Origin: an uncultured Candidatus Bathyarchaeia archaeon
GTDB taxonomy: Archaea > Thermoproteota > Bathyarchaeia > 40CM-2-53-6
Assembly: GCA_964394935.1 (NCBI GenBank)
Contig: CAYMZN010000001.1
Location: 55,210-119,209 of the forward strand
Length of the DNA: 64,000 nt
Reading direction: 5' to 3'
In this document: in pieces, positions 1 to 64,000 of the stretch
Layout of the letters: every line of letters begins with the position of its first letter
Numbering within the stretch: the stretch's first letter is position 1
Notes under the pieces: model-generated
The model's input: only the letters and a program-made list of their open reading frames with translations
Told to the model about the DNA's origin: nothing
Database searches by the model: none
Made by a program: the position numbers and the translations under genes

Positions 1-329
1 CTTATCGGCCTCCTTTAGGCTAAGCGCGATCGGTTTTTCGAGAAGCATAGGCACATGAGCTTCACAAGCCAAGACCACATGTTCTGTATGCAACGGTGTA
101 GGTGAAGCGATCACAACGCCGTCCAAACTCTCCTTTTCCAGCATCTGAGCGGGGCTCTCATACGCTCGAATGCCGAACCTTCTCGCAACGGCTAGCGCAA
201 CTCTCTTGATCGGATCCGCCACAGCGATGAGTTCCGCTTTTCTTGCACTGCCCGCAACATTCTCAGCGTGCAACTTGCCTATTCGGCCGACGCCCCAGAC
301 TCCAATTCGAACGCGCTTCATCGAAAGCA
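1..329 (-). CDS. Gfo/Idh/MocA-family NAD(P)-dependent oxidoreductase, N-terminal part (runs off window start)
   Basis: Reverse-complement translation from the ATG at 329 gives MLSMKRVRIGVWGVGRIGKLHAENVAGS...LLEKPIALSLKEADK: a Rossmann GxGxxG plus EKP motif typical of Gfo/Idh/MocA (inositol 2-dehydrogenase-like). Not in the ORF track because it is truncated at the window edge. Confidence 0.6.
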
Positions 330-491
330 TACCTCTTGGCAGCGTTGTTCTCAAATGGTATTTACTTGTTTTCCTGTGCAGTTGTCGAAAGCGAGAACCA
401 ATCGCGATCCCGAGTTATGAGCTAGCGCAGAAATTCAGCGGAGATGATGATAGCCTTATAGCCGAACGAGGCTGAATCTGCCGGTTCCGCC

Positions 492-680
492 TTGAGAATA
501 GACCACGAACTGTGTGTCGAGTGCGGTGCATGCATATCCTACTGTCACCAGAATGCCATATCTACGCGCAATAGCCACGGCGTCATCGAGCTGGATACTT
601 GCGTCGAATGCGAGACCTGTCCGAGAGCTTCTGTCTGCCCAATCGATGCGATAAAGAAGACATCCTTGCTCGCGGCCTAG
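492..680 (+). CDS. small 2x[4Fe-4S] ferredoxin
   Basis: 62 aa with two cysteine clusters, CVECGACISYC and CVECETCPRASVCP. Sits in the divergent gap between the oxidoreductase and the ABC ATPase. Confidence 0.45.
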   Translation: MRIDHELCVECGACISYCHQNAISTRNSHGVIELDTCVECETCPRASVCPIDAIKKTSLLAA

Positions 681-747
681 GGAGATCCGGCGCAAAGGCC
701 TAAAAATAAGCTCTACTTCTGGTGTATGAGCTTGGAGTGAAACGGTT

Positions 748-1839
748 ATGGCCGAAGTGGAGCTGCAACACGTCACCAAACGGTTCGGCACTGTCGAGGC
801 CGTCAAGGATGTCAGCCTAAAAGTCATCGACAAGGAGTTCCTAACACTTCTCGGTCCGTCCGGATGCGGAAAGACAACAGTTCTTAGAATGATATCGGGG
901 TTGGAAACGCCAACTTCCGGCGACATATTCATTGGAGGCAAGAGAGTCAACGATGTCTCGCCCCGTGATCGGGACATAGCGATGGTCTTTCAGAGCTATG
1001 CGCTCTACCCGCACATGACGGTCTACGACAACCTTGCATTTCCCCTCAAGATCAAGAAGAAACGGAAGGATGAGATATCAAAGAGAGTCAAAGAGGCTGC
1101 AACTCTATTGGGCATCGACAAGTACCTGAAGAGGAAGCCCAAAGAGCTCAGCGGAGGTGAGCAGCAGCGCGTCGCACTCGGACGCGCCATCGTGAGGAAC
1201 CCTCAGGTGTTTCTGATGGACGAGCCGCTCTCCAACCTAGACGCCAAGCTAAGAGTTCACATGAGGGCCGAGCTGATTAGGCTTCAGAAGGAGCTCGCTA
1301 CGACGCTCATCTATGTGACCCACGACCAGTTGGAGGCGATGACGATGTCTGACAGGATCGCGATCATAGAGGCTGGCAAGCTCATTCAACTTGATAAACC
1401 CCAGGGCATATACCGGAAGCCAGCCAACCTCTTTGTCGCGGGATTCGTTGGAAGTCCGGCTATGAACTTCTTTGACTGCTCACTCGTCAGCAAGGATGGA
1501 CTCGCAATGCTCGATGCGGGAACTTTCACGTACGAGTTAGATACTGAACTGAGCAAGTTGGTCATCGACGAGGCGACGAGTGGTGAGGCCATTCTGGGAG
1601 TGCGCCCGGCGGACATTGCTATCAGGCTTGAGAAGAGAGAGAACAGCATCCCTGCCGAGGTGTACGTAGTTGAGCCCCTGGGAGACCAACTGTTGGTTGA
1701 CTTTAAGCTGGGCGCCAGCGTCTACAAAGCTTTTGGGCCAGCGGACCTGCGTGCCGGAATAGGAGACAAGGTCTTCATAGAGTTCAACAGAGAGAAGATT
1801 CACATATTCGACAAGAAGACGGAGAGAGCCATCGTCTAG
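748..1839 (+). CDS. sugar ABC transporter ATP-binding protein (MalK/UgpC-like)
   Basis: Walker A GPSGCGKTT, signature LSGGEQQRVALGRA, Walker B FLMDEPLSNLD, and a C-terminal transport-associated regulatory domain. A GGAG-like motif precedes the ATG. Confidence 0.85.
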   Translation: MAEVELQHVTKRFGTVEAVKDVSLKVIDKEFLTLLGPSGCGKTTVLRMISGLETPTSGDIFIGGKRVNDVSPRDRDIAMVFQSYALYPHMTVYDNLAFPLKIKKKRKDEISKRVKEAATLLGIDKYLKRKPKELSGGEQQRVALGRAIVRNPQVFLMDEPLSNLDAKLRVHMRAELIRLQKELATTLIYVTHDQLEAMTMSDRIAIIEAGKLIQLDKPQGIYRKPANLFVAGFVGSPAMNFFDCSLVSKDGLAMLDAGTFTYELDTELSKLVIDEATSGEAILGVRPADIAIRLEKRENSIPAEVYVVEPLGDQLLVDFKLGASVYKAFGPADLRAGIGDKVFIEFNREKIHIFDKKTERAIV

Positions 1840-2106
1840 GATTTCAGCGTCCACACTAACATGCACATTTGATTTCCGTTCCAGAGGCGTATCTCTCTCG
1901 CTGACCGAAAGGCGGGCTCTTCACTCCTGTGACTTGGAGTCCGACTCGGACAGTGCATTCGGGACTTGTTCATCGTGAGCTCGATAGGAAACAATGAAAG
2001 GCGGTCTCGATGTCAGGTTCCTTGCTCATTCGGCAGTCCGAGCATGTGATCTTTCCGATACTGCTGTGAACTAGTGCGGTTTCTTTTTCGGGCAGACCGA
2101 TTGGTC

Positions 2107-2904
2107 TCACAAGAGTGGAGCAATAGCCTTGCCCGTCTGTCGAAACGCCTGCGCTTCATCTGGCTTGAAGATGATCTCTGCAGATACCCATCCCTGATAA
2201 TTTACCTGTTTGAGCGCTCTGAGAACAGCCTCAAAGTCGATGTGCCCTTGTCCAGGTGCACCTCTATTACAGTCGGCTAGGTGCACATGGCCGATGTGTC
2301 GTCCGAACGAACGAATGGACTGAACCGGGGAGTCCTCCTCTATGTTCATGTGGTAAGTATCAGCCAGTATCCTCATCTTGGTCGTGCCAACTCGTGCCAG
2401 CATCCTTGCGCCGTCAGAGAGGGTATGAATCAGATTCGATTCGGCCCGATTCACGGGCTCAAGTAGGAGTTGAACACCTGCCCGATCGGCTAAGCCACAG
2501 ATTTGTCGTAATGTCTGTGACAGTCTATCTTTGCCGCCATTTCTGCCGAGTCTCGCTGAATAGCTACCGCGAATCAGCCCAAGAATCACTGCACAATCAA
2601 GTTCAGAGCCTAAACGAATATATTCGTGAGCTCTCTGAGCGGCGGCCGCACGGATATACTTCCGGTCGTCAAGAAAGCTTAACCCAAATTTTGTGTACGT
2701 CATGCCTGTTCCGAGGGCGGCGAGCTCAAGACCGAGTGCAGCCAGAAGCTTAGCAATCTTTGCGGGGTTCGTCTTTCGTGGGTCATCGATATGAAGCTCG
2801 ACACCATGGAAGCGATTCCTTCGAACTGACTCAAGACGGATCTGTAGCTCACGGTACTTGTGAGGAGAGTCGCCTAACAGCGGCAAAGCTATTCCAAGTT
2901 TCAA
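2107..2904 (-). CDS. sugar phosphate isomerase/epimerase (xylose isomerase-like TIM barrel)
   Basis: 265 aa in an AP-endonuclease-2 / xylose-isomerase-like barrel pattern (HVHLADCNRGAPGQGHIDF, LEPVNR). Apparent TTG start. Confidence 0.7.
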   Translation of the reverse strand: MKLGIALPLLGDSPHKYRELQIRLESVRRNRFHGVELHIDDPRKTNPAKIAKLLAALGLELAALGTGMTYTKFGLSFLDDRKYIRAAAAQRAHEYIRLGSELDCAVILGLIRGSYSARLGRNGGKDRLSQTLRQICGLADRAGVQLLLEPVNRAESNLIHTLSDGARMLARVGTTKMRILADTYHMNIEEDSPVQSIRSFGRHIGHVHLADCNRGAPGQGHIDFEAVLRALKQVNYQGWVSAEIIFKPDEAQAFRQTGKAIAPLL

Positions 2905-2957
2905 AGTTCAAGCTTCTCCTTCGTTCGCCGGAACGAGTGAGATGACTCCTCTCTTAT

Positions 2958-3400
2958 ATGCTCCGACATGTGGGAACTTTTGGGTATCGTGACAATAAGG
3001 CGTACCTAACAGACGAACTCGTGAGGAAGATAATGAGCCTCGTTAGAGACGTTAGGCGGGATATGGTCTTCACTCATTTATGCAAGGACTATAACCCGGA
3101 CCATCTGGCGGGGTCTGAAGCAACCGTATTGGTGGTCTTCAATGCCAGCAATCTCAAGTACGTGACAGACAGGCCGTCAGTGTCGCCAGAACGATATATG
3201 CACACACGATCTTTGGGCGGGATTTGGGGCCGGATTTCTGGCTTGATATCAGAGATACCATCGAGATCAAGCTGAGAGCGCTCGCGTCTCATGGGTCACA
3301 AATGACATTTCTTCGGAATTTCTCAAGCCAGCGTTGGGCGGACGCTTGTAGAAAATGCTGGGATATTTGCCGCATATCCGGGGGCTTCAGTCAAGCGTAA
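2958..3400 (+). pseudogene. PIG-L/LmbE-family deacetylase remnant (N-terminally truncated, frameshifted)
   Basis: The frame starting at 2958 has the mid-protein HPDH motif (YNPDHLAGSEA). A second frame from about 3245 carries the C-terminal K..A..H.SQ motif (IEIKLRALASHGSQ). The N-terminal HPDDE Rossmann part is absent because a minus-strand gene lies immediately upstream. Confidence 0.45.
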
Positions 3401-3662
3401 GCCACGCTGAAGCATTCGGGCTGGTCAAGAAAAGCGGATAGAACTTTGCATCCGGTATTCGCGCAATAGAACGGATACCAAAACAGTTTGTCGTGGATCT
3501 TGCGACTGCATTACGATACAGGATGCTCGTAGACTTGATAGTCTGCAAGTGTTAGAAGTGATCTGTGAATTTAAAGGAAGAAGATTAATAGAGGTCGCCC
3601 TGTACGTGGGCGCGTGGTTGATTGGATTGGCAAATTGGAAGCTTCCGCCTGATGGCGGCCAC

Positions 3663-4598
3663 ATGGAGAAGCCTTCGAGGATCTACTTCCAAAACATGAC
3701 CATGTCGGACATAAAGGAGAGGCTGAAGAAGAATGACCTGATAATCATTCCAGTGGGTTCAACTGAAAACCACGGTCCCCACGCTCCTGTTGGAGAGGAC
3801 ACGTTTCTAGTAACACGAATGGCTGAGCTTGTCGCCCAGAAAACGGGTTGTACTGTAGCACAGCCCTACTGGTATGGGTCCCATCCGTATCATCACTTGG
3901 GAATGCCGGGAACGGTGGTGGTGGACGATGACGATTTCAAGGCAACCCTACGAGCGGTCATGGCGGGCCTCTGGAACACAGGATTCAGGAAGCAGATCCT
4001 GCTCAACGGACACGGCCAGGAATACGTGATACCGTCGGCAATACATCAGTTCGCAAAGAAGTATCAGGTGCCAGGCGTTTTCGTCAACCTGAACTGGTAC
4101 CATGCGATTCCGCAGTGGTGTAAGGATAAACAGGGCGGCGGGCCATTCGACACGCCCTTCATACACGCTGATGAAGCGGAAACTTCTTTCAGCCTCGCGC
4201 TGTTCCCGGAGCTGTTCCAAATGGAGAAGGCTGTAGACACGAAACCCTATGGTTTCCTAGCGGATCAGGCGAGGCACGTTGACAAGGCAGGCAACCTATA
4301 CCAAAGACCGATAAACTGGTATGGGCATGTGGGTCTGGGCCCCATGGAAGTGTTTGCCTATCCTCCAGGGGTCGTCGGGAGAGCAACACTCGCGAAGGCC
4401 GAGAAGGCTTTCAAAGGGATCGAATCCCTGCTTGACTACATGGTGGAACTCCACAACGCGATTATGGAGAAGTTCCCGGCTGGACAGCTCCCTCCGATGG
4501 AGCAGGTCACGCAGAGGAGAAGAGAGGACGTAGAGGCCGTCGTGAAAGGACCGCTCAACGGAGGCAGGCACATCTACACACTAGCCTATCCTCCATAG
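3663..4598 (+). CDS. creatininase-family amidohydrolase
   Basis: LIIIPVGSTENHGPHAPVGEDT matches the creatininase/ArfB-family metal-binding N-terminus. Start chosen at the ATG at 3663; the ORF track extends to 3549. Confidence 0.65.
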   Translation: MEKPSRIYFQNMTMSDIKERLKKNDLIIIPVGSTENHGPHAPVGEDTFLVTRMAELVAQKTGCTVAQPYWYGSHPYHHLGMPGTVVVDDDDFKATLRAVMAGLWNTGFRKQILLNGHGQEYVIPSAIHQFAKKYQVPGVFVNLNWYHAIPQWCKDKQGGGPFDTPFIHADEAETSFSLALFPELFQMEKAVDTKPYGFLADQARHVDKAGNLYQRPINWYGHVGLGPMEVFAYPPGVVGRATLAKAEKAFKGIESLLDYMVELHNAIMEKFPAGQLPPMEQVTQRRREDVEAVVKGPLNGGRHIYTLAYPP

Positions 4599-4739
4599 CG
4601 GCAAACCCTAAGACCCGTTTTCTAGGCAGATTTCGAAGCCTCAGCAAGCAATTCATCTAGTCTATCTTTGACACCGGCGGGCGGAGGGGAAGACCATTGA
4701 TCCTTGAGGACGACTGGCTCTTCTCACGTGCCCTCGATG

Positions 4740-5496
4740 CTAAGTCTTTTCCGCCATTTTTCTTCCGGTGTGCCCAGTCCCATCTGTCCATGATGCTGAA
4801 AAGCAGATGTTCTTTCGGGAAATGAGCCAGCGTGTGTCAAGGGCCAGAGTATCCTCGCCTACTCGGATTCCTTCTATGATTCTGTGCGTGGCTGCCGCGA
4901 TCTCGTCAGCTATGACGGGATGCGCGAGGGATTCACCCCGGTCCACCCCCAGCTGTCCGACCGTTCCGCCCGGGTTGGCACCCCAGAGCGCGACCTTCGG
5001 GCGGGAATGGTTCAACTTGCACGGTCGCATGGACTGCCCACAGCCGCAAACTCGGGAACAACTGACTTTAAGGCTGTTGACTCTCAGTAGGGCTTCGACA
5101 CGGACCTAAGGATGAGCCGTAGCATCCGTAGACGCAGGGCGTAAAAGCGTCGAGGAGCTGCGCAAGCGCAATACTCGCAAGAACCTCGGCGTTGCCAAGC
5201 GAAAGCGTTCCCGCGAACATGACCGGGGGCACGTATCTGCGGAGGCGTCTCCTGGGGAGTCGCCCAGCAACCTGTACCCGGCGCACCGAGCAGGTGGATG
5301 TTCCTCAACCCATCCATGAGTCGAGTGCCGTTCTACAAATCGCCAACGTAGCGGTCCTCCTTGTCTTGAGCAGGTAGTCAATCACATAGATCTGACCCCA
5401 GCCGCCCTCTTGTGGATTCCATCGCCGCCGACGGGCACGTCGTTGTCCCGGTTTCCGGCGCATTGAATGTACTTTGAGGGGGCTTTTTTCAAGCAA
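4740..5496 (-). pseudogene. MttB-family (trimethylamine/glycine-betaine:corrinoid) methyltransferase remnant, multiply frameshifted
   Basis: Minus-strand fragments in three frames: MFAGTLSLGNAEVLASIALAQLLDAFTPCVYG, similar to the MttB ANAE.LAGI.L.QL region, and HPVIADEIAAATHRIIEGIRVGEDTLALD, similar to the MttB C-terminal DNEI..GIEV..ETLALD region. Their order on the strand is consistent with a single decayed gene. Confidence 0.4.
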
Positions 5497-5560
5497 GATC
5501 TTAGCAAGCTCCGTGGTGTCCTCCCAATTTGTCTCCGAAATTCAACCGCATGAGAGTTCG

Positions 5561-6856
5561 TCAGTCGTAGTACTCGAGGCCGAGGTGGGTGATCAATTCT
5601 TCTCCACGTAGATACCTCAACGTATTCTTCAGCTTCATCAATTGGATGAACAAGTCGTGTTCGGGATAAAGACCAGGCGGGGTCATCGGGCTCTTAAAGT
5701 AGAAGCTGAGCCATTCCTGGATTCCCTTCATGCCGCTGCGCTGCGCAAGATCTAGGAAAAGCGCCAAGTCTAGCACGATTGGCGCAGCTAGGATGGAATC
5801 GCGGCAGAGGAAGTTTATTTTGAGCTGCATCGGGTACCCGAGCCATCCGAAGATGTCGATGTTGTCCCAGCCTTCCTTATTATCACCTCTCGGAGGATAG
5901 TAGTCTATTCTCACCTGGTGCCGGATATTTCCGTACAAGTCCGGATACATGTCGGGCTGAAGTATGTACTGCAGGACGCCCAGCTTGGACTCTTCCTTCG
6001 TCTTGAAACTCTCCGGGTCATCCAGCACCTCGCCATCCCGGTTGCCTAGAATGTTGGTGGAGTACCATCCGCGGAGGCCGAGCATGCGCGCCTTGAAACC
6101 TGGCGCAACTATCGTTTTCATTAGTGTCTGGCCGGTCTTGAGATCTTTCCCTGCAATGGGGACTTTGTTTTGCTTGGCCAGATCAATCAGGGCGGGTATG
6201 TCGACACAGAGGTTCGGAGCCGCGTTCGCGAACGGAACTCCGGTGACCAGAGATGCATAGGCGTAGATCATTGACGGAGAGATCTCTGGTGAATTGTCTT
6301 CTAGTGCCTTCTCGAAGGCCGTAAGGTTCTCGTGTTCTGGCTTAACGATCGTGTGCGCCTCTGTGGAGCCGCAGCAGATCATCACGAGCCTCGATGCGCC
6401 CGTCCTCGTCTTGAACTCTTTGATGTCCGCCACTATCTGATCTGCGAGATCTTTCTTGTTGCAGCCAACCTTCACATGCGTCCCAGTGAGACGCCTCACC
6501 CATCTCTGCTCAAAGGCACCTTTCATCGGCTTGATATCCCGAAGCGGTGTCTCTAGACTCTTCAGCAATGCTGGATCAAGAACAGCGGCTTTCGACGCAG
6601 CCATGAATGCATCGTCAGGGAAAATGTCCCAGGCGCCAAAGACAAGGTCACGGATGTCCGCCAGTGGCACGAAGTCCTTGATGAGGGGGCTCCTCTTCTC
6701 AGTTCGCTTTCCAAGCCTTATCGTTGCCATCTGAGTCAGACTGCCGAATGGCTTTGCAAGTCCAAACTTTACTGCTTCGACGCCAGCGATCAACGTCGTG
6801 CTGACAGCTCCGAGACCAACAAGCATCACGCCCAGCTTTCCTGTGGGCTGACTCAT
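5561..6856 (-). CDS. myo-inositol-1-phosphate synthase (inositol-3-phosphate synthase family)
   Basis: About 430 aa in an archaeal-type MIPS pattern (VMLVGLGAVSTTLIAG, RIDYYPPRGDNKEGWDNIDIFGWLGYP). Start set at the internal ATG (MSQPTGK); the upstream extension in the ORF track is unlikely. Confidence 0.75.
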   Translation of the reverse strand: MSQPTGKLGVMLVGLGAVSTTLIAGVEAVKFGLAKPFGSLTQMATIRLGKRTEKRSPLIKDFVPLADIRDLVFGAWDIFPDDAFMAASKAAVLDPALLKSLETPLRDIKPMKGAFEQRWVRRLTGTHVKVGCNKKDLADQIVADIKEFKTRTGASRLVMICCGSTEAHTIVKPEHENLTAFEKALEDNSPEISPSMIYAYASLVTGVPFANAAPNLCVDIPALIDLAKQNKVPIAGKDLKTGQTLMKTIVAPGFKARMLGLRGWYSTNILGNRDGEVLDDPESFKTKEESKLGVLQYILQPDMYPDLYGNIRHQVRIDYYPPRGDNKEGWDNIDIFGWLGYPMQLKINFLCRDSILAAPIVLDLALFLDLAQRSGMKGIQEWLSFYFKSPMTPPGLYPEHDLFIQLMKLKNTLRYLRGEELITHLGLEYYD

Positions 6857-7225
6857 GTCTACGCCCTTTCCCAACTCGCCGCACCTGTGATGTTCAAGCG
6901 AAGCGATATGTCGCCATAGTTCACCTTTGCGGTTCGAGTACTTCCTATACGCCAGGTCGGCTGATACTCGAGAAGCGTCACGTGATGTTAACCTGGCGCC
7001 TGGTTCCGAATGCCCAGTCGTGAATAGCCGCGCAATTGTTCCTACCGGATCGCAATTCTCCCCTTTTTCAAGTGTTCTCGTGAGACTCGTGACCGCAACG
7101 AGTATCATGATGATGCTCTGTGAGACGTAAGCATCCCAGAAGCACTGGAACCAACCGTGAGCTTCCTAAACCTAAAATGCGAACTAGGATACCCCCTAAG
7201 GAGACGGGCATTGCAAAGAAAAACC

Positions 7226-8266
7226 ATGAGAGCGGTCCAGTTCTACGAGCCTGGAGTGCTGAAACTGGAACAAGTTGAGCTGCCGATGATAGGTCCGGAT
7301 GAGATACTGGTCAAGACCGCAGTCACCTTGACGTGTGGCACAGACCTGAAGATGTACAAGAGGGGCCACCCGTTGGCCAAGCCTCCTCTCATCATTGGTC
7401 ATGAGTTCGCCGGCGTTGTCGCCCAGGTTGGCGACAATGTTCAGAAGTTCAGGGAAGGCATGAGGGTTGTGGCGGCAAATTCTGCTCCCTGCAATACCTG
7501 CTTCTTCTGCAAGAGAGGCAGACAGAACCTCTGCGAGCACCTCGATGAGAACGTCATAGGCTTTTCGTGGCCCGGTGCCTATGCCGAGTATGTTCGTGTG
7601 CCACCCCACATCGTGAAACAGAACACCCTTGAGATTCCGAGTCACATTTCTTTCAAGGAAGCGGCGTTGGTAGAGCCTCTCGCCTGCGTTGTCCATGGCA
7701 AGGAAGCGGCCGAAATGGGCATTGGAGACACTGTCGTTGTTATCGGAGCTGGCCCGATAGGGCTCCTTCATCTCCAACTTGCAAAGAAGAGTGCAGGAAC
7801 CGTCATCGTTTCTGACCTTTCAAAACGAAGACTTGAGGCTGCACAAGACATTGGGGCAGATCATGTGATAGAAGCAGGTCAGGAGGACCAAGTCAAGAGA
7901 GTTAAGGAGTTGACAGGCCGAAGAGGAGCAGATATCGTGATAGAGGCTGCGGGCACGCCTGAGACCTGGGAGAAAGCGGTGGCGATGACTAGGCGAGGCG
8001 GCGTCGCGCTGCTCTTTGGAGGATGCAGATCAGGCACTAGTATCTCGATCGATACGGATGTGGTGCACTATGGCGAGCTGACCATTAGAGGAGCCTTTCA
8101 CCACACGCCTTCGTGCGTCGAAAAAGCGCTCAATTTGATCTCTTCAGGGATTGTGAAGGCCGAGCACCTGGTCAGCCGGGAGATGCCACTAGCCGAGGTC
8201 TCCGCAGCCTTGGAGCTGATGGCTCAAGGTCAAGCGGTAAAGGTCGCTATCCGCCCGGATCTTTGA
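7226..8266 (+). CDS. Zn-dependent alcohol/polyol dehydrogenase (MDR family)
   Basis: GHEFAGVV and zinc-ligand Cys motifs, plus NAD-binding VVVIGAGPIGL. Confidence 0.8.
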   Translation: MRAVQFYEPGVLKLEQVELPMIGPDEILVKTAVTLTCGTDLKMYKRGHPLAKPPLIIGHEFAGVVAQVGDNVQKFREGMRVVAANSAPCNTCFFCKRGRQNLCEHLDENVIGFSWPGAYAEYVRVPPHIVKQNTLEIPSHISFKEAALVEPLACVVHGKEAAEMGIGDTVVVIGAGPIGLLHLQLAKKSAGTVIVSDLSKRRLEAAQDIGADHVIEAGQEDQVKRVKELTGRRGADIVIEAAGTPETWEKAVAMTRRGGVALLFGGCRSGTSISIDTDVVHYGELTIRGAFHHTPSCVEKALNLISSGIVKAEHLVSREMPLAEVSAALELMAQGQAVKVAIRPDL

Positions 8267-8342
8267 ACCGTGGTGTCATACATATCGAATCGATTAGCGA
8301 TGCCGACAGCGGAACGAAAGCTGCGGAATCCGAGATTTACTA

Positions 8343-8768
8343 ATGCTTAACAACCAGCTGACCAACTCGACATTCGAAGCGGGCAAGATCATGTATGTCG
8401 TGAACCTGGACCAAAAGATGCAGTTCGAGGTCTTGTCAAAAGCAGGCGCAGAGAAGGTGAGGGTGAAGTATCTCATCCACAAGGCAGCGGGCGCGGAGAA
8501 GTTCTTTCTGCGCTACTACTCAGTCGAGAAGGGAGGGCACACGCCCCTGAATAAGCATGCGGCCGAGCATGAAGTCTTCATTATGAAAGGCAAAGGCCGT
8601 CTAGTTGGAAGCGAACGAGAATACGATGTAGGGCCCGGAGATGCGATTTTCATTGGTTCATATGAACTTCATCAATTTGTCAACACCGAGACTGAACCCC
8701 TAGAATTCCTCTGTGTCAGAGGAGCTGATGAACTGTACACAGCCGAAAAACGTGCCTCGTCAGAATGA
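8343..8768 (+). CDS. cupin-domain protein
   Basis: HEVFIMKGKGRLV...PGDAIFI cupin motifs. A paralogous, disrupted copy lies at 29082..29465. Confidence 0.6.
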   Translation: MLNNQLTNSTFEAGKIMYVVNLDQKMQFEVLSKAGAEKVRVKYLIHKAAGAEKFFLRYYSVEKGGHTPLNKHAAEHEVFIMKGKGRLVGSEREYDVGPGDAIFIGSYELHQFVNTETEPLEFLCVRGADELYTAEKRASSE

Positions 8769-8816
8769 GGGACTCACGCCACGGCTGGATCTTCGACTCG
8801 TCCTCCTCGTCTCTTG

Positions 8817-9863
8817 TCACCCTGACAGAACAACGACCTTCAGAGAGTCCTTGGCCTCGGCCGCGCACCGAATAGCCTCAGCAGTGTCTTCGAGCCTAAA
8901 CCTATGCGTTATGATGGAAGTTAGGTCTATTCTTCCTGAGGTCATTAGCTCGAGCGCCGCGTTTGTCTCCAACTCAGTCGTCGAGTAGCTAGGGACTATT
9001 GAAATCTCATTCAGAAAGACCTTGCTGACATCGTATGAAAGCATCGCACCTCTATGCGGCGCACCGAAGAGAATGACGGCTCCACCTTTTCTCACCAAGT
9101 CAATTGCTTGAAGTATTGCATCGGGTGCCCCGACGGAGACAATCACACCGTCGGCTCCCCTGCCACCGGTCTCTTCTCTTACGCGTTCGACCATGTCCTC
9201 ACTTCTAGGATTGAAGACAGCCGTGGCTCCAAGCTTTCTTGCCGCGTCTAGCCTGAATCCAGCGATGTCACTTGCGAAAACCCTACCCGCTCCGAAGATC
9301 GTCAGAAGCCGAATGTGGGTTAGTCCTATCGGTCCGCAACCAACCACCATGAAGTCATCCCCCGGCCTAATGCGAGCCTTCGACAGCCCTCTGATACAGC
9401 AAGCCGTTGGCTCAATGAGTGTTGCTTCCTCGTCGGAGATTTTGGAAGGCAGATTGAGAACTGCACCCCGCTCGACGCTCGTTCGAGGCACCTTGAAGTA
9501 TTCGGCGAAGCCGCAAGGCTCGATGGTTGTGTTGGCAAAACTCGCGCACATCGTGTGATCTCCACGCCTACAATAGTGGCACACATAGCACGGAACATGG
9601 TGATGCACGAATACGCGGTCACCAGCATGAAAGCCCTCAACTTCTTCCCCGACGTCAGTGATTCTCCCAACGGCCTCGTGGCCCAACATCGGAGGAGTGA
9701 TGTGGAGGCCTCGAACCTTTTCGATATCTGTGCCGCATACTCCACAGGCTCGCATCTTCACAAGAACATCGCCCGGACCTACACTAGGAATCGGTCGATC
9801 CTCAATCCGCACCATGTTTGGCTGTACAACAAATGCGGCCTTCATCATAACCTGCCCAACCAA
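8817..9863 (-). CDS. Zn-dependent alcohol dehydrogenase (threonine/sorbitol dehydrogenase-like)
   Basis: CGVCGTDIEKVRG, GHEAVG and CxxCxxC structural zinc motifs, plus VVGCGPIGL. Confidence 0.8.
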   Translation of the reverse strand: MVGQVMMKAAFVVQPNMVRIEDRPIPSVGPGDVLVKMRACGVCGTDIEKVRGLHITPPMLGHEAVGRITDVGEEVEGFHAGDRVFVHHHVPCYVCHYCRRGDHTMCASFANTTIEPCGFAEYFKVPRTSVERGAVLNLPSKISDEEATLIEPTACCIRGLSKARIRPGDDFMVVGCGPIGLTHIRLLTIFGAGRVFASDIAGFRLDAARKLGATAVFNPRSEDMVERVREETGGRGADGVIVSVGAPDAILQAIDLVRKGGAVILFGAPHRGAMLSYDVSKVFLNEISIVPSYSTTELETNAALELMTSGRIDLTSIITHRFRLEDTAEAIRCAAEAKDSLKVVVLSG

Positions 9864-10082
9864 ATTAGCGAAGTCGCCATATAACTTCCATCGGAGCCAA
9901 GAAGGAAATCCAAGGTGAGTCGAATCAAGAACACCTTGATGTTGGGCGAAGTCGAAGTCTGTGAGGCCTACTTGCCATCGATCGCGGGACGGAAGGACCT
10001 ACTCCAACTAGGCAACACGGAGGAGCTTCGGTTCTACACGCATGGGAACCTCCCACCCCTCCAATTCTTCCATGTACATCGG

Positions 10083-10442
10083 TCAGCAGGTCAGATGAAG
10101 AGCTGCTAGTGATCTCTTTGATTTCGACATAGCGTTGAAGAGGTCGCAGGCTTTCTTCGTTCTCTCCACCAGAATCTCGATACCTTTCTTTTGAAAATAC
10201 TCTGTCGTTTCTTTCGGAACCTTCATCATGCCCATGTAGCCCGTTCCGATGATGACAACCTCGGGCTCGAAACTCTGTAGAGCCTCCCTCATGTCTGAGA
10301 CTTGCAATGCATGTCCTTCCTCTCTCCACCAGCTCGCCTGGACTTTGTCCCCTAAGATCATTACGTCGCTTCTGTAGGTGACCCCATCGATCACAATTCG
10401 CCCAAAATCATACGATTCGATCAATCTGTCACAGCCGCCCAT
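10083..10442 (-). CDS. MTH938-like domain protein
   Basis: 119 aa with a VIIGTGYMG.MKVP pattern typical of Mth938/DUF498. Confidence 0.5.
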   Translation of the reverse strand: MGGCDRLIESYDFGRIVIDGVTYRSDVMILGDKVQASWWREEGHALQVSDMREALQSFEPEVVIIGTGYMGMMKVPKETTEYFQKKGIEILVERTKKACDLFNAMSKSKRSLAALHLTC

Positions 10443-10487
10443 GTCTCACGTCAGGAGCTACATGTGCAGCACAGTCTGGAGCAGTAA

Positions 10488-10697
10488 TTATGCGACCAAT
10501 GGCTCAATTATGGCCTTCCTGCGTTTGCGCCTCACGGAATCCACAATGGACAAGAACTCAGCCTCGTTCAGCAGGGCAATGCCGTCGTCGCAATAGCGTC
10601 CTGTTCTCCGTTCAATCTCACGATCTATCTCCTCACGTTCTTCATGGGTCGTCTCAATGCCTAGCCTGCGCAGCCATTCTCTAACTTTGATACTCAT
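10488..10697 (-). CDS. hypothetical small protein
   Basis: ORF only; lies co-directionally upstream of the MTH938-like gene. Confidence 0.2.
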   Translation of the reverse strand: MSIKVREWLRRLGIETTHEEREEIDREIERRTGRYCDDGIALLNEAEFLSIVDSVRRKRRKAIIEPLVA

Positions 10698-10861
10698 CTG
10701 CTCAATCCCTCTCCGATTTCAGACTATGGCTCAGTCCCAGCGGGCAAGACTGCGCATAGATTGTGTTTCCCTTGATGTAAACACTGCTGGAGCGTATGGG
10801 GGCTTCACAAGACGCCCGAAGACTGCTCCTCTGATCTGCTACACAGAGGTAATATGGAGCC

Positions 10862-11395
10862 TTGCCATCTTGGCTCATGGTCCGCCTCATGGAAGATTCC
10901 GACTACGAGCTAGTGGCACTGTACGGGTTCTCGGCCAAGTACCCGAAGAACGCACGTCTTGAATTTAATCGAAAATCAACTAGGAAAAAGGGCGACTTGA
11001 TCTTTCATTTGGAAGAGGGGTTCAAGGTCTTTCTTTCGTGGGGAAGCCTAGAAGAAGCGAAGAAGCGATACTCCACCGCGGCTGCGCAGGCTTCCGGCAG
11101 CGTTGAGCGTTCCGTCAAGAGCACCGGTGGGAAATTGGACGGAACTCCCGAGACCAGGAACCTGAAGATTCAGGATCACGATGCCGTCTATACCCATGCG
11201 AGGATGCTCGTCGAGCAGAGAGGCTTCCTGTTCGGTACGCGCCGCGTCACCCAAGACGCGTACGCCCTGCACGTGCACTGCGAAGATTCCGAGAGATACT
11301 ACGTCCTGTACGCCTTCGCACGGCCTGAGGTCTCTGAGGAACTAGGGAAGATCTTCCACCCCATGATGTACTCCTTGAAATGCCACACATCCTAG
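10862..11395 (+). CDS. hypothetical protein
   Basis: ORF only; no recognisable motif. Confidence 0.3.
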   Translation: MPSWLMVRLMEDSDYELVALYGFSAKYPKNARLEFNRKSTRKKGDLIFHLEEGFKVFLSWGSLEEAKKRYSTAAAQASGSVERSVKSTGGKLDGTPETRNLKIQDHDAVYTHARMLVEQRGFLFGTRRVTQDAYALHVHCEDSERYYVLYAFARPEVSEELGKIFHPMMYSLKCHTS

Positions 11396-11626
11396 CCTTC
11401 CGCTTTGTTCTTGTCAGCTTCTCGAACCATACTCCAGATCGTTTTCTCGACATTGGCGCGCAGGGTGGACGGTTTGTGACGCTACCGTAGCGGGATCGTT
11501 ATGAAAGCCCTAGTTTTGAACGCCATCTAATAGAATGCGACCTAGCAGAAGAACGACCGTACAGACAGGCAATATATTCCACATCTCACATTACCCAGTG
11601 TCACTGTTGATTCGTGAGCTTCGGTT

Positions 11627-12814
11627 ATGTGGGACAGATTGTCAACAAGATCTCTGGTTGTTTGCAACGGGGTCGTCTACACGCCATCCTCCGTGATTGA
11701 GGACGGAGCCATTTTCGTAAAAGAGGGCAAGATCGAAAAAGTTGGTTCCAGAACAGAGATTTCTGACGAAGACCTCGAAACGATAGACGCCCAAGGGCAA
11801 CTGATCTGTCCAGGTTTCATTGATCTTCAGGTGAACGGTGGGGGAGGAGCGTTTTTGACAGAGGACGGAAACTACGAGTCCGTTTGCAGAATTGCGAAAA
11901 CACATTTGTCTTTTGGAACGACGACCCTCATGCCTACCGTGATAACGGCTCATGAGAAACAAATCCGCGCAGCCCTCTCTGCAGTAGGCGATGCCGTTCG
12001 CAAAGGGACTGGAACCGCATCCATTATTGGGAGTCATCTTGAAGGGCCGTTCATCAACGAAAAGATGAAGGGCGCTCATGATGAACGTTATGTTCTCCCG
12101 CCCTCGGTTGACCAGTTTTCGTCATTCTATGAGGCCTCGCAGGGCACATTGAGACTCCTCACAATGGCGCCAGAGTTGCCGGGGAGTCTGTCCCTCATGG
12201 AACATGCAACTGCGATGGGCTTGACTGTCTCTATTGGTCACACGACAGCGACGTTCTCAGAAGTCGAGAGGGCTGTGGAGGCTGGCGCAACGATGGCGAC
12301 TCACATTTTCAACGCCATGGAAGGTCTCGGCAATCGCGAACCTGGAACCGTCGGCGCGATATTATCTATCGACAAGCTTCGAACAGGATTGATAGCAGAC
12401 GGTATTCACGTGCATCCCATGTCGATGAAAGTCTGCATTCAAGCAAAGGGTGTGGAGAAGGTATTCCTCGTTACTGACGCGATGCCCCCAGCCGGCACGT
12501 CAATGACCAGCTTCCGACTCTATGATAAGCAGATCTACGTGAAGGAAAGAGGACTGTACGACCTAGATGGCACGATTGCAGGGAGCACTTTGACGATGAA
12601 TAGGGCGGTGAAAGTCATCCAAGAACTTGTTGGTATACCACTCCAGAAAGCCATAGCCATGGCGACGATAAACCCCGCCGTCGCCGTTGGAATCGACAGT
12701 CTGAAAGGCAGCCTGCAGGCCGGAAAAGATGCGGACATGGTGATCTGTGACCCCCAACTGAACGTTTCCAAAGTATTGGTAAGAGGCAGGGTTGCTTACG
12801 ATGCTGCAAGCTAG
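11627..12814 (+). CDS. nagA: N-acetylglucosamine-6-phosphate deacetylase
   Basis: Amidohydrolase pattern GFIDLQVNGGGG, HLEGPF and other NagA hallmark segments. Confidence 0.8.
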   Translation: MWDRLSTRSLVVCNGVVYTPSSVIEDGAIFVKEGKIEKVGSRTEISDEDLETIDAQGQLICPGFIDLQVNGGGGAFLTEDGNYESVCRIAKTHLSFGTTTLMPTVITAHEKQIRAALSAVGDAVRKGTGTASIIGSHLEGPFINEKMKGAHDERYVLPPSVDQFSSFYEASQGTLRLLTMAPELPGSLSLMEHATAMGLTVSIGHTTATFSEVERAVEAGATMATHIFNAMEGLGNREPGTVGAILSIDKLRTGLIADGIHVHPMSMKVCIQAKGVEKVFLVTDAMPPAGTSMTSFRLYDKQIYVKERGLYDLDGTIAGSTLTMNRAVKVIQELVGIPLQKAIAMATINPAVAVGIDSLKGSLQAGKDADMVICDPQLNVSKVLVRGRVAYDAAS

Positions 12815-13386
12815 GTTAGCTGTCAGCAGGTGCCAGGTAAGCGGAGTTGCTTGAGTTGAGCAAGATAACGACGTGGGTTTCACTCGGTGTGACGAATTTG
12901 GCCGAGGCGCTGAGCATGACACACCCTATAGCAAGAACTAGCATCGACTGAGTGGAGGCACGCTATCCGGAATCTGTACGTACTCGTCGCTAATTGAACG
13001 CCGGAGGACTCCTGGATTTGTGAGGCTCTATGCGGTCTACATGTATTTTCAAGCTCTGATTCTGAGGGCTGTGTCCCGATGCTTGGAGGATTTCTTTCCG
13101 TGGAGCCATGTCCCGGTTTAGAATTGGGTTCAATGCTTCAGCGACCTGAACCGGTTCTTCGCTGTAGGGCGTGTTCGATCTTCCTAACGGATCAAGGATC
13201 GGACTCAGAGGTTTCCATACCGCAGAGAGCGTTGTTGGCTTCAGCACATGGAGGGCTGGCCAAGCTACTAGATGTCCTGCTCGTCCGCCTCGAACGTCGA
13301 GGCACCTTCAAGCCATCAGCGACTCTTGAACTGAGCCAAATCACAAAAGGACCGAAAGACCCATCTTAGCGTAGCGAAGCCTCCGT

Positions 13387-14319
13387 TTGGGCTCAATTAG
13401 GTTGGTGAAGACCATCTCTGAGCGTTTGTATGAAAGAGGTGTCAAAGTGATTCCTGGCGGAGTAACGAGGCCGTTCCATTTTTCGATCCGTATCCCTTCT
13501 ACGCCAAAAAAGCATACGGAAGCAAGGTTGTTGACTTCGAGGATAATGTGTACTCGGATTTCTGGATAGGTCATGGCGCTCTGGTCCTGGGCCACATGCA
13601 TCCTGCAATAGTTGGGGCCACCAAGGAACAGCTTCAGCTAGGATTTCACTTAGGAGTCTGCAACGAATGGGAAGTCAAATTCGCCGAACAGGTAGCTAAG
13701 CTGGTTCCTAGCGTAGGCATGGTAACTTTCAACAACAGCGGTACTGAAGCCAATATGCACGCCATGAAGCTGGCTGGAGCGTACACTAAGAGAGACAAGG
13801 TTGGCAAGTTTGAAGGCCATTTCCACGGAATTCTTGAGCCAGCGGTGGGCGGAGGTAATGGAGCTTATCAATCATCTTAGCCACCCAAAGAAGTCCGAGC
13901 ACGTCGTACGAGGCGGCACCTATGTCGGGAATCCTCTGGTTATGCGGGCTGGCTAGGAGGCAACAAAGGTGTACGAGAGGGCGGATTCCTACACCCACAT
14001 AGACAGGCTTGGCCGCAAGCTAATGAAAGCCCTGCAAGATGCGATCGAAGACGCACGAGCCAAAGCGCACGTAACAGGGTGTAATTCAATGGCTAAACTA
14101 CACCTTCTAAAGCATGAGATCGAGACCAAGGACTTGAAGTCATTGGTCACAAACGCGGACCGGCAAGCCGAGAGAGAATACTTCCGCCACTTGATTTCAA
14201 AGGGAATACTCGCTATGATGCCTAGTGAAGTACATTTCTACGTTTCACTAACGCATAAGGAAGAGGAAAGCCAAAGCACAGTCGCTGCGACCCAAGAGTT
14301 CCTAAAATCACTCCGCTAG
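13387..14319 (+). pseudogene. glutamate-1-semialdehyde 2,1-aminomutase (HemL-like class III aminotransferase) remnant
   Basis: N-terminus (ERLYERGVKVIPGGVTRP), residues ~30-150 (LVLGHMHPAIV...NSGTEANMHAMKLA...KFEGHFHG) and C-terminus (VRGGTYVGNP... to end) lie in three different frames. About 150 codons, including the PLP-lysine region, are missing between 13880 and 13900. An in-frame TAG sits at about 13944. Confidence 0.6.
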
Positions 14320-14584
14320 GAATAGTCGTTACCTAGCATCCCTCGAAACTCCCGTGGAACCGGACTAGAACGATGCGCCACTTCACTCGAGACTGATGTC
14401 GGCGAGCCACGAATGACAACGAAACTATAGCCTACACTCGACCACTGAGCGAAAACTGCATGTTCGAGAATGCCACGAGCTGGTGCTGACGGGCCAGGCC
14501 GTAGGGAAGTCGGATAGCCCAAACTTGTGCGGGTGGTGTTGGTCCTGACTATCCTTGCTGATTTGTGAGTAGAACGCAAGATGT

Positions 14585-15631
14585 CTAGGAATAGTTCGAT
14601 GAACGGAGGTAGACCCTGATGTCCTGGCTGAGAACTGATGGCAGGGGCAGGTCTTTCATCGTAACGAGCCCTGGCTCGGCGTTCAACACCTTAGGGATCG
14701 TGTTGACGATTACTGCCACCGTCCCAATGTCACCGTGGACTCCTCCAATGATTCTCTCGTTTACCTTTGGAACTCCCTCGATTGAGACTGCATCGTATTC
14801 TTCTTGCACGCCCGCATGTGAGACGAATTCCATTAGTATGACAGGCTTTCCGTCCTTGATTCCGTGCGCGACGCTCTTGAGCCCGGTGACACACCCTGGT
14901 TTCACAGTCGTGTACGAAGTCACCACTTGCTTCTGAGCTATGAACGGTTCCGGCGCGAACTCCTTTATTTCGTCAAGTTTCCATCCTAAGGCGGCCGCAA
15001 TCATCGCTGCTGATTCAGGGAGGCCCACGTGCCCTGTGATGGTCTTTTCACGAATCATCTTCGCAAATTCCTCGGGAGTAAGTCCGGTTCCTATCTTCTT
15101 CTGATAAGGAATTCTCCGCTTGGATGAATCCATCATTCTTGTGACTTTGATGCTATCTACGCGCAAGCATGCCCCTGTGAGAGTGATCGGCAACACATCC
15201 ATGAGGTAACCAGGATTTATGCCTGTCCCAAGAATCGTCACGCCATGTTTCTTGGCCAGTTGATCAATTTCGTTTGATACTTCTGCGTACCTGTAGTATG
15301 GATAGGCAAGTTCTTCGCATGTCGAGATGACATCGACTCCCGCTTTAGCACATAAAATCAATTGAGGATGAATATCCTTGATCGAAGATTTTGTTGCAAC
15401 AACCGCTATGTCCGCTTTCACTCTTGAAAGCAAACCCTCAGCATCACTGGTTACTGTGACACCGAGTGTCTTGCCCAGGTTGAGGACTTCACCTAGATCC
15501 TTTCCGGAAAGGTCTTTCGCAATATCGACTGCGCCGACAATCCTCATTCCCTTCTTGTCCAACATTCCTTTAGCTATGGCTACCCCCAACGGCCCGAGCC
15601 CGAAAACGACGACTTTGATCTCGTTCTCCAT
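14585..15631 (-). CDS. DapB-N-domain NAD(P)-dependent oxidoreductase (amine dehydrogenase / 2,4-diaminopentanoate dehydrogenase-like)
   Basis: N-terminal Rossmann KVVVFGLGPLG and overall length and pattern resemble the dihydrodipicolinate-reductase-like amine dehydrogenase family. Confidence 0.5.
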   Translation of the reverse strand: MENEIKVVVFGLGPLGVAIAKGMLDKKGMRIVGAVDIAKDLSGKDLGEVLNLGKTLGVTVTSDAEGLLSRVKADIAVVATKSSIKDIHPQLILCAKAGVDVISTCEELAYPYYRYAEVSNEIDQLAKKHGVTILGTGINPGYLMDVLPITLTGACLRVDSIKVTRMMDSSKRRIPYQKKIGTGLTPEEFAKMIREKTITGHVGLPESAAMIAAALGWKLDEIKEFAPEPFIAQKQVVTSYTTVKPGCVTGLKSVAHGIKDGKPVILMEFVSHAGVQEEYDAVSIEGVPKVNERIIGGVHGDIGTVAVIVNTIPKVLNAEPGLVTMKDLPLPSVLSQDIRVYLRSSNYS

Positions 15632-15847
15632 CTGTGTTCTCGCTTGGCGCGTACGCTTCTTCCTAAAGATTTAAGTCTTCGATTAGGCGGCTTCGAATTC
15701 TTGTTCATCGGACGCTCGACACCGACGCGCAGGAATCCTAGGATAGAAAAGGCATAGAGTGCTCCGTCCAAGGTTTGTCCTGTGAGACCCTTCGTCGCAG
15801 GTGGGAGAGAGAGATGTCCTGAACTATGAAGTATCTCTGAGGCTAGA

Positions 15848-16780
15848 CTAGAGTTTCCAGATCCCGAATTCTCCTACTGTCTCGGACGTTTCCACAGGGT
15901 TGTACCACCGTTTCTTCGCGCCGACGATGGATCGCATCTTCCAGCCGGAAGTCCTGCGTTCACTTTCAATGACTTCCAGGAGTCTGTCAATCTTTGACGT
16001 TATGTCGCTCTTCTCAGCTTCCTGAAGGGAAGGCGTCTCCAAGGCAGCCTTCTGCAAGCCCCTCAAGTTCGTCGTGACTGTGTACCAGAAACCCCAATCT
16101 CTTGCTAAAAGGGTCGCGATGTACCGTGCGTCGATCGACTCAGGCGCCTGCCCCTCACTCATGGCGTGAGCTCGAAGAAGGAGCAGCGTGTCCTTGAGAT
16201 CCTTCTCGCTAAAGGAGACTATCTGCAGTTTCTCCAGCAGAAGGTCTGTAAGACATATCGTTGGCAAATCCAGTTCAAGTCTGCCTCTGAAATCAATCGG
16301 ATGATTCGCGGCAAGAAGCTTGTCGAAGAATACGTCGGCATAGAACCATCCGTCTGGGTGGAAGTATATCTGGCGTTGCGTCGCCGCGGAAGACAGAGTT
16401 GTCCGCCGCTTGCGGTAGCCACTAGACTCGAAGAACTTGCGCACAGCGTCTCGGAACTTTGAGTACGACACAAAGTCGAGGTCAGTATACTCCTGCTCAC
16501 CTGGTCCGAGTCTACTCAGCCTCTTCGCAAATTCAGCGAAATTTCCGCTGTGAACACGAATCGCGACACCGCCGATCAATCTGAGCGGTATCTTGGCCTT
16601 TGACGCCTCGTCCACAATCTTCCGCCCTGCCTCGAGGAAGGCTTCCGTTGGGACGACTCCGCCCCATTCGGCGGGCATCCTGATGACTCTCTCTTCCAAG
16701 TCTCGGTGCCTGTGGGAAATCAGAGGGTTACAAACCTTAAAGCGTTGTGCGCGCGCGGTGAAAGAAATGGGAAATCCCAT
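15848..16780 (-). CDS. hypothetical protein with minimal nucleotidyltransferase-fold signature
   Basis: LIGGVAIRVHSG...YTDLDFV fits the hG[GS]x(n)DhD nucleotidyltransferase pattern. The true start is possibly the internal M (MPAEW). Confidence 0.35.
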   Translation of the reverse strand: MGFPISFTARAQRFKVCNPLISHRHRDLEERVIRMPAEWGGVVPTEAFLEAGRKIVDEASKAKIPLRLIGGVAIRVHSGNFAEFAKRLSRLGPGEQEYTDLDFVSYSKFRDAVRKFFESSGYRKRRTTLSSAATQRQIYFHPDGWFYADVFFDKLLAANHPIDFRGRLELDLPTICLTDLLLEKLQIVSFSEKDLKDTLLLLRAHAMSEGQAPESIDARYIATLLARDWGFWYTVTTNLRGLQKAALETPSLQEAEKSDITSKIDRLLEVIESERRTSGWKMRSIVGAKKRWYNPVETSETVGEFGIWKL

Positions 16781-17048
16781 TCTCGGCGCCAGCCGGATGT
16801 GAGCAGGTGGCTCTTGATCCCTTTCTCTGTGAGGTCGAGCAAGAAACCTCGGAGGGCCCCTTTCTCCGGACTCGGTACGGGGGGATGGATTCGCTCGGCC
16901 AATCCCCGCCGCTCCTTTGGACTCGTGTATGTGTATGGTCAGTTAAACCGAGAGTTATCGTCTCTTGATGCTGATCTAGTTGCGCTACCTTCTGTTCCGG
17001 ATTGATGATGACTTTGGACTTGTTGAGCGGGACTGAGCCCTGCACTGC

Positions 17049-17381
17049 CTACTCTTCTTCAAGAAGTTCTAAGCTGACTCTGACTCTCTTGCCGATAGAC
17101 ATCTTTGTGGCTTGATCTGCTGGAACCAGCCACTCCTCGATGTGAGGTCCTGAGGTGCCAGCAAACCCGGGGCCCATTATCACCGCGCCAGGGATTGTTG
17201 TCCGGAGTTGCTTGGCAATGTTCTCCGTCATCTGCTGGGCGATTCTCTCCTGTTCCGACTGCGGATATGGTCTGACTCGTTGCTCGAGCGGCTCTTCGTC
17301 GAGCCTCACTTGGACGCGAACCTTCACAGGATCCTCGCTTTGCATGATCCCAACGACGGTCCCAGTTTTCTGGACCTTCAT
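17049..17381 (-). CDS. hypothetical protein
   Basis: ORF only, co-directional between the Fae-Hps gene and the nucleotidyltransferase-like gene. Confidence 0.3.
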   Translation of the reverse strand: MKVQKTGTVVGIMQSEDPVKVRVQVRLDEEPLEQRVRPYPQSEQERIAQQMTENIAKQLRTTIPGAVIMGPGFAGTSGPHIEEWLVPADQATKMSIGKRVRVSLELLEEE

Positions 17382-17491
17382 ACTATGGCGCCGCCTCCGT
17401 CATGATGCTGGGACTCCGATATGATCTGTTCGCTTTCGAGGCCCCCTATTGAAAGCATGGCAAGGCGTGAGTTGAATGCGCGGAGCTCCTG

Positions 17492-18685
17492 CTACTCTAT
17501 ATGTACCCTAAAGAGGTCGATGTCCGGACCTAGCTGGTCCAAGAAGTCTCTGGCGGCACGGTTGACATCTCTGGACTGGGTGATATATCGTCCCACCACG
17601 ATAATGTCCGCCTGCGCCTCCAACGCTGTCTTGAGGTTGCCCGGTTCTATTCCGCCGGCAACGGCGACGAGCAGTCTTCTTTCCTTGGATGCTTTCTTGA
17701 TTTCGCGGATCAGGTCCCATCTTGTACCTCCGGCCTTTTCCTCGTCAATCCCCCTATGGATGATCACGACATGCGGCGGTTCCTTGTACCCTTCAAGCAC
17801 GCGTAGGGGATTGGAGACATCCATCATATCCACAATGGAGTAGATTCCAAGCCTCTTTGCTTCGTAGATGAATTTGTCTACAGTGTCTTTCGAGGCAAGC
17901 CCTGACGCGACGACCGCATCTGCTGTCTCTTCGAAGGCGACATCTACCTCCACTTGGCCAACGTCAAGGGTCTTCAAGTCTGAAATTATGAAAGAGTCCT
18001 TTGCGACCGATCGTAACTCGTGGACGATTCCTGCGCCGTACTTCTTGACAAGCGGGGTTCCGGCCTCGAGTATGATCCTGTCGCTCGCCGGCAGTTGTCG
18101 AATGATCTCCTTGGCCTTCTCGATGTCTGTGACATCGAGCGCGACTTGGAGATAGGGCGGGTTCCAGAGGCGGGGGACTCTGAATCCCATGATCGGGTGC
18201 GTTGCCCTGTCCTTCTCATACATGATCTTTTCAAGGCTTGGATAGTTTGTGACGGCTCTCCTCAAAGCAAGCTTTGTTGCGCCGTAGTTGTAGTGGTATA
18301 TCTTGCGGTAGTCACGGGCCTCAGGATGAATGAAAACACTACATATAATCACCCAATCGTCGACCTTGTTCTCGGGAATGATGCCCTCCTCAACGGCATC
18401 TGCAACAGCCTTGGCAACTGCCGCTTGCGCTGGACCAAAGACCTTGGCGGCGTCCTCCATTCCCTTGATAGTCACCTTGGGGACGATTAGTGTGTGAGGC
18501 TTCGGCGGTAGATTTGGCCGAATCACCGCAAGAAGCGGCGTGTGCCCGGCTGATAGGCTTGCCAGACCACTTACGAAGGCCTGGCCTACCGGCCCATTCT
18601 TGTCGCCAACTACCAGATCAATGTGTGCAATCTCGGGTTCCTTGCCGACGAGTGCCTCGCCTATGAGAAACATGCTCTCATCCAC
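17492..18685 (-). CDS. bifunctional formaldehyde-activating enzyme / 3-hexulose-6-phosphate synthase (Fae-Hps)
   Basis: N-terminal Fae pattern ([26 protein letters not shown]) fused to an OMP-decarboxylase-fold HPS domain (LQVALDV...AGGI). This is the archaeal RuMP pentose route. Confidence 0.8.
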
Positions 18686-19351
18686 AGAACAGGGACTCGC
18701 TACAGCCTATGCAGCCTGTAGCCTTCTCTTAAATGACTTGTCTCGCAAGGTTCACGGCTAAGCAGCGTGTAGGAACGGTCAAAGCAATTCCTAACAAGAC
18801 AAGGCGTTTTCGCGGAGTCTAAGGAAATTATAATCTAGAGTCCAAGAACAGACGAAAGGGGAAAGAAATGAGGGGACTACTGGCCCAAGCGGGTGTATGC
18901 CGCTCAACCAGGCGTCGGTTCCACCGAGAAAGAAATCGGCGGAGCGCGAATCGAGCCCTAATGATGCCTTCAATACTTAAGGCAGTTCGGAAGGAAACGT
19001 CTGGATGATTCGTACACACGCGAGCGTGCTACGACCCACGCTTTGGATGTTCTCAAGAAACTCGAAGAACTTGGGTTGGCCCAGTAACTGCGACTCCAAG
19101 ACGGTATGAGGTCTAGCCTAGGCTCGCGATTGCCCCTTGCAAGACCCGACGGTCTTCTCCGCCAAAGCAAGGTAGGTTCCTTGAATCCTTGAGAGTATTC
19201 GCTGCCGTGGCGTCCGCCTAGACCGCGAAACCTACTTTGTGCAACAGCTGATCACCAGGAACCTGCCACGCGATGCGGCAAGCTCTCTCTCAATCGCTAG
19301 GTGTGATAGCAAGCTCGGATCACGAGGATCACAAGGCTTCTGCACGTAAGT

Positions 19352-20205
19352 TCATGTCTGCAGGGTTCCTTTGACCAGTGTCGTATCGTATCCGAGCGGT
19401 AGAAACAGATTGACAACTGACGAGATCAAGAGTTTCACGTACGCCTCTGCATCGTAGCCGATTGATTCCTCAAATAATTCGGAGGGGACAGCGCGTTTAC
19501 TTTGCATTGTTGCTCTATCAGCGGTTACTATGTAGCGAATGCTCTGCCCCGCGTGAATGTATCCTCCTTCTCTCCGTAGTTGTTGAGCAGCAACTACTTG
19601 ATGGCTGAAGCTTTTGTATTCTTCAGGTGATTTGCTCAACCTCTTCTCGAGTGTCAGCTTCTCGGCAGGGACTTCGCCGCTTCTAATCATGCGTATGTAC
19701 TTCCTTGTCACTTCAAGCGCTTGCGGGATGAGTTCGCGAAGTTCTATCGAATTCGACGCACGCGAAAGAAGGATTAGGATTTCTCTTTGACAGTCGCCGA
19801 CTATGCCTGCTGTGTCATGGCGTCTGAGATCGATCCCACGGGTCTTCATTGTTCCGTCTCGGAAGATGCCGTAGTATCTATTCAGCACAGGGATGCGAGG
19901 GTTGGTCCTGGAATTTAGGAAGACTATCCATTTGTAGATTCCTTCGAAACTTATCGGCAGGTCTAGTTCCGTTTCGATCTCGCGGCATAAGTTATGGTAT
20001 TCTTGTTCTGATGCGTTCTCTTTTCTGAGCCAGAGCGAGTCCACTATCCCGTGGATGACGTGGAAGCCTCTTGATTCAGCGATGGCACTTGCCCTTTGGA
20101 GAGCTTCCCGTGCGTAGGCGCAGGTTGCGATGTGTGCATCGATCTTGCCAAACCGCGCGTTCTTGAACCCAAGGTAGCCGACTGCTCGGTTTCGATTTAC
20201 TCATC
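19352..20205 (-). CDS. family-B DNA polymerase homolog (inactivated), C-terminal fragment after frameshift
   Basis: The frame is open upstream of the annotated GTG with no start codon and reads NRNRAVGYLGF (motif B-like), then GFHVIHGIVDS where YGDTDS (motif C) is expected, then KTRGIDLRRHD (the KxxGxxxxRRD region). Confidence 0.65.
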
Positions 20206-20211
20206 GAGCAC

Positions 20212-21618
20212 CTATGAGCAGACTAGGATCCATTTGAGCGCGGCTTGGCGTTGATCGTATCGCGTTCGTGTCGGAGGATCCTTCGTCTCATTCCTCCAGC
20301 GTTTGTACTCGGCTCGTTTCTTGAGTAGGACCTCAAGTGAGGCGGGGACGATCCCCTGCCGGCGTTTACATATGCGGAAGCCAACCTCTGGAACACGGTT
20401 GGGCGAGTCGGGACAGCATTCGCAGTTTACGGTCTCACCGCTCAGGTTGTTCTTCGACATGATCGTCGGATACAGTGAAGAGAAGTCGACTTCGCCAACC
20501 CAATCGTGAACTCCAAACTTTGGCTCATAGACGAACCCGCCTCGGTCGGCTAGGAGAAGATTGTTTCCGTCCTTGAAGTCTTCAGGTTGAGACTTGTTCC
20601 AAGGAATCATTACTCCTCGCTTTATGGCGTGGTAGATCTGGAGCGACGACATGCTTGTTCCAATCGTACTACGCGAGGCACGTTGGAGTGGGATGATGCA
20701 TGTTCGGGCAACCTCTATGAGACCTTCGAGACCGCAGTCGGTGTCGATGAAGCTGTTGCTGTAGTCTAGGTGTAGTCGGCCCATTAGGCGGGCTGCGGTG
20801 CTACGGTAGTAGATTCTTCCGTAGCTGAAGTAGCTTCGGCCTGTGACCTCGAAGACCTGCAGCGGTGCATGCTCTCTGCCAAGTACAAGTTTGTGGAGTG
20901 CGACGTGTTCTTTGGCGCGTTGGGCTATGTACGGGAAGATGAAGAAGTCGCCGCCGTCGGTGCGTACAATATCTGGATCGAACTCGTTGACCGCCCTAAC
21001 AAGGCCTAGTAGTTTTTCGGCTTCCGAGCCTGAGTCGATCCGTCTTTCCTCATGCTCCATAGTGATGGTTATGGTGTCGATCGGGTCGTTCAGAGTCGGT
21101 ATACGCTTGCTCGTCTTCGTGCTGACGGTCAGCTTGGCGATCCTGAATGGTGGGACCTCATATTTTGTGGATTCGGATGAATCGAGAAGACGCCAAAATA
21201 CGTGGTCGTTGTGGGTTTCGGCTTCGACATAAGCTAATGGGAAGAGATCTTTCTGGTAGAGGTACATCTGTGATGATGGTATGTCAACATCATATGGTCT
21301 GTACTTGCCTCCGTAGGCTGCAAGCCGCTGGATTTTCTGTGCTAGTGCTGTAGCTTCACGGTCAGAGAAGACCTTGATCTCAAGAACCTTAGACAGTGAT
21401 GAATCGTTTGGCCTCTCGAACCTCTCAACGAAACTGTATCGGTCACTGAGTTCAGGCCGAGCGACAAGGCCCAGCAGGTCGGTGAAGTTCCCGGCGATGT
21501 GGATCCTCGGGGTCCACTCGTCTACAAGTCTTACGCATTCACCGTCGCGTTTCTTCAGCCAAATAACCATGCAGCCTGATTTTGGGTAGAGGTCGAAGAG
21601 CCAGCCTTCTGTCTTCAC
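20212..21618 (-). CDS. family-B DNA polymerase homolog (inactivated), N-terminal exonuclease + palm motif A fragment
   Basis: Motif A EVDFSSLYPTIM is intact. Exo I is DVD instead of DIE, and Exo II is DGGDFFIFPYI instead of NxxxFDxxY. The ORF ends inside motif B (YDQRQAALKWIL...stop). Confidence 0.75.
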   Translation of the reverse strand: MKTEGWLFDLYPKSGCMVIWLKKRDGECVRLVDEWTPRIHIAGNFTDLLGLVARPELSDRYSFVERFERPNDSSLSKVLEIKVFSDREATALAQKIQRLAAYGGKYRPYDVDIPSSQMYLYQKDLFPLAYVEAETHNDHVFWRLLDSSESTKYEVPPFRIAKLTVSTKTSKRIPTLNDPIDTITITMEHEERRIDSGSEAEKLLGLVRAVNEFDPDIVRTDGGDFFIFPYIAQRAKEHVALHKLVLGREHAPLQVFEVTGRSYFSYGRIYYRSTAARLMGRLHLDYSNSFIDTDCGLEGLIEVARTCIIPLQRASRSTIGTSMSSLQIYHAIKRGVMIPWNKSQPEDFKDGNNLLLADRGGFVYEPKFGVHDWVGEVDFSSLYPTIMSKNNLSGETVNCECCPDSPNRVPEVGFRICKRRQGIVPASLEVLLKKRAEYKRWRNETKDPPTRTRYDQRQAALKWILVCS

Positions 21619-21869
21619 TTCAGCTGCTCCTTCATTCGTCTTTCAAGTTCGGTGAGTCTCTTGTGATTCGCGAACAGCATCGAGAGCAGTAATGGGAACT
21701 CCTTCACCGATGAAGCGAGGACTCCGGCGGCTGAGGCGTAGAGCTTGCATTGGTTCATGAGGTCCTCGAAGATCGCCCGGTCCTCGACTCTGAGGAACTG
21801 TTTGAACTTGTTCATCTTCGCAAGTTCTTGCTCGACGACGATCCGCCAAGATGGGACGGTTCTCCCCAT
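21615..21869 (-). CDS. hypothetical small alpha-helical protein (84 aa)
   Basis: Its stop overlaps the polB homolog start by 4 bp (ATGA); it begins 5 bp after the RadB-like gene. Confidence 0.4.
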   Translation of the reverse strand: MGRTVPSWRIVVEQELAKMNKFKQFLRVEDRAIFEDLMNQCKLYASAAGVLASSVKEFPLLLSMLFANHKRLTELERRMKEQLK

Positions 21870-21873
21870 CCCC

Positions 21874-22899
21874 CTACCCCTCCACGTAATCTTCGAGGAA
21901 TCGGTCAGTATGGTCTTCTCGATGTGAGATCTTTCTGATCGGCAATGGTTTGTGATGTGCCAAGGTGAATCGTGTAAACGCGTCGCGGCCTTCGGCGATG
22001 ATTGTTGTGTGTGCGGTTTGTATGAGGGCTCCGTCGAATGGTTTGATGTCTTGGCGGAAACTTGTTGCGATCACACAAGAACCTGTGATTTCGGCGATCG
22101 CGGACAACGAACGTAGTACTCGTTGAAAGACACGATAGGCTTCCTGTCTATCTTTGATCTCCGGATCTTGGAAAAGCTCAGTTATGTCTGAGACGATTGC
22201 AAGTTTGGAGTTGTAACGTGCTAGGGCGCTGGACAGCTTTTCGGTCAGTAAAGATGCGAGCTGGAAGTACGTGAATGCACGGCTGATATGTACGCGGGAC
22301 AATGCGAGCTTAGGTTCGATTCCGTGTTCGATCGCATATTTGGATACGGCGTAGGCGTCGAAGCTGTTTCCACCATCGATACAGACCGTGTCTGAATTCA
22401 ATCCGATCGGATGGACAAGCTGAGCTCGGACACAGAGGAGCTCAGCCAGTGACCTTGAGAAAGGGTAACCTTGAAAGACCACAAACTGTCCCGTGGTCAA
22501 GTGGACAAGCTCGTCCAGTTTCTCGATCCCTGTAGTGAGTATCTGCTCCTCTGCGGCAAGACGAGCGTTCCGTGGCCTGATTGTCTCGAGAGGTTGGAGC
22601 GGCAACTCAGCGAGGAGCGCTGCTTTAAGGTATTTTGGGTTGACGTAGGTGGCTCTGGCATGGGGTAGCCGTGTGTGTTCGCAATGCATGACATCTTCTA
22701 AGCCAAACCCACAATCTGGGCAGACTCCATCGAACGCTGCTTGCACACCTTTGGCTTCTACAAAACGTCGTGAGATCAGCAAGACTTCGTCGCATAACCC
22801 ACAGTAGTAGACCCATGCTTCGACTTTACGGGTGTAGCATGATTGTTGTGCGAGCTCTTCGAGCTTCCACGTCTTTGCGGTATTGATCTGGAGTGTCAC
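21874..22899 (-). CDS. RadB-like RecA-fold protein with N-terminal zinc ribbon and degenerate Walker A (pseudo-ATPase)
   Basis: N-terminal CGLCDEV...CPDCGF. The core aligns to archaeal RadB (TTGIEKLDELV..GQFVVFQGYPFSRS..TVCIDGGNSFDAY..ALSRV). The P-loop GxxxxGKT is replaced by QGYPFSRS, so the lysine is absent. A Walker B-like IVSDITE is present. Confidence 0.6.
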   Translation of the reverse strand: MTLQINTAKTWKLEELAQQSCYTRKVEAWVYYCGLCDEVLLISRRFVEAKGVQAAFDGVCPDCGFGLEDVMHCEHTRLPHARATYVNPKYLKAALLAELPLQPLETIRPRNARLAAEEQILTTGIEKLDELVHLTTGQFVVFQGYPFSRSLAELLCVRAQLVHPIGLNSDTVCIDGGNSFDAYAVSKYAIEHGIEPKLALSRVHISRAFTYFQLASLLTEKLSSALARYNSKLAIVSDITELFQDPEIKDRQEAYRVFQRVLRSLSAIAEITGSCVIATSFRQDIKPFDGALIQTAHTTIIAEGRDAFTRFTLAHHKPLPIRKISHREDHTDRFLEDYVEG

Positions 22900-22935
22900 T
22901 ACAGAAACTATCTCCAGTCTTCGAGGCGGATTAGA

Positions 22936-25233
22936 TCAGTCTCCTCTTCGAAGCTTGGGCTGTGCGTCCTCGATCCCTTTTTCCGTGATCGCAAAGTATG
23001 TCTCCGATTCTGGAAGGCAAGGTGAGTCTATGATGCGGGCACAACGAAGATTGTTTGAAGCCTTCTTGATCATGATTCGATGGGTCGACGCATGAGCAAG
23101 GATGTTTCCTCCCGCTGGCCTAATGGGGTCTCCGAAGAAAGCTTGAGGGTTTGCTTGGACTTGGTTGGTCAAGACGACGACCAAGTTCAGCGCTTGGGCG
23201 ATCCGCGTGAGCTTGTGCAAATGTGCGTTGAGTTTCTGCTGACGCTCACTAAGATTCTCCCGGCCAATGTATTCGCTCCTGAAGTGTGAAAGCACTGAAT
23301 CAACTACGATGAGTTTGATGTTCTCTTCTTGACAGAGCTTGAAGGCGTGATCAACTGTGAGGATCTGATGATCACTATTGTAAGTGCGTGCGATGAAGAC
23401 TCCTTCAAGGATCTTGTCGGGGTCAAGTGACATCGCCTGCGCAATCTGATGGACGCGCTGAGGAGCAAATGTTCCTTCGCTGTCCAGAAAGAGGACTTTG
23501 CCGTTCAGCCCACCTTGCTGTAGTGGAAGCTGAGTCGTGATGCTGAGCTGCATGCAGATCTGGGAGTTGTGGGTTACGAATCCGTTGACGACGTAATTGT
23601 GGTGCGGATTGACTTCGTAGTCTACCATGTCCACAGGCTCATTCTTCACTTCGACCTTTAGGACCCGCTCCCAAGCTAGGTCGCTCTCGACCAACATGCC
23701 AAGCCTATCTATGATCTGTTGGGCTTCATCTTCGGAGGTGAATCCAGCCTGCTTCATTTGGGCTGTGAATACGCGTATGTTTTGGACGAGTTCTCGGAGG
23801 GTGGTTCGGGTCGGATGCGCTTGACTGGATTGGGCGAGGTAGTTCCTCACCCATCGTCGCCATGCCGGGTTGTCGGAGTTGAAGCCTAAGAGCTTGCCTA
23901 GTCTGTTGAAGGTTGCCATCGGAACGGGAATGATATCAGCTGAGAGGTTCCTTCGTTCGAGACGCCAGTTACGGAATTTGTCGAGGTTGAGGGACCTATC
24001 AGATCCTATCTCAGAAGCGAACCTATAGGCATACTCGCCACTTATCGCTAGAGAGCGGCGTCGCATCCTTGAGTAGATTCCAAGTTTCAGTAGCAGGAAG
24101 CGTAGCTGCTCAAGGAGCGGCTTGTGAACCGAGTAGATCTCGATCTTAGGCGCCTCTTCTTCGGCCCAGCCATCGCCGTCAAAGTATGCTCGAAGTAACC
24201 ATTTGGTTTCTTCAGCGCCTAGACACATTGCTTGTTGCGGCAGAAGCTTTCTGGCGGTCTTGCCCGCCCCAGACACTTTCAGCGTCGGCATGAGCCTTAG
24301 AAGCCATTCTCCTATCTGCACCGAGGAAACGATTAGGTCATTAGGGTGACTCGGTGGCGCGTGCGGCGCGACCCCAAAGGTCTTCTCAAAACACTCGATG
24401 TAAGATCTTTGCAGATCTTCGTCAGTGTTAGTGAAGACTATTGAGCATGACTTCTCCCGCCAATCGATGTAGCCTTCGCTCGCGAGATAACCTATCAACT
24501 TGGCCAATTGGACCGTGCTCTTCTTTGGAAAAATATACTGTCTGCCGTGTTCCAATGAGGGAGTCGGTAAGTCATAGGATTCCTCGACGATTGGCAACCT
24601 TCGAACGACAGCTAGCCACCGCTTCTCCTTCAGATCCTCGGCCTGAATTTCTTCTAACTGCGCCTCGTCATTCAATGTGTAGAACCGGTGTTGGGGGCTA
24701 CAAGTGATCTTGAATCCGCCTGAGGCTTGGATTGCGAACTGCTGCGGTACATTCTGTACGAACTTCCTCACGGGTTTGCCATGAGTGATGTGCTTCATAG
24801 GATCGATCTCGAAAGGTGAATCTGTCATAGAAAGCTCGGAAGCCATCCTCAGGCCACCAGTAGTAGCGATCATGGAATCCTTAGCAACGCATTTGCCGGC
24901 TCCGAATTCTCCTATGAATTCGGTGATGGCTTGAGTTTCAAGACCTCCGCCAAGTAGCTTATTCAGGTTCTCGGAGCCTGTGCTTAGGCGGAGCAGAGAT
25001 TGGCGTCTATCGTAGAGCTGTTTTGCTGTTAGAAGGTCTACATGAATGATTTGACGTGCAGCGCGTACAATCTTGATCGCCGCAGAGGATTCCAACCCTG
25101 CCTTGTCGACGAGTTCCCTGATCGGCGCTACTGCTATCGCTTCGATGGAGTCGAAGCCAGCTTCCTTGAGCTTATTTGCGGTTACTGGGCCGACGCCTTC
25201 TAGGTCCTGAATGTCCTCTAATGTGTGAGACAA
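22936..25233 (-). CDS. radA: DNA repair and recombination protein RadA, containing an intein with LAGLIDADG motifs in the P-loop
   Basis: Exteins total 323 aa: an HhH N-domain, GEFGAGK|...|SQICMQL, Walker B IVVDSV, and a C-terminal ITEKGI. A 442-aa insertion begins with Cys and ends with HN, followed by a Ser at the +1 position. Confidence 0.9.
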   Translation of the reverse strand: MSHTLEDIQDLEGVGPVTANKLKEAGFDSIEAIAVAPIRELVDKAGLESSAAIKIVRAARQIIHVDLLTAKQLYDRRQSLLRLSTGSENLNKLLGGGLETQAITEFIGEFGAGKCVAKDSMIATTGGLRMASELSMTDSPFEIDPMKHITHGKPVRKFVQNVPQQFAIQASGGFKITCSPQHRFYTLNDEAQLEEIQAEDLKEKRWLAVVRRLPIVEESYDLPTPSLEHGRQYIFPKKSTVQLAKLIGYLASEGYIDWREKSCSIVFTNTDEDLQRSYIECFEKTFGVAPHAPPSHPNDLIVSSVQIGEWLLRLMPTLKVSGAGKTARKLLPQQAMCLGAEETKWLLRAYFDGDGWAEEEAPKIEIYSVHKPLLEQLRFLLLKLGIYSRMRRRSLAISGEYAYRFASEIGSDRSLNLDKFRNWRLERRNLSADIIPVPMATFNRLGKLLGFNSDNPAWRRWVRNYLAQSSQAHPTRTTLRELVQNIRVFTAQMKQAGFTSEDEAQQIIDRLGMLVESDLAWERVLKVEVKNEPVDMVDYEVNPHHNYVVNGFVTHNSQICMQLSITTQLPLQQGGLNGKVLFLDSEGTFAPQRVHQIAQAMSLDPDKILEGVFIARTYNSDHQILTVDHAFKLCQEENIKLIVVDSVLSHFRSEYIGRENLSERQQKLNAHLHKLTRIAQALNLVVVLTNQVQANPQAFFGDPIRPAGGNILAHASTHRIMIKKASNNLRCARIIDSPCLPESETYFAITEKGIEDAQPKLRRGD
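23566..24891 (-). mobile_element. RadA intein (Hint domain + LAGLIDADG motifs) inserted at the Walker A P-loop
   Basis: Starts CVAKDSM immediately after GAGK and ends VTHN before SQ. Two LAGLIDADG-type motifs (KLIGYLASEGYID, LRAYFDGDGWAE). Confidence 0.8.
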
Positions 25234-25254
25234 GTGTAATCGAATTGAACGCCA

Positions 25255-25683
25255 TCAAGTTTTGAGGATAAGCAATGAGGCGGACGAAAGTGTATGGAGA
25301 GACTCATGAAAGTTATTCTTTAACGAGCAGCCCGGAGGGCGCGCTTTCCAGAAGACAGTCGAAGACTGTTTCCCTTGCAATAGGCTCTGAGTCTCCTCTG
25401 GAGTGAGGGTCTTCTCGATTCCCAATCTGCAATGCCAATCATAGAGGCAATGCCTAACCAGCTTCACTATCTTGCCTCTGAGATGCGACGGAACCACTTC
25501 CTTGGGAGTTCGTTTCGAGAAACGTGTAGCCTCGAGAGTGAAAATGCACTTCTCCCATGTCTCGCCGTCTCTTGCTACGGTCTCGCCGGTCTTCTCAACC
25601 GCAACGACTCTTCCTTTCAGTCTTCGGCCGCTGGCAGTCAGGGAACTCACTTGGGATACTTCTTGGCTGCCCATTGTTTGCAT
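25255..25683 (-). CDS. hypothetical protein
   Basis: ORF 22 bp upstream of radA; overlaps the corrinoid-protein gene 3' end by 37 bp. No motif recognised. Confidence 0.25.
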   Translation of the reverse strand: MQTMGSQEVSQVSSLTASGRRLKGRVVAVEKTGETVARDGETWEKCIFTLEATRFSKRTPKEVVPSHLRGKIVKLVRHCLYDWHCRLGIEKTLTPEETQSLLQGKQSSTVFWKARPPGCSLKNNFHESLHTLSSASLLILKT

Positions 25684-26324
25684 ACGTTTGCTCCTTCTAC
25701 GGCATCTCTGCCGTAGCCGTCGGCGCCCATTGATTCTGCAATCTCCATGTTGAGGGGGGCACCTCCGACCAGTGTCTTCGAGCCAATCTGAGCCTTCCGA
25801 ATTGCGTCTATTACTTCGCTCATGTGCGGAAAGGTCGTCGATAGCAATGCTGACATTGCGACTACGTCAGCTGAGACCTCTTTTGTTTTCGCCAAGAAAC
25901 GGTCAGCAGTGACATCGACTCCTAGGTCATGAATTTCAAATCCTGACGCTTCCACCATGCTTGCGACTATATTCTTTCCGATGTCGTGTAGGTCGCCTTC
26001 AACAGTTCCTATGACGATACGACCCTGGGCGGCAATCTCCGACGGTTTCAGATGCGCACCGAAGATCTTCATGCCTTCTTTGAAGGTCTCGCCTGCCATC
26101 ACCAACTCTGGAAGGAAGAACTCCCCCGCTTGATACTTTTGGCCGACAACCTCCATACCCTTCGCCATGCCGTTGATGACGCCCTCGTACGCGCTGACTC
26201 CTTCCTTGAGCGCCCTCTCAGCGAGAGGCTTGATGTTATCTATGTCGAACCTTACGATCGCCTCTCTCAGATTTTCAAGCATGTCTTCCCTGGTCACGCG
26301 AAGACCCTCCGGAGGCCTAGACAT
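25647..26324 (-). CDS. cobalamin-binding corrinoid protein (methyltransferase-cognate, MtmC/MtbC/MttC-like)
   Basis: N-terminal B12-binding-2 helical domain plus a Rossmann B12-binding domain with the DxHxxG motif (GDLHDIGKNIV) and SALLSTT. Confidence 0.75.
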   Translation of the reverse strand: MSRPPEGLRVTREDMLENLREAIVRFDIDNIKPLAERALKEGVSAYEGVINGMAKGMEVVGQKYQAGEFFLPELVMAGETFKEGMKIFGAHLKPSEIAAQGRIVIGTVEGDLHDIGKNIVASMVEASGFEIHDLGVDVTADRFLAKTKEVSADVVAMSALLSTTFPHMSEVIDAIRKAQIGSKTLVGGAPLNMEIAESMGADGYGRDAVEGANVCKQWAAKKYPK

Positions 26325-26509
26325 TCCCTGACACGTTAGTAAAGATTTACCGGAAATCGGCTAGCTGTGAAGCTGCGGCCGGGTCTAATTCCGTCACATT
26401 GTTGAGAAGTGGTATGGCATGACCCGGCGAGCTAAGGTTCCAAATTCTTATTTCCTTGACCTCTGAAGTTGGGAACCTCTGAACGGCTCGGCAAGGAAGT
26501 CATGCATAA

Positions 26510-27277
26510 ATGAGCATGGAAGTCTTTCTAGAGAACAACAGAGGAATCCTCCTCGCTTACGACCAGGGGCTTGAGCACGGTCCTACGGATTTCAATGAAC
26601 AGAATGTTGATCCAGCGTTCATCATGGAACTCGCCGCTGCTGGCCGATTCAAGGGGGTAGTATTCCAGAAGGGGATAGCTGAGAAATATTATGATGGTCG
26701 AGTGCCGCTAATCCTGAAAGTCAATGGGAAGACGACTCTTGTGAAGGGGGAACCGCTGGCTCGGCAGAATTGCAGTGTGCAGCGGGCCTGTGAAATTGGT
26801 GCGAAAGCGGTCGGATACACGATCTATGCAGGCAGCGCTCATGAGAGCATCATGCTCGAAGAATTCGGAAGGATTCAAGAGGAAGCTCACAAGCTCGAGA
26901 TGGCCGCGATCGCTTGGGTCTATCCCCGTGGAGAGGCCATCAAGAACGACACAGCTCCCGAGATTGTTGCGTACGCAGCAAGGACTGGGCTCGAGGTCGG
27001 TGCAGATGCTGTCAAGATCAAGTACACAGGCGATGTTCAATCATTCAAGTGGGCGGTGAGGTCTGCTGGTAAGACAAGAGTCTTCATGTCAGGCGGACCA
27101 AAGGCTCCCACGGAAGTTGACTTCCTAGGACAGGTTAGAGGAGCAATGGATGCGGGTGCAACCGGCCTGGCAGTGGGTCGCAACGTGTGGCAGAGTTCAG
27201 ATCCCCTTAGAATGGCGCGCACTTTGCGAAGTCTTGTGATCGAAGACCGCTCAGTGGAGGAGACGCTTCGGACTTGA
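26510..27277 (+). CDS. fba: class I fructose-bisphosphate aldolase, archaeal type (DhnA family)
   Basis: 255 aa in a DhnA-type aldolase pattern (LILKVNGKT, AVGYTIYAGS, KIKYTGD). Confidence 0.75.
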   Translation: MSMEVFLENNRGILLAYDQGLEHGPTDFNEQNVDPAFIMELAAAGRFKGVVFQKGIAEKYYDGRVPLILKVNGKTTLVKGEPLARQNCSVQRACEIGAKAVGYTIYAGSAHESIMLEEFGRIQEEAHKLEMAAIAWVYPRGEAIKNDTAPEIVAYAARTGLEVGADAVKIKYTGDVQSFKWAVRSAGKTRVFMSGGPKAPTEVDFLGQVRGAMDAGATGLAVGRNVWQSSDPLRMARTLRSLVIEDRSVEETLRT

Positions 27278-28296
27278 AGATCGGGATGTTGAATGGCGGC
27301 GGCGACTGCGCGGGTCTAAACGCGGTCACTAGGGCGGTTGTGAGAAAGAGCGATGAGTTGGGGTACGAGGTAATCGGCATCAAACATGGCTGGGCCGGAC
27401 TACTCAACCTCGCAACTGTCCCCCTAAGATGGACCGAGGTGTCTGACATCATCAAAGTTGGCGGGACCATCCTGCACACTACGAGGACGAACCCGTTCAG
27501 CCGGAAGGAGGGACCTGAGACGGTCCTCGCAAACGCGAAGAAACTTGGTTTGGATGCCCTCATAGCCGTGGGCGGGGAAGACACGCTCAGTGTTGCCGCA
27601 AAGCTCGCACAGATGGGATTGAAAGTTATTGGCGTTCCAAAGACAATCGACAACGACATAGTCGGAACTGATGTCACATTTGGATTTGACTCAGCTGTCA
27701 ACGTGACTGTCGACGCAATAGACAGAATTCAGACCACCGGCGAGTCGCATGACAGAATAATGATCGTTGAAGTGATGGGTCGACACGCGGGATGGATTGC
27801 TGCGCATGCAGGGATAGCGAGCGGTGCAAATCTCATCCTTGTGCCTGAGCAGCCGTTCGATTTGGAGGAGGTCTCAGCCTTTCTCAAGGGGAGGCATGAG
27901 TCAGGCGCTACGGCTTCCGTGGTCGTTGTCGGTGAGGGGTGCAGTTTGAAAGGCTCCCCTCCCGGCGATCCGACGAAGGTGGATGAATTCGGCCACGTCC
28001 GCCTAGGAGGAATCGGAGACCTCCTGGCGAAGGAGATCGAGCGACGCACTGGAATCGAAACGCGCGCAGTGGTGTTAGGTCATGTGGTAAGAGGCGGCGC
28101 GCCATCAGCCTATGACCGCGTGCTTGCCACTCGCCTTGGGGTCGCTGCTGTGCAAGCAGTGAAGAATCGAGAATTTGGAGTGATGGTGTGCCTTCGAGGC
28201 AACATGATCTCCAAAGTTCCGTTAAGTGACATACTGGGCAAAATGAAGAATCTCGACGGAGAAACATTGTCTCTTGTGAAGGAGTTCTGCGCATAA
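27274..28296 (+). CDS. pfk: 6-phosphofructokinase (PfkA family, ATP- or PPi-dependent)
   Basis: MKIGMLNGGGDCAGLNA, AVGGEDT, MGRHAGWIA. A TTG start overlaps the fba TGA stop (TTGA). Confidence 0.85.
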   Translation: MKIGMLNGGGDCAGLNAVTRAVVRKSDELGYEVIGIKHGWAGLLNLATVPLRWTEVSDIIKVGGTILHTTRTNPFSRKEGPETVLANAKKLGLDALIAVGGEDTLSVAAKLAQMGLKVIGVPKTIDNDIVGTDVTFGFDSAVNVTVDAIDRIQTTGESHDRIMIVEVMGRHAGWIAAHAGIASGANLILVPEQPFDLEEVSAFLKGRHESGATASVVVVGEGCSLKGSPPGDPTKVDEFGHVRLGGIGDLLAKEIERRTGIETRAVVLGHVVRGGAPSAYDRVLATRLGVAAVQAVKNREFGVMVCLRGNMISKVPLSDILGKMKNLDGETLSLVKEFCA

Positions 28297-28327
28297 CCGG
28301 GGAGACTGCTGCTACTGAGGCTGTATC

Positions 28328-28888
28328 TTGCCGCTTTGGAACCTTGTGCTCACAGGGTACCCGAGTTCAGGCAAGACGCTTCTGGCTAGGAGACTCGTGC
28401 AAGACAATCCAAGCTTCGTGAGAATTAGCGGTGACGACCTGCGCACAATGTTCTTCGATGAGCCGGCTTCTTCACGTGATGAGGATCTACTGTACTCGAC
28501 ACTAGCACTTGTGCGAGATGAGCTACTTAGACGCCACCACAACGTTGTAATCGACACGACTGCTCCAACAAATCAAACGCGCTCCTTTTTGATGCGCACC
28601 AAAGCTCCGAACGTCAATAGCTTGCTAATCGTGGTTGTGGCAAGCAGAGAATCCCTTCTCGAAAGAACACACGTAAAAGGCCACTTTGGGGCAGTTGAAG
28701 CTTGGGATAGGTCTTGGGAACCTCCTGCCAAGGGGGTTCCAACTTTGAAGTTTAGAAGCGACAACTTGGAAGAGTTTAACACAAACTACTACGTGCTCAC
28801 AGAACTTCTCAACAGCAGAATTCACCCGTTCCGAAAGCGGTTCCTCTCAAACCTCTTTCCCAGACTTAAGGGCCAGATCCCCAGATAA
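28328..28888 (+). CDS. P-loop kinase / AAA-domain ATP-binding protein
   Basis: Walker A LTGYPSSGKT at residue 7; about 186 aa; resembles small nucleotide-kinase-like proteins. Apparent TTG start. Confidence 0.5.
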   Translation: MPLWNLVLTGYPSSGKTLLARRLVQDNPSFVRISGDDLRTMFFDEPASSRDEDLLYSTLALVRDELLRRHHNVVIDTTAPTNQTRSFLMRTKAPNVNSLLIVVVASRESLLERTHVKGHFGAVEAWDRSWEPPAKGVPTLKFRSDNLEEFNTNYYVLTELLNSRIHPFRKRFLSNLFPRLKGQIPR

Positions 28889-29081
28889 ACATGATACAGA
28901 TTGGGATGACCATCTACGACTATGCCAAGACTTCGCTCTATCGGGTCTACGATTTACTCAAGCGTGAAGCGCAACGACTCAACGTAGCAATCGTAACCTT
29001 GGAATTCAATGGAATTCCTCCGCTTTGGGCTGCACTCGAAACAGCGGTATGCAAGAAGCTGCAGGTCGAGTGGCGGTGGAA

Positions 29082-29465
29082 CTATGCTGGCACCATGCAG
29101 AGAGACTTCAGGTAAGGCGATTCAGCGCTTCGAAACTGATGTAGCTGATTTGAGGGGATGAAGATAGCGTCTCCAGGACGTATCGGATATTCCCGCTCCT
29201 CGTGCCTCACGAAACCTTCACCTTCTAACACGTAGACCTCGTGTTCCCACTCATGCCTGTATAATGGGGTATTCCCTCCTGGCTCCACGCTGAAATGTCA
29301 CATCATGAACGTCCGGGCGCCCATTGACTTGTCGAGGAAGGCGAATTGAGCGCACTCTTTCGGATAAGCATCACACACCAAGGTGCAGTTTTCTTTTTGT
29401 ATCAAGGAACCCTTAAGAGCTATTGCCAGTGGTACTTGCGGAAGCGACTTTGCGTGATCAATCAT
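29082..29465 (-). pseudogene. cupin-domain paralog interrupted by an in-frame TGA
   Basis: A single frame reads MIDHAKSL...SMGARTFMM-TGA-HFSVEPGGNTPLYRHEWEHEVYVLEGEGFV...PGDAIFIPSNQLHQF. It is co-linear with the cupin at 8343..8768, and the TGA aligns with that paralog's Arg in KFFLRYYSV. Its first codon overlaps the divergent ABC ATPase start. Confidence 0.5.
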
Positions 29466-30477
29466 GAATCAACTCACAATAGAGACCCACCGGCATCCAC
29501 TTAGCGAACCGGTGATAGAAACCTTCGATCTGACCAAGAATTTCGGTCGCTTGGTGGCCGTCGACCACGTAAATCTATCCATCCGTGAAGGCGAAATATT
29601 TGGCCTCCTTGGACCGAACGGTGCGGGAAAGACGACGACGCTTTCGATGCTCGCAACACTGCTCAAACCGACAGACGGCACAGCGAAGGTCAACGGGCAT
29701 GACATACTAAGGAACTCTGACGCGGTGAGAAGATCAATTGGAATCGTCTTTCAAGATCCCAGCAGCGACGACATCCTGACGGGCAGAGAGAATCTGTACC
29801 TACACGCGCTGATGTATGGTGTCGAGAACAGCGTGCGAGAGCTACGTATCAGAGAAGTGCTACGGCTCGTAGACCTCGAGGATAGAGCGAACGGTCAGGT
29901 CAAGACCTATTCTGGAGGCATGAGGCGCCGCCTCGAGCTGGCCCGTGGCCTCCTACACAGACCAAAGATACTTTTCCTAGACGAACCGACCCTTGGACTT
30001 GATCCGCAAACCCGCGAGCATATCTGGCAATATATCCGAAGGCTCGTCGATCAGGAAAGAGTGACCATTATCATAACGACTCATTACATGGACGAAGCAG
30101 AGCACCTGTGTGACAGGGTTGCAATTATCGACGACGGCAAGATAGTTGCGCTCGACACGCCCGAGCGGCTGAAGCAAATCATAGGCGGCGACATTGTTCG
30201 CCTCCGCATCAGGAATCCCAGGCTCAGCCCCATCAAGGAGCTTGCGTACGTCGTGAAGGTTGAGCAGACGGACGGATTTGTTCTGTTGACCGTCAAGGAC
30301 TCAAGTGTACATCTTCAAGAGATCCTTAGCCTAGTGGGAAACGTTGACTCTGTAGAGCTGAGAACCCCTACCCTGAACGATGTGTTCTTGCACTACACGG
30401 GCCACGAGATCAGAGAGGCCGAGGCGGAGGGGGGCTTCTTCGAGCGAACCGCAAGAGCGAGGTCTAACAGAAAATGA
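29464..30477 (+). CDS. ABC-2 type transporter ATP-binding protein
   Basis: Walker A GPNGAGKTT, signature YSGGMRRRLELARGL, Walker B LFLDEPTLGLD. Confidence 0.85.
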   Translation: MNQLTIETHRHPLSEPVIETFDLTKNFGRLVAVDHVNLSIREGEIFGLLGPNGAGKTTTLSMLATLLKPTDGTAKVNGHDILRNSDAVRRSIGIVFQDPSSDDILTGRENLYLHALMYGVENSVRELRIREVLRLVDLEDRANGQVKTYSGGMRRRLELARGLLHRPKILFLDEPTLGLDPQTREHIWQYIRRLVDQERVTIIITTHYMDEAEHLCDRVAIIDDGKIVALDTPERLKQIIGGDIVRLRIRNPRLSPIKELAYVVKVEQTDGFVLLTVKDSSVHLQEILSLVGNVDSVELRTPTLNDVFLHYTGHEIREAEAEGGFFERTARARSNRK

Positions 30478-31220
30478 CAGAACTTGAAGGTCTGTACGCC
30501 CTATGGTATCGTGAGTTCAAAGTCTTCCTTCGAGAGAAGTCCAGGATTGTCTCATCCCTCTTCACTCCTCTGCTCTGGGTAGTCGTTTTCGGAGGAGGAT
30601 TAGGCTCCAGTGTCTCTCTGGGTGGGACCAACTACCAAGTCTTCATCTTCCCAGGCATCCTGACGATGACGATCCTGTTCTCCTCGATATTCTTCGGTCT
30701 CTATATTGTGTGGGACAAGAGGATCGACTTCTTCAAGGAAGTTCTCGTTGCTCCACTGTCACGTCTGACAATCTTTGCGGGAAAGATGCTGGGTGGCTGC
30801 ACAGATGCACTCATTCAAGGCGCTCTAATGCTCGCCTTCGGAGTGGTCCTAGGTGTCTCATACACCTTAGAGACGGTGGCTGCCGCGATGATGTTCATGC
30901 TTGTGCTTGCCTCGGCAACCGTGAGCATCGGACTTGTGATAGGCTCCCGTATGGAGAGCCCCGAAGGTTTCAATCTGATCGTTAGCTTCCTTGTTTTTCC
31001 TCTCTTCTTTCTGAGTGGCGCCCTTTTCCCGATCAGTAACTTGCCGTCCTGGCTTGGCATTTTCACAGTCCTGAATCCCGTTACCTATGCTGTTGACGGA
31101 ATGAGAGGCGTCATGCTAGGCACGTCTGCATTTTCTGTGATCCTAGACTTCGGTGTACTTCTCGCGTTCTCCGCCGGAATGCTCGTGATAGGCTCGATCG
31201 CGTTCAGTCGAATGAAGTAA
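30474..31220 (+). CDS. ABC-2 type transporter permease
   Basis: 248 aa, six predicted TM helices; translationally coupled to the ATPase by an ATGA overlap. Confidence 0.8.
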   Translation: MTELEGLYALWYREFKVFLREKSRIVSSLFTPLLWVVVFGGGLGSSVSLGGTNYQVFIFPGILTMTILFSSIFFGLYIVWDKRIDFFKEVLVAPLSRLTIFAGKMLGGCTDALIQGALMLAFGVVLGVSYTLETVAAAMMFMLVLASATVSIGLVIGSRMESPEGFNLIVSFLVFPLFFLSGALFPISNLPSWLGIFTVLNPVTYAVDGMRGVMLGTSAFSVILDFGVLLAFSAGMLVIGSIAFSRMK

Positions 31221-31355
31221 CGCATCACGCAAGGAATCTACTCAGCACTGTGAGAAACGTCATCTCGGTTTCAGGCAAACTTTAACTGCTCGCGCCGTTT
31301 GACAATGGTGCTTCCGCGAATGAATGAAGATGCATGAACACATAGGTGCCGCAGA

Positions 31356-34094
31356 TTGCCACGGTTGAAAGGATTGCGATCAGCTCTGGGGCCATACATC
31401 GGCCGTGGGGTATTGGCAGAAAGAGTTCGGGCGATTCGCAAGGCTGCTTCCGGGATCTCGCGTGGCCGTGTTCTGGAGATCGGCGTCCTATCGCTGGTGT
31501 TCGTCGTAGCATTGGCCGTCCGGCTTCTTCCTCTGAGATTCGGGTTCTACCTGTCGGAGTTTGACCCGTATCTTCAATGGCGGATGGCTGAGTACATTGT
31601 GAAAAACGGTTTTGTTGCGTGGTTCAGCTGGCATGACACGATGAGCTGGTACCCCTGGGGGATGAATATGGCCCAGGGCAACCTCTACGGAGTAGCCTTC
31701 ACTGTAGCAGCTGTTTACATGTTCCTGCATGCAATTGGTGTGCAAGCAACTGTTTTCGAAGTCACGGTACTGTTTCCAGTAGTCGCAGGCGCCCTCACGT
31801 CGATCGCATGCTACTTCCTCGGCAAGGATCTGTGGGGCCGCGGAGCAGGCCTATTGACTGCCCTCTTTATGGCGCTGAATCCGAGCAATATTAGCCGCAC
31901 AACACTGGGCTTCCTTCGACATGAGCCGCTCGGAATATTCCTGATGGTTCTGGTCTTCATCTTCTTCCTTCGCGCAAATCAGAAGGGACGAAGCTCCAGG
32001 AGCACGATCACATACTCGATCCTTGCAGGCCTCACATTGTTCTACTTGGCGGCAACATGGGCCGCATCATACTATCCAATGGACCTGATCGTCCTCTATG
32101 CAGCAGTCCTTGTCTTGACCGGTAGGTATACACGTCAGCTTCTCTTCTCCTACGCGACGACTTACGGTATCTTCCTGTTCTTGACACCGCTAGCTGTGCC
32201 GAAAACCGGGTTTGGAACACTGACAAGCCTGAGCTTCCTAGTCATCCCAGGCGTCGCGCTTCTCCTACTTGCACGCGAAGCCGGTAGCCAGCTTCCATCT
32301 TGGAGGTCGAGAGCCTACGCCCTTGCTGTTGCATCTGCGGTACTTGTGGGATTGGCGTATGCGCTCGTTACCTTGAAAATAATGGATCTACCTACTGGCA
32401 AGTTCCTGTCAACTCTCAACCCCTTCACGCGCCTTGACATGCCGATCGTCCAGAGCGTATCTGAGCACAGACCAGCGACGTGGGCGTCATTCTTCTACGA
32501 ATACAACACACTCACCTTTCTTGGTCTATTCGGGTTTTTCTTCATAATTCGTCGCCTTCGTGATACGGACATTTTCCTCGTACTGGCGGTCCTCACCTCG
32601 CTTTACTTCTCGGGATCACTCGTGCGACTCACGCTCATACTCGCGCCCGCATTCTCACTCCTAGCAGCAATCGCAACCGTAGAGATGGCCAAACCTGCAG
32701 TTGACATACTTCGCCAAGCGGTCATATTCCCGAAGAGGAGAATCCCTGGCCTCGTCAGGATCGGCAGAGAATTCGGCCTAGCCATGCTCCTAATCTTGAT
32801 AATTGCAATTATCCCTGCTTTCTCGAAAGCAATAGCAGCGGCATATGCGCCAGCAACAATCGTGACATCCAGCATTCCGGCGTTGCCAGCTGAAGGCACG
32901 AAGTACGATGACTGGCTTCAGGCACTTGCTTGGATTCGTGACAATACACCTCGGTCATCCGTGGTCATGGCTTGGTGGGACTATGGATACTGGATGACTG
33001 CACTTGCTGATCGTAGGACCCTAGCTGACAATGGAACACAGAACACGACGCAGATCGCAATGATTGCGCAGATGTTCATGCGAAACGAGACAACGGCCAT
33101 CCCGATGATGCAGAGGTACAATGTCTCTTACGTGACAGTTTTCGTGACGTACGCACGCACACAAGGGCAGAGCAGTCCAAGCTTCCTCGGTGCCGGCGAA
33201 GATGGTAAATGGTACTGGATGGTTCGCATTGCCAATCAGACTAGCTATGGCAACGAAACGATCCTATTTCAGGAGAAGAGAGCCCAGACGGAAGTCACCT
33301 ACTACAGGGTACTGAAGAATGGGGATAAGGTGGTTGCCAACGAGACGATCTCAGCTGGACAGCAGCTCAGAGACAACTCCATCTTGGGATTCATGATGAA
33401 CACAGGTGTGGGAATCTCTCAAGCGACCTCAAACTATTTCGACCGCGTCTTCACATCATCGAACAACTTCGTCCTAGTCTACAAGGTGCTGTATCCGAAG
33501 ACCACGATCGTGACCATCAGCATAGACAAGAACAGGGTGAAGTACGGGGAAAGTGTTCACATAACAGGAACAGTCACGGACGATGAGGGAAACCCCTACA
33601 GAACCGGAACGGTCACACTACAGGACTCGATTCAAGTCGGAGTATGGGATAACGTCGCAGCGGTCAACGTGGTCGACGGCAAGTTCACTTACGATTGGAC
33701 ACCGCCCGCAGGCAACCATTCCGTGCGCGTGTCTTGGAGCGGTACGAAAGGAGAGTCCCTTCCCGCGGTGAGCAGTAGTGTCCAGCTCTTCGTTGAAGCC
33801 AAGACCGTCACATTGGCCATTTCTCTCTCAAACTACAATGTGACCCTTGGAGAGAACGTTACGATCTCGCTGAGATTGTCCGAAAGACTCTCGAATGGCA
33901 CATTCACAATAGAATACAGTACGGACAACGCGACTTGGCTGAATCTTGCAACAGCCGAGCCCAAGAACGGCACTGCGGACTATTTGTGGGAGCCTGCGAA
34001 GGCTGGGACTCTTTACATTCGGGCAAACTACTCAGGATCTGGAAACTTCGGACCCGCCACTAGCGGCGTAGCCGTACTGTACGCGAAGCCATAG
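31356..34094 (+). CDS. aglB: archaeal oligosaccharyltransferase AglB (STT3 family)
   Basis: Multi-TM N-terminal domain, the hallmark WWDYGYWM motif, and a long C-terminal beta-rich region with Ig-like repeats. Confidence 0.85.
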   Translation: MPRLKGLRSALGPYIGRGVLAERVRAIRKAASGISRGRVLEIGVLSLVFVVALAVRLLPLRFGFYLSEFDPYLQWRMAEYIVKNGFVAWFSWHDTMSWYPWGMNMAQGNLYGVAFTVAAVYMFLHAIGVQATVFEVTVLFPVVAGALTSIACYFLGKDLWGRGAGLLTALFMALNPSNISRTTLGFLRHEPLGIFLMVLVFIFFLRANQKGRSSRSTITYSILAGLTLFYLAATWAASYYPMDLIVLYAAVLVLTGRYTRQLLFSYATTYGIFLFLTPLAVPKTGFGTLTSLSFLVIPGVALLLLAREAGSQLPSWRSRAYALAVASAVLVGLAYALVTLKIMDLPTGKFLSTLNPFTRLDMPIVQSVSEHRPATWASFFYEYNTLTFLGLFGFFFIIRRLRDTDIFLVLAVLTSLYFSGSLVRLTLILAPAFSLLAAIATVEMAKPAVDILRQAVIFPKRRIPGLVRIGREFGLAMLLILIIAIIPAFSKAIAAAYAPATIVTSSIPALPAEGTKYDDWLQALAWIRDNTPRSSVVMAWWDYGYWMTALADRRTLADNGTQNTTQIAMIAQMFMRNETTAIPMMQRYNVSYVTVFVTYARTQGQSSPSFLGAGEDGKWYWMVRIANQTSYGNETILFQEKRAQTEVTYYRVLKNGDKVVANETISAGQQLRDNSILGFMMNTGVGISQATSNYFDRVFTSSNNFVLVYKVLYPKTTIVTISIDKNRVKYGESVHITGTVTDDEGNPYRTGTVTLQDSIQVGVWDNVAAVNVVDGKFTYDWTPPAGNHSVRVSWSGTKGESLPAVSSSVQLFVEAKTVTLAISLSNYNVTLGENVTISLRLSERLSNGTFTIEYSTDNATWLNLATAEPKNGTADYLWEPAKAGTLYIRANYSGSGNFGPATSGVAVLYAKP

Positions 34095-34127
34095 CGGATC
34101 GATTACTCTCCGACAGGGGACCGACTA

Positions 34128-34286
34128 CTAGGGCGCCTGCCCTGCCCGTTGCCGCAGTCTAGCATATTTATCGGTCGGAGAGAACTTCGCCGGGTGCGCA
34201 ATCATGGTCTCTGCGTCACAGTCAAGGCACTTGCTCTTCAGCGTGTAGCGACCACACCTCTGACACTTGCGTATCTGCCACTTCAA
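34128..34286 (-). CDS. nop10: H/ACA ribonucleoprotein subunit Nop10
   Basis: Below the ORF-track length cutoff. Translation: MKWQIRKCQRCGRYTLKSKCLDCDAETMIAHPAKFSPTDKYARLRQRAGQAP, with the Nop10 Zn-ribbon and a conserved HP..FSP.DKY pattern. TTG start overlaps the aIF2-alpha TGA stop (TTGA). In the expected position of the conserved L44e-S27e-aIF2a-Nop10 cluster. Confidence 0.7.
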   Translation of the reverse strand: MKWQIRKCQRCGRYTLKSKCLDCDAETMIAHPAKFSPTDKYARLRQRAGQAP

Positions 34287-35062
34287 CTGACCTTGCGCCC
34301 TTCGCCGCTGAGGCTTTTCAAAGTGTTAGCAGCTTCTTCAACCGCGGAAGCAAGTGTCGCTTCGGCCTCGGAGTACTCACGTGCCGTCGCCTCGATCCTG
34401 TATCGTGGCGCCCCAATCGCATATATTCGAATACTCGCGCCCTTGGGCTTCTTGACTTTCTTCGCATTAGACAAGGCGGTTCGGATCGCCTCGATTCCTT
34501 CGGGGGCTCTACAGGTGAGCTCGACTGTTGCGGTGAGCGTCGCCTTCTCCAGCTTGATCTTGCTCTTCGCCACTTCGGTCAGCGCGGCAGCCCATTCTGG
34601 TGGAACTTCAAGTTTTGTGAAGACTTGTTCACCTTCCTCGACGGCTTCCTGGAACACTTCGTAGGGGTTCTCCAACCTCTCGTATAGGAGAAGGCGAATT
34701 TTTTCGGTCGCCCCACTGTCGGCCTTCAGGCGTTCACCGGCACCCTTGATTATCGAGTCGGCTTTCTTCGCCCTCTTCCACTCGAGCATCTTGTCTGTCT
34801 TTTCTCGGCCCGTTACTCGGCGAAGTGAAAGGTCAACTTGGGCGCGTTCGCGATCTACGCGGAGAACCTTAAGAACGAGCTTTTGGCCTTCACGGACGTG
34901 CTCGCGGATGTTCTTCACCCACGTTGTCGAAATCTCTGAGATGTGAACAAGGCCCTCAATCCCTTCGTACTCATCCAGCCTTACGTAGGCGCCGTAGTCG
35001 ACGACTCGTTTCACAGTGGCGATCGCGAGATCCCCAACATCCGGATAGGCCGGAACGGACAA
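34283..35062 (-). CDS. eif2a: translation initiation factor 2 alpha subunit (aIF2-alpha)
   Basis: N-terminal S1 domain (GDLAIATVKRVVDYGAYVRL.EYEGIEGLVHISE) with helical and alpha-beta C-domains. Confidence 0.85.
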   Translation of the reverse strand: MSVPAYPDVGDLAIATVKRVVDYGAYVRLDEYEGIEGLVHISEISTTWVKNIREHVREGQKLVLKVLRVDRERAQVDLSLRRVTGREKTDKMLEWKRAKKADSIIKGAGERLKADSGATEKIRLLLYERLENPYEVFQEAVEEGEQVFTKLEVPPEWAAALTEVAKSKIKLEKATLTATVELTCRAPEGIEAIRTALSNAKKVKKPKGASIRIYAIGAPRYRIEATAREYSEAEATLASAVEEAANTLKSLSGEGRKVS

Positions 35063-35094
35063 AATGACTAGACTCCTACCTCAAGTCATAGAGG

Positions 35095-35301
35095 TCAGCC
35101 GAGAACTTGCGTGACCTCACCCTTGATCTTCGCTTTTCCCCCTTGCGTCTCAAGCAAGATGTCTTCGCAGACATTGCACTTCACTTGGGCGGAAGCTCGG
35201 TCAAAGACCACCTGTTCGTTCCCGCATTTCGTACACTTCACCTTCAAGAAGTTGCTTGCGGGCTTGGGAATGGGCTCTTTCCTGACCATACTCGATCTCA
35301 C
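35095..35301 (-). CDS. rps27e: 30S ribosomal protein S27e
   Basis: C4 zinc finger VKCTKCGNEQVVF...VKCNVCEDIL and a GGKA C-terminus. Confidence 0.85.
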   Translation of the reverse strand: MRSSMVRKEPIPKPASNFLKVKCTKCGNEQVVFDRASAQVKCNVCEDILLETQGGKAKIKGEVTQVLG

Positions 35302-35576
35302 GCTCCAACCTCAAGCTTGCGGAGTCGTATGCCAAGCCTGTAGACCGTTTGACTGCATTTCCTGCATGTCAACCGCAATAGCTGTTTCTTTGTAGTCTTG
35401 GCCGTCCGTTTCAGTTCCGGCCACTTCTGGCCGCCATACCCGTGCTTCTCGCGCTCATGGCGCCTTGCACCAGCGGAGAGGGCACGCTCCTTGCCCTTCT
35501 TGTATATCGAGACAACGTGCTCAGTATGGCTTCTGCATTTTGGACAGTAAGTCGTAATTGCCTTGGGGAACTTCAT
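35298..35576 (-). CDS. rpl44e: 50S ribosomal protein L44e
   Basis: MKFPKAITTYCPKCRSHTEH..YKKGK...GYGG pattern. Start set at the MKFPK Met; the ORF track's alternative-start extension is unlikely. Confidence 0.8.
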   Translation of the reverse strand: MKFPKAITTYCPKCRSHTEHVVSIYKKGKERALSAGARRHEREKHGYGGQKWPELKRTAKTTKKQLLRLTCRKCSQTVYRLGIRLRKLEVGA

Positions 35577-35832
35577 CGAAGTCACGCGGCCCCTAACCCA
35601 ACCACGCGTCGTATTTATGAGTTCCTCGGCCAACTCATGCGTTTCTGAAAGTGGGACCTCTCAGATTGCAAGGCCGTGGCATGGCATCCCAACTCACGTC
35701 AACGTTCCCGAATATCGGAGGGAAAGGCCCCGTTCGTATTAAGAGGAGGGAGCTTTCCACGAACGAAATCACGACTGAGATAGCACCGAAGGCACTTGCG
35801 ACAGCTTGTTCTGTGGTGCGTATGGGTAACCA

Positions 35833-36507
35833 CTAGACCATTATGTCCACCGATCTGACGAATTGAACTCCTTTCTCCACCATAGTATCTAGTGCGTTGG
35901 ATAGGTGGCCCGGCGGCGAGTCGATGGCCTTTGTGAGGTCGACCGGAACAACCACCTCAAAATGCAGATCCCTACCATCCTTGGCTGAATAATAGATGCA
36001 ATAATCCAACGCGAGTCCGCAGAGGAAGATCCGCTTCTTGCCTAGCGTCTCAAGATAGCCGGAGAGGCCCGTAGGCGTTCTCTTGTCATTTTCAATGAAT
36101 GTTGAATAGCTGTCTATCGCCATATGGTAGCCCTTCCGGACAATGGCATTGGCGAATTCCGCCTGGATCTGGGGATGAAACTCTGCCCCGAGCGATCCTT
36201 GAACGCAATGATCGGGCCAGAGAATCGGGCCTATCCCGTTGGACTCGTACGAATCGTACGGTTTCATGCTGTGGCTGCTGGCAAACGAAAGATGACCTGC
36301 AGGATGCCAATCCTGCGTCATGACAACAACGTTACCCCGACGATGGAACCTTTCACCAAGGAGGTTTATGGGATCAATTATCTCATCCGCTTTCCTGACT
36401 GCGAGGGCGCCCTCGGGCATGAAATCGTTCTGTATGTCAACGATGACGAGCGCGTCCGTATTCTCTATTGAGACGCTTTCGAGCAGACTCAGTTCCTCAA
36501 GACGCAT
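35833..36507 (-). CDS. isochorismatase-family hydrolase (nicotinamidase/pyrazinamidase-like)
   Basis: ALVIVDIQNDF, DWHP..H.SF and the catalytic-Cys region LCGLALDYC. Start chosen at MRLEEL. Confidence 0.65.
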   Translation of the reverse strand: MRLEELSLLESVSIENTDALVIVDIQNDFMPEGALAVRKADEIIDPINLLGERFHRRGNVVVMTQDWHPAGHLSFASSHSMKPYDSYESNGIGPILWPDHCVQGSLGAEFHPQIQAEFANAIVRKGYHMAIDSYSTFIENDKRTPTGLSGYLETLGKKRIFLCGLALDYCIYYSAKDGRDLHFEVVVPVDLTKAIDSPPGHLSNALDTMVEKGVQFVRSVDIMV

Positions 36508-36770
36508 CGGGGGGACCACATGTAGGGATCTGCAGACAACACCAGAGAACCAAAAAGTTTGTGCCATGAACTCAGCAAGCAGCCCCGAATCCGGCTGCAT
36601 AGGATATCAAACCAACGTAAACTTGAGATTGACGACGCTAAGACGATCGTTTTGTGTTGAATGACGCCTACTATTCTTCGATAGAATCGGGCGGCATGGA
36701 TTATGGCAATGAACCTAGGGGTCATCTCCCACTCTTTCCACGCGTAGCAATATATGGCCTGATGGAATGA

Positions 36771-38759
36771 ATGGGATCATACTACCCGGATTGGTGGGGC
36801 CCAATGAGACTGGATGATTCGCCTCAACGAAAATACCTATCAGAGCAGATCCGGTCGATCGCAGTCGTCTCTTTGTATGCCGACGGATTTGAGAGACTGA
36901 CCCCGAGACAACGTGTGCTGGCCTACTACCTTGCCCAAGCGGGCCTTGCAGGAGACGACATCTATACAGACCAGATATCTGCATACGGTCTCAGGCTGAC
37001 AGATCTTCTAGATAACCTAGTCGGTCATCTGGATGAAATCGATTCCGAGCTTGGTGCCAAGATCTCAGACTATGCGAAACTTGTTTGGATTCATCACGGA
37101 AACTATGATCTCGATAGCTACCGTAAGTTCACACCTGACTTTACTTTCGAGCAGCTGAAGGAGGTCGCCCTCGCGGCCTGGAAAAGAGGGGCAAGGTTTG
37201 GTCTTCGTGACAAGAAACAACTCAATGAGGCCCTGGTTGGCCTTCGTGATTCCATATTCAATCCCGACTACAAGCCCATGCTTACGGTCAAGAATCCCCC
37301 GGCTGGGCACGACGTCATCTCGGCAAGCAGCTGCAACTTCTACGACAACGTCACACTGCAAGAAGTTCAGTCCTTCAAAGAACGGTACAAACTGAACTCT
37401 CGCGTTGCAAAATTCAGAGGGAAACTTGTCGAACAGCCGTACAGAGCAGGAACGCCGGATGGTAAGGTTCGGCCTGGGCGTTACGCAAAGCAACTCAGAA
37501 GGATGATCTCGTTCATCCAACTAGCGATTCGCCGCGCCGATCCAGAACAGAGGGCTGTGCTCAGGAAGCTGATCAGATTCTACAGGACTGGTTTTGAAAA
37601 GGACTGGTTGGACTACAACATAGCATGGGTCAAGCTGAATCCTACGGTTGACATGATCTCGGGCTTCGTCGAGACCTATCTGGATCCAAGAAATGCAAAA
37701 GGGAGCTTCGAGACAATCGTCTCGTTCGTGGATCCAGAAGCTACGAGACTGATGCAGCGTCTAGCCGAGAATGCCGAGTACTTTGAGATGCATGCACCTT
37801 GGAAGGACGAGTACAAGAAGCGAGATTTCAAGCCTCCCGTCGCGAACGCCATCAATGTCTTAGTGGCAACCGGGGACGGCGGACCATTCTGTCCCGGCGG
37901 GATCAATCTGCCGAACGAGCAGGCGATCAGAGAGAAGTATGGAACCAAGAGTGTCCTGTTGAACAATATCATGCATGCTGCGGCGGCGGCCATTGGCGAG
38001 AAGGCGGCCGTTGAATTCTCTTCGTCCGAAGAAGAGCGCGTACGAGCAGTGAAGCATCGTTTGAGGGCTAGAGACTTGCTTGTTGCGCTGCATGAGATCG
38101 TTGGGCACGGATCTGGGAAGGTGAGTGAAAGGCTCAAGGAAGATCCCCATGCATACTTGAAGGAGTACTATTCTACATTGGAAGAATGTCGAGCAGATCT
38201 TGTCGCCCTGTGGAGCTTTTGGGATCCGAAACTGGCCGAGATCGGCGTCACGAACCATCAAGAAGTCGCAAAGGCTGGATACGATGCATACGTCCGCTCA
38301 GCCTTGGTTCTACTCAATCGGTATTCTGACTCATTGACGATTGAGGAGGACCACGATCGCGCGACTCAACTGATAATCAATTACACAATGCACCGAAATG
38401 GTTCGATCCAACAGATCGAGAAGAATTCGAAGATCTTTCTCAGGGTGAGAGACCATACGGCGATGCGCGACGCCGTTGGCGAGCTGCTATCTGAACTCAT
38501 GCGGATAAAGGCCGAAGGTGATTATGACTCGATAAAGAAACTCGTTGTTGAGCACGCGGTCAGAGTCAACACTTCCTGGCGGGACCAAGTGGTAGAGCGC
38601 TGCAAGCGGATCAATCTCCCGAAGAAAGCGGCCTTCATAATGCCAATCCTGAAGCCGATACACGACAAACGGGGTCGAATCATCGACGCAGGGCTCCGCT
38701 ACCCCGAAAGCTTCACAGAGCTCCAGCTACACCTGTTCAAGCAGAAGAGGAATCCGTGA
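36771..38759 (+). CDS. M49-family metallopeptidase (dipeptidyl-peptidase III-like)
   Basis: Both M49 signature motifs are present, HEIVGH (HExxGH) and EECRAD (EExRAE/D), about 40 residues apart. Confidence 0.7.
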   Translation: MGSYYPDWWGPMRLDDSPQRKYLSEQIRSIAVVSLYADGFERLTPRQRVLAYYLAQAGLAGDDIYTDQISAYGLRLTDLLDNLVGHLDEIDSELGAKISDYAKLVWIHHGNYDLDSYRKFTPDFTFEQLKEVALAAWKRGARFGLRDKKQLNEALVGLRDSIFNPDYKPMLTVKNPPAGHDVISASSCNFYDNVTLQEVQSFKERYKLNSRVAKFRGKLVEQPYRAGTPDGKVRPGRYAKQLRRMISFIQLAIRRADPEQRAVLRKLIRFYRTGFEKDWLDYNIAWVKLNPTVDMISGFVETYLDPRNAKGSFETIVSFVDPEATRLMQRLAENAEYFEMHAPWKDEYKKRDFKPPVANAINVLVATGDGGPFCPGGINLPNEQAIREKYGTKSVLLNNIMHAAAAAIGEKAAVEFSSSEEERVRAVKHRLRARDLLVALHEIVGHGSGKVSERLKEDPHAYLKEYYSTLEECRADLVALWSFWDPKLAEIGVTNHQEVAKAGYDAYVRSALVLLNRYSDSLTIEEDHDRATQLIINYTMHRNGSIQQIEKNSKIFLRVRDHTAMRDAVGELLSELMRIKAEGDYDSIKKLVVEHAVRVNTSWRDQVVERCKRINLPKKAAFIMPILKPIHDKRGRIIDAGLRYPESFTELQLHLFKQKRNP

Positions 38760-39122
38760 TCACTGGATTCTTGATGCTTGGTCTGGGCAACCATAATCTC
38801 GCAGGTATGCCAACCAGGAGAGCCTTCACATCGGCTTGATCAGATGGTGCTCCGGGCGGGAATTTCCTAGCACTTTTGAAGCGCTATTTTGAACCCGCGA
38901 TCAACGGCTTTCCTCGGCTTGGCCGCGAAAGGCCGCTATGCTTTCGGCCACTTTGGCTAACCGGGCTACACTCGGCAGAGCTTGACTTCCACCGGAGCCC
39001 CGAGGCATCGGAGCATACTTGAGACCCGCATGGTGTCAATTAACGTTTTTCGCGCGGAATGCAGAGGGGCAGTAAGACGGGCTATCGGGGATTGTGATGC
39101 CATACTTGGACTTTAGCTCTTC

Positions 39123-39749
39123 CTAAGCCTTGAAGAGAATCTGAAGCCTCTCGACACCACACTCGGTTGTCTCAACTACAGTGCCCATGCCAGTCCGACG
39201 CACTTGTAACGCGTGCAAAGTGATCAGCTTTGACACAACGTTCTCCGTCAGCTTAGCTCGCACTTTCATTTTGTAGATAAGCGAGCGGAGCGTCCGTGGC
39301 TGACACGCGAGTCTCATTATCATCGCTTCGTGTGCATACCGATACCTGGGAACGGCGATAAGATCACCCAACTGTCTCCCGTAGAAGGATTTGGGATCTA
39401 TTTCGCCAGCGATTATCGCCAATCTTTCGTCAAGACTGGTGTGCGGGGGACAGAAACCATACTTCTGCGCTATCAGCAACTTTGAAAGGTGCTTGGCATT
39501 TGCAGAACCGAATCTTTCAAGCCACCCATTGATGCCCTTCCATCCCGATATGTAGAAGGAACCTTTTACCCTGCGCATATGTTCTCTTGTTGAGGGACGC
39601 CTCACTCGAAGAGCGACAATCAGTCCTAGCCCCATCAACTTTGTGTGCAGTGTCTTGATGAAAGAGGGATCGCTCCTCTCGCATTCCAAGACCGGATAGT
39701 AGTGACGATCTCGAAACTGCTTTCTGAGCCTACACCACCGGAGCACCAC
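39123..39749 (-). CDS. hypothetical protein
   Basis: ORF only; possible C-terminal winged-helix-like segment. Confidence 0.3.
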   Translation of the reverse strand: MVLRWCRLRKQFRDRHYYPVLECERSDPSFIKTLHTKLMGLGLIVALRVRRPSTREHMRRVKGSFYISGWKGINGWLERFGSANAKHLSKLLIAQKYGFCPPHTSLDERLAIIAGEIDPKSFYGRQLGDLIAVPRYRYAHEAMIMRLACQPRTLRSLIYKMKVRAKLTENVVSKLITLHALQVRRTGMGTVVETTECGVERLQILFKA

Positions 39750-39878
39750 GGCGAAAGCAAGCCGTTGACGCTTTAAGTTCTTTGCTCGACATGGACAGCA
39801 CAGTCAGGTATCTCTATCACGTCTTAAGCTGAGCCAACGGCACGGAGCGGTAGAGAAGTGTATAGGAGCAGGAATGCG

Positions 39879-40541
39879 ATGTCTGCGTTCAGAGCTGTTG
39901 TTTTCGATCTGGATGGCACGTTGATAGATTCCAATTGGCTTCACCTTCGATCATGGCGGATCGCTCTGAAAAAGTTGGGACTCGATGTTCCTGACCAAGA
40001 AATCGTTCATGGGCTTGGCTTGAAGACCCTCGACATCGCAAGAGGGATCGTCTCCAGCTTCGGCGAACAGACCGTCTCAAGGCTCGTCGAACTGAAGACT
40101 CAACTCTTTGAGGAAGCCTGGCGCCAGGAAGTGAAACCTCGAGAAGGAGCTCTAGAGCTCCTCCAGATGATAAGAGCGGAAGGGCTGCGATCTGCAGTGG
40201 CCTCCTCGAATACAGTTGAGAGAATATTCAAGACGACCCAGCATTTCGGAATGGACAGGCTGCTAGATGCCGTTGTCGGAATCGACGAAGTTCAAGTGGG
40301 CAAGCCAGACCCAGCACTTGTGAGAGTTGCCATGGAGAAGCTCGGAGTAGCCGGCAATGAAACTATCTATGTCGGAGATAGTAAGTACGACATCGAGGCA
40401 GGCCGAGCTGCCGGCGCACGGACGGCCCTTGTTGTACAGTCGATCGCGGCGCAATCAAACCTCAAGTTTCAACCCGACTACAGAGTGAATGAGCTATCCG
40501 AGCTTCGAGCAATTATTTGGCCAAACGAGCGCAGAGCTTAA
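39879..40541 (+). CDS. HAD-superfamily hydrolase (subfamily IA, beta-phosphoglucomutase/phosphatase-like)
   Basis: Motif I VVFDLDGTLIDS, motif II-region S..T, motif III K, motif IV GDSKYD. Confidence 0.75.
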   Translation: MSAFRAVVFDLDGTLIDSNWLHLRSWRIALKKLGLDVPDQEIVHGLGLKTLDIARGIVSSFGEQTVSRLVELKTQLFEEAWRQEVKPREGALELLQMIRAEGLRSAVASSNTVERIFKTTQHFGMDRLLDAVVGIDEVQVGKPDPALVRVAMEKLGVAGNETIYVGDSKYDIEAGRAAGARTALVVQSIAAQSNLKFQPDYRVNELSELRAIIWPNERRA

Positions 40542-40574
40542 GCAGAGTTCCGTCACGTGGGTGTTGGAAGCGGC

Positions 40575-41513
40575 TCAGAAGCTGAGACTTGGTGACCAAT
40601 TCTTCTTCCCAGCCTTCTCCCGATCCAAGTCCCATCTGCTGAGGATACGAACGGCTTCAACAGCGACCTTGCACGCGTCCTCTTCGCCTTTGACCTCAAA
40701 TGTGTCAGTGGCTCGATTAGCGTAGACCGCAAGGACGCAGCCGCTTCGGAATCCATAGATACCCGTCAGAGTGAAGATCGTCGACGCTTCCATTTCCATT
40801 GTGATAATACGTTGTCTTCGAAGTCGCTCGACGAGCCTTTCAGCATGCGGGGGAAGGTATCCCTCAACCCCTGGACGACCTTGGCCCACGTAGAAGCTGT
40901 CAGTGGACGCTGTATATCCCACACGATACTTCTTCCCAAACTTCTCTGCCGCCTCGATCAATGCGAGGGTTACGTCGTAGCTTGCAGCGGCCGGGTACTC
41001 GGCCGGGACATATTGCTTGCTGGTGCCGTCAAGTCGAAAGGCGGCTGTTGATATGGCAATGTCTCCACATTCCAGATCTGGTATCAGCGAGCCACAGGAA
41101 CCGACTCGAATGAAGGTGTCTGCGCCGATCCTGCTCAACTCTTCAACCGCAATGGCCGTAGCTGGGCAACCTATGCCTGTGGAACATGCGGACACCATCG
41201 TTTGGCCTATCGTTCCGGACCAGATCTTGTACTCTCTGTGCGAAGATACTTCATGGGCCGAATCCCAAAACTTGGCTATCTTCGGCACACGGTCTGGATC
41301 ACCCGGAAGGAACACATAACTGCCGACTTCCCCCCTCTTTGCCGAGACGTGATACTGGATCCCTCCCTTGGACTCAGGTCGGACAGCAGAGACTAGTCTA
41401 CCGCTCACTCTTCCCGCCTCAATATCGGTCGAACTGCACAGGATAAAAGCGTTCGTCGAGTGGTAGCAGGGTTTGGACTTCGTGGTCACGCGTCCAAAGA
41501 TCCGAAGTGACAT
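40575..41513 (-). CDS. nucleoside phosphorylase (PNP/UDP phosphorylase family; uridine/purine nucleoside phosphorylase-like)
   Basis: VFLPGDPDR, STGIGCPATAIAVEEL, RVGSCGS, EMEAST. Confidence 0.75.
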   Translation of the reverse strand: MSLRIFGRVTTKSKPCYHSTNAFILCSSTDIEAGRVSGRLVSAVRPESKGGIQYHVSAKRGEVGSYVFLPGDPDRVPKIAKFWDSAHEVSSHREYKIWSGTIGQTMVSACSTGIGCPATAIAVEELSRIGADTFIRVGSCGSLIPDLECGDIAISTAAFRLDGTSKQYVPAEYPAAASYDVTLALIEAAEKFGKKYRVGYTASTDSFYVGQGRPGVEGYLPPHAERLVERLRRQRIITMEMEASTIFTLTGIYGFRSGCVLAVYANRATDTFEVKGEEDACKVAVEAVRILSRWDLDREKAGKKNWSPSLSF

Positions 41514-41592
41514 GCCAGAATTCTGTAGCTTGCTAAAGGCGAACGCCCGAACTAGTGCAATTTTTTAAAGTAATCGATGCATATCGTGCGGC

Positions 41593-43857
41593 ATGCTTCG
41601 TTCTGTTGAGAAGCTAGGCGCCACCATCTTCGATGCCGCCTCTGCTCCACTACGCCTGCAGATCCTTCGTCTCCTCTCTACGAAGGGCGCTTTGCCATAT
41701 ACGGAGATCATGTCATCGCTCAAGTTGGATCCAGTTCGTGACGCCGGGAAGTTCGTCTACCACCTTCGGAGTCTCACCGAGGTAGGCCTGATTAGCTCGG
41801 AAAAACGCACGAAGAAATATGAGATCACCGAACTTGGCGAAATGGTAGTACATTTCGCAAGAGACCTCGAAGAATATGTCGGTGTAAAACGCGGAAAACT
41901 GTTCGTCAGGACGTCCCGGCTTGCGATCGAAGACTTCCACAGGAGCAAGATCGCAAGATCCCTAGTCGTTGAGGCGGGTGTTCCTCAGGAACTTGCAGAT
42001 GAAATAGCCGCCGAGGCAGAAGACCGGCTGATCAAGCTCAGGACCTCCTATCTGACAGCGGCGTTGATTCGTGAGTTCGTCAATGCTATCCTCATCGAGA
42101 AGAAGCTCGAAGAATACAGGCATAAGCTGACACGCGTTGGCATGCCGGTTTACGATGTGACGCAACTTCTCCGCACCACAGGTGAACTCGGCTTGGCAAC
42201 TGACTACGTTCAGAAATCCGCGGGAGCTTCCGTGCTTGGGGAATATGTTTTGCTGGAGTGCCTGCCCCGCGAGATAGCTGATGCCCACATCTCAGGACAA
42301 ATCCACATATGCGATCTCGACAGCTGGCCTCTCAAGCCGACCGAGGTACAGCATGATCTCCGATATTTCCTGAAGAACGGGCTCGTTGGTTTCAAACCGC
42401 CCCAAAGCTTCAACGCTGCACTGACGATGATTCAGAACATCTACCGTCTAGGAAAGGCTGAGGTTTCCGGAGAACAGGGCTTCGATCTCTTCAATGTCTT
42501 TCTGGCACCATATGTCGAGGACACACCTGAGGACACAATCAGAGAGTCACTGGAACTCTTCCTTTCGTCCGTCGCGCAGGATTCTCCGGGAGGCGTCGGT
42601 CAACCTGGACTTTCCATCGGCCTCGAATACGTCGTCCCTGAGTTCTTGGAGAATGTGGAGGCAGTTGGGCCAGGAGGAAGAACGATTGGAGTCTACGGTG
42701 ACTATCGTGAAGAGGCTGGGATAGTCCTGGACGCTCTACTGGAAGCAACTTCACAAGAGGCGCAGATCAACCCGTTGGCCAACCCCCGGCTCATCTTCAA
42801 ACTTCGAGACTCGGTCGAGAAGAACGATGAGGCCCGATGTCATGTCCTGAAGACTCATGAGTTGGCCGCGTCTAGGAGACTGCCGTATATAGCACTGCTT
42901 CGAGATGGCTCACGAGACTGCTACACGGCGACCGGCCTAAGGCTTTCGGACGATTGGAGCAAGCAGTGGGAATCGGACTGCTATAGGACAGGCTCCATGG
43001 CAACGATCTTTCTCAATCTACCGCGGCTGGCCTATGAAGCGCGGAAAGATGAGGATAGGTTGTTCAAGCTGATGAGCGACACAGTTGGATTGACGCTCGA
43101 AGCCTTCAAGATGAAGAGAAAGTTCATGATCGATAGGCTGAAGCAACCTATTCTGCCGCTGCTCTTTGGGTCCGGACAAGGGACGCCCTACTTCCGCGAG
43201 AAAATGGCTGCCTACTCAATAGCGCTTCTTGGGCTGAACGAGGCTTGCCTCGCACATACGGGAAGCGAGTTGAGAAAGGACTCGCTAGCTTTTGGAGAGA
43301 GGATTCTTCAGGAGCTGAAGAAGCAAAGCGAGGCAGCGTCAGAGAGCCTAGGAATGCGTTTTATTGTATCCGAACGACCAGGCGATGATGCAACCTCAAG
43401 ACTTGCAGAGCTTGACGTGGAGCAATATGGCAAGAGCACAGTCGCTGCCCAAGGTGGACGGAATTACCCATTCTACACGGATTTGCCGACTGTACCTTTG
43501 ACCTCAAAGATTCCACTCAACGAGAGACTTGCGATCGAAGGAATGCTGCAGACCGCGATCCTAGGCGGCCACTTGGCTATGATTTCTGTGGACTCCAAAA
43601 CTAGCGCGGAGGCTCTGCTGGCTCTGACGCATGACGCATCGTCAAGCGGGCTCAGGTTCATCACGTATTCTGGGGTCTATTCGTTCTGCAAGAACTGCAA
43701 TCGAATCATCGATGGTTTGGTTTCGAGTTGCAGTTCATGCGGGTCGGACAACGTTACACAGTACGGGCGTTCATCGTCCACTTACATTCCACTCGCGTTG
43801 TGGCCGGAAGGGAAGAGGCGAGCGATCGAGAAGAGAGCCGTATACTCACTGTCCTAG
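41593..43857 (+). CDS. wHTH + ATP-cone + anaerobic (class III) ribonucleotide reductase NrdD-like protein; glycyl-radical glycine apparently replaced
   Basis: N-terminal ArsR-like winged helix, then an ATP-cone (KLFVRTSRLAIEDFHRSKIARSL..), then a large NrdD-like body. The C-terminus is CKNCN..(x12)..CSSCGSDN....GRSSSTYIPLALWPEGKRRAIEKR, which parallels the NrdD Zn-ribbon + RVCGYLG..NAGKQEEVKRR tail but has S/T where the radical Gly belongs. Confidence 0.55.
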   Translation: MLRSVEKLGATIFDAASAPLRLQILRLLSTKGALPYTEIMSSLKLDPVRDAGKFVYHLRSLTEVGLISSEKRTKKYEITELGEMVVHFARDLEEYVGVKRGKLFVRTSRLAIEDFHRSKIARSLVVEAGVPQELADEIAAEAEDRLIKLRTSYLTAALIREFVNAILIEKKLEEYRHKLTRVGMPVYDVTQLLRTTGELGLATDYVQKSAGASVLGEYVLLECLPREIADAHISGQIHICDLDSWPLKPTEVQHDLRYFLKNGLVGFKPPQSFNAALTMIQNIYRLGKAEVSGEQGFDLFNVFLAPYVEDTPEDTIRESLELFLSSVAQDSPGGVGQPGLSIGLEYVVPEFLENVEAVGPGGRTIGVYGDYREEAGIVLDALLEATSQEAQINPLANPRLIFKLRDSVEKNDEARCHVLKTHELAASRRLPYIALLRDGSRDCYTATGLRLSDDWSKQWESDCYRTGSMATIFLNLPRLAYEARKDEDRLFKLMSDTVGLTLEAFKMKRKFMIDRLKQPILPLLFGSGQGTPYFREKMAAYSIALLGLNEACLAHTGSELRKDSLAFGERILQELKKQSEAASESLGMRFIVSERPGDDATSRLAELDVEQYGKSTVAAQGGRNYPFYTDLPTVPLTSKIPLNERLAIEGMLQTAILGGHLAMISVDSKTSAEALLALTHDASSSGLRFITYSGVYSFCKNCNRIIDGLVSSCSSCGSDNVTQYGRSSSTYIPLALWPEGKRRAIEKRAVYSLS

Positions 43858-43922
43858 CCAATTTCTCAATGCTGTCGCAGTAGACTCGGCTTTGGCTGGG
43901 GCCCAATACTCGTCTGATTTGA

Positions 43923-44915
43923 TCATTCCCTCACGTAGGGTCTGCCTAGCGCGCGCGGGAATTTCTTTCCGCCGATCGCAGCAACGAGGATTAAGAGCGT
44001 GACGGCGTATGGCATCATCTGGACAAAGTAGAAAGGAACTATCTCCTTCACCCCTGGAGAGACCACGACCGTGTATGCAACACCCTCTGAGAAGCCGAAT
44101 ATGAAGGCGGCGACCAGCGCCAGCAACGGGTCGAGACCTGCGAAGACTACGGCTGCAAGGGCTATGAAACCTCTGCCCGCGGAGATCTCCTTGACCACTC
44201 CGCCGAACCAGGCCAGCGGCATGAAGGCCCCACCTAACCCAGCAAGCGCCCCGCCAGCAACGCACATATAGAGCCTGATGCGCCAAACGCTTACGCCCGC
44301 GACATCGACCGCCATGGGGTTCTCACCAGCAGCCCGTATCCTTACTCCCAGCAGAGTCCTGCGTAGAAGAAGATAGGCGAGGATAGCGATGACAATCGCG
44401 GCGATCGTTACTGGACTAAGGCTGAAGTATACGTCCCCTGACCTGAACTGGATGGGCTCGAACATCAATTCACGGCGGAACATGTGAATCCCGGGAAACG
44501 CCCAGATGGACATGAGTAGATATGGACCCAGTCCGAGCGCAAGTATGTTCAAGCCCATGCCAGCGATGACTTGGTTTGCCTTCCCGTAGACGCATACCAC
44601 CCCAAACATGAGACCCATCAAGGCACCAGTCGCAGACCCAAGAATCAGACCATACAGCCCGCTCCCGAAAACTTCCGCCCAGAGAACCCCGAGAACTGCG
44701 GTAACCAGGAAAATTCCTTCCATGCCAACGTTGACCGTGCCCGCTTGCTCGTTCAGACACTCGCCGACCGCGGCCAACGCCAAAGGAGTCATTGCCAACA
44801 GACCCGTCTCTATGAGGCCGGGAAGGCCGAATCCCGCCAATGAAATCATGTACATTACAGCCAGCGTTGCCACAATTCCGATCAGATACCAGAGAAGCCT
44901 ACGTACTAGTTTCAC
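43923..44915 (-). CDS. ABC transporter permease (BMP-system, YufQ/NupQ-like)
   Basis: Polytopic membrane protein, co-oriented with the BMP binding protein and ATPase; start overlaps the upstream permease stop (ATGA). Confidence 0.8.
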   Translation of the reverse strand: MKLVRRLLWYLIGIVATLAVMYMISLAGFGLPGLIETGLLAMTPLALAAVGECLNEQAGTVNVGMEGIFLVTAVLGVLWAEVFGSGLYGLILGSATGALMGLMFGVVCVYGKANQVIAGMGLNILALGLGPYLLMSIWAFPGIHMFRRELMFEPIQFRSGDVYFSLSPVTIAAIVIAILAYLLLRRTLLGVRIRAAGENPMAVDVAGVSVWRIRLYMCVAGGALAGLGGAFMPLAWFGGVVKEISAGRGFIALAAVVFAGLDPLLALVAAFIFGFSEGVAYTVVVSPGVKEIVPFYFVQMMPYAVTLLILVAAIGGKKFPRALGRPYVRE

Positions 44916-45964
44916 GACTGACGGCGCCTTCTGACTATTGCGACTATTTCCGGCATCGCAAGCGCGATCACAATGATGCCTTGGATCGCCTCGACCATTT
45001 CGGATGCAACTCCAACATTATACTCCATATAACGACCTCCATGCGCTAGGCCCCCGTAGAATATTGCGGCTAAGATCCCGCCAATAGGATGATTTCTTCC
45101 AATCAGGGCCACTCCAATGCCGTCGAAGCCCAGATTCACCAGGTTGCCTAGAGTCGCGTAGAGAGTCCAAGAGGGAGGACGCCCCAGAACCTGACTCGCG
45201 CCTGCCAATCCGGCTGCTAGGCCGCCTACCAGGAAACTCACCAGAATAGCTCGGCTGCTACTGGCTCCTGCATACTTGGCTGCTTCAGGGTTGTCTCCGA
45301 CGAGTCTGAGCTCAAAACCTACCCCTGTGCGCCAAAGAAGAATAGCGACCGCGATGCAGAAAGCCACGATCACAAGAATGATTGCGGTCAGCGTTGCCCC
45401 TATTATTGGGTAGCGGGCCGTCGGTAGTGCGGGTATTGCCCGTTCAGCTCTCCCTGGTTCTCCGAAGTAGGTGCGTATTAGGTAGGTGACGAAATATAAG
45501 GCGATCCAGTTCAGCATGATCGTGGAGACGACCTCATGCACTCCTCTCCAGATCTTGAGAATGGCAGCAGGGAGGGCCCAAAGCGCTCCAAGACTCATGG
45601 CGACGGCTGTGGCGACTGCTGGATGCACCCCTGCTGGCAGTAGGATGGCACCGCCGACGATTGTCGCCCCTATGGCGCCAACGTACATCTGACCTTCTGC
45701 CCCTATGTTGAAAAGAGCAGCTCTCACCCCAACGGCGAAGGTGACCGCGGTCACCATGAGAGGCGTCGCGAAGGCCAAAGATTCCAGAAGCCCTCCAGCG
45801 CTTCCGAAGGCGCCGCTGAACAACGCAAAGTATGCTCGGATGGGATCGTAGCCGAAGGTCAGCATTAGGAAAGCTCCCACAACGAGCCCAATCACGACAG
45901 CCGCTCCGGATTCCGCCAGCGGACGACCCATTGCAGCTAAGCGCTTAATCATCTGGCTCCGCAA
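44912..45964 (-). CDS. ABC transporter permease (BMP-system, YufP/NupP-like)
   Basis: Polytopic membrane protein of the branched-chain/sugar permease fold. Confidence 0.8.
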   Translation of the reverse strand: MRSQMIKRLAAMGRPLAESGAAVVIGLVVGAFLMLTFGYDPIRAYFALFSGAFGSAGGLLESLAFATPLMVTAVTFAVGVRAALFNIGAEGQMYVGAIGATIVGGAILLPAGVHPAVATAVAMSLGALWALPAAILKIWRGVHEVVSTIMLNWIALYFVTYLIRTYFGEPGRAERAIPALPTARYPIIGATLTAIILVIVAFCIAVAILLWRTGVGFELRLVGDNPEAAKYAGASSSRAILVSFLVGGLAAGLAGASQVLGRPPSWTLYATLGNLVNLGFDGIGVALIGRNHPIGGILAAIFYGGLAHGGRYMEYNVGVASEMVEAIQGIIVIALAMPEIVAIVRRRRQS

Positions 45965-46046
45965 CTGGGTCTGCTAAGACATAAGCTCAAGACTTGTCTG
46001 ACATATGTTGTTGTCCAACGGTTCAAAGAAAAAGGGAAGAGAGCCA

Positions 46047-47414
46047 CTATCCCAGTGTGACTCTCCATTGCTCCACTGCTTCTTTCGACATCGCTAGTGG
46101 AACGAGGGTGGGATCGTTGCGAATCGCGTTCTGGAGTTCCGTCGCGGCATCCCAGATCCAGCTTGGGAGCGCATCTCTCATGGCTGAGACCTTAGACTTG
46201 ATTTCATCGGCAGGCATTGGAAGCACTTTCTTTCCACCAAAGCATAAGACGAAGAAGAAGCACTGTCTAGACATCTGCTCGGCGTCAACACCCATCTGAA
46301 TGAATTCATCCAGATTCGCCAGTGTGCTCGCCTGTATTCCTTCCACGGGGGTGCCCGCGACTGTGGTCCCAATTCCCAAGGTCACGAAACCCCCGCTTGC
46401 TGCTGCGACTTCTCTGAACTTGCCCTGAACAGCCAGCTGAGTAGCGAGATAGACTCCTGTGTCAACACGTTTCAGACAGCTGGTGAGTACGAAACCCGGG
46501 TTCAGCCAGTCCTGGTCGGCGTCTACTCCGATCCAGAACGGTGGGCCCGTCTGCAGACCCTTTGCTGTTGCTATCTCCTGGACAGCCTGGTTGATACCGA
46601 GGCCGAGCGGCCCGGCCACGTTGTAAACTGCAACGGCGTTTTGAGCGTACATCGCCTTCGCGGCCTCGTATCCTTTCGTAATGTCACTGAACGTGCCCGT
46701 GTAGGTCCAGAGCACCCTCTCCTTGACCGGCGTGTCTCCGATCACGGGGGCGCTCTTGCCGAACTTGTTCTGGTACCACTTGAGAGCCCAGTCCGCTCCC
46801 CACTTATAGCCGATCTCAAACTTCCAAAGCACTGGAATCTCAATACCCAAGACAACCCCAATGTGGGGATACCCAAAGTGTGCGGCAGCTAGTGCTCCGA
46901 TAGCACCGACGATCGCGCTTCCCTTGTGCTCCTCATAGCCTATGTTGATCACATTCGGCAATGACGGCGTGAAGAACGTGTCTATTCCCACGAAGTTCTG
47001 GTTAGGGTATCTGCTCCCGACGTCCTTTAGGGCATCGCTCAGTAGGAACCCCACACCCACGACGAGTATAACACCCGGGTCCTTGGCCGCGGTTTCGAGG
47101 TTCGGAACATAGTCCGCCTCTGACTTGCTGATCAGTTCGACCATCGTGACTCCAAAGTCCCTTTCGGCCTCAGCGCCACCTTTGAACGCCATGTCGTTGA
47201 ACGACAAGTCTCCTCGTCCCCCAACGTCCGACACGACTGCGATGCAACGAGAACCGCTAGGGCAGCCTGTTGGAGCCGCCATGAAGTAGTAAGCGGCTGC
47301 GCTTGCTGCGGCTACTACGACGATCACGACAATTATGATTGCCTGCATTCTCGTGATTGCTGATTCATTAGTAAGATGTCTCAGGATATTCGAACTCCTA
47401 CTCAAATTTCTCAT
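46047..47414 (-). CDS. BMP-family ABC transporter substrate-binding lipoprotein (PnrA/Med-like, nucleoside-binding)
   Basis: N-terminal signal/TM, then a Cys-containing lipobox-like region and the BMP-family pattern (VGVGFLLSDAL, GIDTF, GTPVEG). Confidence 0.8.
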   Translation of the reverse strand: MRNLSRSSNILRHLTNESAITRMQAIIIVVIVVVAAASAAAYYFMAAPTGCPSGSRCIAVVSDVGGRGDLSFNDMAFKGGAEAERDFGVTMVELISKSEADYVPNLETAAKDPGVILVVGVGFLLSDALKDVGSRYPNQNFVGIDTFFTPSLPNVINIGYEEHKGSAIVGAIGALAAAHFGYPHIGVVLGIEIPVLWKFEIGYKWGADWALKWYQNKFGKSAPVIGDTPVKERVLWTYTGTFSDITKGYEAAKAMYAQNAVAVYNVAGPLGLGINQAVQEIATAKGLQTGPPFWIGVDADQDWLNPGFVLTSCLKRVDTGVYLATQLAVQGKFREVAAASGGFVTLGIGTTVAGTPVEGIQASTLANLDEFIQMGVDAEQMSRQCFFFVLCFGGKKVLPMPADEIKSKVSAMRDALPSWIWDAATELQNAIRNDPTLVPLAMSKEAVEQWRVTLG

Positions 47415-47514
47415 ACAACCTCCATAGGTGAAGCCTATAGCGTGATTTGAGTCCGGTCAGGTCATATTTAAGCTGAATCAGGTGCCGCAGAGGCGGGCAG
47501 ACCTGTTCGAACGC

Positions 47515-49173
47515 CTAACTCGCCACGCCTGCCATCATGAGACCGATTTCTTGCTTGTTTGTCTTACCAGATTCTGTGACTCCGACTATCTTGCCGTTGA
47601 ACATGACCGCGATTCGGTCGCTGAGCGCCATTATCTCGTCGAGATCTTCTGAAACCAATAGAACCGCGGAGCCATTCTCCCTGAGCTTCAATAAAAGTCG
47701 ATGAGTGTGCTCGATCGCTCGGAGGTCGAGCCCGTACGTTGGATGGGAAGCTATTACCAACTTTGGTTCCTTCCAGAGCTCTCTTGCGAGGATCATCCTC
47801 TGAATGTTTCCGCCCGAGAGTATTCTCGCCTCGGTCTTGTCGAGGTCGGGCGTGAGGATCTCGAACTCGGATACCAGCTTTTCGCAATGGTTCCTGATTT
47901 TGGAGACGCTGAGGAATCCGGCCTTTGAGAATGGAGGAATGCGGTAGTGTTTCATCATCAAGTTCTCCATGAGAGGGAGCCCCTCCGCGGTTCCGGTCCT
48001 CCTACGTTCCTCTGGAATGTGGCTGACGCCGAGCATTGCAATCTCTCTTGGTGAATGGTTGGTCACGTCCTGATCGAAGATCACTATCTTTCCGCTAATG
48101 GCCTTGCGTAGCCCAGTTATCGCTTCAACTAACTCAGTTTGGCCGTTTCCCGACACCCCGGCGATGCCGAGAATCTCGCCCTCGTGCACCGTGAGTGACG
48201 CGCCCCTGACCGCCTGCTCTCCCTCTCCACCGAGAACGAATAGTTCTTTGATCTCAAGCGCGACCTTACCTTTCTCTGCTGGTCGAGCTTTCGGCAGGAC
48301 GGGCACTTCAGGACCTATCATCATCCTAACGAGTTCCTGCTCATTTGTCTCCGATGTATTCTTGGTTCCAGTCAGCTTGCCCAACTTGAGTACTGTCACT
48401 CGATCGCTATTCTGCATGACGTCTTCGAGCTTGTGCGTGATGAGAACGACACCCCTCCCCTCATCGGCGAGGCCGCGCAGAATTGAGAACAACTGCTGAG
48501 ACTCGCTTGGTGTCAGCACCGATGTCGGCTCGTCAAGTATGATAACGTCGGGCTCATGGTATAGGACTTTGAGGATCTCCGCACGCTGCTGTTCTCCTAC
48601 GGATAGGTCCTCGCCCTTCGCCTTTGGGTCGACTTTGAGATTGTACTTCGTTGATAGCTCGCTTAACTTTCTCTCGACTTCGCTTATTGGGAACGAGAGG
48701 TTGTTCCTCTTGAGACCGAGGGCAACGTTTTCAGCAACCGTCAGTGGGCGGACCAGCGTGAATTCTTGGTGAACCATGGCGACGCCCAGCTTCAACGCAT
48801 CTTGCGGAGAGTTTACTGCGACTGGCTTTCCGCGAATGTAGATCCGCCCCTTCGATGCGACATAGAACCCGGAAAGGATGTTCGCGAGGACGGTTTTGCC
48901 GGCGCCGTTTTCCCCTAGTATGACGTGGACTTCGCCGGATCTTACGTCGAAGTCAACTTCGTCAAGGATCAGATGCTCCCAGACACCCGGGAACCCTTTG
49001 ACGACCTTTTCGGCTCTTAGTAGTACCTCTCCCTTTGTTAGTCTAGGATGCGCTTCGTGGAGGTGCCGTGTTCCCAGTAACGGTTGCATCCGGTGATTCT
49101 CCGACGCTGATACCGTAGCTGGAGGCTTTAGGCTTTGGGTAGAACGGCTGCACTCCGAAAATGTTGTATGCAA
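47515..49173 (-). CDS. ABC transporter ATP-binding protein with tandem ABC domains (BMP-system, NupO/YufO-like)
   Basis: Two Walker A sites (GENGAGKT, GVSGNGQT), two signature motifs (LSVGEQQRAEI, LSGGNIQRMILAREL), two Walker B (ILDEPT, IASHPT). The true start is possibly the internal M at about 49092. Confidence 0.85.
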   Translation of the reverse strand: MHTTFSECSRSTQSLKPPATVSASENHRMQPLLGTRHLHEAHPRLTKGEVLLRAEKVVKGFPGVWEHLILDEVDFDVRSGEVHVILGENGAGKTVLANILSGFYVASKGRIYIRGKPVAVNSPQDALKLGVAMVHQEFTLVRPLTVAENVALGLKRNNLSFPISEVERKLSELSTKYNLKVDPKAKGEDLSVGEQQRAEILKVLYHEPDVIILDEPTSVLTPSESQQLFSILRGLADEGRGVVLITHKLEDVMQNSDRVTVLKLGKLTGTKNTSETNEQELVRMMIGPEVPVLPKARPAEKGKVALEIKELFVLGGEGEQAVRGASLTVHEGEILGIAGVSGNGQTELVEAITGLRKAISGKIVIFDQDVTNHSPREIAMLGVSHIPEERRRTGTAEGLPLMENLMMKHYRIPPFSKAGFLSVSKIRNHCEKLVSEFEILTPDLDKTEARILSGGNIQRMILARELWKEPKLVIASHPTYGLDLRAIEHTHRLLLKLRENGSAVLLVSEDLDEIMALSDRIAVMFNGKIVGVTESGKTNKQEIGLMMAGVAS

Positions 49174-49220
49174 AATTCGAGAGCTGTGAGACAGTAGGGT
49201 TCCGGCGAGAGCTGCAACTC

Positions 49221-49502
49221 ATGAAGACTAGAGCGCATGTTATAGTTGCAGGTAAGGTTCAAGGGGTCTTCTACCGCGCGGAGACAGCCTCCAGAGCCAG
49301 GAGCCTTGATGTCACAGGCTGGGTTCGCAACCTTCCCGACGGGCGTGTCGAGGCAGTCTTCGAGGGAGAACAGAACAACGTAGAAAAGATGATCGACTTT
49401 TGCTGCCGCGGCCCCCCCAATGCCTATGTCGTTAACGTGGATGTGAAAAGGCAGGAATGGCGCGGCGAGTTCAAGAACTTCACAATAAGATACTATAGCT
49501 AG
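49221..49502 (+). CDS. acyP: acylphosphatase
   Basis: VAGKVQGVFYRAET and GWVRNLPDGRVEAVFEG signatures; about 93 aa. Confidence 0.8.
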   Translation: MKTRAHVIVAGKVQGVFYRAETASRARSLDVTGWVRNLPDGRVEAVFEGEQNNVEKMIDFCCRGPPNAYVVNVDVKRQEWRGEFKNFTIRYYS

Positions 49503-49735
49503 CAGTCGACCCAGAACCCCTGCTTCTTCTCTGGCAGAAGATCAGAGACAGAACTTGGCATCCAGCTTCTCGAAGCCTGGAGAGTGGTCGTCTGCAGATC
49601 CCAGTTTTCAGCGCTTGTCGCAACTGTCACTCGTGCAGATCCTGAAGGCGGCGTTTGGATAGATTTGATCGGTAGCATTCCTAAATAGCCGCTGTTCAGA
49701 ATGCAGTCTGGGAAAATCTGGAGGGCAGACAGCTC

Positions 49736-50902
49736 ATGCGCGCCGTGGTGGTTGAGTGCAAATTGCCATCGCTGCCATCACGGGCGGACGAAGCGAGAGA
49801 GATGGCAGAAAACATAGGATACGATGTGTCCGAAGTTATGATTCAGAAGCGAAAAAGCGACCATCACTCCTACCTCATAGGCCCAGGCAAGGTGGAAGAG
49901 CTCAAAGAGATCCTTGACGCAAATAAAGTTGAAACGGTAGTCTTCGCCAACACGCTGCTGAGCAGCCAGGTCTTCAAGCTTCAACAGCGCCTGGGAGGTG
50001 ACGTGCGAGTAATAGACAGGAACCTCCTGATCCTGGAAGTCTTCGACAAACGCGCGATGACTAAGGAGGCGAAGCTTCAGATCAAGCTGGCCAAGCTGAA
50101 ATACACACTGTCTTGGGGGCGCGAGTTCATCAAACTTCGTGGGATAATGGGCGAGCAGGTCGGCTGGATGGGGCCGGGTGACTACCCGTTCCAAGAATAT
50201 TACCGTGCGGCACGCAACCGTATAAGCCGCCTCGAAGCGCAGCTGAGAGACCTTGACCGCAAGAAGGAGATTACTCGAGGGAGACGACGAGAACTAGGTT
50301 TTCCGATTGTGGCACTGGCGGGATACACGCAATCCGGGAAGACGACGTTCTTCAACCGACTGACCTCCGAGCACAAGACGGTGGGGCTCGGCCCTTTCAC
50401 AACACTGTCCACGTTCGCGAGAAAGGTCAGGCTCGGAGCGTCTAAGGACATGGAATTCATATTGGTGGACTCGATTGGCTTCATAGAGGATATGCATCCT
50501 ACAATCGTCAAGGCCTTCAGTGCTACGCTAGGTGAAATCGCGCATTCCGACTTGATTTTGCTGTTCGTCGATGCAGGCGAAGAAAGTCAAATCATCGCAC
50601 GGCGTTGTTCATCCATGAACAAGATTCTACAAGAAATCGACGCGAACGGGCAAGTCATCGTGTGTGCGAACAAGATCGACCTAGTTGAGGGTGGAAAACT
50701 TGACGGGGTCCTCGCAGCGATTCGTGAGAAATTCATTGGCACTGTGGTAGTACCTATCAGCGCGCTCACTGGGGAGAATCTGAGTGAGGTACTTGCAGTT
50801 GTTGAGACGGAGATCACCAAAGTGAAGCCTACGCCAAGGCTTCCGGTCACGTCCGCTCCCACAAAGAGCGCCACAGGGTCTCAATGGGCTAGCCAACCCT
50901 AG
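49736..50902 (+). CDS. hflX: GTPase HflX
   Basis: HflX N-domain followed by a G-domain (G1 GYTQSGKTTFFNRLT, G3 DSIGF, G4 NKID). Confidence 0.85.
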   Translation: MRAVVVECKLPSLPSRADEAREMAENIGYDVSEVMIQKRKSDHHSYLIGPGKVEELKEILDANKVETVVFANTLLSSQVFKLQQRLGGDVRVIDRNLLILEVFDKRAMTKEAKLQIKLAKLKYTLSWGREFIKLRGIMGEQVGWMGPGDYPFQEYYRAARNRISRLEAQLRDLDRKKEITRGRRRELGFPIVALAGYTQSGKTTFFNRLTSEHKTVGLGPFTTLSTFARKVRLGASKDMEFILVDSIGFIEDMHPTIVKAFSATLGEIAHSDLILLFVDAGEESQIIARRCSSMNKILQEIDANGQVIVCANKIDLVEGGKLDGVLAAIREKFIGTVVVPISALTGENLSEVLAVVETEITKVKPTPRLPVTSAPTKSATGSQWASQP

Positions 50903-50922
50903 AGGGAGCACTTGGTAGGTAC

Positions 50923-51576
50923 TTGCCAATGCTAGGAAAGATGCCTGAGAAGAAGCCTTTCGGGAGAGGTGAGCCACCGCCCAACTACCCTATCGACCCT
51001 GAGTGGTACGCCGACCCTCAAAACTACATGTACCCTCTGGACAAACCGATCAGGGCAAAACTCGCTCGCAGATATTTCGACGAGCCCCGCAACAGGGACA
51101 AGTACACTGAGCAGGAACGGCTTTTCATCGATTCCCGTATCGATGAAGCTTTGAACCGTTTCGGCATTACGACCGATGATGCTCAAGCTCGTCTCCCAAC
51201 TAGAACTGTTAGGCGCAAGCCTCCTTCACGGCTGCCGAGAGATGCGCTTGACAAGCTCGGCCTCGACGAACTTCTGCAACGCTTTCTGGGAACTGCCCGG
51301 TATGAACGCGCTAGATCGATTCCCGACAGCCTGGTGTCACTATCCAGCCTAGGCGGAGACATCATCTCCGGAAACGTCAAACAGTACTCAGTTCAGATCG
51401 ACCTCAAGAACAAAGTCGTCACACATGACTGCGACGATTGGAAGAAGAACATGAGATCCAAACTCATGTGCAAACATCTGGGCAAGGCCTTCATAGCGAT
51501 TGGAAATGCAAGGGCAACCCGGATCTTGAGACAAATACTGTCTGAGAAAGATGATTGGACATTCAAGGCGCCGTAG
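50923..51576 (+). CDS. hypothetical protein with possible SWIM-type zinc finger
   Basis: C-terminal THDCDDW...CKHL resembles a CxC..CxH SWIM motif. Otherwise unrecognised. Confidence 0.3.
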   Translation: MPMLGKMPEKKPFGRGEPPPNYPIDPEWYADPQNYMYPLDKPIRAKLARRYFDEPRNRDKYTEQERLFIDSRIDEALNRFGITTDDAQARLPTRTVRRKPPSRLPRDALDKLGLDELLQRFLGTARYERARSIPDSLVSLSSLGGDIISGNVKQYSVQIDLKNKVVTHDCDDWKKNMRSKLMCKHLGKAFIAIGNARATRILRQILSEKDDWTFKAP

Positions 51577-52306
51577 CCACGCGACGGGGCGCCTGCAGAC
51601 AAGTCCGAAGATCAGAGATGAACGACTGTATCGCCGCGTTCAGTTCTTGTGGCTTCTCCAACATGACCGAGTGGCCTGCCTCGGGTATGATGACGAGGCG
51701 AGCGTTTCGGATCCTCTCCTTCATATACTGTGAGTACTTGACTGGCGTCAGCCTATCATCTTCTCCGCAAACTATCAGTGTTGGAAGAGCGATCTGTCCG
51801 ATATCATTCATCCTGTCGAAATGATCACAGGCCTCAAAGTCTCCATATGTGACAGTCGCCGGAACCTCTAGGAGCTCCTGGATGGATGCTCGTCTTAACT
51901 TCGCGTCAGTCTTAGGAGAATATGCCCACTCGGCTATGATTTCCGCAGCATGGGGATATTCATGCATCAGCTTGTCTTTTATGACCGGCGTAACGCGGAG
52001 GCGTGCTCCAGAGCTCACGAGCACAATTCCGGCAAGAAGCTGAGGGTGACCAAGTGCGATCTCGATTGCAATCGCGCCTCCCATGGAGTGGCCAACTAGG
52101 ACCACCGATTGCAGATTTCGTTCCGTGATCCTCCGTATGACAAACTCGGAGTATCCTGAGATGGTGTCCCGCCCCTGTCCATTAGGGTGGCCTGGTAGAT
52201 CCAGTGTCAAGCTCCCTGGGAAAGCGGACGTTTGATACCGCCATACTCTATGTGTTCCGCCTGCGCCGTGAATGAAGACCAAACTGGCTCCTGAATCACC
52301 TGTCAA
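51563..52306 (-). CDS. alpha/beta-fold hydrolase
   Basis: Nucleophile elbow GHSMGG, catalytic-Asp and catalytic-His regions (PEAGHSV). Confidence 0.7.
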   Translation of the reverse strand: MTGDSGASLVFIHGAGGTHRVWRYQTSAFPGSLTLDLPGHPNGQGRDTISGYSEFVIRRITERNLQSVVLVGHSMGGAIAIEIALGHPQLLAGIVLVSSGARLRVTPVIKDKLMHEYPHAAEIIAEWAYSPKTDAKLRRASIQELLEVPATVTYGDFEACDHFDRMNDIGQIALPTLIVCGEDDRLTPVKYSQYMKERIRNARLVIIPEAGHSVMLEKPQELNAAIQSFISDLRTCLQAPRRVATAP

Positions 52307-52523
52307 GGCTCAAGTCGCCGCTTGAATTCTGTCGCACCAGATATTTTTGAGTGCCTAACAGATCTTGAAATGATGGTGCTTCAGGTATGGCATTACAATG
52401 TTTCGAACAAGCGACGGCCAGTGCTTGCCTGGCAGATTTATCTTCGAGTTCTCTTCTCTGATGTCTCCTCGACTGCATGAACCCTAGCCCGCTGGTTAAC
52501 CACATCGGCGGAGAGTAGTCAGC

Positions 52524-53435
52524 ATGAACCTGCAAGAAAGCGCACGGGCGTACATAGCCTCTAGGCTTCAGGAGGTAGGCACACTCGACAAATTGGCTGA
52601 AGAGATGCCTGGCCCTCGCCGCGGAAACGGATGGGAGTCCTCCAAGATTGATGAGGCCGTGATCAGGGTTATCCCTCAGTCTCTGGACAAACTTGCCAGA
52701 AAAGCAATTAGACCAGGGATTTCTCGAGCGATTGTTGACCTTTTCCGACCAAGGTACGTGACATCAAGGATCGTGGGAGCGCCGACCCTGGTCTATTTTC
52801 CTCTATGGTACGTGAAGGGGTACCATGAATGCTTCTACCTGAGAGACGCAAATTACGAAATTCCAGTGGACAGGGATGTGGTGGCCGTAGAGGTCGACGG
52901 AGAGACCCGTGACTTGATGATCGAAGAGGAGGAGAGCAAGATCGTTCCGGAAGCATTCAGGCGCAGATTGAAACGATTCGCCGGACTCTTCACAGGTCAA
53001 AGGAGATACTTCAACCTCAGTGATGCGATCGAACTGGCCATCAGATATGAACGCGCTGAAATGTATGTCACTTCAGACGGTCGTGAAGGTCAAGTACTAG
53101 AGGAGGCGCTGCCAAAGAACTGGAGAACCCAACGGATATTCGATGTTGCATATCTCAATATTCAAGGGGCGATCACAAAGATCGCTGCGTCAAAGGAGAC
53201 CAAGGAGGGAGTCGTGGAGAAGTTCAGAGGAAAGATCGTGAAGATGCCTGAGAACCCAAAGCAGGTCCTGAGCAACACATTTCAGATTGAGGAACTCACG
53301 CAGTACTACATCCCGTACGTACATATTCCAGTGTTGCGTCGTGAAAGACTTGATCATGTCATAATCAACGCAGCATCCGCTGAAATACCTGATGAGAAGA
53401 CCGCCAGCTATGTGAAGCGCCAACTGGATGTTTAG
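52524..53435 (+). CDS. hypothetical protein
   Basis: ORF only. Confidence 0.3.
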   Translation: MNLQESARAYIASRLQEVGTLDKLAEEMPGPRRGNGWESSKIDEAVIRVIPQSLDKLARKAIRPGISRAIVDLFRPRYVTSRIVGAPTLVYFPLWYVKGYHECFYLRDANYEIPVDRDVVAVEVDGETRDLMIEEEESKIVPEAFRRRLKRFAGLFTGQRRYFNLSDAIELAIRYERAEMYVTSDGREGQVLEEALPKNWRTQRIFDVAYLNIQGAITKIAASKETKEGVVEKFRGKIVKMPENPKQVLSNTFQIEELTQYYIPYVHIPVLRRERLDHVIINAASAEIPDEKTASYVKRQLDV

Positions 53436-53505
53436 CTCACAAAGCGGTCCAAGCTCATCATAACCTCTTGTGAATAAGCGAAATGGTCTTGCCGGTTCGC
53501 CTTAG

Positions 53506-54147
53506 ATGATGGTGAAGCAGTACTTGGCGGCGGAGATCAAGGCCGCGAAGTTGTTCTCGAATACTTTTACACCATTCAGTCTGGCGGCTATCGTCTCGAT
53601 CGTGTTCTCTTGGTTCTTACCGATTGGAATTGGACCATCTATGAGTCCCTTGTGCTCGGCGTTGATTGTCACGCTGTGTGTGTTGCCATTCGTGCCCGTC
53701 GCCTACAGCGCAAGAAGCGGGAGAACTGATCTGGATGTTTCAGATGTCAGGAAACGCGGGCCACTCTATCTGCCGGGGCTGGCAAGCTACGCCGGTGGGG
53801 CAGCAATCTTCTCAATGCTGAATAACAAGGTCATGTTAGTCATCGCTCTTGCGTACCTCTGCGTTGCCTCACTGACCTTGCTGATCACGCTTGCATGGAA
53901 GATCAGCGCCCACACCGCTGGGATCGCCGGCCCGACTACCGCACTTGTTTTTGTGTTGGGCACCTGGATTCTGCCGCTGTACTTGCTCTCGATTCTCATG
54001 GTTTGGTCCAGAGCCAAACTGTGCGCGCACACGGTCACCCGAGGAGTTGCGGGGTTGGTCGTCACGGTCGCGGTAACGAGTGTAGCATACTTCCCATTCT
54101 ATCTGCAAAAAAGGTTAGTCCTACTACTTTTCCCACACGCTCAATGA
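53506..54147 (+). CDS. integral membrane protein, possibly PAP2-like phosphatase
   Basis: Six predicted TM helices. SAH and SRAKLCAH segments loosely resemble PAP2 motifs 2 and 3. Confidence 0.4.
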   Translation: MMVKQYLAAEIKAAKLFSNTFTPFSLAAIVSIVFSWFLPIGIGPSMSPLCSALIVTLCVLPFVPVAYSARSGRTDLDVSDVRKRGPLYLPGLASYAGGAAIFSMLNNKVMLVIALAYLCVASLTLLITLAWKISAHTAGIAGPTTALVFVLGTWILPLYLLSILMVWSRAKLCAHTVTRGVAGLVVTVAVTSVAYFPFYLQKRLVLLLFPHAQ

Positions 54148-54194
54148 ACCTGCTTGTATTCTCGGGAAAAACGCGGGACCCGTGCGAAGAGTGA

Positions 54195-54632
54195 CTAAGT
54201 GATTTGGACGTGGTCGATTTGGAAGTATCTCTTCGCTAGCATACGGGTCTTGTCGATCGTTCTTCCGTTCTTTCCTATTGCCATGGCTTTGTCTTTGGGG
54301 TCTACCTCTATGACTACGATCTTCTTCTCGGGGCGTTCGGTCAGGCGGATCTGCTTGATCTTTGCGGGAGCGAGGGAGTTCTTGATCAGACCCTCCACGC
54401 TGTCAGATGCCTCCACGATCTCGATCGGCTTACCGGTCATCCGACGAAGCGTGTTGATGTTCTTGCCTGCCTTGCCTATCGCTAGTCCCATCTGACCTGA
54501 CTTTGCGACAAATATGATTCGATCGCAGGAAGGGTCGATTAGGCAATCGTTCGCGGTTGCACCCGTGATACTTTCGAATAGGGCGATGTAGCGCATCTCA
54601 TCGCTCCCTAGGCGGATCTTTGCTGCAGACAT
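54195..54632 (-). CDS. nusA: transcription termination/antitermination factor NusA (archaeal two-KH form)
   Basis: Two KH domains with GKAGKNI and GKNGRTI GxxG loops. Confidence 0.85.
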   Translation of the reverse strand: MSAAKIRLGSDEMRYIALFESITGATANDCLIDPSCDRIIFVAKSGQMGLAIGKAGKNINTLRRMTGKPIEIVEASDSVEGLIKNSLAPAKIKQIRLTERPEKKIVVIEVDPKDKAMAIGKNGRTIDKTRMLAKRYFQIDHVQIT

Positions 54633-54634
54633 CT

Positions 54635-54934
54635 CTAGGCTTCAACCAACTTCAGGATTTCAGAGTCTCCGGGTTCCTTCACTGTCAGGGCGGCAACTAG
54701 GAATGGCTTTTCGCATGCGGCTGCTAGGTCGACGCTCGTGCCCGAGTAGACATAGACGGGGACCTCCGAGAGCTTCGCGTTGTAGAGTATGCTAGACTTG
54801 TGGGGCTCTGGACAGTTTGAGGCGATGACGATTAGCCGAGCTTTTCCGGTCTTGGCCGCGTCCGTCGCTTCCTTCCAGCCCAACTCAACTTTGCCGGTCT
54901 TGACGACCATACTGATCTGCTTGTTCAGGTCCAT
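54635..54934 (-). CDS. rpl30e: 50S ribosomal protein L30e
   Basis: 99 aa in an L30e pattern (TGKVELGWKE, LIVIASNCP). Confidence 0.9.
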   Translation of the reverse strand: MDLNKQISMVVKTGKVELGWKEATDAAKTGKARLIVIASNCPEPHKSSILYNAKLSEVPVYVYSGTSVDLAAACEKPFLVAALTVKEPGDSEILKLVEA

Positions 54935-57900
54935 TACTTCTCCTTCCCCGACATCGCCATGAAGACCTCGATAAGGCCTGTGCCCATTGGCACCTGCTGC
55001 CCAACGATGACGTTCTCGGCGACGCCGCGGAGTTGATCCTTGGTTCCGCGCACAGCCGCATCGACAATCGTTGGGATGGTGATTTCAAAAGCTGCCTTTG
55101 CCAGGGTGCTCGCCTTCTCGCCGCTGACGCCATGCCTACCCACTTGGAGGACTTCTCCTGACGCGGTCATCGCATCGGCAACAAGCATCACGTGCCTTAT
55201 GTCGACGTCGAGCCCTTGCTCATCGAGTACGCTCTTCGCCTCTTTGATTATCACGTTGCGTGCAGCCTCGATTCCGAGCACGGCCGCTACCTCATGCATG
55301 TTGTTGGAGATCGTTCTGGTTGGGTCAACCCCTGGCGTCGACAAAGCCAGTTCAAGGTTGGATCCCTCTGTTCTGATAATCCACTCACCGTTCTCCTCCA
55401 TTACTAGGGCACGTCTCACTGCTGGGATTCCTTTCACGTGCATCCCGGAGACACGGGATTCGAGGCGTCTGAATTGTGGGATGTCCATGTCATGGGTGGT
55501 GATCTCAATTTCATTCTTGTCAACCTTTGCGTCTGCGTTGTGAATCTGAATCGCTGTCTTGATGTCCCTCATTGTGACGGACTTTTCGCGCATCGCTGCG
55601 GTGTCAAGCTTGACAACGATCCTCATCTTGGTAATGTCCGACTCGATGCTAGACGATATGTCTCCAAGTGTCGTATGCGTCAGTAGGGTGGCGACCTCCT
55701 CCGCCTTCTCCTTGCTGGTTCTGTGTTTCTCGTCCAAGTATACGGTCATTGTTGGCGTCGACGGAACCTTTCTCGCATCCACGATCTCGATCAACCTCGG
55801 AAGGCCAAGGGTGACGTTTTGTTCTCTCACTCCAGCAAAGTGGAATGTTCTTAATGTCATCTGTGTACCAGGCTCACCAATCGACTGAGCCGAAACGATG
55901 CCGGCCGCTTCTCCCGGTTCAATCAGTGACCTACCATAATTCTCGACGGCCTGACGAACAGCCTCATCAACAGCACGGCGTGATAGCTTGGCCTTCAGTA
56001 GGTTTCGCTTCAACTCATCCGCGAGAAGCGGGGTGAGTCTGCCAATGACTTCTCGCATCTTCTGCTCGACATACTTGCTGCTTGCCTTGACGCCTTTTTC
56101 CGCTGCAAGCCTCACGCGTTCGACCAAGCGTTCTGAGTTGACGGCTTTGCCGTGGTCGCTCTTCGCCGTATCTACGCCATCTTCGCCGTACCTGAACTGA
56201 ATGATGTCTCCGCGGGAATCTCGGACTGTTGAGTCGTATTCCACCCTGAGATGCTCAAGGGCATTGATGAGCCTTCTCTGCATGTATCCGCTCTGCTGAG
56301 TTCGAACCGCCGTGTCAACTAGTCCTTCACGTCCTCCCATAGCATGAAAGAAGAACTCGATTGGGCTAAGGCCGTCCCGGTATGAGGAGTAGACGAAGCC
56401 TCTCGCCTCAGGGCCTGCGTCGCCTGGCCGGAAGAAAGAGAGTACGCGGTCCCTGTATCCCCTCCTGATTCTTTGACCGCGAATCGATTGCTGACCCACT
56501 GAGGCTATCATCTGTGCGACGTTCAGTGAGGATCCTCTTGCTCCGGTTCTAGTCATGATCACGCCGCTGTTAGTTTCGTCCAAGTATTCGTCTGCGTACT
56601 CACCTGCGACATCGCGAGCTTTGGACAGCTCATCCATTATGCGGATCTCAAGTGATTCTATGAGTGATTGCCCTGGAAGCCGCTCAAGCGTTCCCTGATT
56701 GTAGCTTTCGATGAGTGCGTAGACGCGCTCCTCAGCCTTGCGGATGACCTTGTCTATCTTCTCCCCGACGCTGGCAGGCACATCGAGCTCTTTGATGGAG
56801 TATGAGAAGCCCTTCATCAATACGAACCGGTCAAGGAGCTTGGCGATGTGATTAAGAAACTCTCGTCCAGTTTCGGATCCCTGATCTTTAACAATTCGGT
56901 GGAAGAGACTCTCGGACCGCTCGGCGCCGATTGAATTCTTGTCGATCGCGCCCTCTTCGAGTTTGCCGTTGCGTATTATCACGTGCTCCTTATCGTCCTT
57001 TGTCACCATGCTCGATCTTGCTGCGAAGCTGAAGCCTCGTGGCAAGAAGAGGCTGAAGATCTGCTTCCCAGTCCACAGCTCGACGGGACGCTTCGTCACT
57101 GGTTCTGGAATGTCGCCCGTGTAGCCGGCAGTTGTCAAGAGCCTGCATACCTCGTCCTTCGTGAGCACGGTCGATTTGCGTGTCAGCAGATATGCGGCAG
57201 TTAGGAGGTCGGTCTTGGCACCGATGATTGGTCCCCCGTAGCGAGGTGAAAGTATCTGATCTTGGACCTGCATCAACAGTCTTGCTTCTGTTCGTGCCTC
57301 CTCACTCTGTGGGACATGAAGGTTCATTTCGTCTCCGTCGAAGTCAGCGTTGTATGGCGGGCACACGCAGGGGTTCAGCCTGAAAGTCTTGTACGGCAAG
57401 ACTCTGACCGTATGAGCCATGATTGACATTCTGTGAAGTGAGGGCTGTCTGTTGAAGAGAACGATGTCACCGTCTCTGATGTGGCGTTCGACAACGAAGC
57501 CGGGCTCTATCGCGTCAGCTAGACTGTCTCGCTCTGTCACGAACTCGAGTCTAACGCGTCTTTGGTCGGGACGCACGATATAGAGAGCGCCCGGGTACTG
57601 GTCCGGGCCGTTTCGGATGAGCCTCCGCATCTCGTCAATGTTCCATTGCGTAACGCGTTCTGGTATTGTCAGTCGTGCGGCAATGTCCACGGGCACCCCA
57701 ACCTCGCTGATGTCGAGGTTGGGGTCAGGGGAGATCACGGTTCTTGCAGAGAAGTCCACCCGCTTACCAGACAGGTTGCCTCTGAATCTGCCTTCCTTTC
57801 CTTTGAGGCGTTGACTAATCGTCCTTAGCGCTCTCCCAGACCGATGCCGGGCGGGGGGCAATCCTGAGACTTCATTGTCGAAATATGTCGTGACGTGGTA

Positions 57901-58725
57901 TTGGAGAAGGTCATGCAGCTCCTGAATGATGTTAACCGGGACTCCGGACTCAAGTGCCTCGCGGAGTTTCTGGTTGATTCGGATAATGTCGACGAGCTTG
58001 TGAGTCAGATCGTCTTCTGATCTGATACCTGACTCGAGCGTGATAGAGGGCCGCACAGTCACAGGCGGCACCGGCAGAACTTGAAGCACCATCCATTCAG
58101 GTCTTGCAGCGGATGGATCCATCCCGAGAATGCGAAGATCGTCATCGGGGATGCGCTCAAGCATCTCCCTAATTGCGCTCGGGGTCAGGCGAGCTCCAGT
58201 CTCGTCTATGAACGTCGTGGGTTTCTGATGCTCGATGGTGTGTTGACGTGTCCCGCAGTGTGGGCATTCTTGAACCTTCTTGGCCCCCTTCATAATGTCC
58301 TCGAAGAACTGTGTGGGTACCTCGTTGAGACGTTTCTTCTCTTCCGCTATCTTGGCATTGTAGTTCTGGATCTTCTCATTTGAGAGAAGGAGTCTGCCGC
58401 AGTTGCGGCAGGTGACGGAAAGGAGCTTGTGTATCAGTTTGGCGAATGCGACGTGAATTACAGGCTCAGCAAGCTCTATGTGTCCGAAATGGCCTGGGCA
58501 ACTTATGGCAGTGTTTCCACACGTCTTGCACTTCTGTCTGGGCTCGAGCGTTCCTAGTCTTCCATCCATGAGACCTGAAACTATGGGGACTCCGTCTTCG
58601 TCATACGTATCCGCTGTCTGCACTTCAACAGCTGAGAGACGCCGTATCTCATTCGGGGAGAGGAGTGAGAACCTGATGCTCTCGATGATCTTGGTTGCTT
58701 CTTCAATCATCGCCATCCTACGCAC
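54934..58725 (-). CDS. rpoA: DNA-directed RNA polymerase subunit A, with A' and A'' fused in one ORF
   Basis: Contains the A' catalytic NADFDGDEMN and the trigger-loop/bridge regions. There is no stop or frame change where archaea normally split A' and A'' (..FRYGEDGVDTAKSDHG...KMREVIGRL..GEPGTQMTLRTFHFAG continues in-frame). 1263 aa. Confidence 0.9.
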   Translation of the reverse strand: MRRMAMIEEATKIIESIRFSLLSPNEIRRLSAVEVQTADTYDEDGVPIVSGLMDGRLGTLEPRQKCKTCGNTAISCPGHFGHIELAEPVIHVAFAKLIHKLLSVTCRNCGRLLLSNEKIQNYNAKIAEEKKRLNEVPTQFFEDIMKGAKKVQECPHCGTRQHTIEHQKPTTFIDETGARLTPSAIREMLERIPDDDLRILGMDPSAARPEWMVLQVLPVPPVTVRPSITLESGIRSEDDLTHKLVDIIRINQKLREALESGVPVNIIQELHDLLQYHVTTYFDNEVSGLPPARHRSGRALRTISQRLKGKEGRFRGNLSGKRVDFSARTVISPDPNLDISEVGVPVDIAARLTIPERVTQWNIDEMRRLIRNGPDQYPGALYIVRPDQRRVRLEFVTERDSLADAIEPGFVVERHIRDGDIVLFNRQPSLHRMSIMAHTVRVLPYKTFRLNPCVCPPYNADFDGDEMNLHVPQSEEARTEARLLMQVQDQILSPRYGGPIIGAKTDLLTAAYLLTRKSTVLTKDEVCRLLTTAGYTGDIPEPVTKRPVELWTGKQIFSLFLPRGFSFAARSSMVTKDDKEHVIIRNGKLEEGAIDKNSIGAERSESLFHRIVKDQGSETGREFLNHIAKLLDRFVLMKGFSYSIKELDVPASVGEKIDKVIRKAEERVYALIESYNQGTLERLPGQSLIESLEIRIMDELSKARDVAGEYADEYLDETNSGVIMTRTGARGSSLNVAQMIASVGQQSIRGQRIRRGYRDRVLSFFRPGDAGPEARGFVYSSYRDGLSPIEFFFHAMGGREGLVDTAVRTQQSGYMQRRLINALEHLRVEYDSTVRDSRGDIIQFRYGEDGVDTAKSDHGKAVNSERLVERVRLAAEKGVKASSKYVEQKMREVIGRLTPLLADELKRNLLKAKLSRRAVDEAVRQAVENYGRSLIEPGEAAGIVSAQSIGEPGTQMTLRTFHFAGVREQNVTLGLPRLIEIVDARKVPSTPTMTVYLDEKHRTSKEKAEEVATLLTHTTLGDISSSIESDITKMRIVVKLDTAAMREKSVTMRDIKTAIQIHNADAKVDKNEIEITTHDMDIPQFRRLESRVSGMHVKGIPAVRRALVMEENGEWIIRTEGSNLELALSTPGVDPTRTISNNMHEVAAVLGIEAARNVIIKEAKSVLDEQGLDVDIRHVMLVADAMTASGEVLQVGRHGVSGEKASTLAKAAFEITIPTIVDAAVRGTKDQLRGVAENVIVGQQVPMGTGLIEVFMAMSGKEK

Positions 58726-61700
58726 GCTCCGAAATATTGAGTCTAGAAGCTACGCCGAGCGCCATCAACTCCTGAAGAAGCAGCTTGAAGGCATAGGACA
58801 GTGAAACTGGGGAGATGACTGCTCGTTCGCCGCAGATTCGGCACACGTACTTGTTCTGTTTGATGTCGTGATAGGCGAGTAGGCCGCATATCTCGCAGAC
58901 CATTACAGTGTACTTGTCGGATTCCTCAAGCAGCCTGTCCCTAAGTAGCGCAGACGCCCCGTGTCCGATTAGGCAGTCACGCTCCATTTCGCCGAACCTG
59001 AGTCCTCCACCGCGGGCTCTTCCTTCGGTGGGTTGCCTGGTCAACATCTGCACTTGGCCGCGGGCTCGTGCATGCATCTTGTCCGCGACCATGTGGTGGA
59101 GCTTCTGGTAGTAGACCACGCCCACGTAGACATCGGCGGTGAACTTCTTCCCGTCAATTCCGTTGTAGAACACCTCACTTCCACTGTGAGTGAAACCGAG
59201 CTTGAGCAACGCGTTACGAAGTTGTTCAGGACGCTCGTTACTGAACGGGGTTCCGTCCACCGGCTCTCCTCTGAGCGAGCCAACTTTTCCTGCCAATGAT
59301 TCAACGAATTGTCCGATAGTCATTCGGGACGGAAATGCGTGAGGGTTAATGATGATGTCGGGGACTACGCCGTCTTCCGTGAAAGGCATGTCTTGTTGAG
59401 GAACGAGAAGCCCGATGACTCCCTTCTGACCGTGCCTCGACGCGAACTTGTCTCCCAGTTCAGGAATCCGCATGTCTCTGACTTTCACCTTGACGAGCTT
59501 GCTACCTTCGATCGATTCCGTTACGAAGATCGTGTCAACCACCCCGACCTCTGAAGGGCGCACGCCAACAGATGAATCGCGTTTGGTAGGCCCCTTGACT
59601 TCAAATTCCCGGTACTCCTCTAGGAACCTCGGAGGGCTTGTCCTTCCTACGAGGACTGTGTTGCCGGAAACATCCGCCTCGGCCGAGATGATTCCGTCTT
59701 CCTCGAGGAGTCGATAGTACCTGTCTCCTCTGTATCCCCTGGTTCCTGCTTCAGGAATCTCGAACTTGTCGCGGAGTCCTCCCAGGTATTGTCTGCATTC
59801 AGCCTCGTAGATCCGGAAGAATGTAGATCGCCCCAGTCCACGGTCAACCGACGAGCGGTTGACGACGATGGCGTCTTCCATGTTGTAGCCTTGGAATGAA
59901 AGGACGGCGACGACGCAGTTCTGACCTGCGGGCCTGCCGTCATAGTTTATGGTCTCCATCGGTTTCGTTCTGACGAGGGGCAATTGTGGGTAGTGCAGAA
60001 GATGCGCTCGGGAGTCGACTCGGTTGAAGAAGTTTGTGCAGGACACTCCAAGTGCCTGCTTCGCCATCGCGGACTCGTACGCGTTCCTCGGCGACTGATT
60101 GTGCTCAGAATATGGTATGATTGAGGCGCAAATGCCTAGCATCGTGTAAGCGGCATGCTCCAAATGCGTCGTGTCCTTCGAGATCTTCGAAACGTCGAGC
60201 GCCACTAGTGCGCTCTCCTCCTCGTCCGAGTCTAGGTATTCGATGATCCCCTTCTCGACGAGCTCTTCCCATCTCATCTCGCCTCTCTGAACGGCTTCGA
60301 TCTGCTCGCGCGTCAGCTTGGGCACCCCGTTTTCCACTATGATGAGAGGTCTTCGAACTCTGCCATTGTCACAGTTAACGTAGACACATCCTCGTGCGTT
60401 CTCTTTCTCCGGCGGGAAGTAGGCAGCGTTTACTTCGTAGCTTATCTCGCCTGCTCTACGCATTCGTACGAGTTCGTCGACGAGTTCCTTCGGCGCACTG
60501 GAAATGCCAGCTATTATCCCGTCAACGATGACTTTGGTGCCAGCGGCCACCGTCTTGCTATCTGCTTGCTCAATTGGAACGACGCCCATTCGTCTTAGCT
60601 TGAGGACGAACTCTCTCGAGTCGGTTCCAATTGATAACGTGGAGGATAGCGCTAGATTCTTCACGAGACCACAGTTCGATCCTTCGGGGGTCTCGTTGGG
60701 GCACAGTCTACCCCAGTGGGTCGGATGCAGATCTCGTGCTTCCAAGTTAGGTTGGCTTCTACTCAATGGCGACTGCAGACGCCTAAGGTGACTTAGAGTC
60801 GAGGAGTAATTCGTTCGGTCGAGAAGCTGAGTAACTCCGACTCTCCCTCTAACCCAGTTTCCAGTGGCAACCGCATGTTGAATCCGCTCTGTGATTATCC
60901 CGGGTCTGATTGAGTTGGTGATTGAAAGCTCCTGATGTCGCCTGATCGTGATCCGTTCGAGTTGATACTTCAAGTCGCGAATGAGATTTCGGAATGAGAT
61001 CCTGAAGAGATCGGCCATCAAGGCTCCCGCAAGCTTGAGTCGCTTGTTCGAGTAGTGGTCTTTGTCGTCCGGCGCACGTCTGCCAAGCTTCAGCTCGATG
61101 AGCCTCGTCCCGATCTCTGCGAGGAAGTATGCCTTCTCTTTCCTTTCTGCGGGTGTCCGTCCCATGTGGGGGAGAAAATTACGATCAACTGTGGTCTCTG
61201 CCTTCTTGGCGCGGTAATCTTCCACTTGCCCGGGGGCCAGCCGGTTCCCAATATACAGGAGCGCGTCCTTCGTGGTCAGGATCCCCTGCGCCTTCTCGAA
61301 TGAACCTTCCAGCTGGTTTTGGATCGTCTCCTCCTCAGAAATCAATTCAGCGATCTTCAAGTCTTCTTGGACGCCGAGAGCCTTCGTCAAGACAACCAAG
61401 GGGACCTCGGCAGGAACCCCTGGAACCATTGCATAGATCGCCCCATCAGCCTTCAGGGTGACCTCAGTCCGCGCCCGAAAGCCCAGGGTCGTCGAGAAGA
61501 TCTTCGCCTTGTAGACAGGGTTGACTCCGGTCTTCTCCACGTCGACGAGGATCTTGTTCGGCGCTAGGTCCTCGAGTGCAACCACAACGCGCTCAGCACC
61601 GTTGACGATGAAGTATCCACCCGGATCGATCGGGTCCTCGCCGATACTGGTCATCTCATCGGGGGTCAGCCGAGAAAGCGGGCATATCTTCGATCGAAGC

Positions 61701-62044
61701 ATCACCGGGAAGTCCCCGATGTAGACGATCTCGGTCTGACCTTCGCGCTCGCCGATTACCGGCGTCATCTCAAGATGTAATGGTGCCGCGTAGGTAAGGT
61801 TGCGCACCCGCGCCTCAGTCGGGTATACTGGTCTTTCGGATCCGTCGACCTCTGTCACTCTTGGTGTACCGATCTCAATTTTCCCGAGCTTGATCTTCAA
61901 CGGGTACTCTTCGATCTCTATCGGGATCGAGCCGACCTCATCGATGATGGCTTGCAGCCCTGTATCGATGAACTCGTTGTAGGAGTCGATGTGCTGTCTG
62001 ACGAGACCCTTCTCTCGGAAGAATTCTTTGATCAAACCCCACAT
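58718..62044 (-). CDS. rpoB: DNA-directed RNA polymerase subunit B (unsplit)
   Basis: 1108 aa, a single ORF covering both the B'' and B' homology regions (GDKFASRHGQKGV and a C-terminal Zn ribbon). Confidence 0.95.
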   Translation of the reverse strand: MWGLIKEFFREKGLVRQHIDSYNEFIDTGLQAIIDEVGSIPIEIEEYPLKIKLGKIEIGTPRVTEVDGSERPVYPTEARVRNLTYAAPLHLEMTPVIGEREGQTEIVYIGDFPVMLRSKICPLSRLTPDEMTSIGEDPIDPGGYFIVNGAERVVVALEDLAPNKILVDVEKTGVNPVYKAKIFSTTLGFRARTEVTLKADGAIYAMVPGVPAEVPLVVLTKALGVQEDLKIAELISEEETIQNQLEGSFEKAQGILTTKDALLYIGNRLAPGQVEDYRAKKAETTVDRNFLPHMGRTPAERKEKAYFLAEIGTRLIELKLGRRAPDDKDHYSNKRLKLAGALMADLFRISFRNLIRDLKYQLERITIRRHQELSITNSIRPGIITERIQHAVATGNWVRGRVGVTQLLDRTNYSSTLSHLRRLQSPLSRSQPNLEARDLHPTHWGRLCPNETPEGSNCGLVKNLALSSTLSIGTDSREFVLKLRRMGVVPIEQADSKTVAAGTKVIVDGIIAGISSAPKELVDELVRMRRAGEISYEVNAAYFPPEKENARGCVYVNCDNGRVRRPLIIVENGVPKLTREQIEAVQRGEMRWEELVEKGIIEYLDSDEEESALVALDVSKISKDTTHLEHAAYTMLGICASIIPYSEHNQSPRNAYESAMAKQALGVSCTNFFNRVDSRAHLLHYPQLPLVRTKPMETINYDGRPAGQNCVVAVLSFQGYNMEDAIVVNRSSVDRGLGRSTFFRIYEAECRQYLGGLRDKFEIPEAGTRGYRGDRYYRLLEEDGIISAEADVSGNTVLVGRTSPPRFLEEYREFEVKGPTKRDSSVGVRPSEVGVVDTIFVTESIEGSKLVKVKVRDMRIPELGDKFASRHGQKGVIGLLVPQQDMPFTEDGVVPDIIINPHAFPSRMTIGQFVESLAGKVGSLRGEPVDGTPFSNERPEQLRNALLKLGFTHSGSEVFYNGIDGKKFTADVYVGVVYYQKLHHMVADKMHARARGQVQMLTRQPTEGRARGGGLRFGEMERDCLIGHGASALLRDRLLEESDKYTVMVCEICGLLAYHDIKQNKYVCRICGERAVISPVSLSYAFKLLLQELMALGVASRLNISERA

Positions 62045-62051
62045 CTGGGGT

Positions 62052-62342
62052 TCAACTTGAGTGATCAGACTTGCTTCCTCCAGCTGAACTCTCGATGACG
62101 TACCTATAGACGACGACCTGACCCGCAGTGGGACTCCGGCGGCTGATTTTGATGATATCCCATGGTTTTGCTCCTATCTGTCTCGCGGCTGGATCATCAG
62201 CTCTCAGGTAGGGCAGTTGATGTGCCTTGATGTGTAGGCGTTCCAGTAGCTGCTCCGCCTCACGCTTTGGCACAATCTCATGCTTCGGTACGAGTTGATG
62301 TTCAAAAACGTCTATCGCCTTCCTCCTCTCCTCATCCTTCAA
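62052..62342 (-). CDS. rpoH: DNA-directed RNA polymerase subunit H (Rpb5 homolog)
   Basis: HQLVPKHEIV hallmark. Start appears to be TTG because there is no in-frame ATG. Confidence 0.8.
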   Translation of the reverse strand: MKDEERRKAIDVFEHQLVPKHEIVPKREAEQLLERLHIKAHQLPYLRADDPAARQIGAKPWDIIKISRRSPTAGQVVVYRYVIESSAGGSKSDHSS

Positions 62343-62382
62343 GTGATCGTCTCTCCGATATCCGAACCCTCATTAGGCCCCG

Positions 62383-62392
62383 AGAAATAGGA
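62383..62392 (-). promoter_or_regulatory. candidate TATA-like box upstream of the rpoH-rpoB-rpoA operon
   Basis: Minus-strand CCTATTTCTC lies about 45-50 nt upstream of the rpoH TTG start. No other obvious A/T block sits in the 340-bp intergenic region. Confidence 0.2.
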
Positions 62393-62681
62393 ACCCTAGC
62401 GAAACTCTCCCTTAGCACAAGGCGACGCGCTAATAAGCATTATGCGGTCGAATCGTCAATTTGCAGTGCAACATGTCCCTTCGGGTGTCGGGACCATATC
62501 GATATCAGACACCTTAGATTTAGGCCAAGAATCCGTCCAACCGAGAGTCCAGTCGGCAATCTTCAGAAGGTGCCAGCTGTAGACTTGGAATGCTCAATGC
62601 AACAAGGTCCTCTACGGGGAGGATCCAGCCTGAGGAAACTTTTCCTTACAGCTCTGTCGAAGCATCACAATCCTCGTTCCG

Positions 62682-63086
62682 TCATGTCTCTTCGAGTTCT
62701 TCTGGCATCTTGACGCCCAAGTGGGAATAGATTGCCGTCTTCAAGACCTTCAGCCCGAGAAGGGCACACTCCATTCTCGCGGGTCCCGGGTCTGTTCCTA
62801 GAAGACCGATGATGTCTTTCTTTCCAAGTTTCCTAATCTCGGAGATTGGCTTCCCTTTCGAGAGTTCTGTCAGCATAGAGGCGGATGCTATGCTTATCGC
62901 ACATCCTTGTCCTCGAAACTTGACATCCTCGATCTTGTTCCCGTCAAGTTTTAGCTGCATCTCAATCGTGTCGCCGCATATGACGCTCGCTTCCCTTGCC
63001 CGAGCATTTGCGTCTGGAAGGCCGCCATAGTTTCTGGGATGTCTGTAGTGGTCAAGGATCGTCTCCTTATAGACGTCGACGCTCAT
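62682..63086 (-). CDS. Fe-S cluster assembly scaffold protein (NifU/IscU/SufU family)
   Basis: Conserved Cys ligands (CGD, GCAIS) and the HYRHPRN N-terminus. Confidence 0.75.
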   Translation of the reverse strand: MSVDVYKETILDHYRHPRNYGGLPDANARAREASVICGDTIEMQLKLDGNKIEDVKFRGQGCAISIASASMLTELSKGKPISEIRKLGKKDIIGLLGTDPGPARMECALLGLKVLKTAIYSHLGVKMPEELEET

Positions 63087-64000
63087 ACCTTGAACAGCTT
63101 CCCGGCGCTTTCGAGAGCCCTGACAAGTATGTCAACTTCCCGTCTTGTGTTGTAGATGTAGAAGCTGACACGAGAAGTGGCCGGCACCTTCAACCTTTCC
63201 ATTAGAGGCTGCGCACAGTGGTGTCCAGATCTTATCGCGATGCCTTGAGTGTCAAGGATTGTGGCTAGATCATGCGCGTGAATGTCTCCGAGATTGAATG
63301 AGATTGCCGCTCCCCGTTGCTCTATGTCTTTGGTGCCGTACAGCACGAGACCTTTCACGTCTTCCAGTTGTTCGAGGGCATATCTCGTGATCTCCTTCTC
63401 ATGCTCCCTCACGTTTCGCATTCCCAAGTCCGACAGATAGTCGACCGCTGCACTTAGGCCGATGACTCCCTCAATGTTCGGAGTTCCCGCCTCAAACTTC
63501 CATGGGGGATCGTTCCATCGAGCCTCTTGAAGATGAACTTCCTTGATCATTTCGCCGCCGCCCATGAATGGCTCCATGTGATCTAGAAGGTCGTATCTTC
63601 CATAGAGCATTCCAATCCCAGTGGGTGCCAGCATCTTGTGACCTGAGACCGCCATGAAATCGCATTCGAGGTCTGCCACATCGACAGGCATGTGAGGAAC
63701 TGACTGTGCAGCATCCACTGCGACGATGGCGCCAATGTTGTGGGCCCTCTGTGCCATCTGCCTGACAGGATTGATCGTTCCCAAGACGTTCGAGACGTGT
63801 GTCAGGCTGAGGATCTTCGGTTTTTCTTTGATCAGTTCCTCGAAGCTCTGCAAGCTCAGTAATCCATCATCGTTGATCCGCACGTAGTCAAGTTTGATGC
63901 CTCTCTCCTTTGCCAGGATCTGCCAGGGAACGATGTTGCTGTGGTGCTCCATCTCAGTAAGAAGAACGCGGTCTCCGGATTTGAGGTTCGCTCTTGCCCA
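63083..64000 (-). CDS. sufS: cysteine desulfurase SufS/NifS (class II), C-terminal ~300 aa; N-terminus beyond window end
   Basis: PLP-Lys motif SGHKM and the class II active-site loop RSGHHCAQP. Overlaps the scaffold gene start by 4 bp. Confidence 0.85.
   Translation of the reverse strand, partial: WARANLKSGDRVLLTEMEHHSNIVPWQILAKERGIKLDYVRINDDGLLSLQSFEELIKEKPKILSLTHVSNVLGTINPVRQMAQRAHNIGAIVAVDAAQSVPHMPVDVADLECDFMAVSGHKMLAPTGIGMLYGRYDLLDHMEPFMGGGEMIKEVHLQEARWNDPPWKFEAGTPNIEGVIGLSAAVDYLSDLGMRNVREHEKEITRYALEQLEDVKGLVLYGTKDIEQRGAAISFNLGDIHAHDLATILDTQGIAIRSGHHCAQPLMERLKVPATSRVSFYIYNTRREVDILVRALESAGKLFKV

Follow-up and report, generated by a model that had tools for sequence, protein, structure and literature searches.

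The window analyzed here, a 64,000-nt stretch of DNA from an uncultured Bathyarchaeia archaeon, carries on its minus strand an ORF for a 341-aa protein that has already been called, in identical form, in NCBI, ENA and JGI assemblies. The ORF is followed by genes for PPB2 and the family B DNA polymerase PolB2, giving the gene order iRadA-PPB2-PolB2 under the name that we assign to the ORF below. A 4-nt gap separates the first two genes, and the stop of PPB2 overlaps the start of PolB2 in GTGA. The features of this region are as follows.

19352..20181, minus strand: predicted PolB2 exon 2 (residues 469-744), with the remaining part of motif B, motif C (H-G-I514-V-D-S) and the thumb domain
20182..20213, minus strand: predicted 32-nt bulge-helix-bulge (BHB) intron interrupting PolB2 motif B, called from its BHB structure and the restored reading frame
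20214..21618, minus strand: predicted PolB2 exon 1 (residues 1-468 and the first base of the Phe469 codon), with a decayed exonuclease domain, F348-K-D-G351, D358-R359 and motif A (D378FSSLYP)
21615..21869, minus strand: PPB2 (arCOG07300 / DUF8156), 84 aa, starting MGRTVPSWR, with a BLASTP match to published PPB2
21874..22899, minus strand: probable iRadA coding sequence, 341 aa from a GTG start, leading the PolB2 operon (Pfam Rad51, Foldseek, BLASTP)
21883..21906, minus strand: C-terminal PIP-like tail DRFLEDYV (residues 332-339), after a disordered linker, with the conserved pattern x-x-[FT]-L-E-x-[YF]-[MLV]
21952..22542, minus strand: Rad51/RadA-type RecA core (residues 120-316), from Pfam Rad51 over residues 121-280, pLDDT > 90 and hhalign against the RadA extein
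22450..22473, minus strand: degenerate Walker A QGYPFSRS (residues 143-150), aligned by hhalign opposite GEFGAGKS of RadA
22663..22827, minus strand: C4 zinc-ribbon domain (residues ~25-79; C33, C36, C60, C63), from Cys conservation and a domain model
22936..25233, minus strand: genuine RadA recombinase, 36 nt upstream of the ORF, NF003301 418 bits
23566..24891, minus strand: 442-aa LAGLIDADG intein in the RadA P-loop, with Pfam Intein and LAGLIDADG matches; the extein was reconstructed

An earlier note had read the ORF as a RadB-like RecA-fold protein with a dead ATP site and an N-terminal zinc ribbon. All of the motifs quoted there were located in the ORF, including ILTTGIEKLDELV at residues 120-132, VCIDGGNSFDAY at residues 172-183, ALSRVHISRAFT at residues 199-210 and the CxxC pairs at 33-36 and 60-63. 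Profile searches place the protein inside the RecA superfamily as the note had proposed, with Pfam Rad51 matching at 32.3 bits (cut-off 22, E 8e-8) and RadA, Dmc1 and Rad51 models at E ~1e-6. The AlphaFold2 model agrees, with pLDDT > 90 in the core, and Foldseek pairs this core with RAD51, RadA and XRCC3 structures at E ~1e-13 and with the RadA ATPase domain at a target-normalised TM of 0.75-0.80. Alignment of the family profile to the window's own RadA using hhalign gave 88% probability over 205 columns.

The RadB part of the earlier reading did not survive. Like our ORF, RadB (a euryarchaeal RadA paralogue, TIGR02237) is a short Rad51-fold protein without a helix-hairpin-helix (HhH) domain, yet it differs in having a working P-loop, in binding ATP and in not being encoded with PPB2 and PolB2. 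TIGR02237 was the weakest profile match of all (17.4 bits, cut-off 172.4, E 3e-3) and NF006861 gave no match. We therefore rejected a RadB identity on the low profile score and the missing P-loop. A RadA/Rad51 recombinase was likewise rejected: the scores fall below the RadA equivalog cut-offs (23.7 bits vs 361 for TIGR02236; 27.2 vs 259 for NF003301), the Pfam HHH_5 match of the neighboring RadA is absent along with the HhH N-domain that it marks, there is no Walker A motif, and the L2 region is ~8-9 residues shorter than in RadA by hhalign.

The loss of the ATP site extends across the family. At the Walker A position the family consensus is Q-G-x-P-(F)-S-x-S-L, in which the Lys is not conserved. 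The GxxxxGK[ST] pattern is missing from all 108 full-length homologues (35-100% identity) and from all 83 related loci. A profile search over 1.84 billion proteins contributed 145 new representatives within its best 150, and these lack the pattern too. Aligned to the window's RadA by hhalign, the ORF has also exchanged the catalytic Glu of DSEG for Gly (DGGN) and lost the sensor Gln of TNQV (ATSF), which bears out the dead ATP site seen by the earlier note. The protein is predicted neither to bind or hydrolyze ATP nor to form recombinase filaments.

Could the ORF then be a functionless, decaying relic of a radA duplication? Lost ATPase motifs next to a genuine radA would fit such an origin. 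The conservation of the family effectively refutes it: 17 positions are invariant and ~50 nearly invariant across 106 sequences down to 35% identity, 669 representatives reach E <= 1e-10 in the profile search, dozens of independent assemblies carry the ORF intact, and conservation extends to the zinc-binding Cys, the tail motif and the operon. We regard a relic as very improbable.

The deciding context, which the earlier reader missed by seeing the ORF alone, is the iRadA-PPB2-PolB2 operon. The window's PPB2 is 35% identical to a published PPB2 by BLASTP (E 6e-17), its orthologues carry the label PF26485, and its MGRT N-terminal arm with R3 and R9 fits the published description (PMC11791011). 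This operon is conserved in nearly all related loci. Searching with tblastn, we found PPB2 directly downstream in 52 and PolB2 present in 69 of the 83 loci. These include loci of only ~30% identity, some of them from Nitrososphaeria and one on a contig in an assembly labelled Hadarchaeota. The ORF itself has a BLASTP match to a published Bathyarchaeota iRadA (E 1e-34; 43% identical over 144 residues), which supplement file 2 of PMC11791011 pairs with the Bathyarchaeota PolB2 UCF59054. The iRadA family has been described since 2013-2014, and the operon appears in Makarova et al. 2014 (PMC4104785). Known examples include Sulfolobus islandicus F0NED7 and members of arCOG04294, arCOG07763 and arCOG08101 (PMC4104785, PMC11791011), and PMC11791011 lists Bathyarchaeota and Nitrososphaerota operons of the iRadA-PPB2-PolB2 type.

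With a probability of roughly 80%, we conclude that 21874..22899 encodes iRadA, an inactive RadA/Rad51 homologue and non-enzymatic subunit of the archaeal PolB2 translesion complex. As a family, iRadA is already known: it comprises ATPase-dead relatives of RadA/Rad51, proposed to scaffold the damage-tolerance polymerase PolB2. Our protein shares with published iRadA, which belongs to the PolB2/Dpo2 operon, the Rad51/RadA core without an HhH N-domain, the loss of ATPase residues, the gene order, a PPB2 with an MGRT arm and a C-terminal tail with some resemblance to clamp-binding motifs. Its partner polymerase is also of the published kind, in which IVD or IID replaces DxD and an FxxA-like loop precedes D(K/R). 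In the window's PolB2, motif A is intact while motif C reads IVD at residue 514, so that the first Asp of DxD is lost. The Exo II Asp position holds Ile, and the exonuclease domain gives only a partial match. A [FWL]Kx[AGS]...ADRGGF motif is present in PolB2 of all loci, with the FxxA-like loop of the window's PolB2 being FKDG, which has Gly at the Ala position. Relative to published iRadA, ours adds an N-terminal C4 zinc-ribbon domain of ~80 residues, lies directly behind radA, and has a partner polymerase gene with a predicted BHB intron. Calls of ‘hypothetical protein’ or ‘Rad51’ for such genes in Bathyarchaeia and Nitrososphaeria should accordingly read iRadA, PolB2 translesion subunit.

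How the parts may fit together can be proposed from published AlphaFold-Multimer models of orthologues (PMC11791011), in which the complex is PolB2:iRadA:PPB2(x3); the PolB2 translesion ‘mutasome’ is itself an in silico model (Timinskas et al. 2025, PMC11791011). By analogy, one iRadA would bind PolB2 through the pocket that in a RadA takes the FxxA motif of the neighboring RadA, and this pocket would accept the FxxA-like loop that lies shortly ahead of D358-R359 in PolB2, here F348-K-D-G351. Of the PPB2 trimer, one subunit would insert its MGRT arm between iRadA and PolB2, near the DNA. The disordered tail of iRadA, DRFLEDYV, may tether the complex to PCNA. PCNA-binding motifs have been reported at iRadA C-termini (PMC11791011), and the tail pattern given above lies at the extreme C-termini of most family members, reading QFLEDYM or QTLESYL in relatives. 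The window's version has Leu at position 4, an aromatic residue at 7 and a hydrophobic one at 8, with no Gln at 1, and residues 320-341 have pLDDT < 50 in the AlphaFold2 model.

RecA-family proteins are also stoichiometric subunits of damage-induced mutagenic polymerases in bacteria, namely in E. coli Pol V Mut (UmuD'2C-RecA-ATP) and as ImuA of the ImuA-ImuB-DnaE2 cassette, where the polymerase binds the RecA-family subunit by mimicking the filament interface (PMC11791011). These differ from the iRadA system in that the polymerase is of family Y or C, rather than B. The RecA of Pol V is moreover an active ATP-binding recombinase, while iRadA is a dedicated dead paralogue.

An alternative is that the protein acts primarily in recombination, as a pseudo-ATPase mediator that caps or stabilizes RadA filaments in the manner of RadB, Rad55-Rad57, Shu or RAD51D-XRCC2, with the polymerase link being secondary. 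Walker-A-less Rad51 paralogues such as Csm2-Psy3 are established mediators. Csm2-Psy3 (Shu complex) and RAD51D-XRCC2 resemble iRadA in using a Rad51 fold as a non-recombinase scaffold, and Csm2-Psy3 has lost its ATPase motifs as well. The best PDB sequence match of iRadA is human RAD51D (E 7e-7), and the top Foldseek matches include XRCC3/RAD51C/RAD51D complexes, which cap RAD51 filaments. With radA 36 nt upstream on the same strand here, and immediately upstream in 33 of the 81 loci, iRadA may have an added RadA-directed role. However, RAD51 paralogues act on RAD51 filaments, whereas the genomic partners of iRadA are a DNA polymerase and a small helical subunit, and this PPB2-PolB2 neighborhood is kept family-wide, including at the 48 loci without radA nearby. 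The weak RadB profile match also speaks against a mediator, as does the lack in iRadA of an FxxA-type motif of its own for entry into a RadA filament; residues 98-115 of the linker (93-119) have pLDDT < 50. In published modelling PolB2 fails to dock on active RadA (PMC11791011), though contact between iRadA and RadA is a separate question. There is no evidence of orthology with the eukaryotic RAD51 paralogues. Overall, we consider a primary mediator function unlikely and retain iRadA as a PolB2 subunit.

The N-terminal extension with its CxxC...CxxC pattern, which the earlier note had singled out as foreign to canonical RadB and which canonical RadA also lacks, is well supported. All four Cys (C33, C36, C60 and C63) are invariant in 108 full-length homologues, and the domain model shows beta-hairpin knuckles with pLDDT ~90 over residues 30-70. 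The sole Pfam hint is Zn_ribbon_6 at E 0.096, and a PDB fold search with the domain returned no match at E < 2. In having a C4 zinc module ahead of a RecA-fold domain, the protein superficially recalls the architecture of bacterial RadA/Sms, a branch-migration helicase, and an archaeal counterpart of that enzyme was weighed. A helicase needs ATPase motifs, and their absence refutes this idea: iRadA has neither Walker A nor KNRFG, it lacks a Lon-like C-terminal domain, Sms/bacterial-RadA and Lon profiles in Pfam and NCBIfam gave no match to it, and Foldseek assigns its core to the Rad51 rather than the DnaB/Sms type. We give this reading practically no weight.

Across the family, 47 of the 81 related loci have the ribbon. 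Its association with an adjacent radA is strong: it is present in 31 of the 33 loci that have radA directly upstream, and we found no stand-alone zinc-ribbon genes upstream of the iRadAs that lack it. No mention of a zinc ribbon in iRadA occurs in PMC4104785, PMC11791011 or the covered part of the supplement text, and the part of the PMC11791011 supplements that was covered holds no zinc-ribbon iRadA sequences. The extra domain makes the window's iRadA a lineage-specific variant of a known family, and goes beyond the published heteropentamer model. We propose that it is an added lineage-specific module for binding DNA or protein; because of its co-occurrence with an upstream radA, RadA is a candidate partner. 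It is conceivable, if rather doubtful, that zinc-ribbon iRadAs behind radA are adaptors through which the PolB2 mutasome docks on RadA filaments or D-loops, the ribbon being the part that binds RadA or ssDNA. If so, the error-prone polymerase would also serve recombination-associated DNA synthesis, beyond lesion bypass at forks. The link between ribbon and radA adjacency is a testable hint that recombination is coupled to translesion synthesis.

The PolB2 gene of the window is interrupted within motif B. Junction mapping shows that PolB2 is continuous in most genomes, with an insert of 20-32 nt at the same site in a minority, namely in 18 of the 62 loci with a readable junction. An apparent ‘split PolB gene’, with parts 140-170 nt apart in every locus, proved to be an artefact of using the two called ORFs as tblastn queries. 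In the window, a 4-bp central helix (GCUC/GAGC) lies between 3-nt bulges, AU↓A and AG↓U (arrows mark cuts). Cutting after the second base of each bulge yields UUC (Phe) and restores the PolB2 frame; the predicted spliced junction across 20214 and 20181 reads ...UGCUCAU↓UCGGCUAC... Over the 18 loci the insert structure is 95% paired with three covarying pairs; it is built from GCUC/GRGC, AU↓A and AN↓U, with compensatory changes in the inner helix, and the predicted splice product has a UUY (Phe) codon and an intact frame in all 18. The junction codon behaves as xUY with its first base free. A U-pyrimidine mismatch where the outer helix starts is a deviation from the canonical BHB. We predict from these sequence features that the insert is a canonical BHB intron.

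The 744-aa PolB2 predicted after splicing is colinear with P. abyssi PolB (4fm2), and Pfam DNA_pol_B (131 bits) and NF004418 (362 bits) each match it in one unbroken stretch. Among assembled proteins we found no spliced PolB2: high-identity matches stop at the junction, and no continuous protein is more than 68% identical. A tRNA scan of the 64,000-nt window, run for tRNA introns, found no tRNA genes. Three other ways of expressing the interrupted gene were rejected. Reading through the TAG that follows Ser468, with pyrrolysine for instance, fails because an in-frame TAA follows four codons on and the downstream part is in another frame; ribosomal hopping fails because UCA has no matching landing codon; and independent initiation of the C-terminal part fails because there is no ATG, GTG or TTG from the stop to 20044, and the xUY behavior of the junction codon speaks against it as well. 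Since PolB2 is interrupted in the genome, the operon would be functional only if the predicted intron is removed, and we think it likely that PolB2 is made only after tRNA-type (BHB) splicing of its mRNA.

Introns in archaeal coding regions would then be known from a second gene family; to our knowledge, cbf5 is the sole precedent. The cbf5 pre-mRNA intron of Crenarchaeota (Watanabe 2002; Yokobori 2009, PMC2738675) is, like that of PolB2, a short BHB-type intron in a protein-coding region with a patchy distribution among relatives, and both are presumably removed by the tRNA splicing endonuclease; for PolB2, EndA would excise the insert and RtcB would ligate the exons. The PolB2 case is predicted, and differs in the gene (motif B of PolB2) and the lineage (Bathyarchaeia). 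If confirmed, PolB2 would join cbf5, the single established case of archaeal pre-mRNA splicing, as a second protein-coding gene. The recurrence of the predicted intron, with compensatory changes, in many uncultured lineages may matter more than the iRadA finding itself. Production of a mutagenic polymerase is possibly gated by splicing, and the predicted intron accounts for the annotation of PolB2 as two fragments in these genomes.

The window ORF encodes a member of a known family, the inactivated RadA/Rad51 homologues called iRadA. The ORF lies in the operon of PolB2, 'inactivated RadA' and arCOG07300 known from the work of Makarova and Koonin and from Makarova et al. 2014 (PMC4104785); the subunits were later named PolB2, iRadA and PPB2 and modelled as a PolB2:iRadA:PPB2(x3) heteropentamer (Timinskas et al. 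2025, PMC11791011). The genes concerned, all on the minus strand, are as follows.

25255..25683, minus: 142-aa ORF just upstream of radA, no Pfam match
22936..25233, minus: intein-bearing radA, upstream of iRadA, 36-nt gap
21874..22899, minus: iRadA ORF, GTG start, 341 aa
21615..21869, minus: 84-aa PPB2 ORF, 4-nt gap after iRadA
Next after PPB2, minus: family B polymerase PolB2, stop/start overlap GTGA

The identical 341-aa iRadA is called in the NCBI, ENA and JGI assemblies, on contigs of up to 148 kb. It is 43% identical (E 1e-34) to the iRadA listed with a Bathyarchaeota PolB2 in the supplement of PMC11791011, and the label is assigned because of the gene neighbourhood. The 84-aa ORF matches a published PPB2 (35% identity, E 6e-17) and begins MGRTVPSWR, in which the conserved MGRT arm of PPB2, including Arg3 and Arg9, is recognisable (PMC11791011). 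An earlier note had described a RadB-like protein with a RecA fold, a dead P-loop and an N-terminal zinc ribbon, and all but the family name stands: of the profile matches, that to RadB is the weakest (TIGR02237 scores 17.4 bits where 172.4 is required), and since RadB proteins retain the P-loop that iRadA has lost, the RadB label fails. The motifs which that note listed are all in the ORF (ILTTGIEKLDELV at residues 120-132, QGYPFSRS at 143-150, VCIDGGNSFDAY at 172-183 and ALSRVHISRAFT at 199-210), as are its two cysteine pairs, at C33/C36 and C60/C63.

The Rad51 fold and the degenerate ATP site were both confirmed. Residues 121-280 match the Pfam Rad51 profile (32.3 bits, curated cut-off 22), the core of the AlphaFold2 model, for which 106 homologues were used, exceeds pLDDT 90, and Foldseek pairs this model with RAD51, Dmc1, RadA and XRCC3/RAD51C/D structures (E ~1e-13), with target-normalised TM scores of 0.75-0.80 and rmsd of 2.4-3.5 Å to isolated RadA ATPase domains. 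These results establish the RecA/Rad51 fold. When the iRadA profile was aligned profile-profile with the window RadA, intein removed, the RadA Walker A sequence GEFGAGKS paired with QGYPF-SRS, the catalytic-Glu motif DSEG with DGGN and the sensor motif TNQV with ATSF. Across 108 full-length homologues (35-100% identity), the family Walker A consensus is Q-G-x-P-(F)-S-x-S-L, in which the Lys position varies between H, R and N. When 1.84 billion representative proteins were searched with a profile, 1867 relatives came in at E <= 1e-3, of which 669 reached E <= 1e-10. Of the best 150, 145 were newly returned representatives, and GxxxxGK[ST] is missing from all of these, as it is from all 83 genomic iRadA loci. 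Judged by its sequence, iRadA is a Rad51-fold protein unable to bind ATP in the canonical way.

The zinc ribbon has C33, C36, C60 and C63 invariant in the homologue alignment, a second knuckle of the form C-P-x-C-G-F, and residues 30-70 modelled at pLDDT ~90 with the cysteines on beta-hairpin knuckles (model of residues 1-100). This model has no significant match among PDB folds (best E 2.2), and the sole Pfam hint is a sub-threshold one to Zn_ribbon_6 (E 0.096). Among the 81 loci with a complete 5' end, the ribbon is present in 47 and absent from 34, where iRadA is a protein of ~245 aa and no separate zinc-ribbon ORF was found upstream. It occurs in 31 of the 33 loci where radA immediately precedes iRadA and in 16 of the 48 others, counts drawn from loci that are not phylogenetically independent. 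From these counts RadA or ssDNA are plausible partners of the ribbon; the same association leaves room for a minority reading in which iRadA additionally acts on RadA filaments. The published heteropentamer model lacks the ribbon that the window protein carries, and the portions of the PMC11791011 text and supplement searched make no mention of one. The zinc-ribbon, radA-linked variant is undescribed in the literature searched.

We compared 80 fetched loci, one genome per species, mostly from Bathyarchaeia, together with Nitrososphaeria, one 'Hadarchaeota'-labelled assembly contig and a few bacterially binned contigs. The conserved neighbours of iRadA are PPB2 and PolB2: by tblastn, PPB2 is found immediately after iRadA in 52 of the 83 loci, and PolB2 in 69 of 83, even where identity is ~30%, showing that the three are co-encoded and co-conserved. 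Of 81 loci, only 33 have radA immediately before iRadA. The full order radA, Rad51-like, DUF8156, PolB recurs in two relatives, 74% and 38% identical. One soil clade (L025, L028, L030, L031, L033, L035, L036, L050, L060) has PolB2 downstream on the opposite strand, with no PPB2 detected by tblastn directly after iRadA; this points to either a rearranged operon or a PPB2 that has diverged beyond detection. Six loci carry very divergent RadA-like and PolB-like genes immediately upstream of iRadA, 22-32% identical to the window RadA and PolB2 and perhaps forming an additional polymerase module that has diverged further.

L015, 3936-6899: divergent RadA-like/PolB-like pair
L016, 3066-6028: the same
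L018, 3925-6887: the same
L029, 3830-6831: the same
L034, 2649-5650: the same
L069, 3928-6905: the same

Five contigs (L018, L019, L034, L041, L044) are filed in bacterial bins (Methylomirabilota, Dormiibacterota, Acidoferrum, Acidiferrales and 'bacterium'); they are probably mis-binned Bathyarchaeia, since identity to the window proteins is 75% for their RadA and 57-59% for their PolB2.

The window PolB2 has an intact motif A (D378FSSLYP), and its motif C reads H-G-I-V-D-S; the first Asp of DxD is therefore lost, as in the IID of Sulfolobus PolB2. The Exo II aspartate position is Ile and the exonuclease-domain match is partial only. Just before the conserved D(K/R) motif, all loci have an element [F/W/L]-K-x-[A/G/S]...A-D-R-G-G-F, in the window F348-K-D-G351 and D358-R359; this FxxA-like loop of PolB2 was identified in silico as mimicking the RadA oligomerisation motif and binding iRadA (PMC11791011). 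The clamp-binding motif is often located on iRadA (PMC11791011), and the window iRadA ends, after a disordered linker, in a conserved PIP-like motif, DRFLEDYV (QFLEDYM or QTLESYL in relatives), in which the canonical Gln is absent. By analogy with the published models, iRadA would serve as a scaffold whose oligomerisation pocket takes the PolB2 loop, would help to hold the N-terminal arm of PPB2 close to the primer-template, and may tether the complex to PCNA through its tail.

The PolB2 gene of this operon also contains a new candidate archaeal pre-mRNA intron of the bulge-helix-bulge (BHB) type, and the support for it is good.

20212..21618 and 19352..20044, minus: PolB2 gene, read as two ORFs
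20182..20213, minus: predicted BHB intron in PolB2 motif B, from folding and junction mapping

Junction mapping shows that the gene is not split in every locus, as most genomes read unbroken through ...TGC TCA TTC GGC TAC... (C-S-F-G-Y, motif B). At exactly this point the window and 17 other loci (L001, L003, L005, L006, L008-L012, L015, L036, L039, L040, L044, L045, L047, L069) have 20-32 extra nt, and the canonical BHB motif fits every insert (18/18). Exon GCUC pairs with intron GRGC in a 4-bp central helix beside 3-nt bulges (AU|A and AN|U), the inner hairpin stacks directly on this helix, and the outer helix is exon-exon (5 bp), opened by a U-pyrimidine mismatch that deviates from the motif. 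In tRNA introns, canonical BHB geometry places the cut after the second bulge base. This cut would join U to UY, regenerating the Phe codon that the uninterrupted genes have and restoring the frame in 18/18 loci. The nucleotide preceding the 3' cut is free to be A, G or U, which suits a base of an intron and would be unexpected at the first position of a codon. The minimum free energy fold of the window segment has the BHB layout (-25.7 kcal/mol); its central helix, of 5 bp, uses an alternative register. In a fixed-length alignment 95% of the motif's cells are paired, against 17-52% in slid controls; three inner-helix pairs change on both sides, and none of 500 shuffles reached the covariation score.

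The spliced 744-aa PolB2 is colinear with P. abyssi PolB across motif B and scores as a single stretch against Pfam DNA_pol_B (131 bits, versus 57+56 for the two fragments) and NF004418 (362 versus 186+92). Searching 5.8 billion proteins with a junction-spanning query, we found no close relative of spliced type; all matches above ~70% identity cover the exon-2 portion only, which argues that interrupted alleles are common in nature and not an assembly error. Such alleles dominate close relatives in metagenomes. We estimate the chance of the insert being removed by splicing at roughly 0.7. Literature of 2020 and 2025 still cites cbf5 as the sole coding-region BHB intron in Archaea, with one further case in a Haloferax 5'UTR. 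Three soil Bathyarchaeota assemblies have TTTC for their relatives' TTC at the junction (L021 about 6911-6916, L023 about 6520-6525, L024 about 2800-2805) and the downstream part in the +1 frame, which might reflect programmed +1 slippage on UUU-C, a pseudogene, or a homopolymer error common to all three.

Two further features lie upstream of iRadA. The 142-aa ORF keeps 57-68% identity in relatives and begins within the 3' end of a gene for a corrinoid (B12-binding) protein (25647..26324). The radA gene, which encodes the genuine RadA, is interrupted within its P-loop (GAGK|C...HN|S).

About 23566..24891, minus: 442-aa LAGLIDADG homing-endonuclease intein in RadA

Close relatives have a 323-aa RadA without the intein, and the length of 1255 aa reached by cluster mates hints at versions with a second one.

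Follow-up and report, generated by a model that had tools for sequence, protein, structure and literature searches.

The window, i.e., the whole stretch of 64,000 nucleotides that was analyzed, encodes an rpoH-rpoB-rpoA-L30e-nusA cluster, which with a probability of about 95% is the standard operon of Bathyarchaeia, the largest (~1260 aa) and the second largest (1108 aa) RNA polymerase subunits being encoded as one polypeptide each. The locus is an ordinary archaeal transcription-machinery operon with an undivided largest-subunit gene. The single rpoA, being the typical state of the lineage and found also in Nitrososphaeria (Thaumarchaeota), Aigarchaeota, and Korarchaeota, is neither a private fusion nor an error. 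Judging by homology, the RNA polymerase should work as any archaeal one.

All five genes were found on the minus strand. The gene of RNA polymerase subunit H/Rpo5 (rpoH, 62052–62342; 96 codons from TTG) was recognized by Pfam RNA_pol_Rpb5_C (2.5e-28) and NCBIfam NF007129 (108 bits, cutoff of 83); 7 nt separate its stop codon from the ATG of the unsplit rpoB (Rpo2, 58718–62044; 1108 aa). The unsplit rpoA (Rpo1, A' plus A'', 54934–58725; 1263 codons from GTG 58725) is followed by the gene of ribosomal protein L30e (54635–54934; 99 aa; NF002172, 117 bits with a cutoff of 77), whose ATG overlaps the rpoA stop codon (TAATG). The final gene of the cluster encodes an archaeal NusA-like KH-domain protein (54195–54632; 145 aa; TIGR01952, 168 bits with a cutoff of 74). 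The genes are adjacent on one strand in the order rpoH, rpoB, rpoA, L30e, and nusA and belong to the str/L30e cluster. With gaps of 1–7 nt and one overlap of 1 nt, they are packed so tightly that co-transcription and translational coupling are probable, as judged from this spacing. The S12-S7-EF genes come after this cluster in many archaea (PMC10833476); in the window, this part was absent after nusA, and the ORFs beyond are located on the opposite strand and had no Pfam match. No convincing archaeal TATA/BRE element was seen upstream of rpoH when the sequence was inspected by eye.

The rpoA gene was represented by a single ORF of 1263 codons with all five Rpb1 Pfam domains in order: PF04997, PF00623, PF04983, PF05000, and PF04998. 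The A' equivalog model TIGR02390 matched aa 12–867 (1331 bits, cutoff of 1042), and the A'' equivalog model TIGR02389 matched aa 897–1256 (458 bits, cutoff of 421); with both models found in one frame, the single 1263-aa ORF claimed in the original prediction was confirmed. The catalytic Mg-binding motif NADFDGD (aa 459) and the trigger-loop region GEPGTQMTLRTFH (aa 950) are part of the same polypeptide. The earliest possible start, GTG 58725, lies 8 nt within rpoB; the ATG at 58716, positioned 1 nt past the rpoB stop codon and preceded by GGAG, is the likelier start and would give a protein of 1260 aa. The open frame and its conservation suggest that RpoA is made as one polypeptide.

Seven Rpb2 Pfam domains, also in order, were found in rpoB. 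The unsplit-B model NF006335 covered residues 1–1107 end to end (1685 bits, cutoff of 1402), spanning the whole 1108-aa ORF in agreement with the claim that rpoB is unsplit; in the same ORF, the B'' model NF007175 covered residues 2–493 and the B' model TIGR03670 covered residues 505–1107. In the split-rpoB control, a locus from Methanosarcinales (L070), the two parts comprised 577 and 616 codons.

Stop-to-stop ORF analysis of 80 loci addressed the rpoA architecture among close relatives, the check proposed with the original prediction. A single rpoA ORF of 1238–1332 codons was present in all complete loci of Bathyarchaeia, Nitrososphaeria, or Aigarchaeota (68/68). Where the contig includes rpoB, it was unsplit in 67 of those 68 loci, the exception being L058, in which rpoB was broken into two overlapping frames. 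Six split loci served as controls: Hadarchaeota (880+394), Hodarchaeota (902+403), and Methanosarcinales (889+385). The best 120 homologues in a database of 5.8 billion proteins were 1148–1320 aa long and spanned 90–100% of the query, with one exception (68%); four protein clusters at 92–94% identity contained 162 member sequences. RpoA of the window was 7–15 residues shorter than most of its relatives (1263 vs. 1270–1278).

RpoA had 93% identity with its counterpart in locus L001, 78% with that in L040, 60–65% with those of more than 30 other Bathyarchaeia MAGs, and 53–58% aa identity with Nitrososphaeria. By sequence similarity to MAGs, whose names were given by the depositors, the source of the window is a Bathyarchaeia archaeon. 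The combination of a fused rpoA and an unsplit rpoB had been proposed as a lineage marker, and it does act as one, pointing to Bathyarchaeia, next to Nitrososphaeria. Scanning all 64 kb of the window for Rfam families (at gathering thresholds) and for tRNA genes gave no matches; therefore, no RNA marker could help to place the lineage.

The combination is already known and ordinary for the lineage. Fused RpoA with unsplit RpoB has been published since about 2008–2011 as a hallmark of Thaumarchaeota, Aigarchaeota, Korarchaeota, and Bathyarchaea (PMC3082918, PMC4084955, PMC5484517, PMC3852633); RpoA "fusion" and RpoB "fusion" are given for Thaumarchaeota, Korarchaeota, and Caldiarchaeum (PMC3082918, Table 1), and all Thaumarchaeota have a single rpoA (PMC4084955). 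The description of this arrangement as uncommon holds only among the classically studied archaea; among the complete loci of Bathyarchaeia, Nitrososphaeria, or Aigarchaeota that were analyzed, none lacked it (68/68). It is a textbook signature of Thaumarchaeota and their relatives, used in arguments on archaeal rooting and on the origin of eukaryotes, and the window adds one further Bathyarchaeia example, useful as a quick lineage indicator.

The closest counterpart is the unsplit RpoA of Bathyarchaeia themselves ("fused ... Bathyarchaea sequences", Da Cunha et al. 2017, PMC5484517), belonging to the same lineage and adjoining an unsplit rpoB; it is encoded by one ORF of about 1260–1290 aa, and RpoA of the window has 60–94% identity to many of these MAG proteins, with no substantive difference. 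Nitrososphaeria (Nitrosopumilus, Cenarchaeum, Nitrososphaera; PMC4084955, PMC3852633) likewise have one A'+A'' gene with an unsplit rpoB directly upstream. Aigarchaeota (Caldiarchaeum) and Korarchaeota (PMC3082918) share this arrangement, Korarchaeota according to the literature. RpoA of Nitrososphaeria and Aigarchaeota is colinear over the full length at 50–58% identity; however, these organisms are of a different class and the junction segment differs. The split Rpo1N/Rpo1C of Saccharolobus/Sulfolobus, Thermococcus, and Pyrococcus contain the same domains in the same order but are encoded by two genes as two polypeptides. Solved structures of archaeal RNA polymerases come only from these organisms (e.g., 2WAQ, 2PMZ, 4QIW, 8CRO), and an unsplit archaeal Rpo1 was not among the matches when solved structures were searched. 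Eukaryotic Rpb1/RPC1 are strongly similar (E about 1e-270 to 1e-293) and, like RpoA of the window, combine bridge helix and trigger loop in one polypeptide; however, they are 1390–1984 aa long and have extra insertions and, in Rpb1, the C-terminal repeat domain, all of which are absent from RpoA of the window. Automatic annotation names the ~1260-aa proteins "subunit A'", which hides the architecture.

The site homologous to the A'/A'' gene boundary was mapped by alignment to the split loci of Hadarchaeota, Hodarchaeota, and Methanosarcinales and to Saccharolobus A'/A''. It falls at about 56089–56109 on the minus strand (aa 873–879, LAAEKGV), where the frame is open: no stop, frameshift, or restart was found at these residues, the same being true across the 68 related loci. 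Residues 4–875 of Saccharolobus A' align with residues 12–871 of the query, and residues 7–10 to 387–390 of Saccharolobus A'' align with residues 883–1256. The fused RpoA is thus colinear with A' plus A'' of the split lineages and has no added residues; this colinearity rules out an inserted linker, and the short in-frame linker of the original prediction was not upheld. The segment around the junction (aa about 870–900) is not conserved in sequence between Bathyarchaeia and Nitrososphaeria/Aigarchaeota. The undivided gene reads through this poorly conserved segment, where other archaea have a stop, a spacer of 0–12 nt, and a start; the segment is flanked by the conserved A' end on one side and, on the other, by the conserved A'' core preceding the trigger loop.

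Regarding the history of the gene, it is possible, though rather doubtful, that the unsplit state is derived, i.e., that an ancestor had split A'/A'' genes like those of Euryarchaeota/Thermoprotei and that these were merged by the loss of a stop codon. The split point, shared by Euryarchaeota, Asgard, and Thermoprotei, differs by no more than about 6 residues among Methanosarcinales, Hadarchaeota, Hodarchaeota, and Saccharolobus, as would be expected if the split was old and happened once. Spacers in the split loci are tiny; in L070, the stop codon is directly followed by an in-frame ATG (AAT TGA ATG), so that a single point mutation would be enough to merge the two genes. Secondary fusion has also been reported in Pacearchaeota (PMC5484517). 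However, the fused state is common to Bathyarchaeia, Nitrososphaeria, Aigarchaeota, and, reportedly, Korarchaeota (PMC3082918), and is so widely shared that any fusion would be very old. Da Cunha et al. argue that the most parsimonious scenario is one split that postdates the divergence of these lineages (PMC5484517), and comparison with relatives revealed nothing at aa 873–879 recognizable as the remnant of a stop, spacer, or start. A secondary merger of the genes would make the split/fused character unusable for rooting the archaeal tree near these lineages; it bears on history alone and would leave the identity of the gene as a standard lineage-typical rpoA unchanged.

The Met codon of KMREV (aa 889–893) had been described as standing where A'' would normally start. 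The Met does exist (Met890, 56056–56058, minus strand), but it is an ordinary internal residue, as the split point maps to aa 873–879. Expression of an additional A''-like polypeptide from Met890 beside the full-length protein would have in its favor this in-frame ATG close to where the A''-homologous part begins, and is nevertheless very improbable: Met890 sits 11–17 residues downstream of the position homologous to the A'' start of split lineages, it is replaced by Ile in L002 and L040 and by Ile, Val, or Leu in other Bathyarchaeia, it is the sole Met within aa 841–940, and the sequence upstream of it, GTCGAGCAGAAG, has no GGAGG-like ribosome-binding motif. We also rejected Met890 as a relic of an A'' start, the position being wrong and the residue not conserved.

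That the genome truly has separate A' and A'' genes, with the boundary stop or frameshift lost in the consensus, can practically be dismissed: nothing was found in its favor beyond the general point that MAG consensus errors occur (as in the broken rpoB of L058), whereas the identical open frame was present in 68 independently assembled loci and continuous in the best 120 database proteins, and the relative with 93% aa identity (L001) differs mainly at synonymous sites. Over the whole rpoA, 551 synonymous and 92 non-synonymous codon differences from this relative were counted, with no gap at the junction; within aa 860–900, there were 18 synonymous and 9 non-synonymous differences and 0 gaps. 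Such mostly synonymous divergence arises only if a continuous frame is translated and is under selection. A stop codon or frameshift overlooked at the junction, named as the outcome that would overturn the original prediction, is thus ruled out, as far as comparative data can do so.

A candidate intron in another gene of the window matters more than the rpoA finding. The gene of a replicative-type family-B DNA polymerase (PolB, 19352–21618, minus strand) is interrupted at 20182–20213 by 32 nt, which fold as a canonical bulge-helix-bulge (BHB) motif. The insert is kept in 41 related loci as 34 distinct variants of 20–33 nt. The BHB motif is defined by bulges of 3 nt on opposite strands with a 4-bp helix between them, located at the exon–intron boundaries (PMC6379350). 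The PolB insert agrees with this definition: the central helix GCUC/GAGC (or GGGC, GAGU) was paired at 4/4 positions in 34/34 variants, with AUA as bulge 1 and A[A/G/C]U as bulge 2. The intron hairpin closes directly beside the motif in 31 of the 34 variants. For the 32-nt class, 91.9% of cells were paired, compared with 18–45% with slid partners, and compensatory changes were found at three pairs.

In tRNA splicing, each bulge is cut between its second and third nucleotides. The same cut in PolB gives TCA TTY GGN TAY (S-F-G-Y) in 41/41 loci at any intron length. After this predicted splicing, PolB of the window is a stop-free frame of 744 aa that reads KWILVCSFGYLGF, as in uninterrupted homologues; the predicted exon junction joins ...CUGCUCAU to UCGGCUAC... 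Insert boundaries at 20183–20214 were rejected: they gave S-V-G-Y, and no canonical BHB motif could be drawn. Comparison with relatives sets the boundaries 1 nt over, at 20182–20213, which yields both S-F-G-Y and the canonical motif. Three other causes of the insert, namely an intein-deletion scar, a pseudogene, and an assembly error, were dropped because the varying insert in 41 loci always restores the same codons.

The PolB insert is therefore reported as a putative mRNA intron in a coding region, probable on the grounds of its predicted fold and conservation. To our knowledge, archaeal mRNA introns in coding regions have so far been reported only for cbf5; if the PolB case is true, it would be only the second family of mRNA introns within coding regions to be described in Archaea. 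It also shows that automatic gene calling breaks up or shortens such genes. In the window, PolB is called as two proteins of 468 aa and 230 aa. The insert is located 4 nt from a site occupied by inteins in homologues.

Five closely packed genes of the RNA polymerase operon were found on the minus strand (54195–62342): rpoH (62052–62342), rpoB (58718–62044, 1108 aa), rpoA (54934–58725, 1263 codons), L30e (54635–54934), and a gene for a NusA-like KH protein (nusA, 54195–54632). By Pfam, rpoB has the complete set of seven Rpb2 domains, and rpoA the complete set of five Rpb1 domains. As originally predicted, rpoB was unsplit, its residues 1–1107 being covered by the full-length subunit B model (NCBIfam), and rpoA was one fused ORF, matched by the NCBIfam equivalogs for both A' (aa 12–867, 1331 bits) and A'' (aa 897–1256, 458 bits), each above cutoff. 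A single polypeptide thus contains both NADFDGD, which binds Mg (aa 459), and, at aa 950, the trigger-loop region. Spacing within the operon was minimal: 7 nt between the rpoH stop and the rpoB ATG, 2 nt between the L30e stop and the nusA ATG, and an overlap of the rpoA stop with the L30e ATG (TAATG). The mechanical rpoA start, GTG 58725, lies within rpoB (8-nt overlap); ATG 58716, 1 nt after the rpoB stop (TAG) and preceded by GGAG, is more plausible and gives a 1260-aa RpoA, the nearest homologues being 1261 aa long.

Directly beyond nusA, two ORFs of 303 and 213 aa without Pfam matches were located on the plus strand (52524–54147). In many archaea, the S12–S7–EF genes continue the cluster at the corresponding place (PMC10833476), and the str/L30e cluster of the window is truncated here. 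On the other side, rpoH is separated from a nifU-like gene by 339 non-coding nt (62343–62681), in which neither an Rfam match nor, on reading the sequence, an obvious archaeal TATA box was found; a plus-strand 148-aa ORF without Pfam matches (62267–62713) overlaps this gap.

The original prediction had suggested comparing rpoA architecture among close relatives. Scanning a genome set with one representative for each prokaryotic species yielded 80 loci, six of them cut off by contig ends, and each was checked for stop-to-stop ORFs. A single rpoA ORF of 1238–1332 codons was present in all 68 complete loci (Bathyarchaeia, Nitrososphaeria, Aigarchaeota, and 'Geothermarchaeota'), and rpoB, where present on the contig, was unsplit (about 1080–1180 codons) in 67 of the 68. 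The procedure is able to detect splits, since two ORFs were resolved in each of the split controls: Hadarchaeota (880+394 codons), Hodarchaeota (902+403), and Methanosarcinales (889+385; rpoB 577+616). The exception, locus L058 (2448–5997) from a long-read MAG, had rpoB broken into overlapping ORFs of 458 and 751 codons in two frames and an rpoA of only 1238 codons, which looks like indel errors and not a genuine split. The best 120 proteins of a 5.8-billion-protein database were 1148–1320 aa long, with query coverage of at least 90% in all but one; in the same database, four clusters at 92–94% identity comprised 162 member sequences. Compared with the closest relative (L001, 93% aa identity), the entire gene differed by 551 synonymous and 92 non-synonymous codons, and the region of aa 860–900 by 18 and 9, respectively, without gaps. 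Judging from these sequence comparisons, the fusion is real: they bear the signature of an rpoA frame that is continuous, translated, and under selection in independently assembled genomes; the predominance of synonymous differences and the open frame in independent assemblies effectively exclude an assembly artefact as the cause of the fusion.

The junction itself was analyzed in an alignment of the window RpoA, fused relatives, and concatenated A'+A'' of split loci. The last residue of A' corresponded to aa 873–878 and the first residue of A'' to aa 877–879 (RLAAEK↓GVKASS, nt about 56089–56109). In the solved Saccharolobus chains, residues 4–875 of A' (880 aa) matched query residues 12–871, and A'' matched from its residues 7–10 (query 883 on); the 11 intervening query residues are explained by unaligned tails of the two chains (11–14 residues). 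On both lines of evidence, the fused protein is colinear with A'+A'', with no added residues forming the short in-frame linker originally proposed. The Met of KMREV, formerly placed at the usual start of A'', is aa 890, 11–17 residues downstream of the homologous boundary; other Bathyarchaeia have Ile, Val, or Leu at this position, no Shine–Dalgarno-like sequence was found upstream, and the residue is an ordinary internal Met.

The best genome matches of RpoA were Bathyarchaeia MAGs at 93%, 78%, and then more than 30 at 60–65% aa identity, followed by Nitrososphaeria (53–58%). Bathyarchaeia-type fused RpoA with 60–78% identity also occurred in records named Methylomirabilota, Methanocella, Aquificota, Acidoferrales, and [Eubacterium] cellulosolvens (loci L002, L068, and L078; proteins P0035 and P0105); given this type and identity, these bacterial or methanogen names most likely reflect mis-binned contigs or mislabelling in public records. 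In the table of Nunoura et al. (PMC3082918), RpoA and RpoB are each given as 'fusion' for Thaumarchaeota, Korarchaeota, and Caldiarchaeum and as 'split' for Crenarchaeota and Euryarchaeota. All Thaumarchaeota have one single rpoA according to Zhalnina et al. (PMC4084955), and Spang et al. count its unsplit form as one of the 'ancestral' features of Thaumarchaeota (PMC3852633). Fused RpoA with unsplit RpoB is therefore an already known, lineage-wide hallmark; it is not new, and within the clade it is not rare. The original observation was thus largely confirmed, and its interpretation was partly supported: the genes are right and the marker is valid, pointing to the correct clade, while the junction details were wrong and the rarity was overstated. 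The fused gene may represent the ancestral state or a re-fusion of a split pair. A split position common to distant split lineages and a trivial mutational path would be compatible with re-fusion: intergenic A'/A'' spacers in split lineages are 0–12 nt, and in one Methanosarcinales locus TGA is followed by ATG in frame with zero spacer, so very few mutations are needed for the switch in either direction.

The family-B DNA polymerase (PolB) gene (19352–21618, minus strand) consisted of two ORFs in different frames. The upstream ORF (20212–21618) ended with ...RQAALKWILVCS*, and the downstream frame began with ...VGYLGFKNARFGKI, its first start codon lying only at 20044; the break disrupts the conserved motif of the polymerase around KWILVCSFGYLGF, and gene callers returned two pieces, a truncated protein of 468 aa (P0121) and a fragment of 230 aa. 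Assembly error was ruled out, since the same interruption occurs in an independent contig from ENA that differs by 5 SNPs in 7.4 kb (99.93% identity). The N-terminal fragment was used to scan metagenomes, which gave 80 loci. In total, 41 loci including the window (also in the series L081–L127 and L161), with 55–100% aa identity to its upstream ORF, contained an insert of 20–33 nt at the identical site (34 distinct sequences). Three relatives (59% identity) lacked it and read TCA TTC GGN TAY uninterrupted. Cutting after ...UGCUCAU and before UYGG... restored S-F-G-Y, within KWILVCS-FGYLGF, in every locus with the insert. In the window, excision in silico of 32 nt (20213 down to 20182, minus strand, AGGUGCUCGAUGAGUAAAUCGAAACCGAGCAG) gave a 744-aa ORF without stops, reading KWILVCSFGYLGF like the uninterrupted homologues of 723–770 aa.

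The insert boundaries form a canonical bulge-helix-bulge (BHB) motif, as defined in PMC6379350. The central 4-bp helix GCUC/GAGC (or GGGC, GAGU) was fully paired in 34/34 variants and flanked by 3-nt bulges on opposite strands (A-U↓A and A-R/C↓U; AUA and AGU with GCUC/GAGC in the window). The cut is placed after the second bulge nucleotide, as in tRNA splicing. The intron hairpin closes immediately beside the motif in 31 of the 34 variants. In the 32-nt class, the adjoining exon–exon helix UAGUC/GGCUA was paired in 99% of cells, 91.9% of all cells were paired versus 18–45% with slid partners, and three hairpin pairs showed compensatory changes. Between length classes, the hairpin sequence was wholly different, with helix and bulges retained. 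The insert is probably an mRNA intron within the coding region, as predicted from these patterns. According to Schwarz et al. 2020 (PMC7714728), BHB introns have been described in only two archaeal mRNAs, crenarchaeal cbf5 (PMC2738675) and, in its 5' UTR, Haloferax HVO_1309, leaving cbf5 as the only earlier coding-region case; a full-text literature search retrieved no BHB-type intron report for a DNA polymerase gene or Bathyarchaeota. In several PolB homologues, an intein lies 4 nt upstream of the insert position (KWILVC-intein-SFGYLGF).

Neither the Rfam scan nor the tRNA scan of the 64-kb window gave any match, rRNA included. An intein also interrupted the RadA/Rad51 recombinase (22936–25254, minus strand, 772 codons), with Pfam Intein_splicing and LAGLIDADG_3 (homing endonuclease) domains between two Rad51 halves; a weaker Rad51-family paralogue was the next ORF (21874–22935). 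A 404-codon ORF (17492–18706, minus strand) encoded a formaldehyde-activating enzyme (Fae) domain fused to an OMP-decarboxylase/hexulose-phosphate-synthase-family domain. On the plus strand, the anaerobic ribonucleotide reductase NrdD (41569–43857) carried an additional N-terminal DUF7347 domain, and the AglB/STT3 oligosaccharyltransferase (31338–34094) had C-terminal bacterial Ig-like (Big_3_5) repeats.
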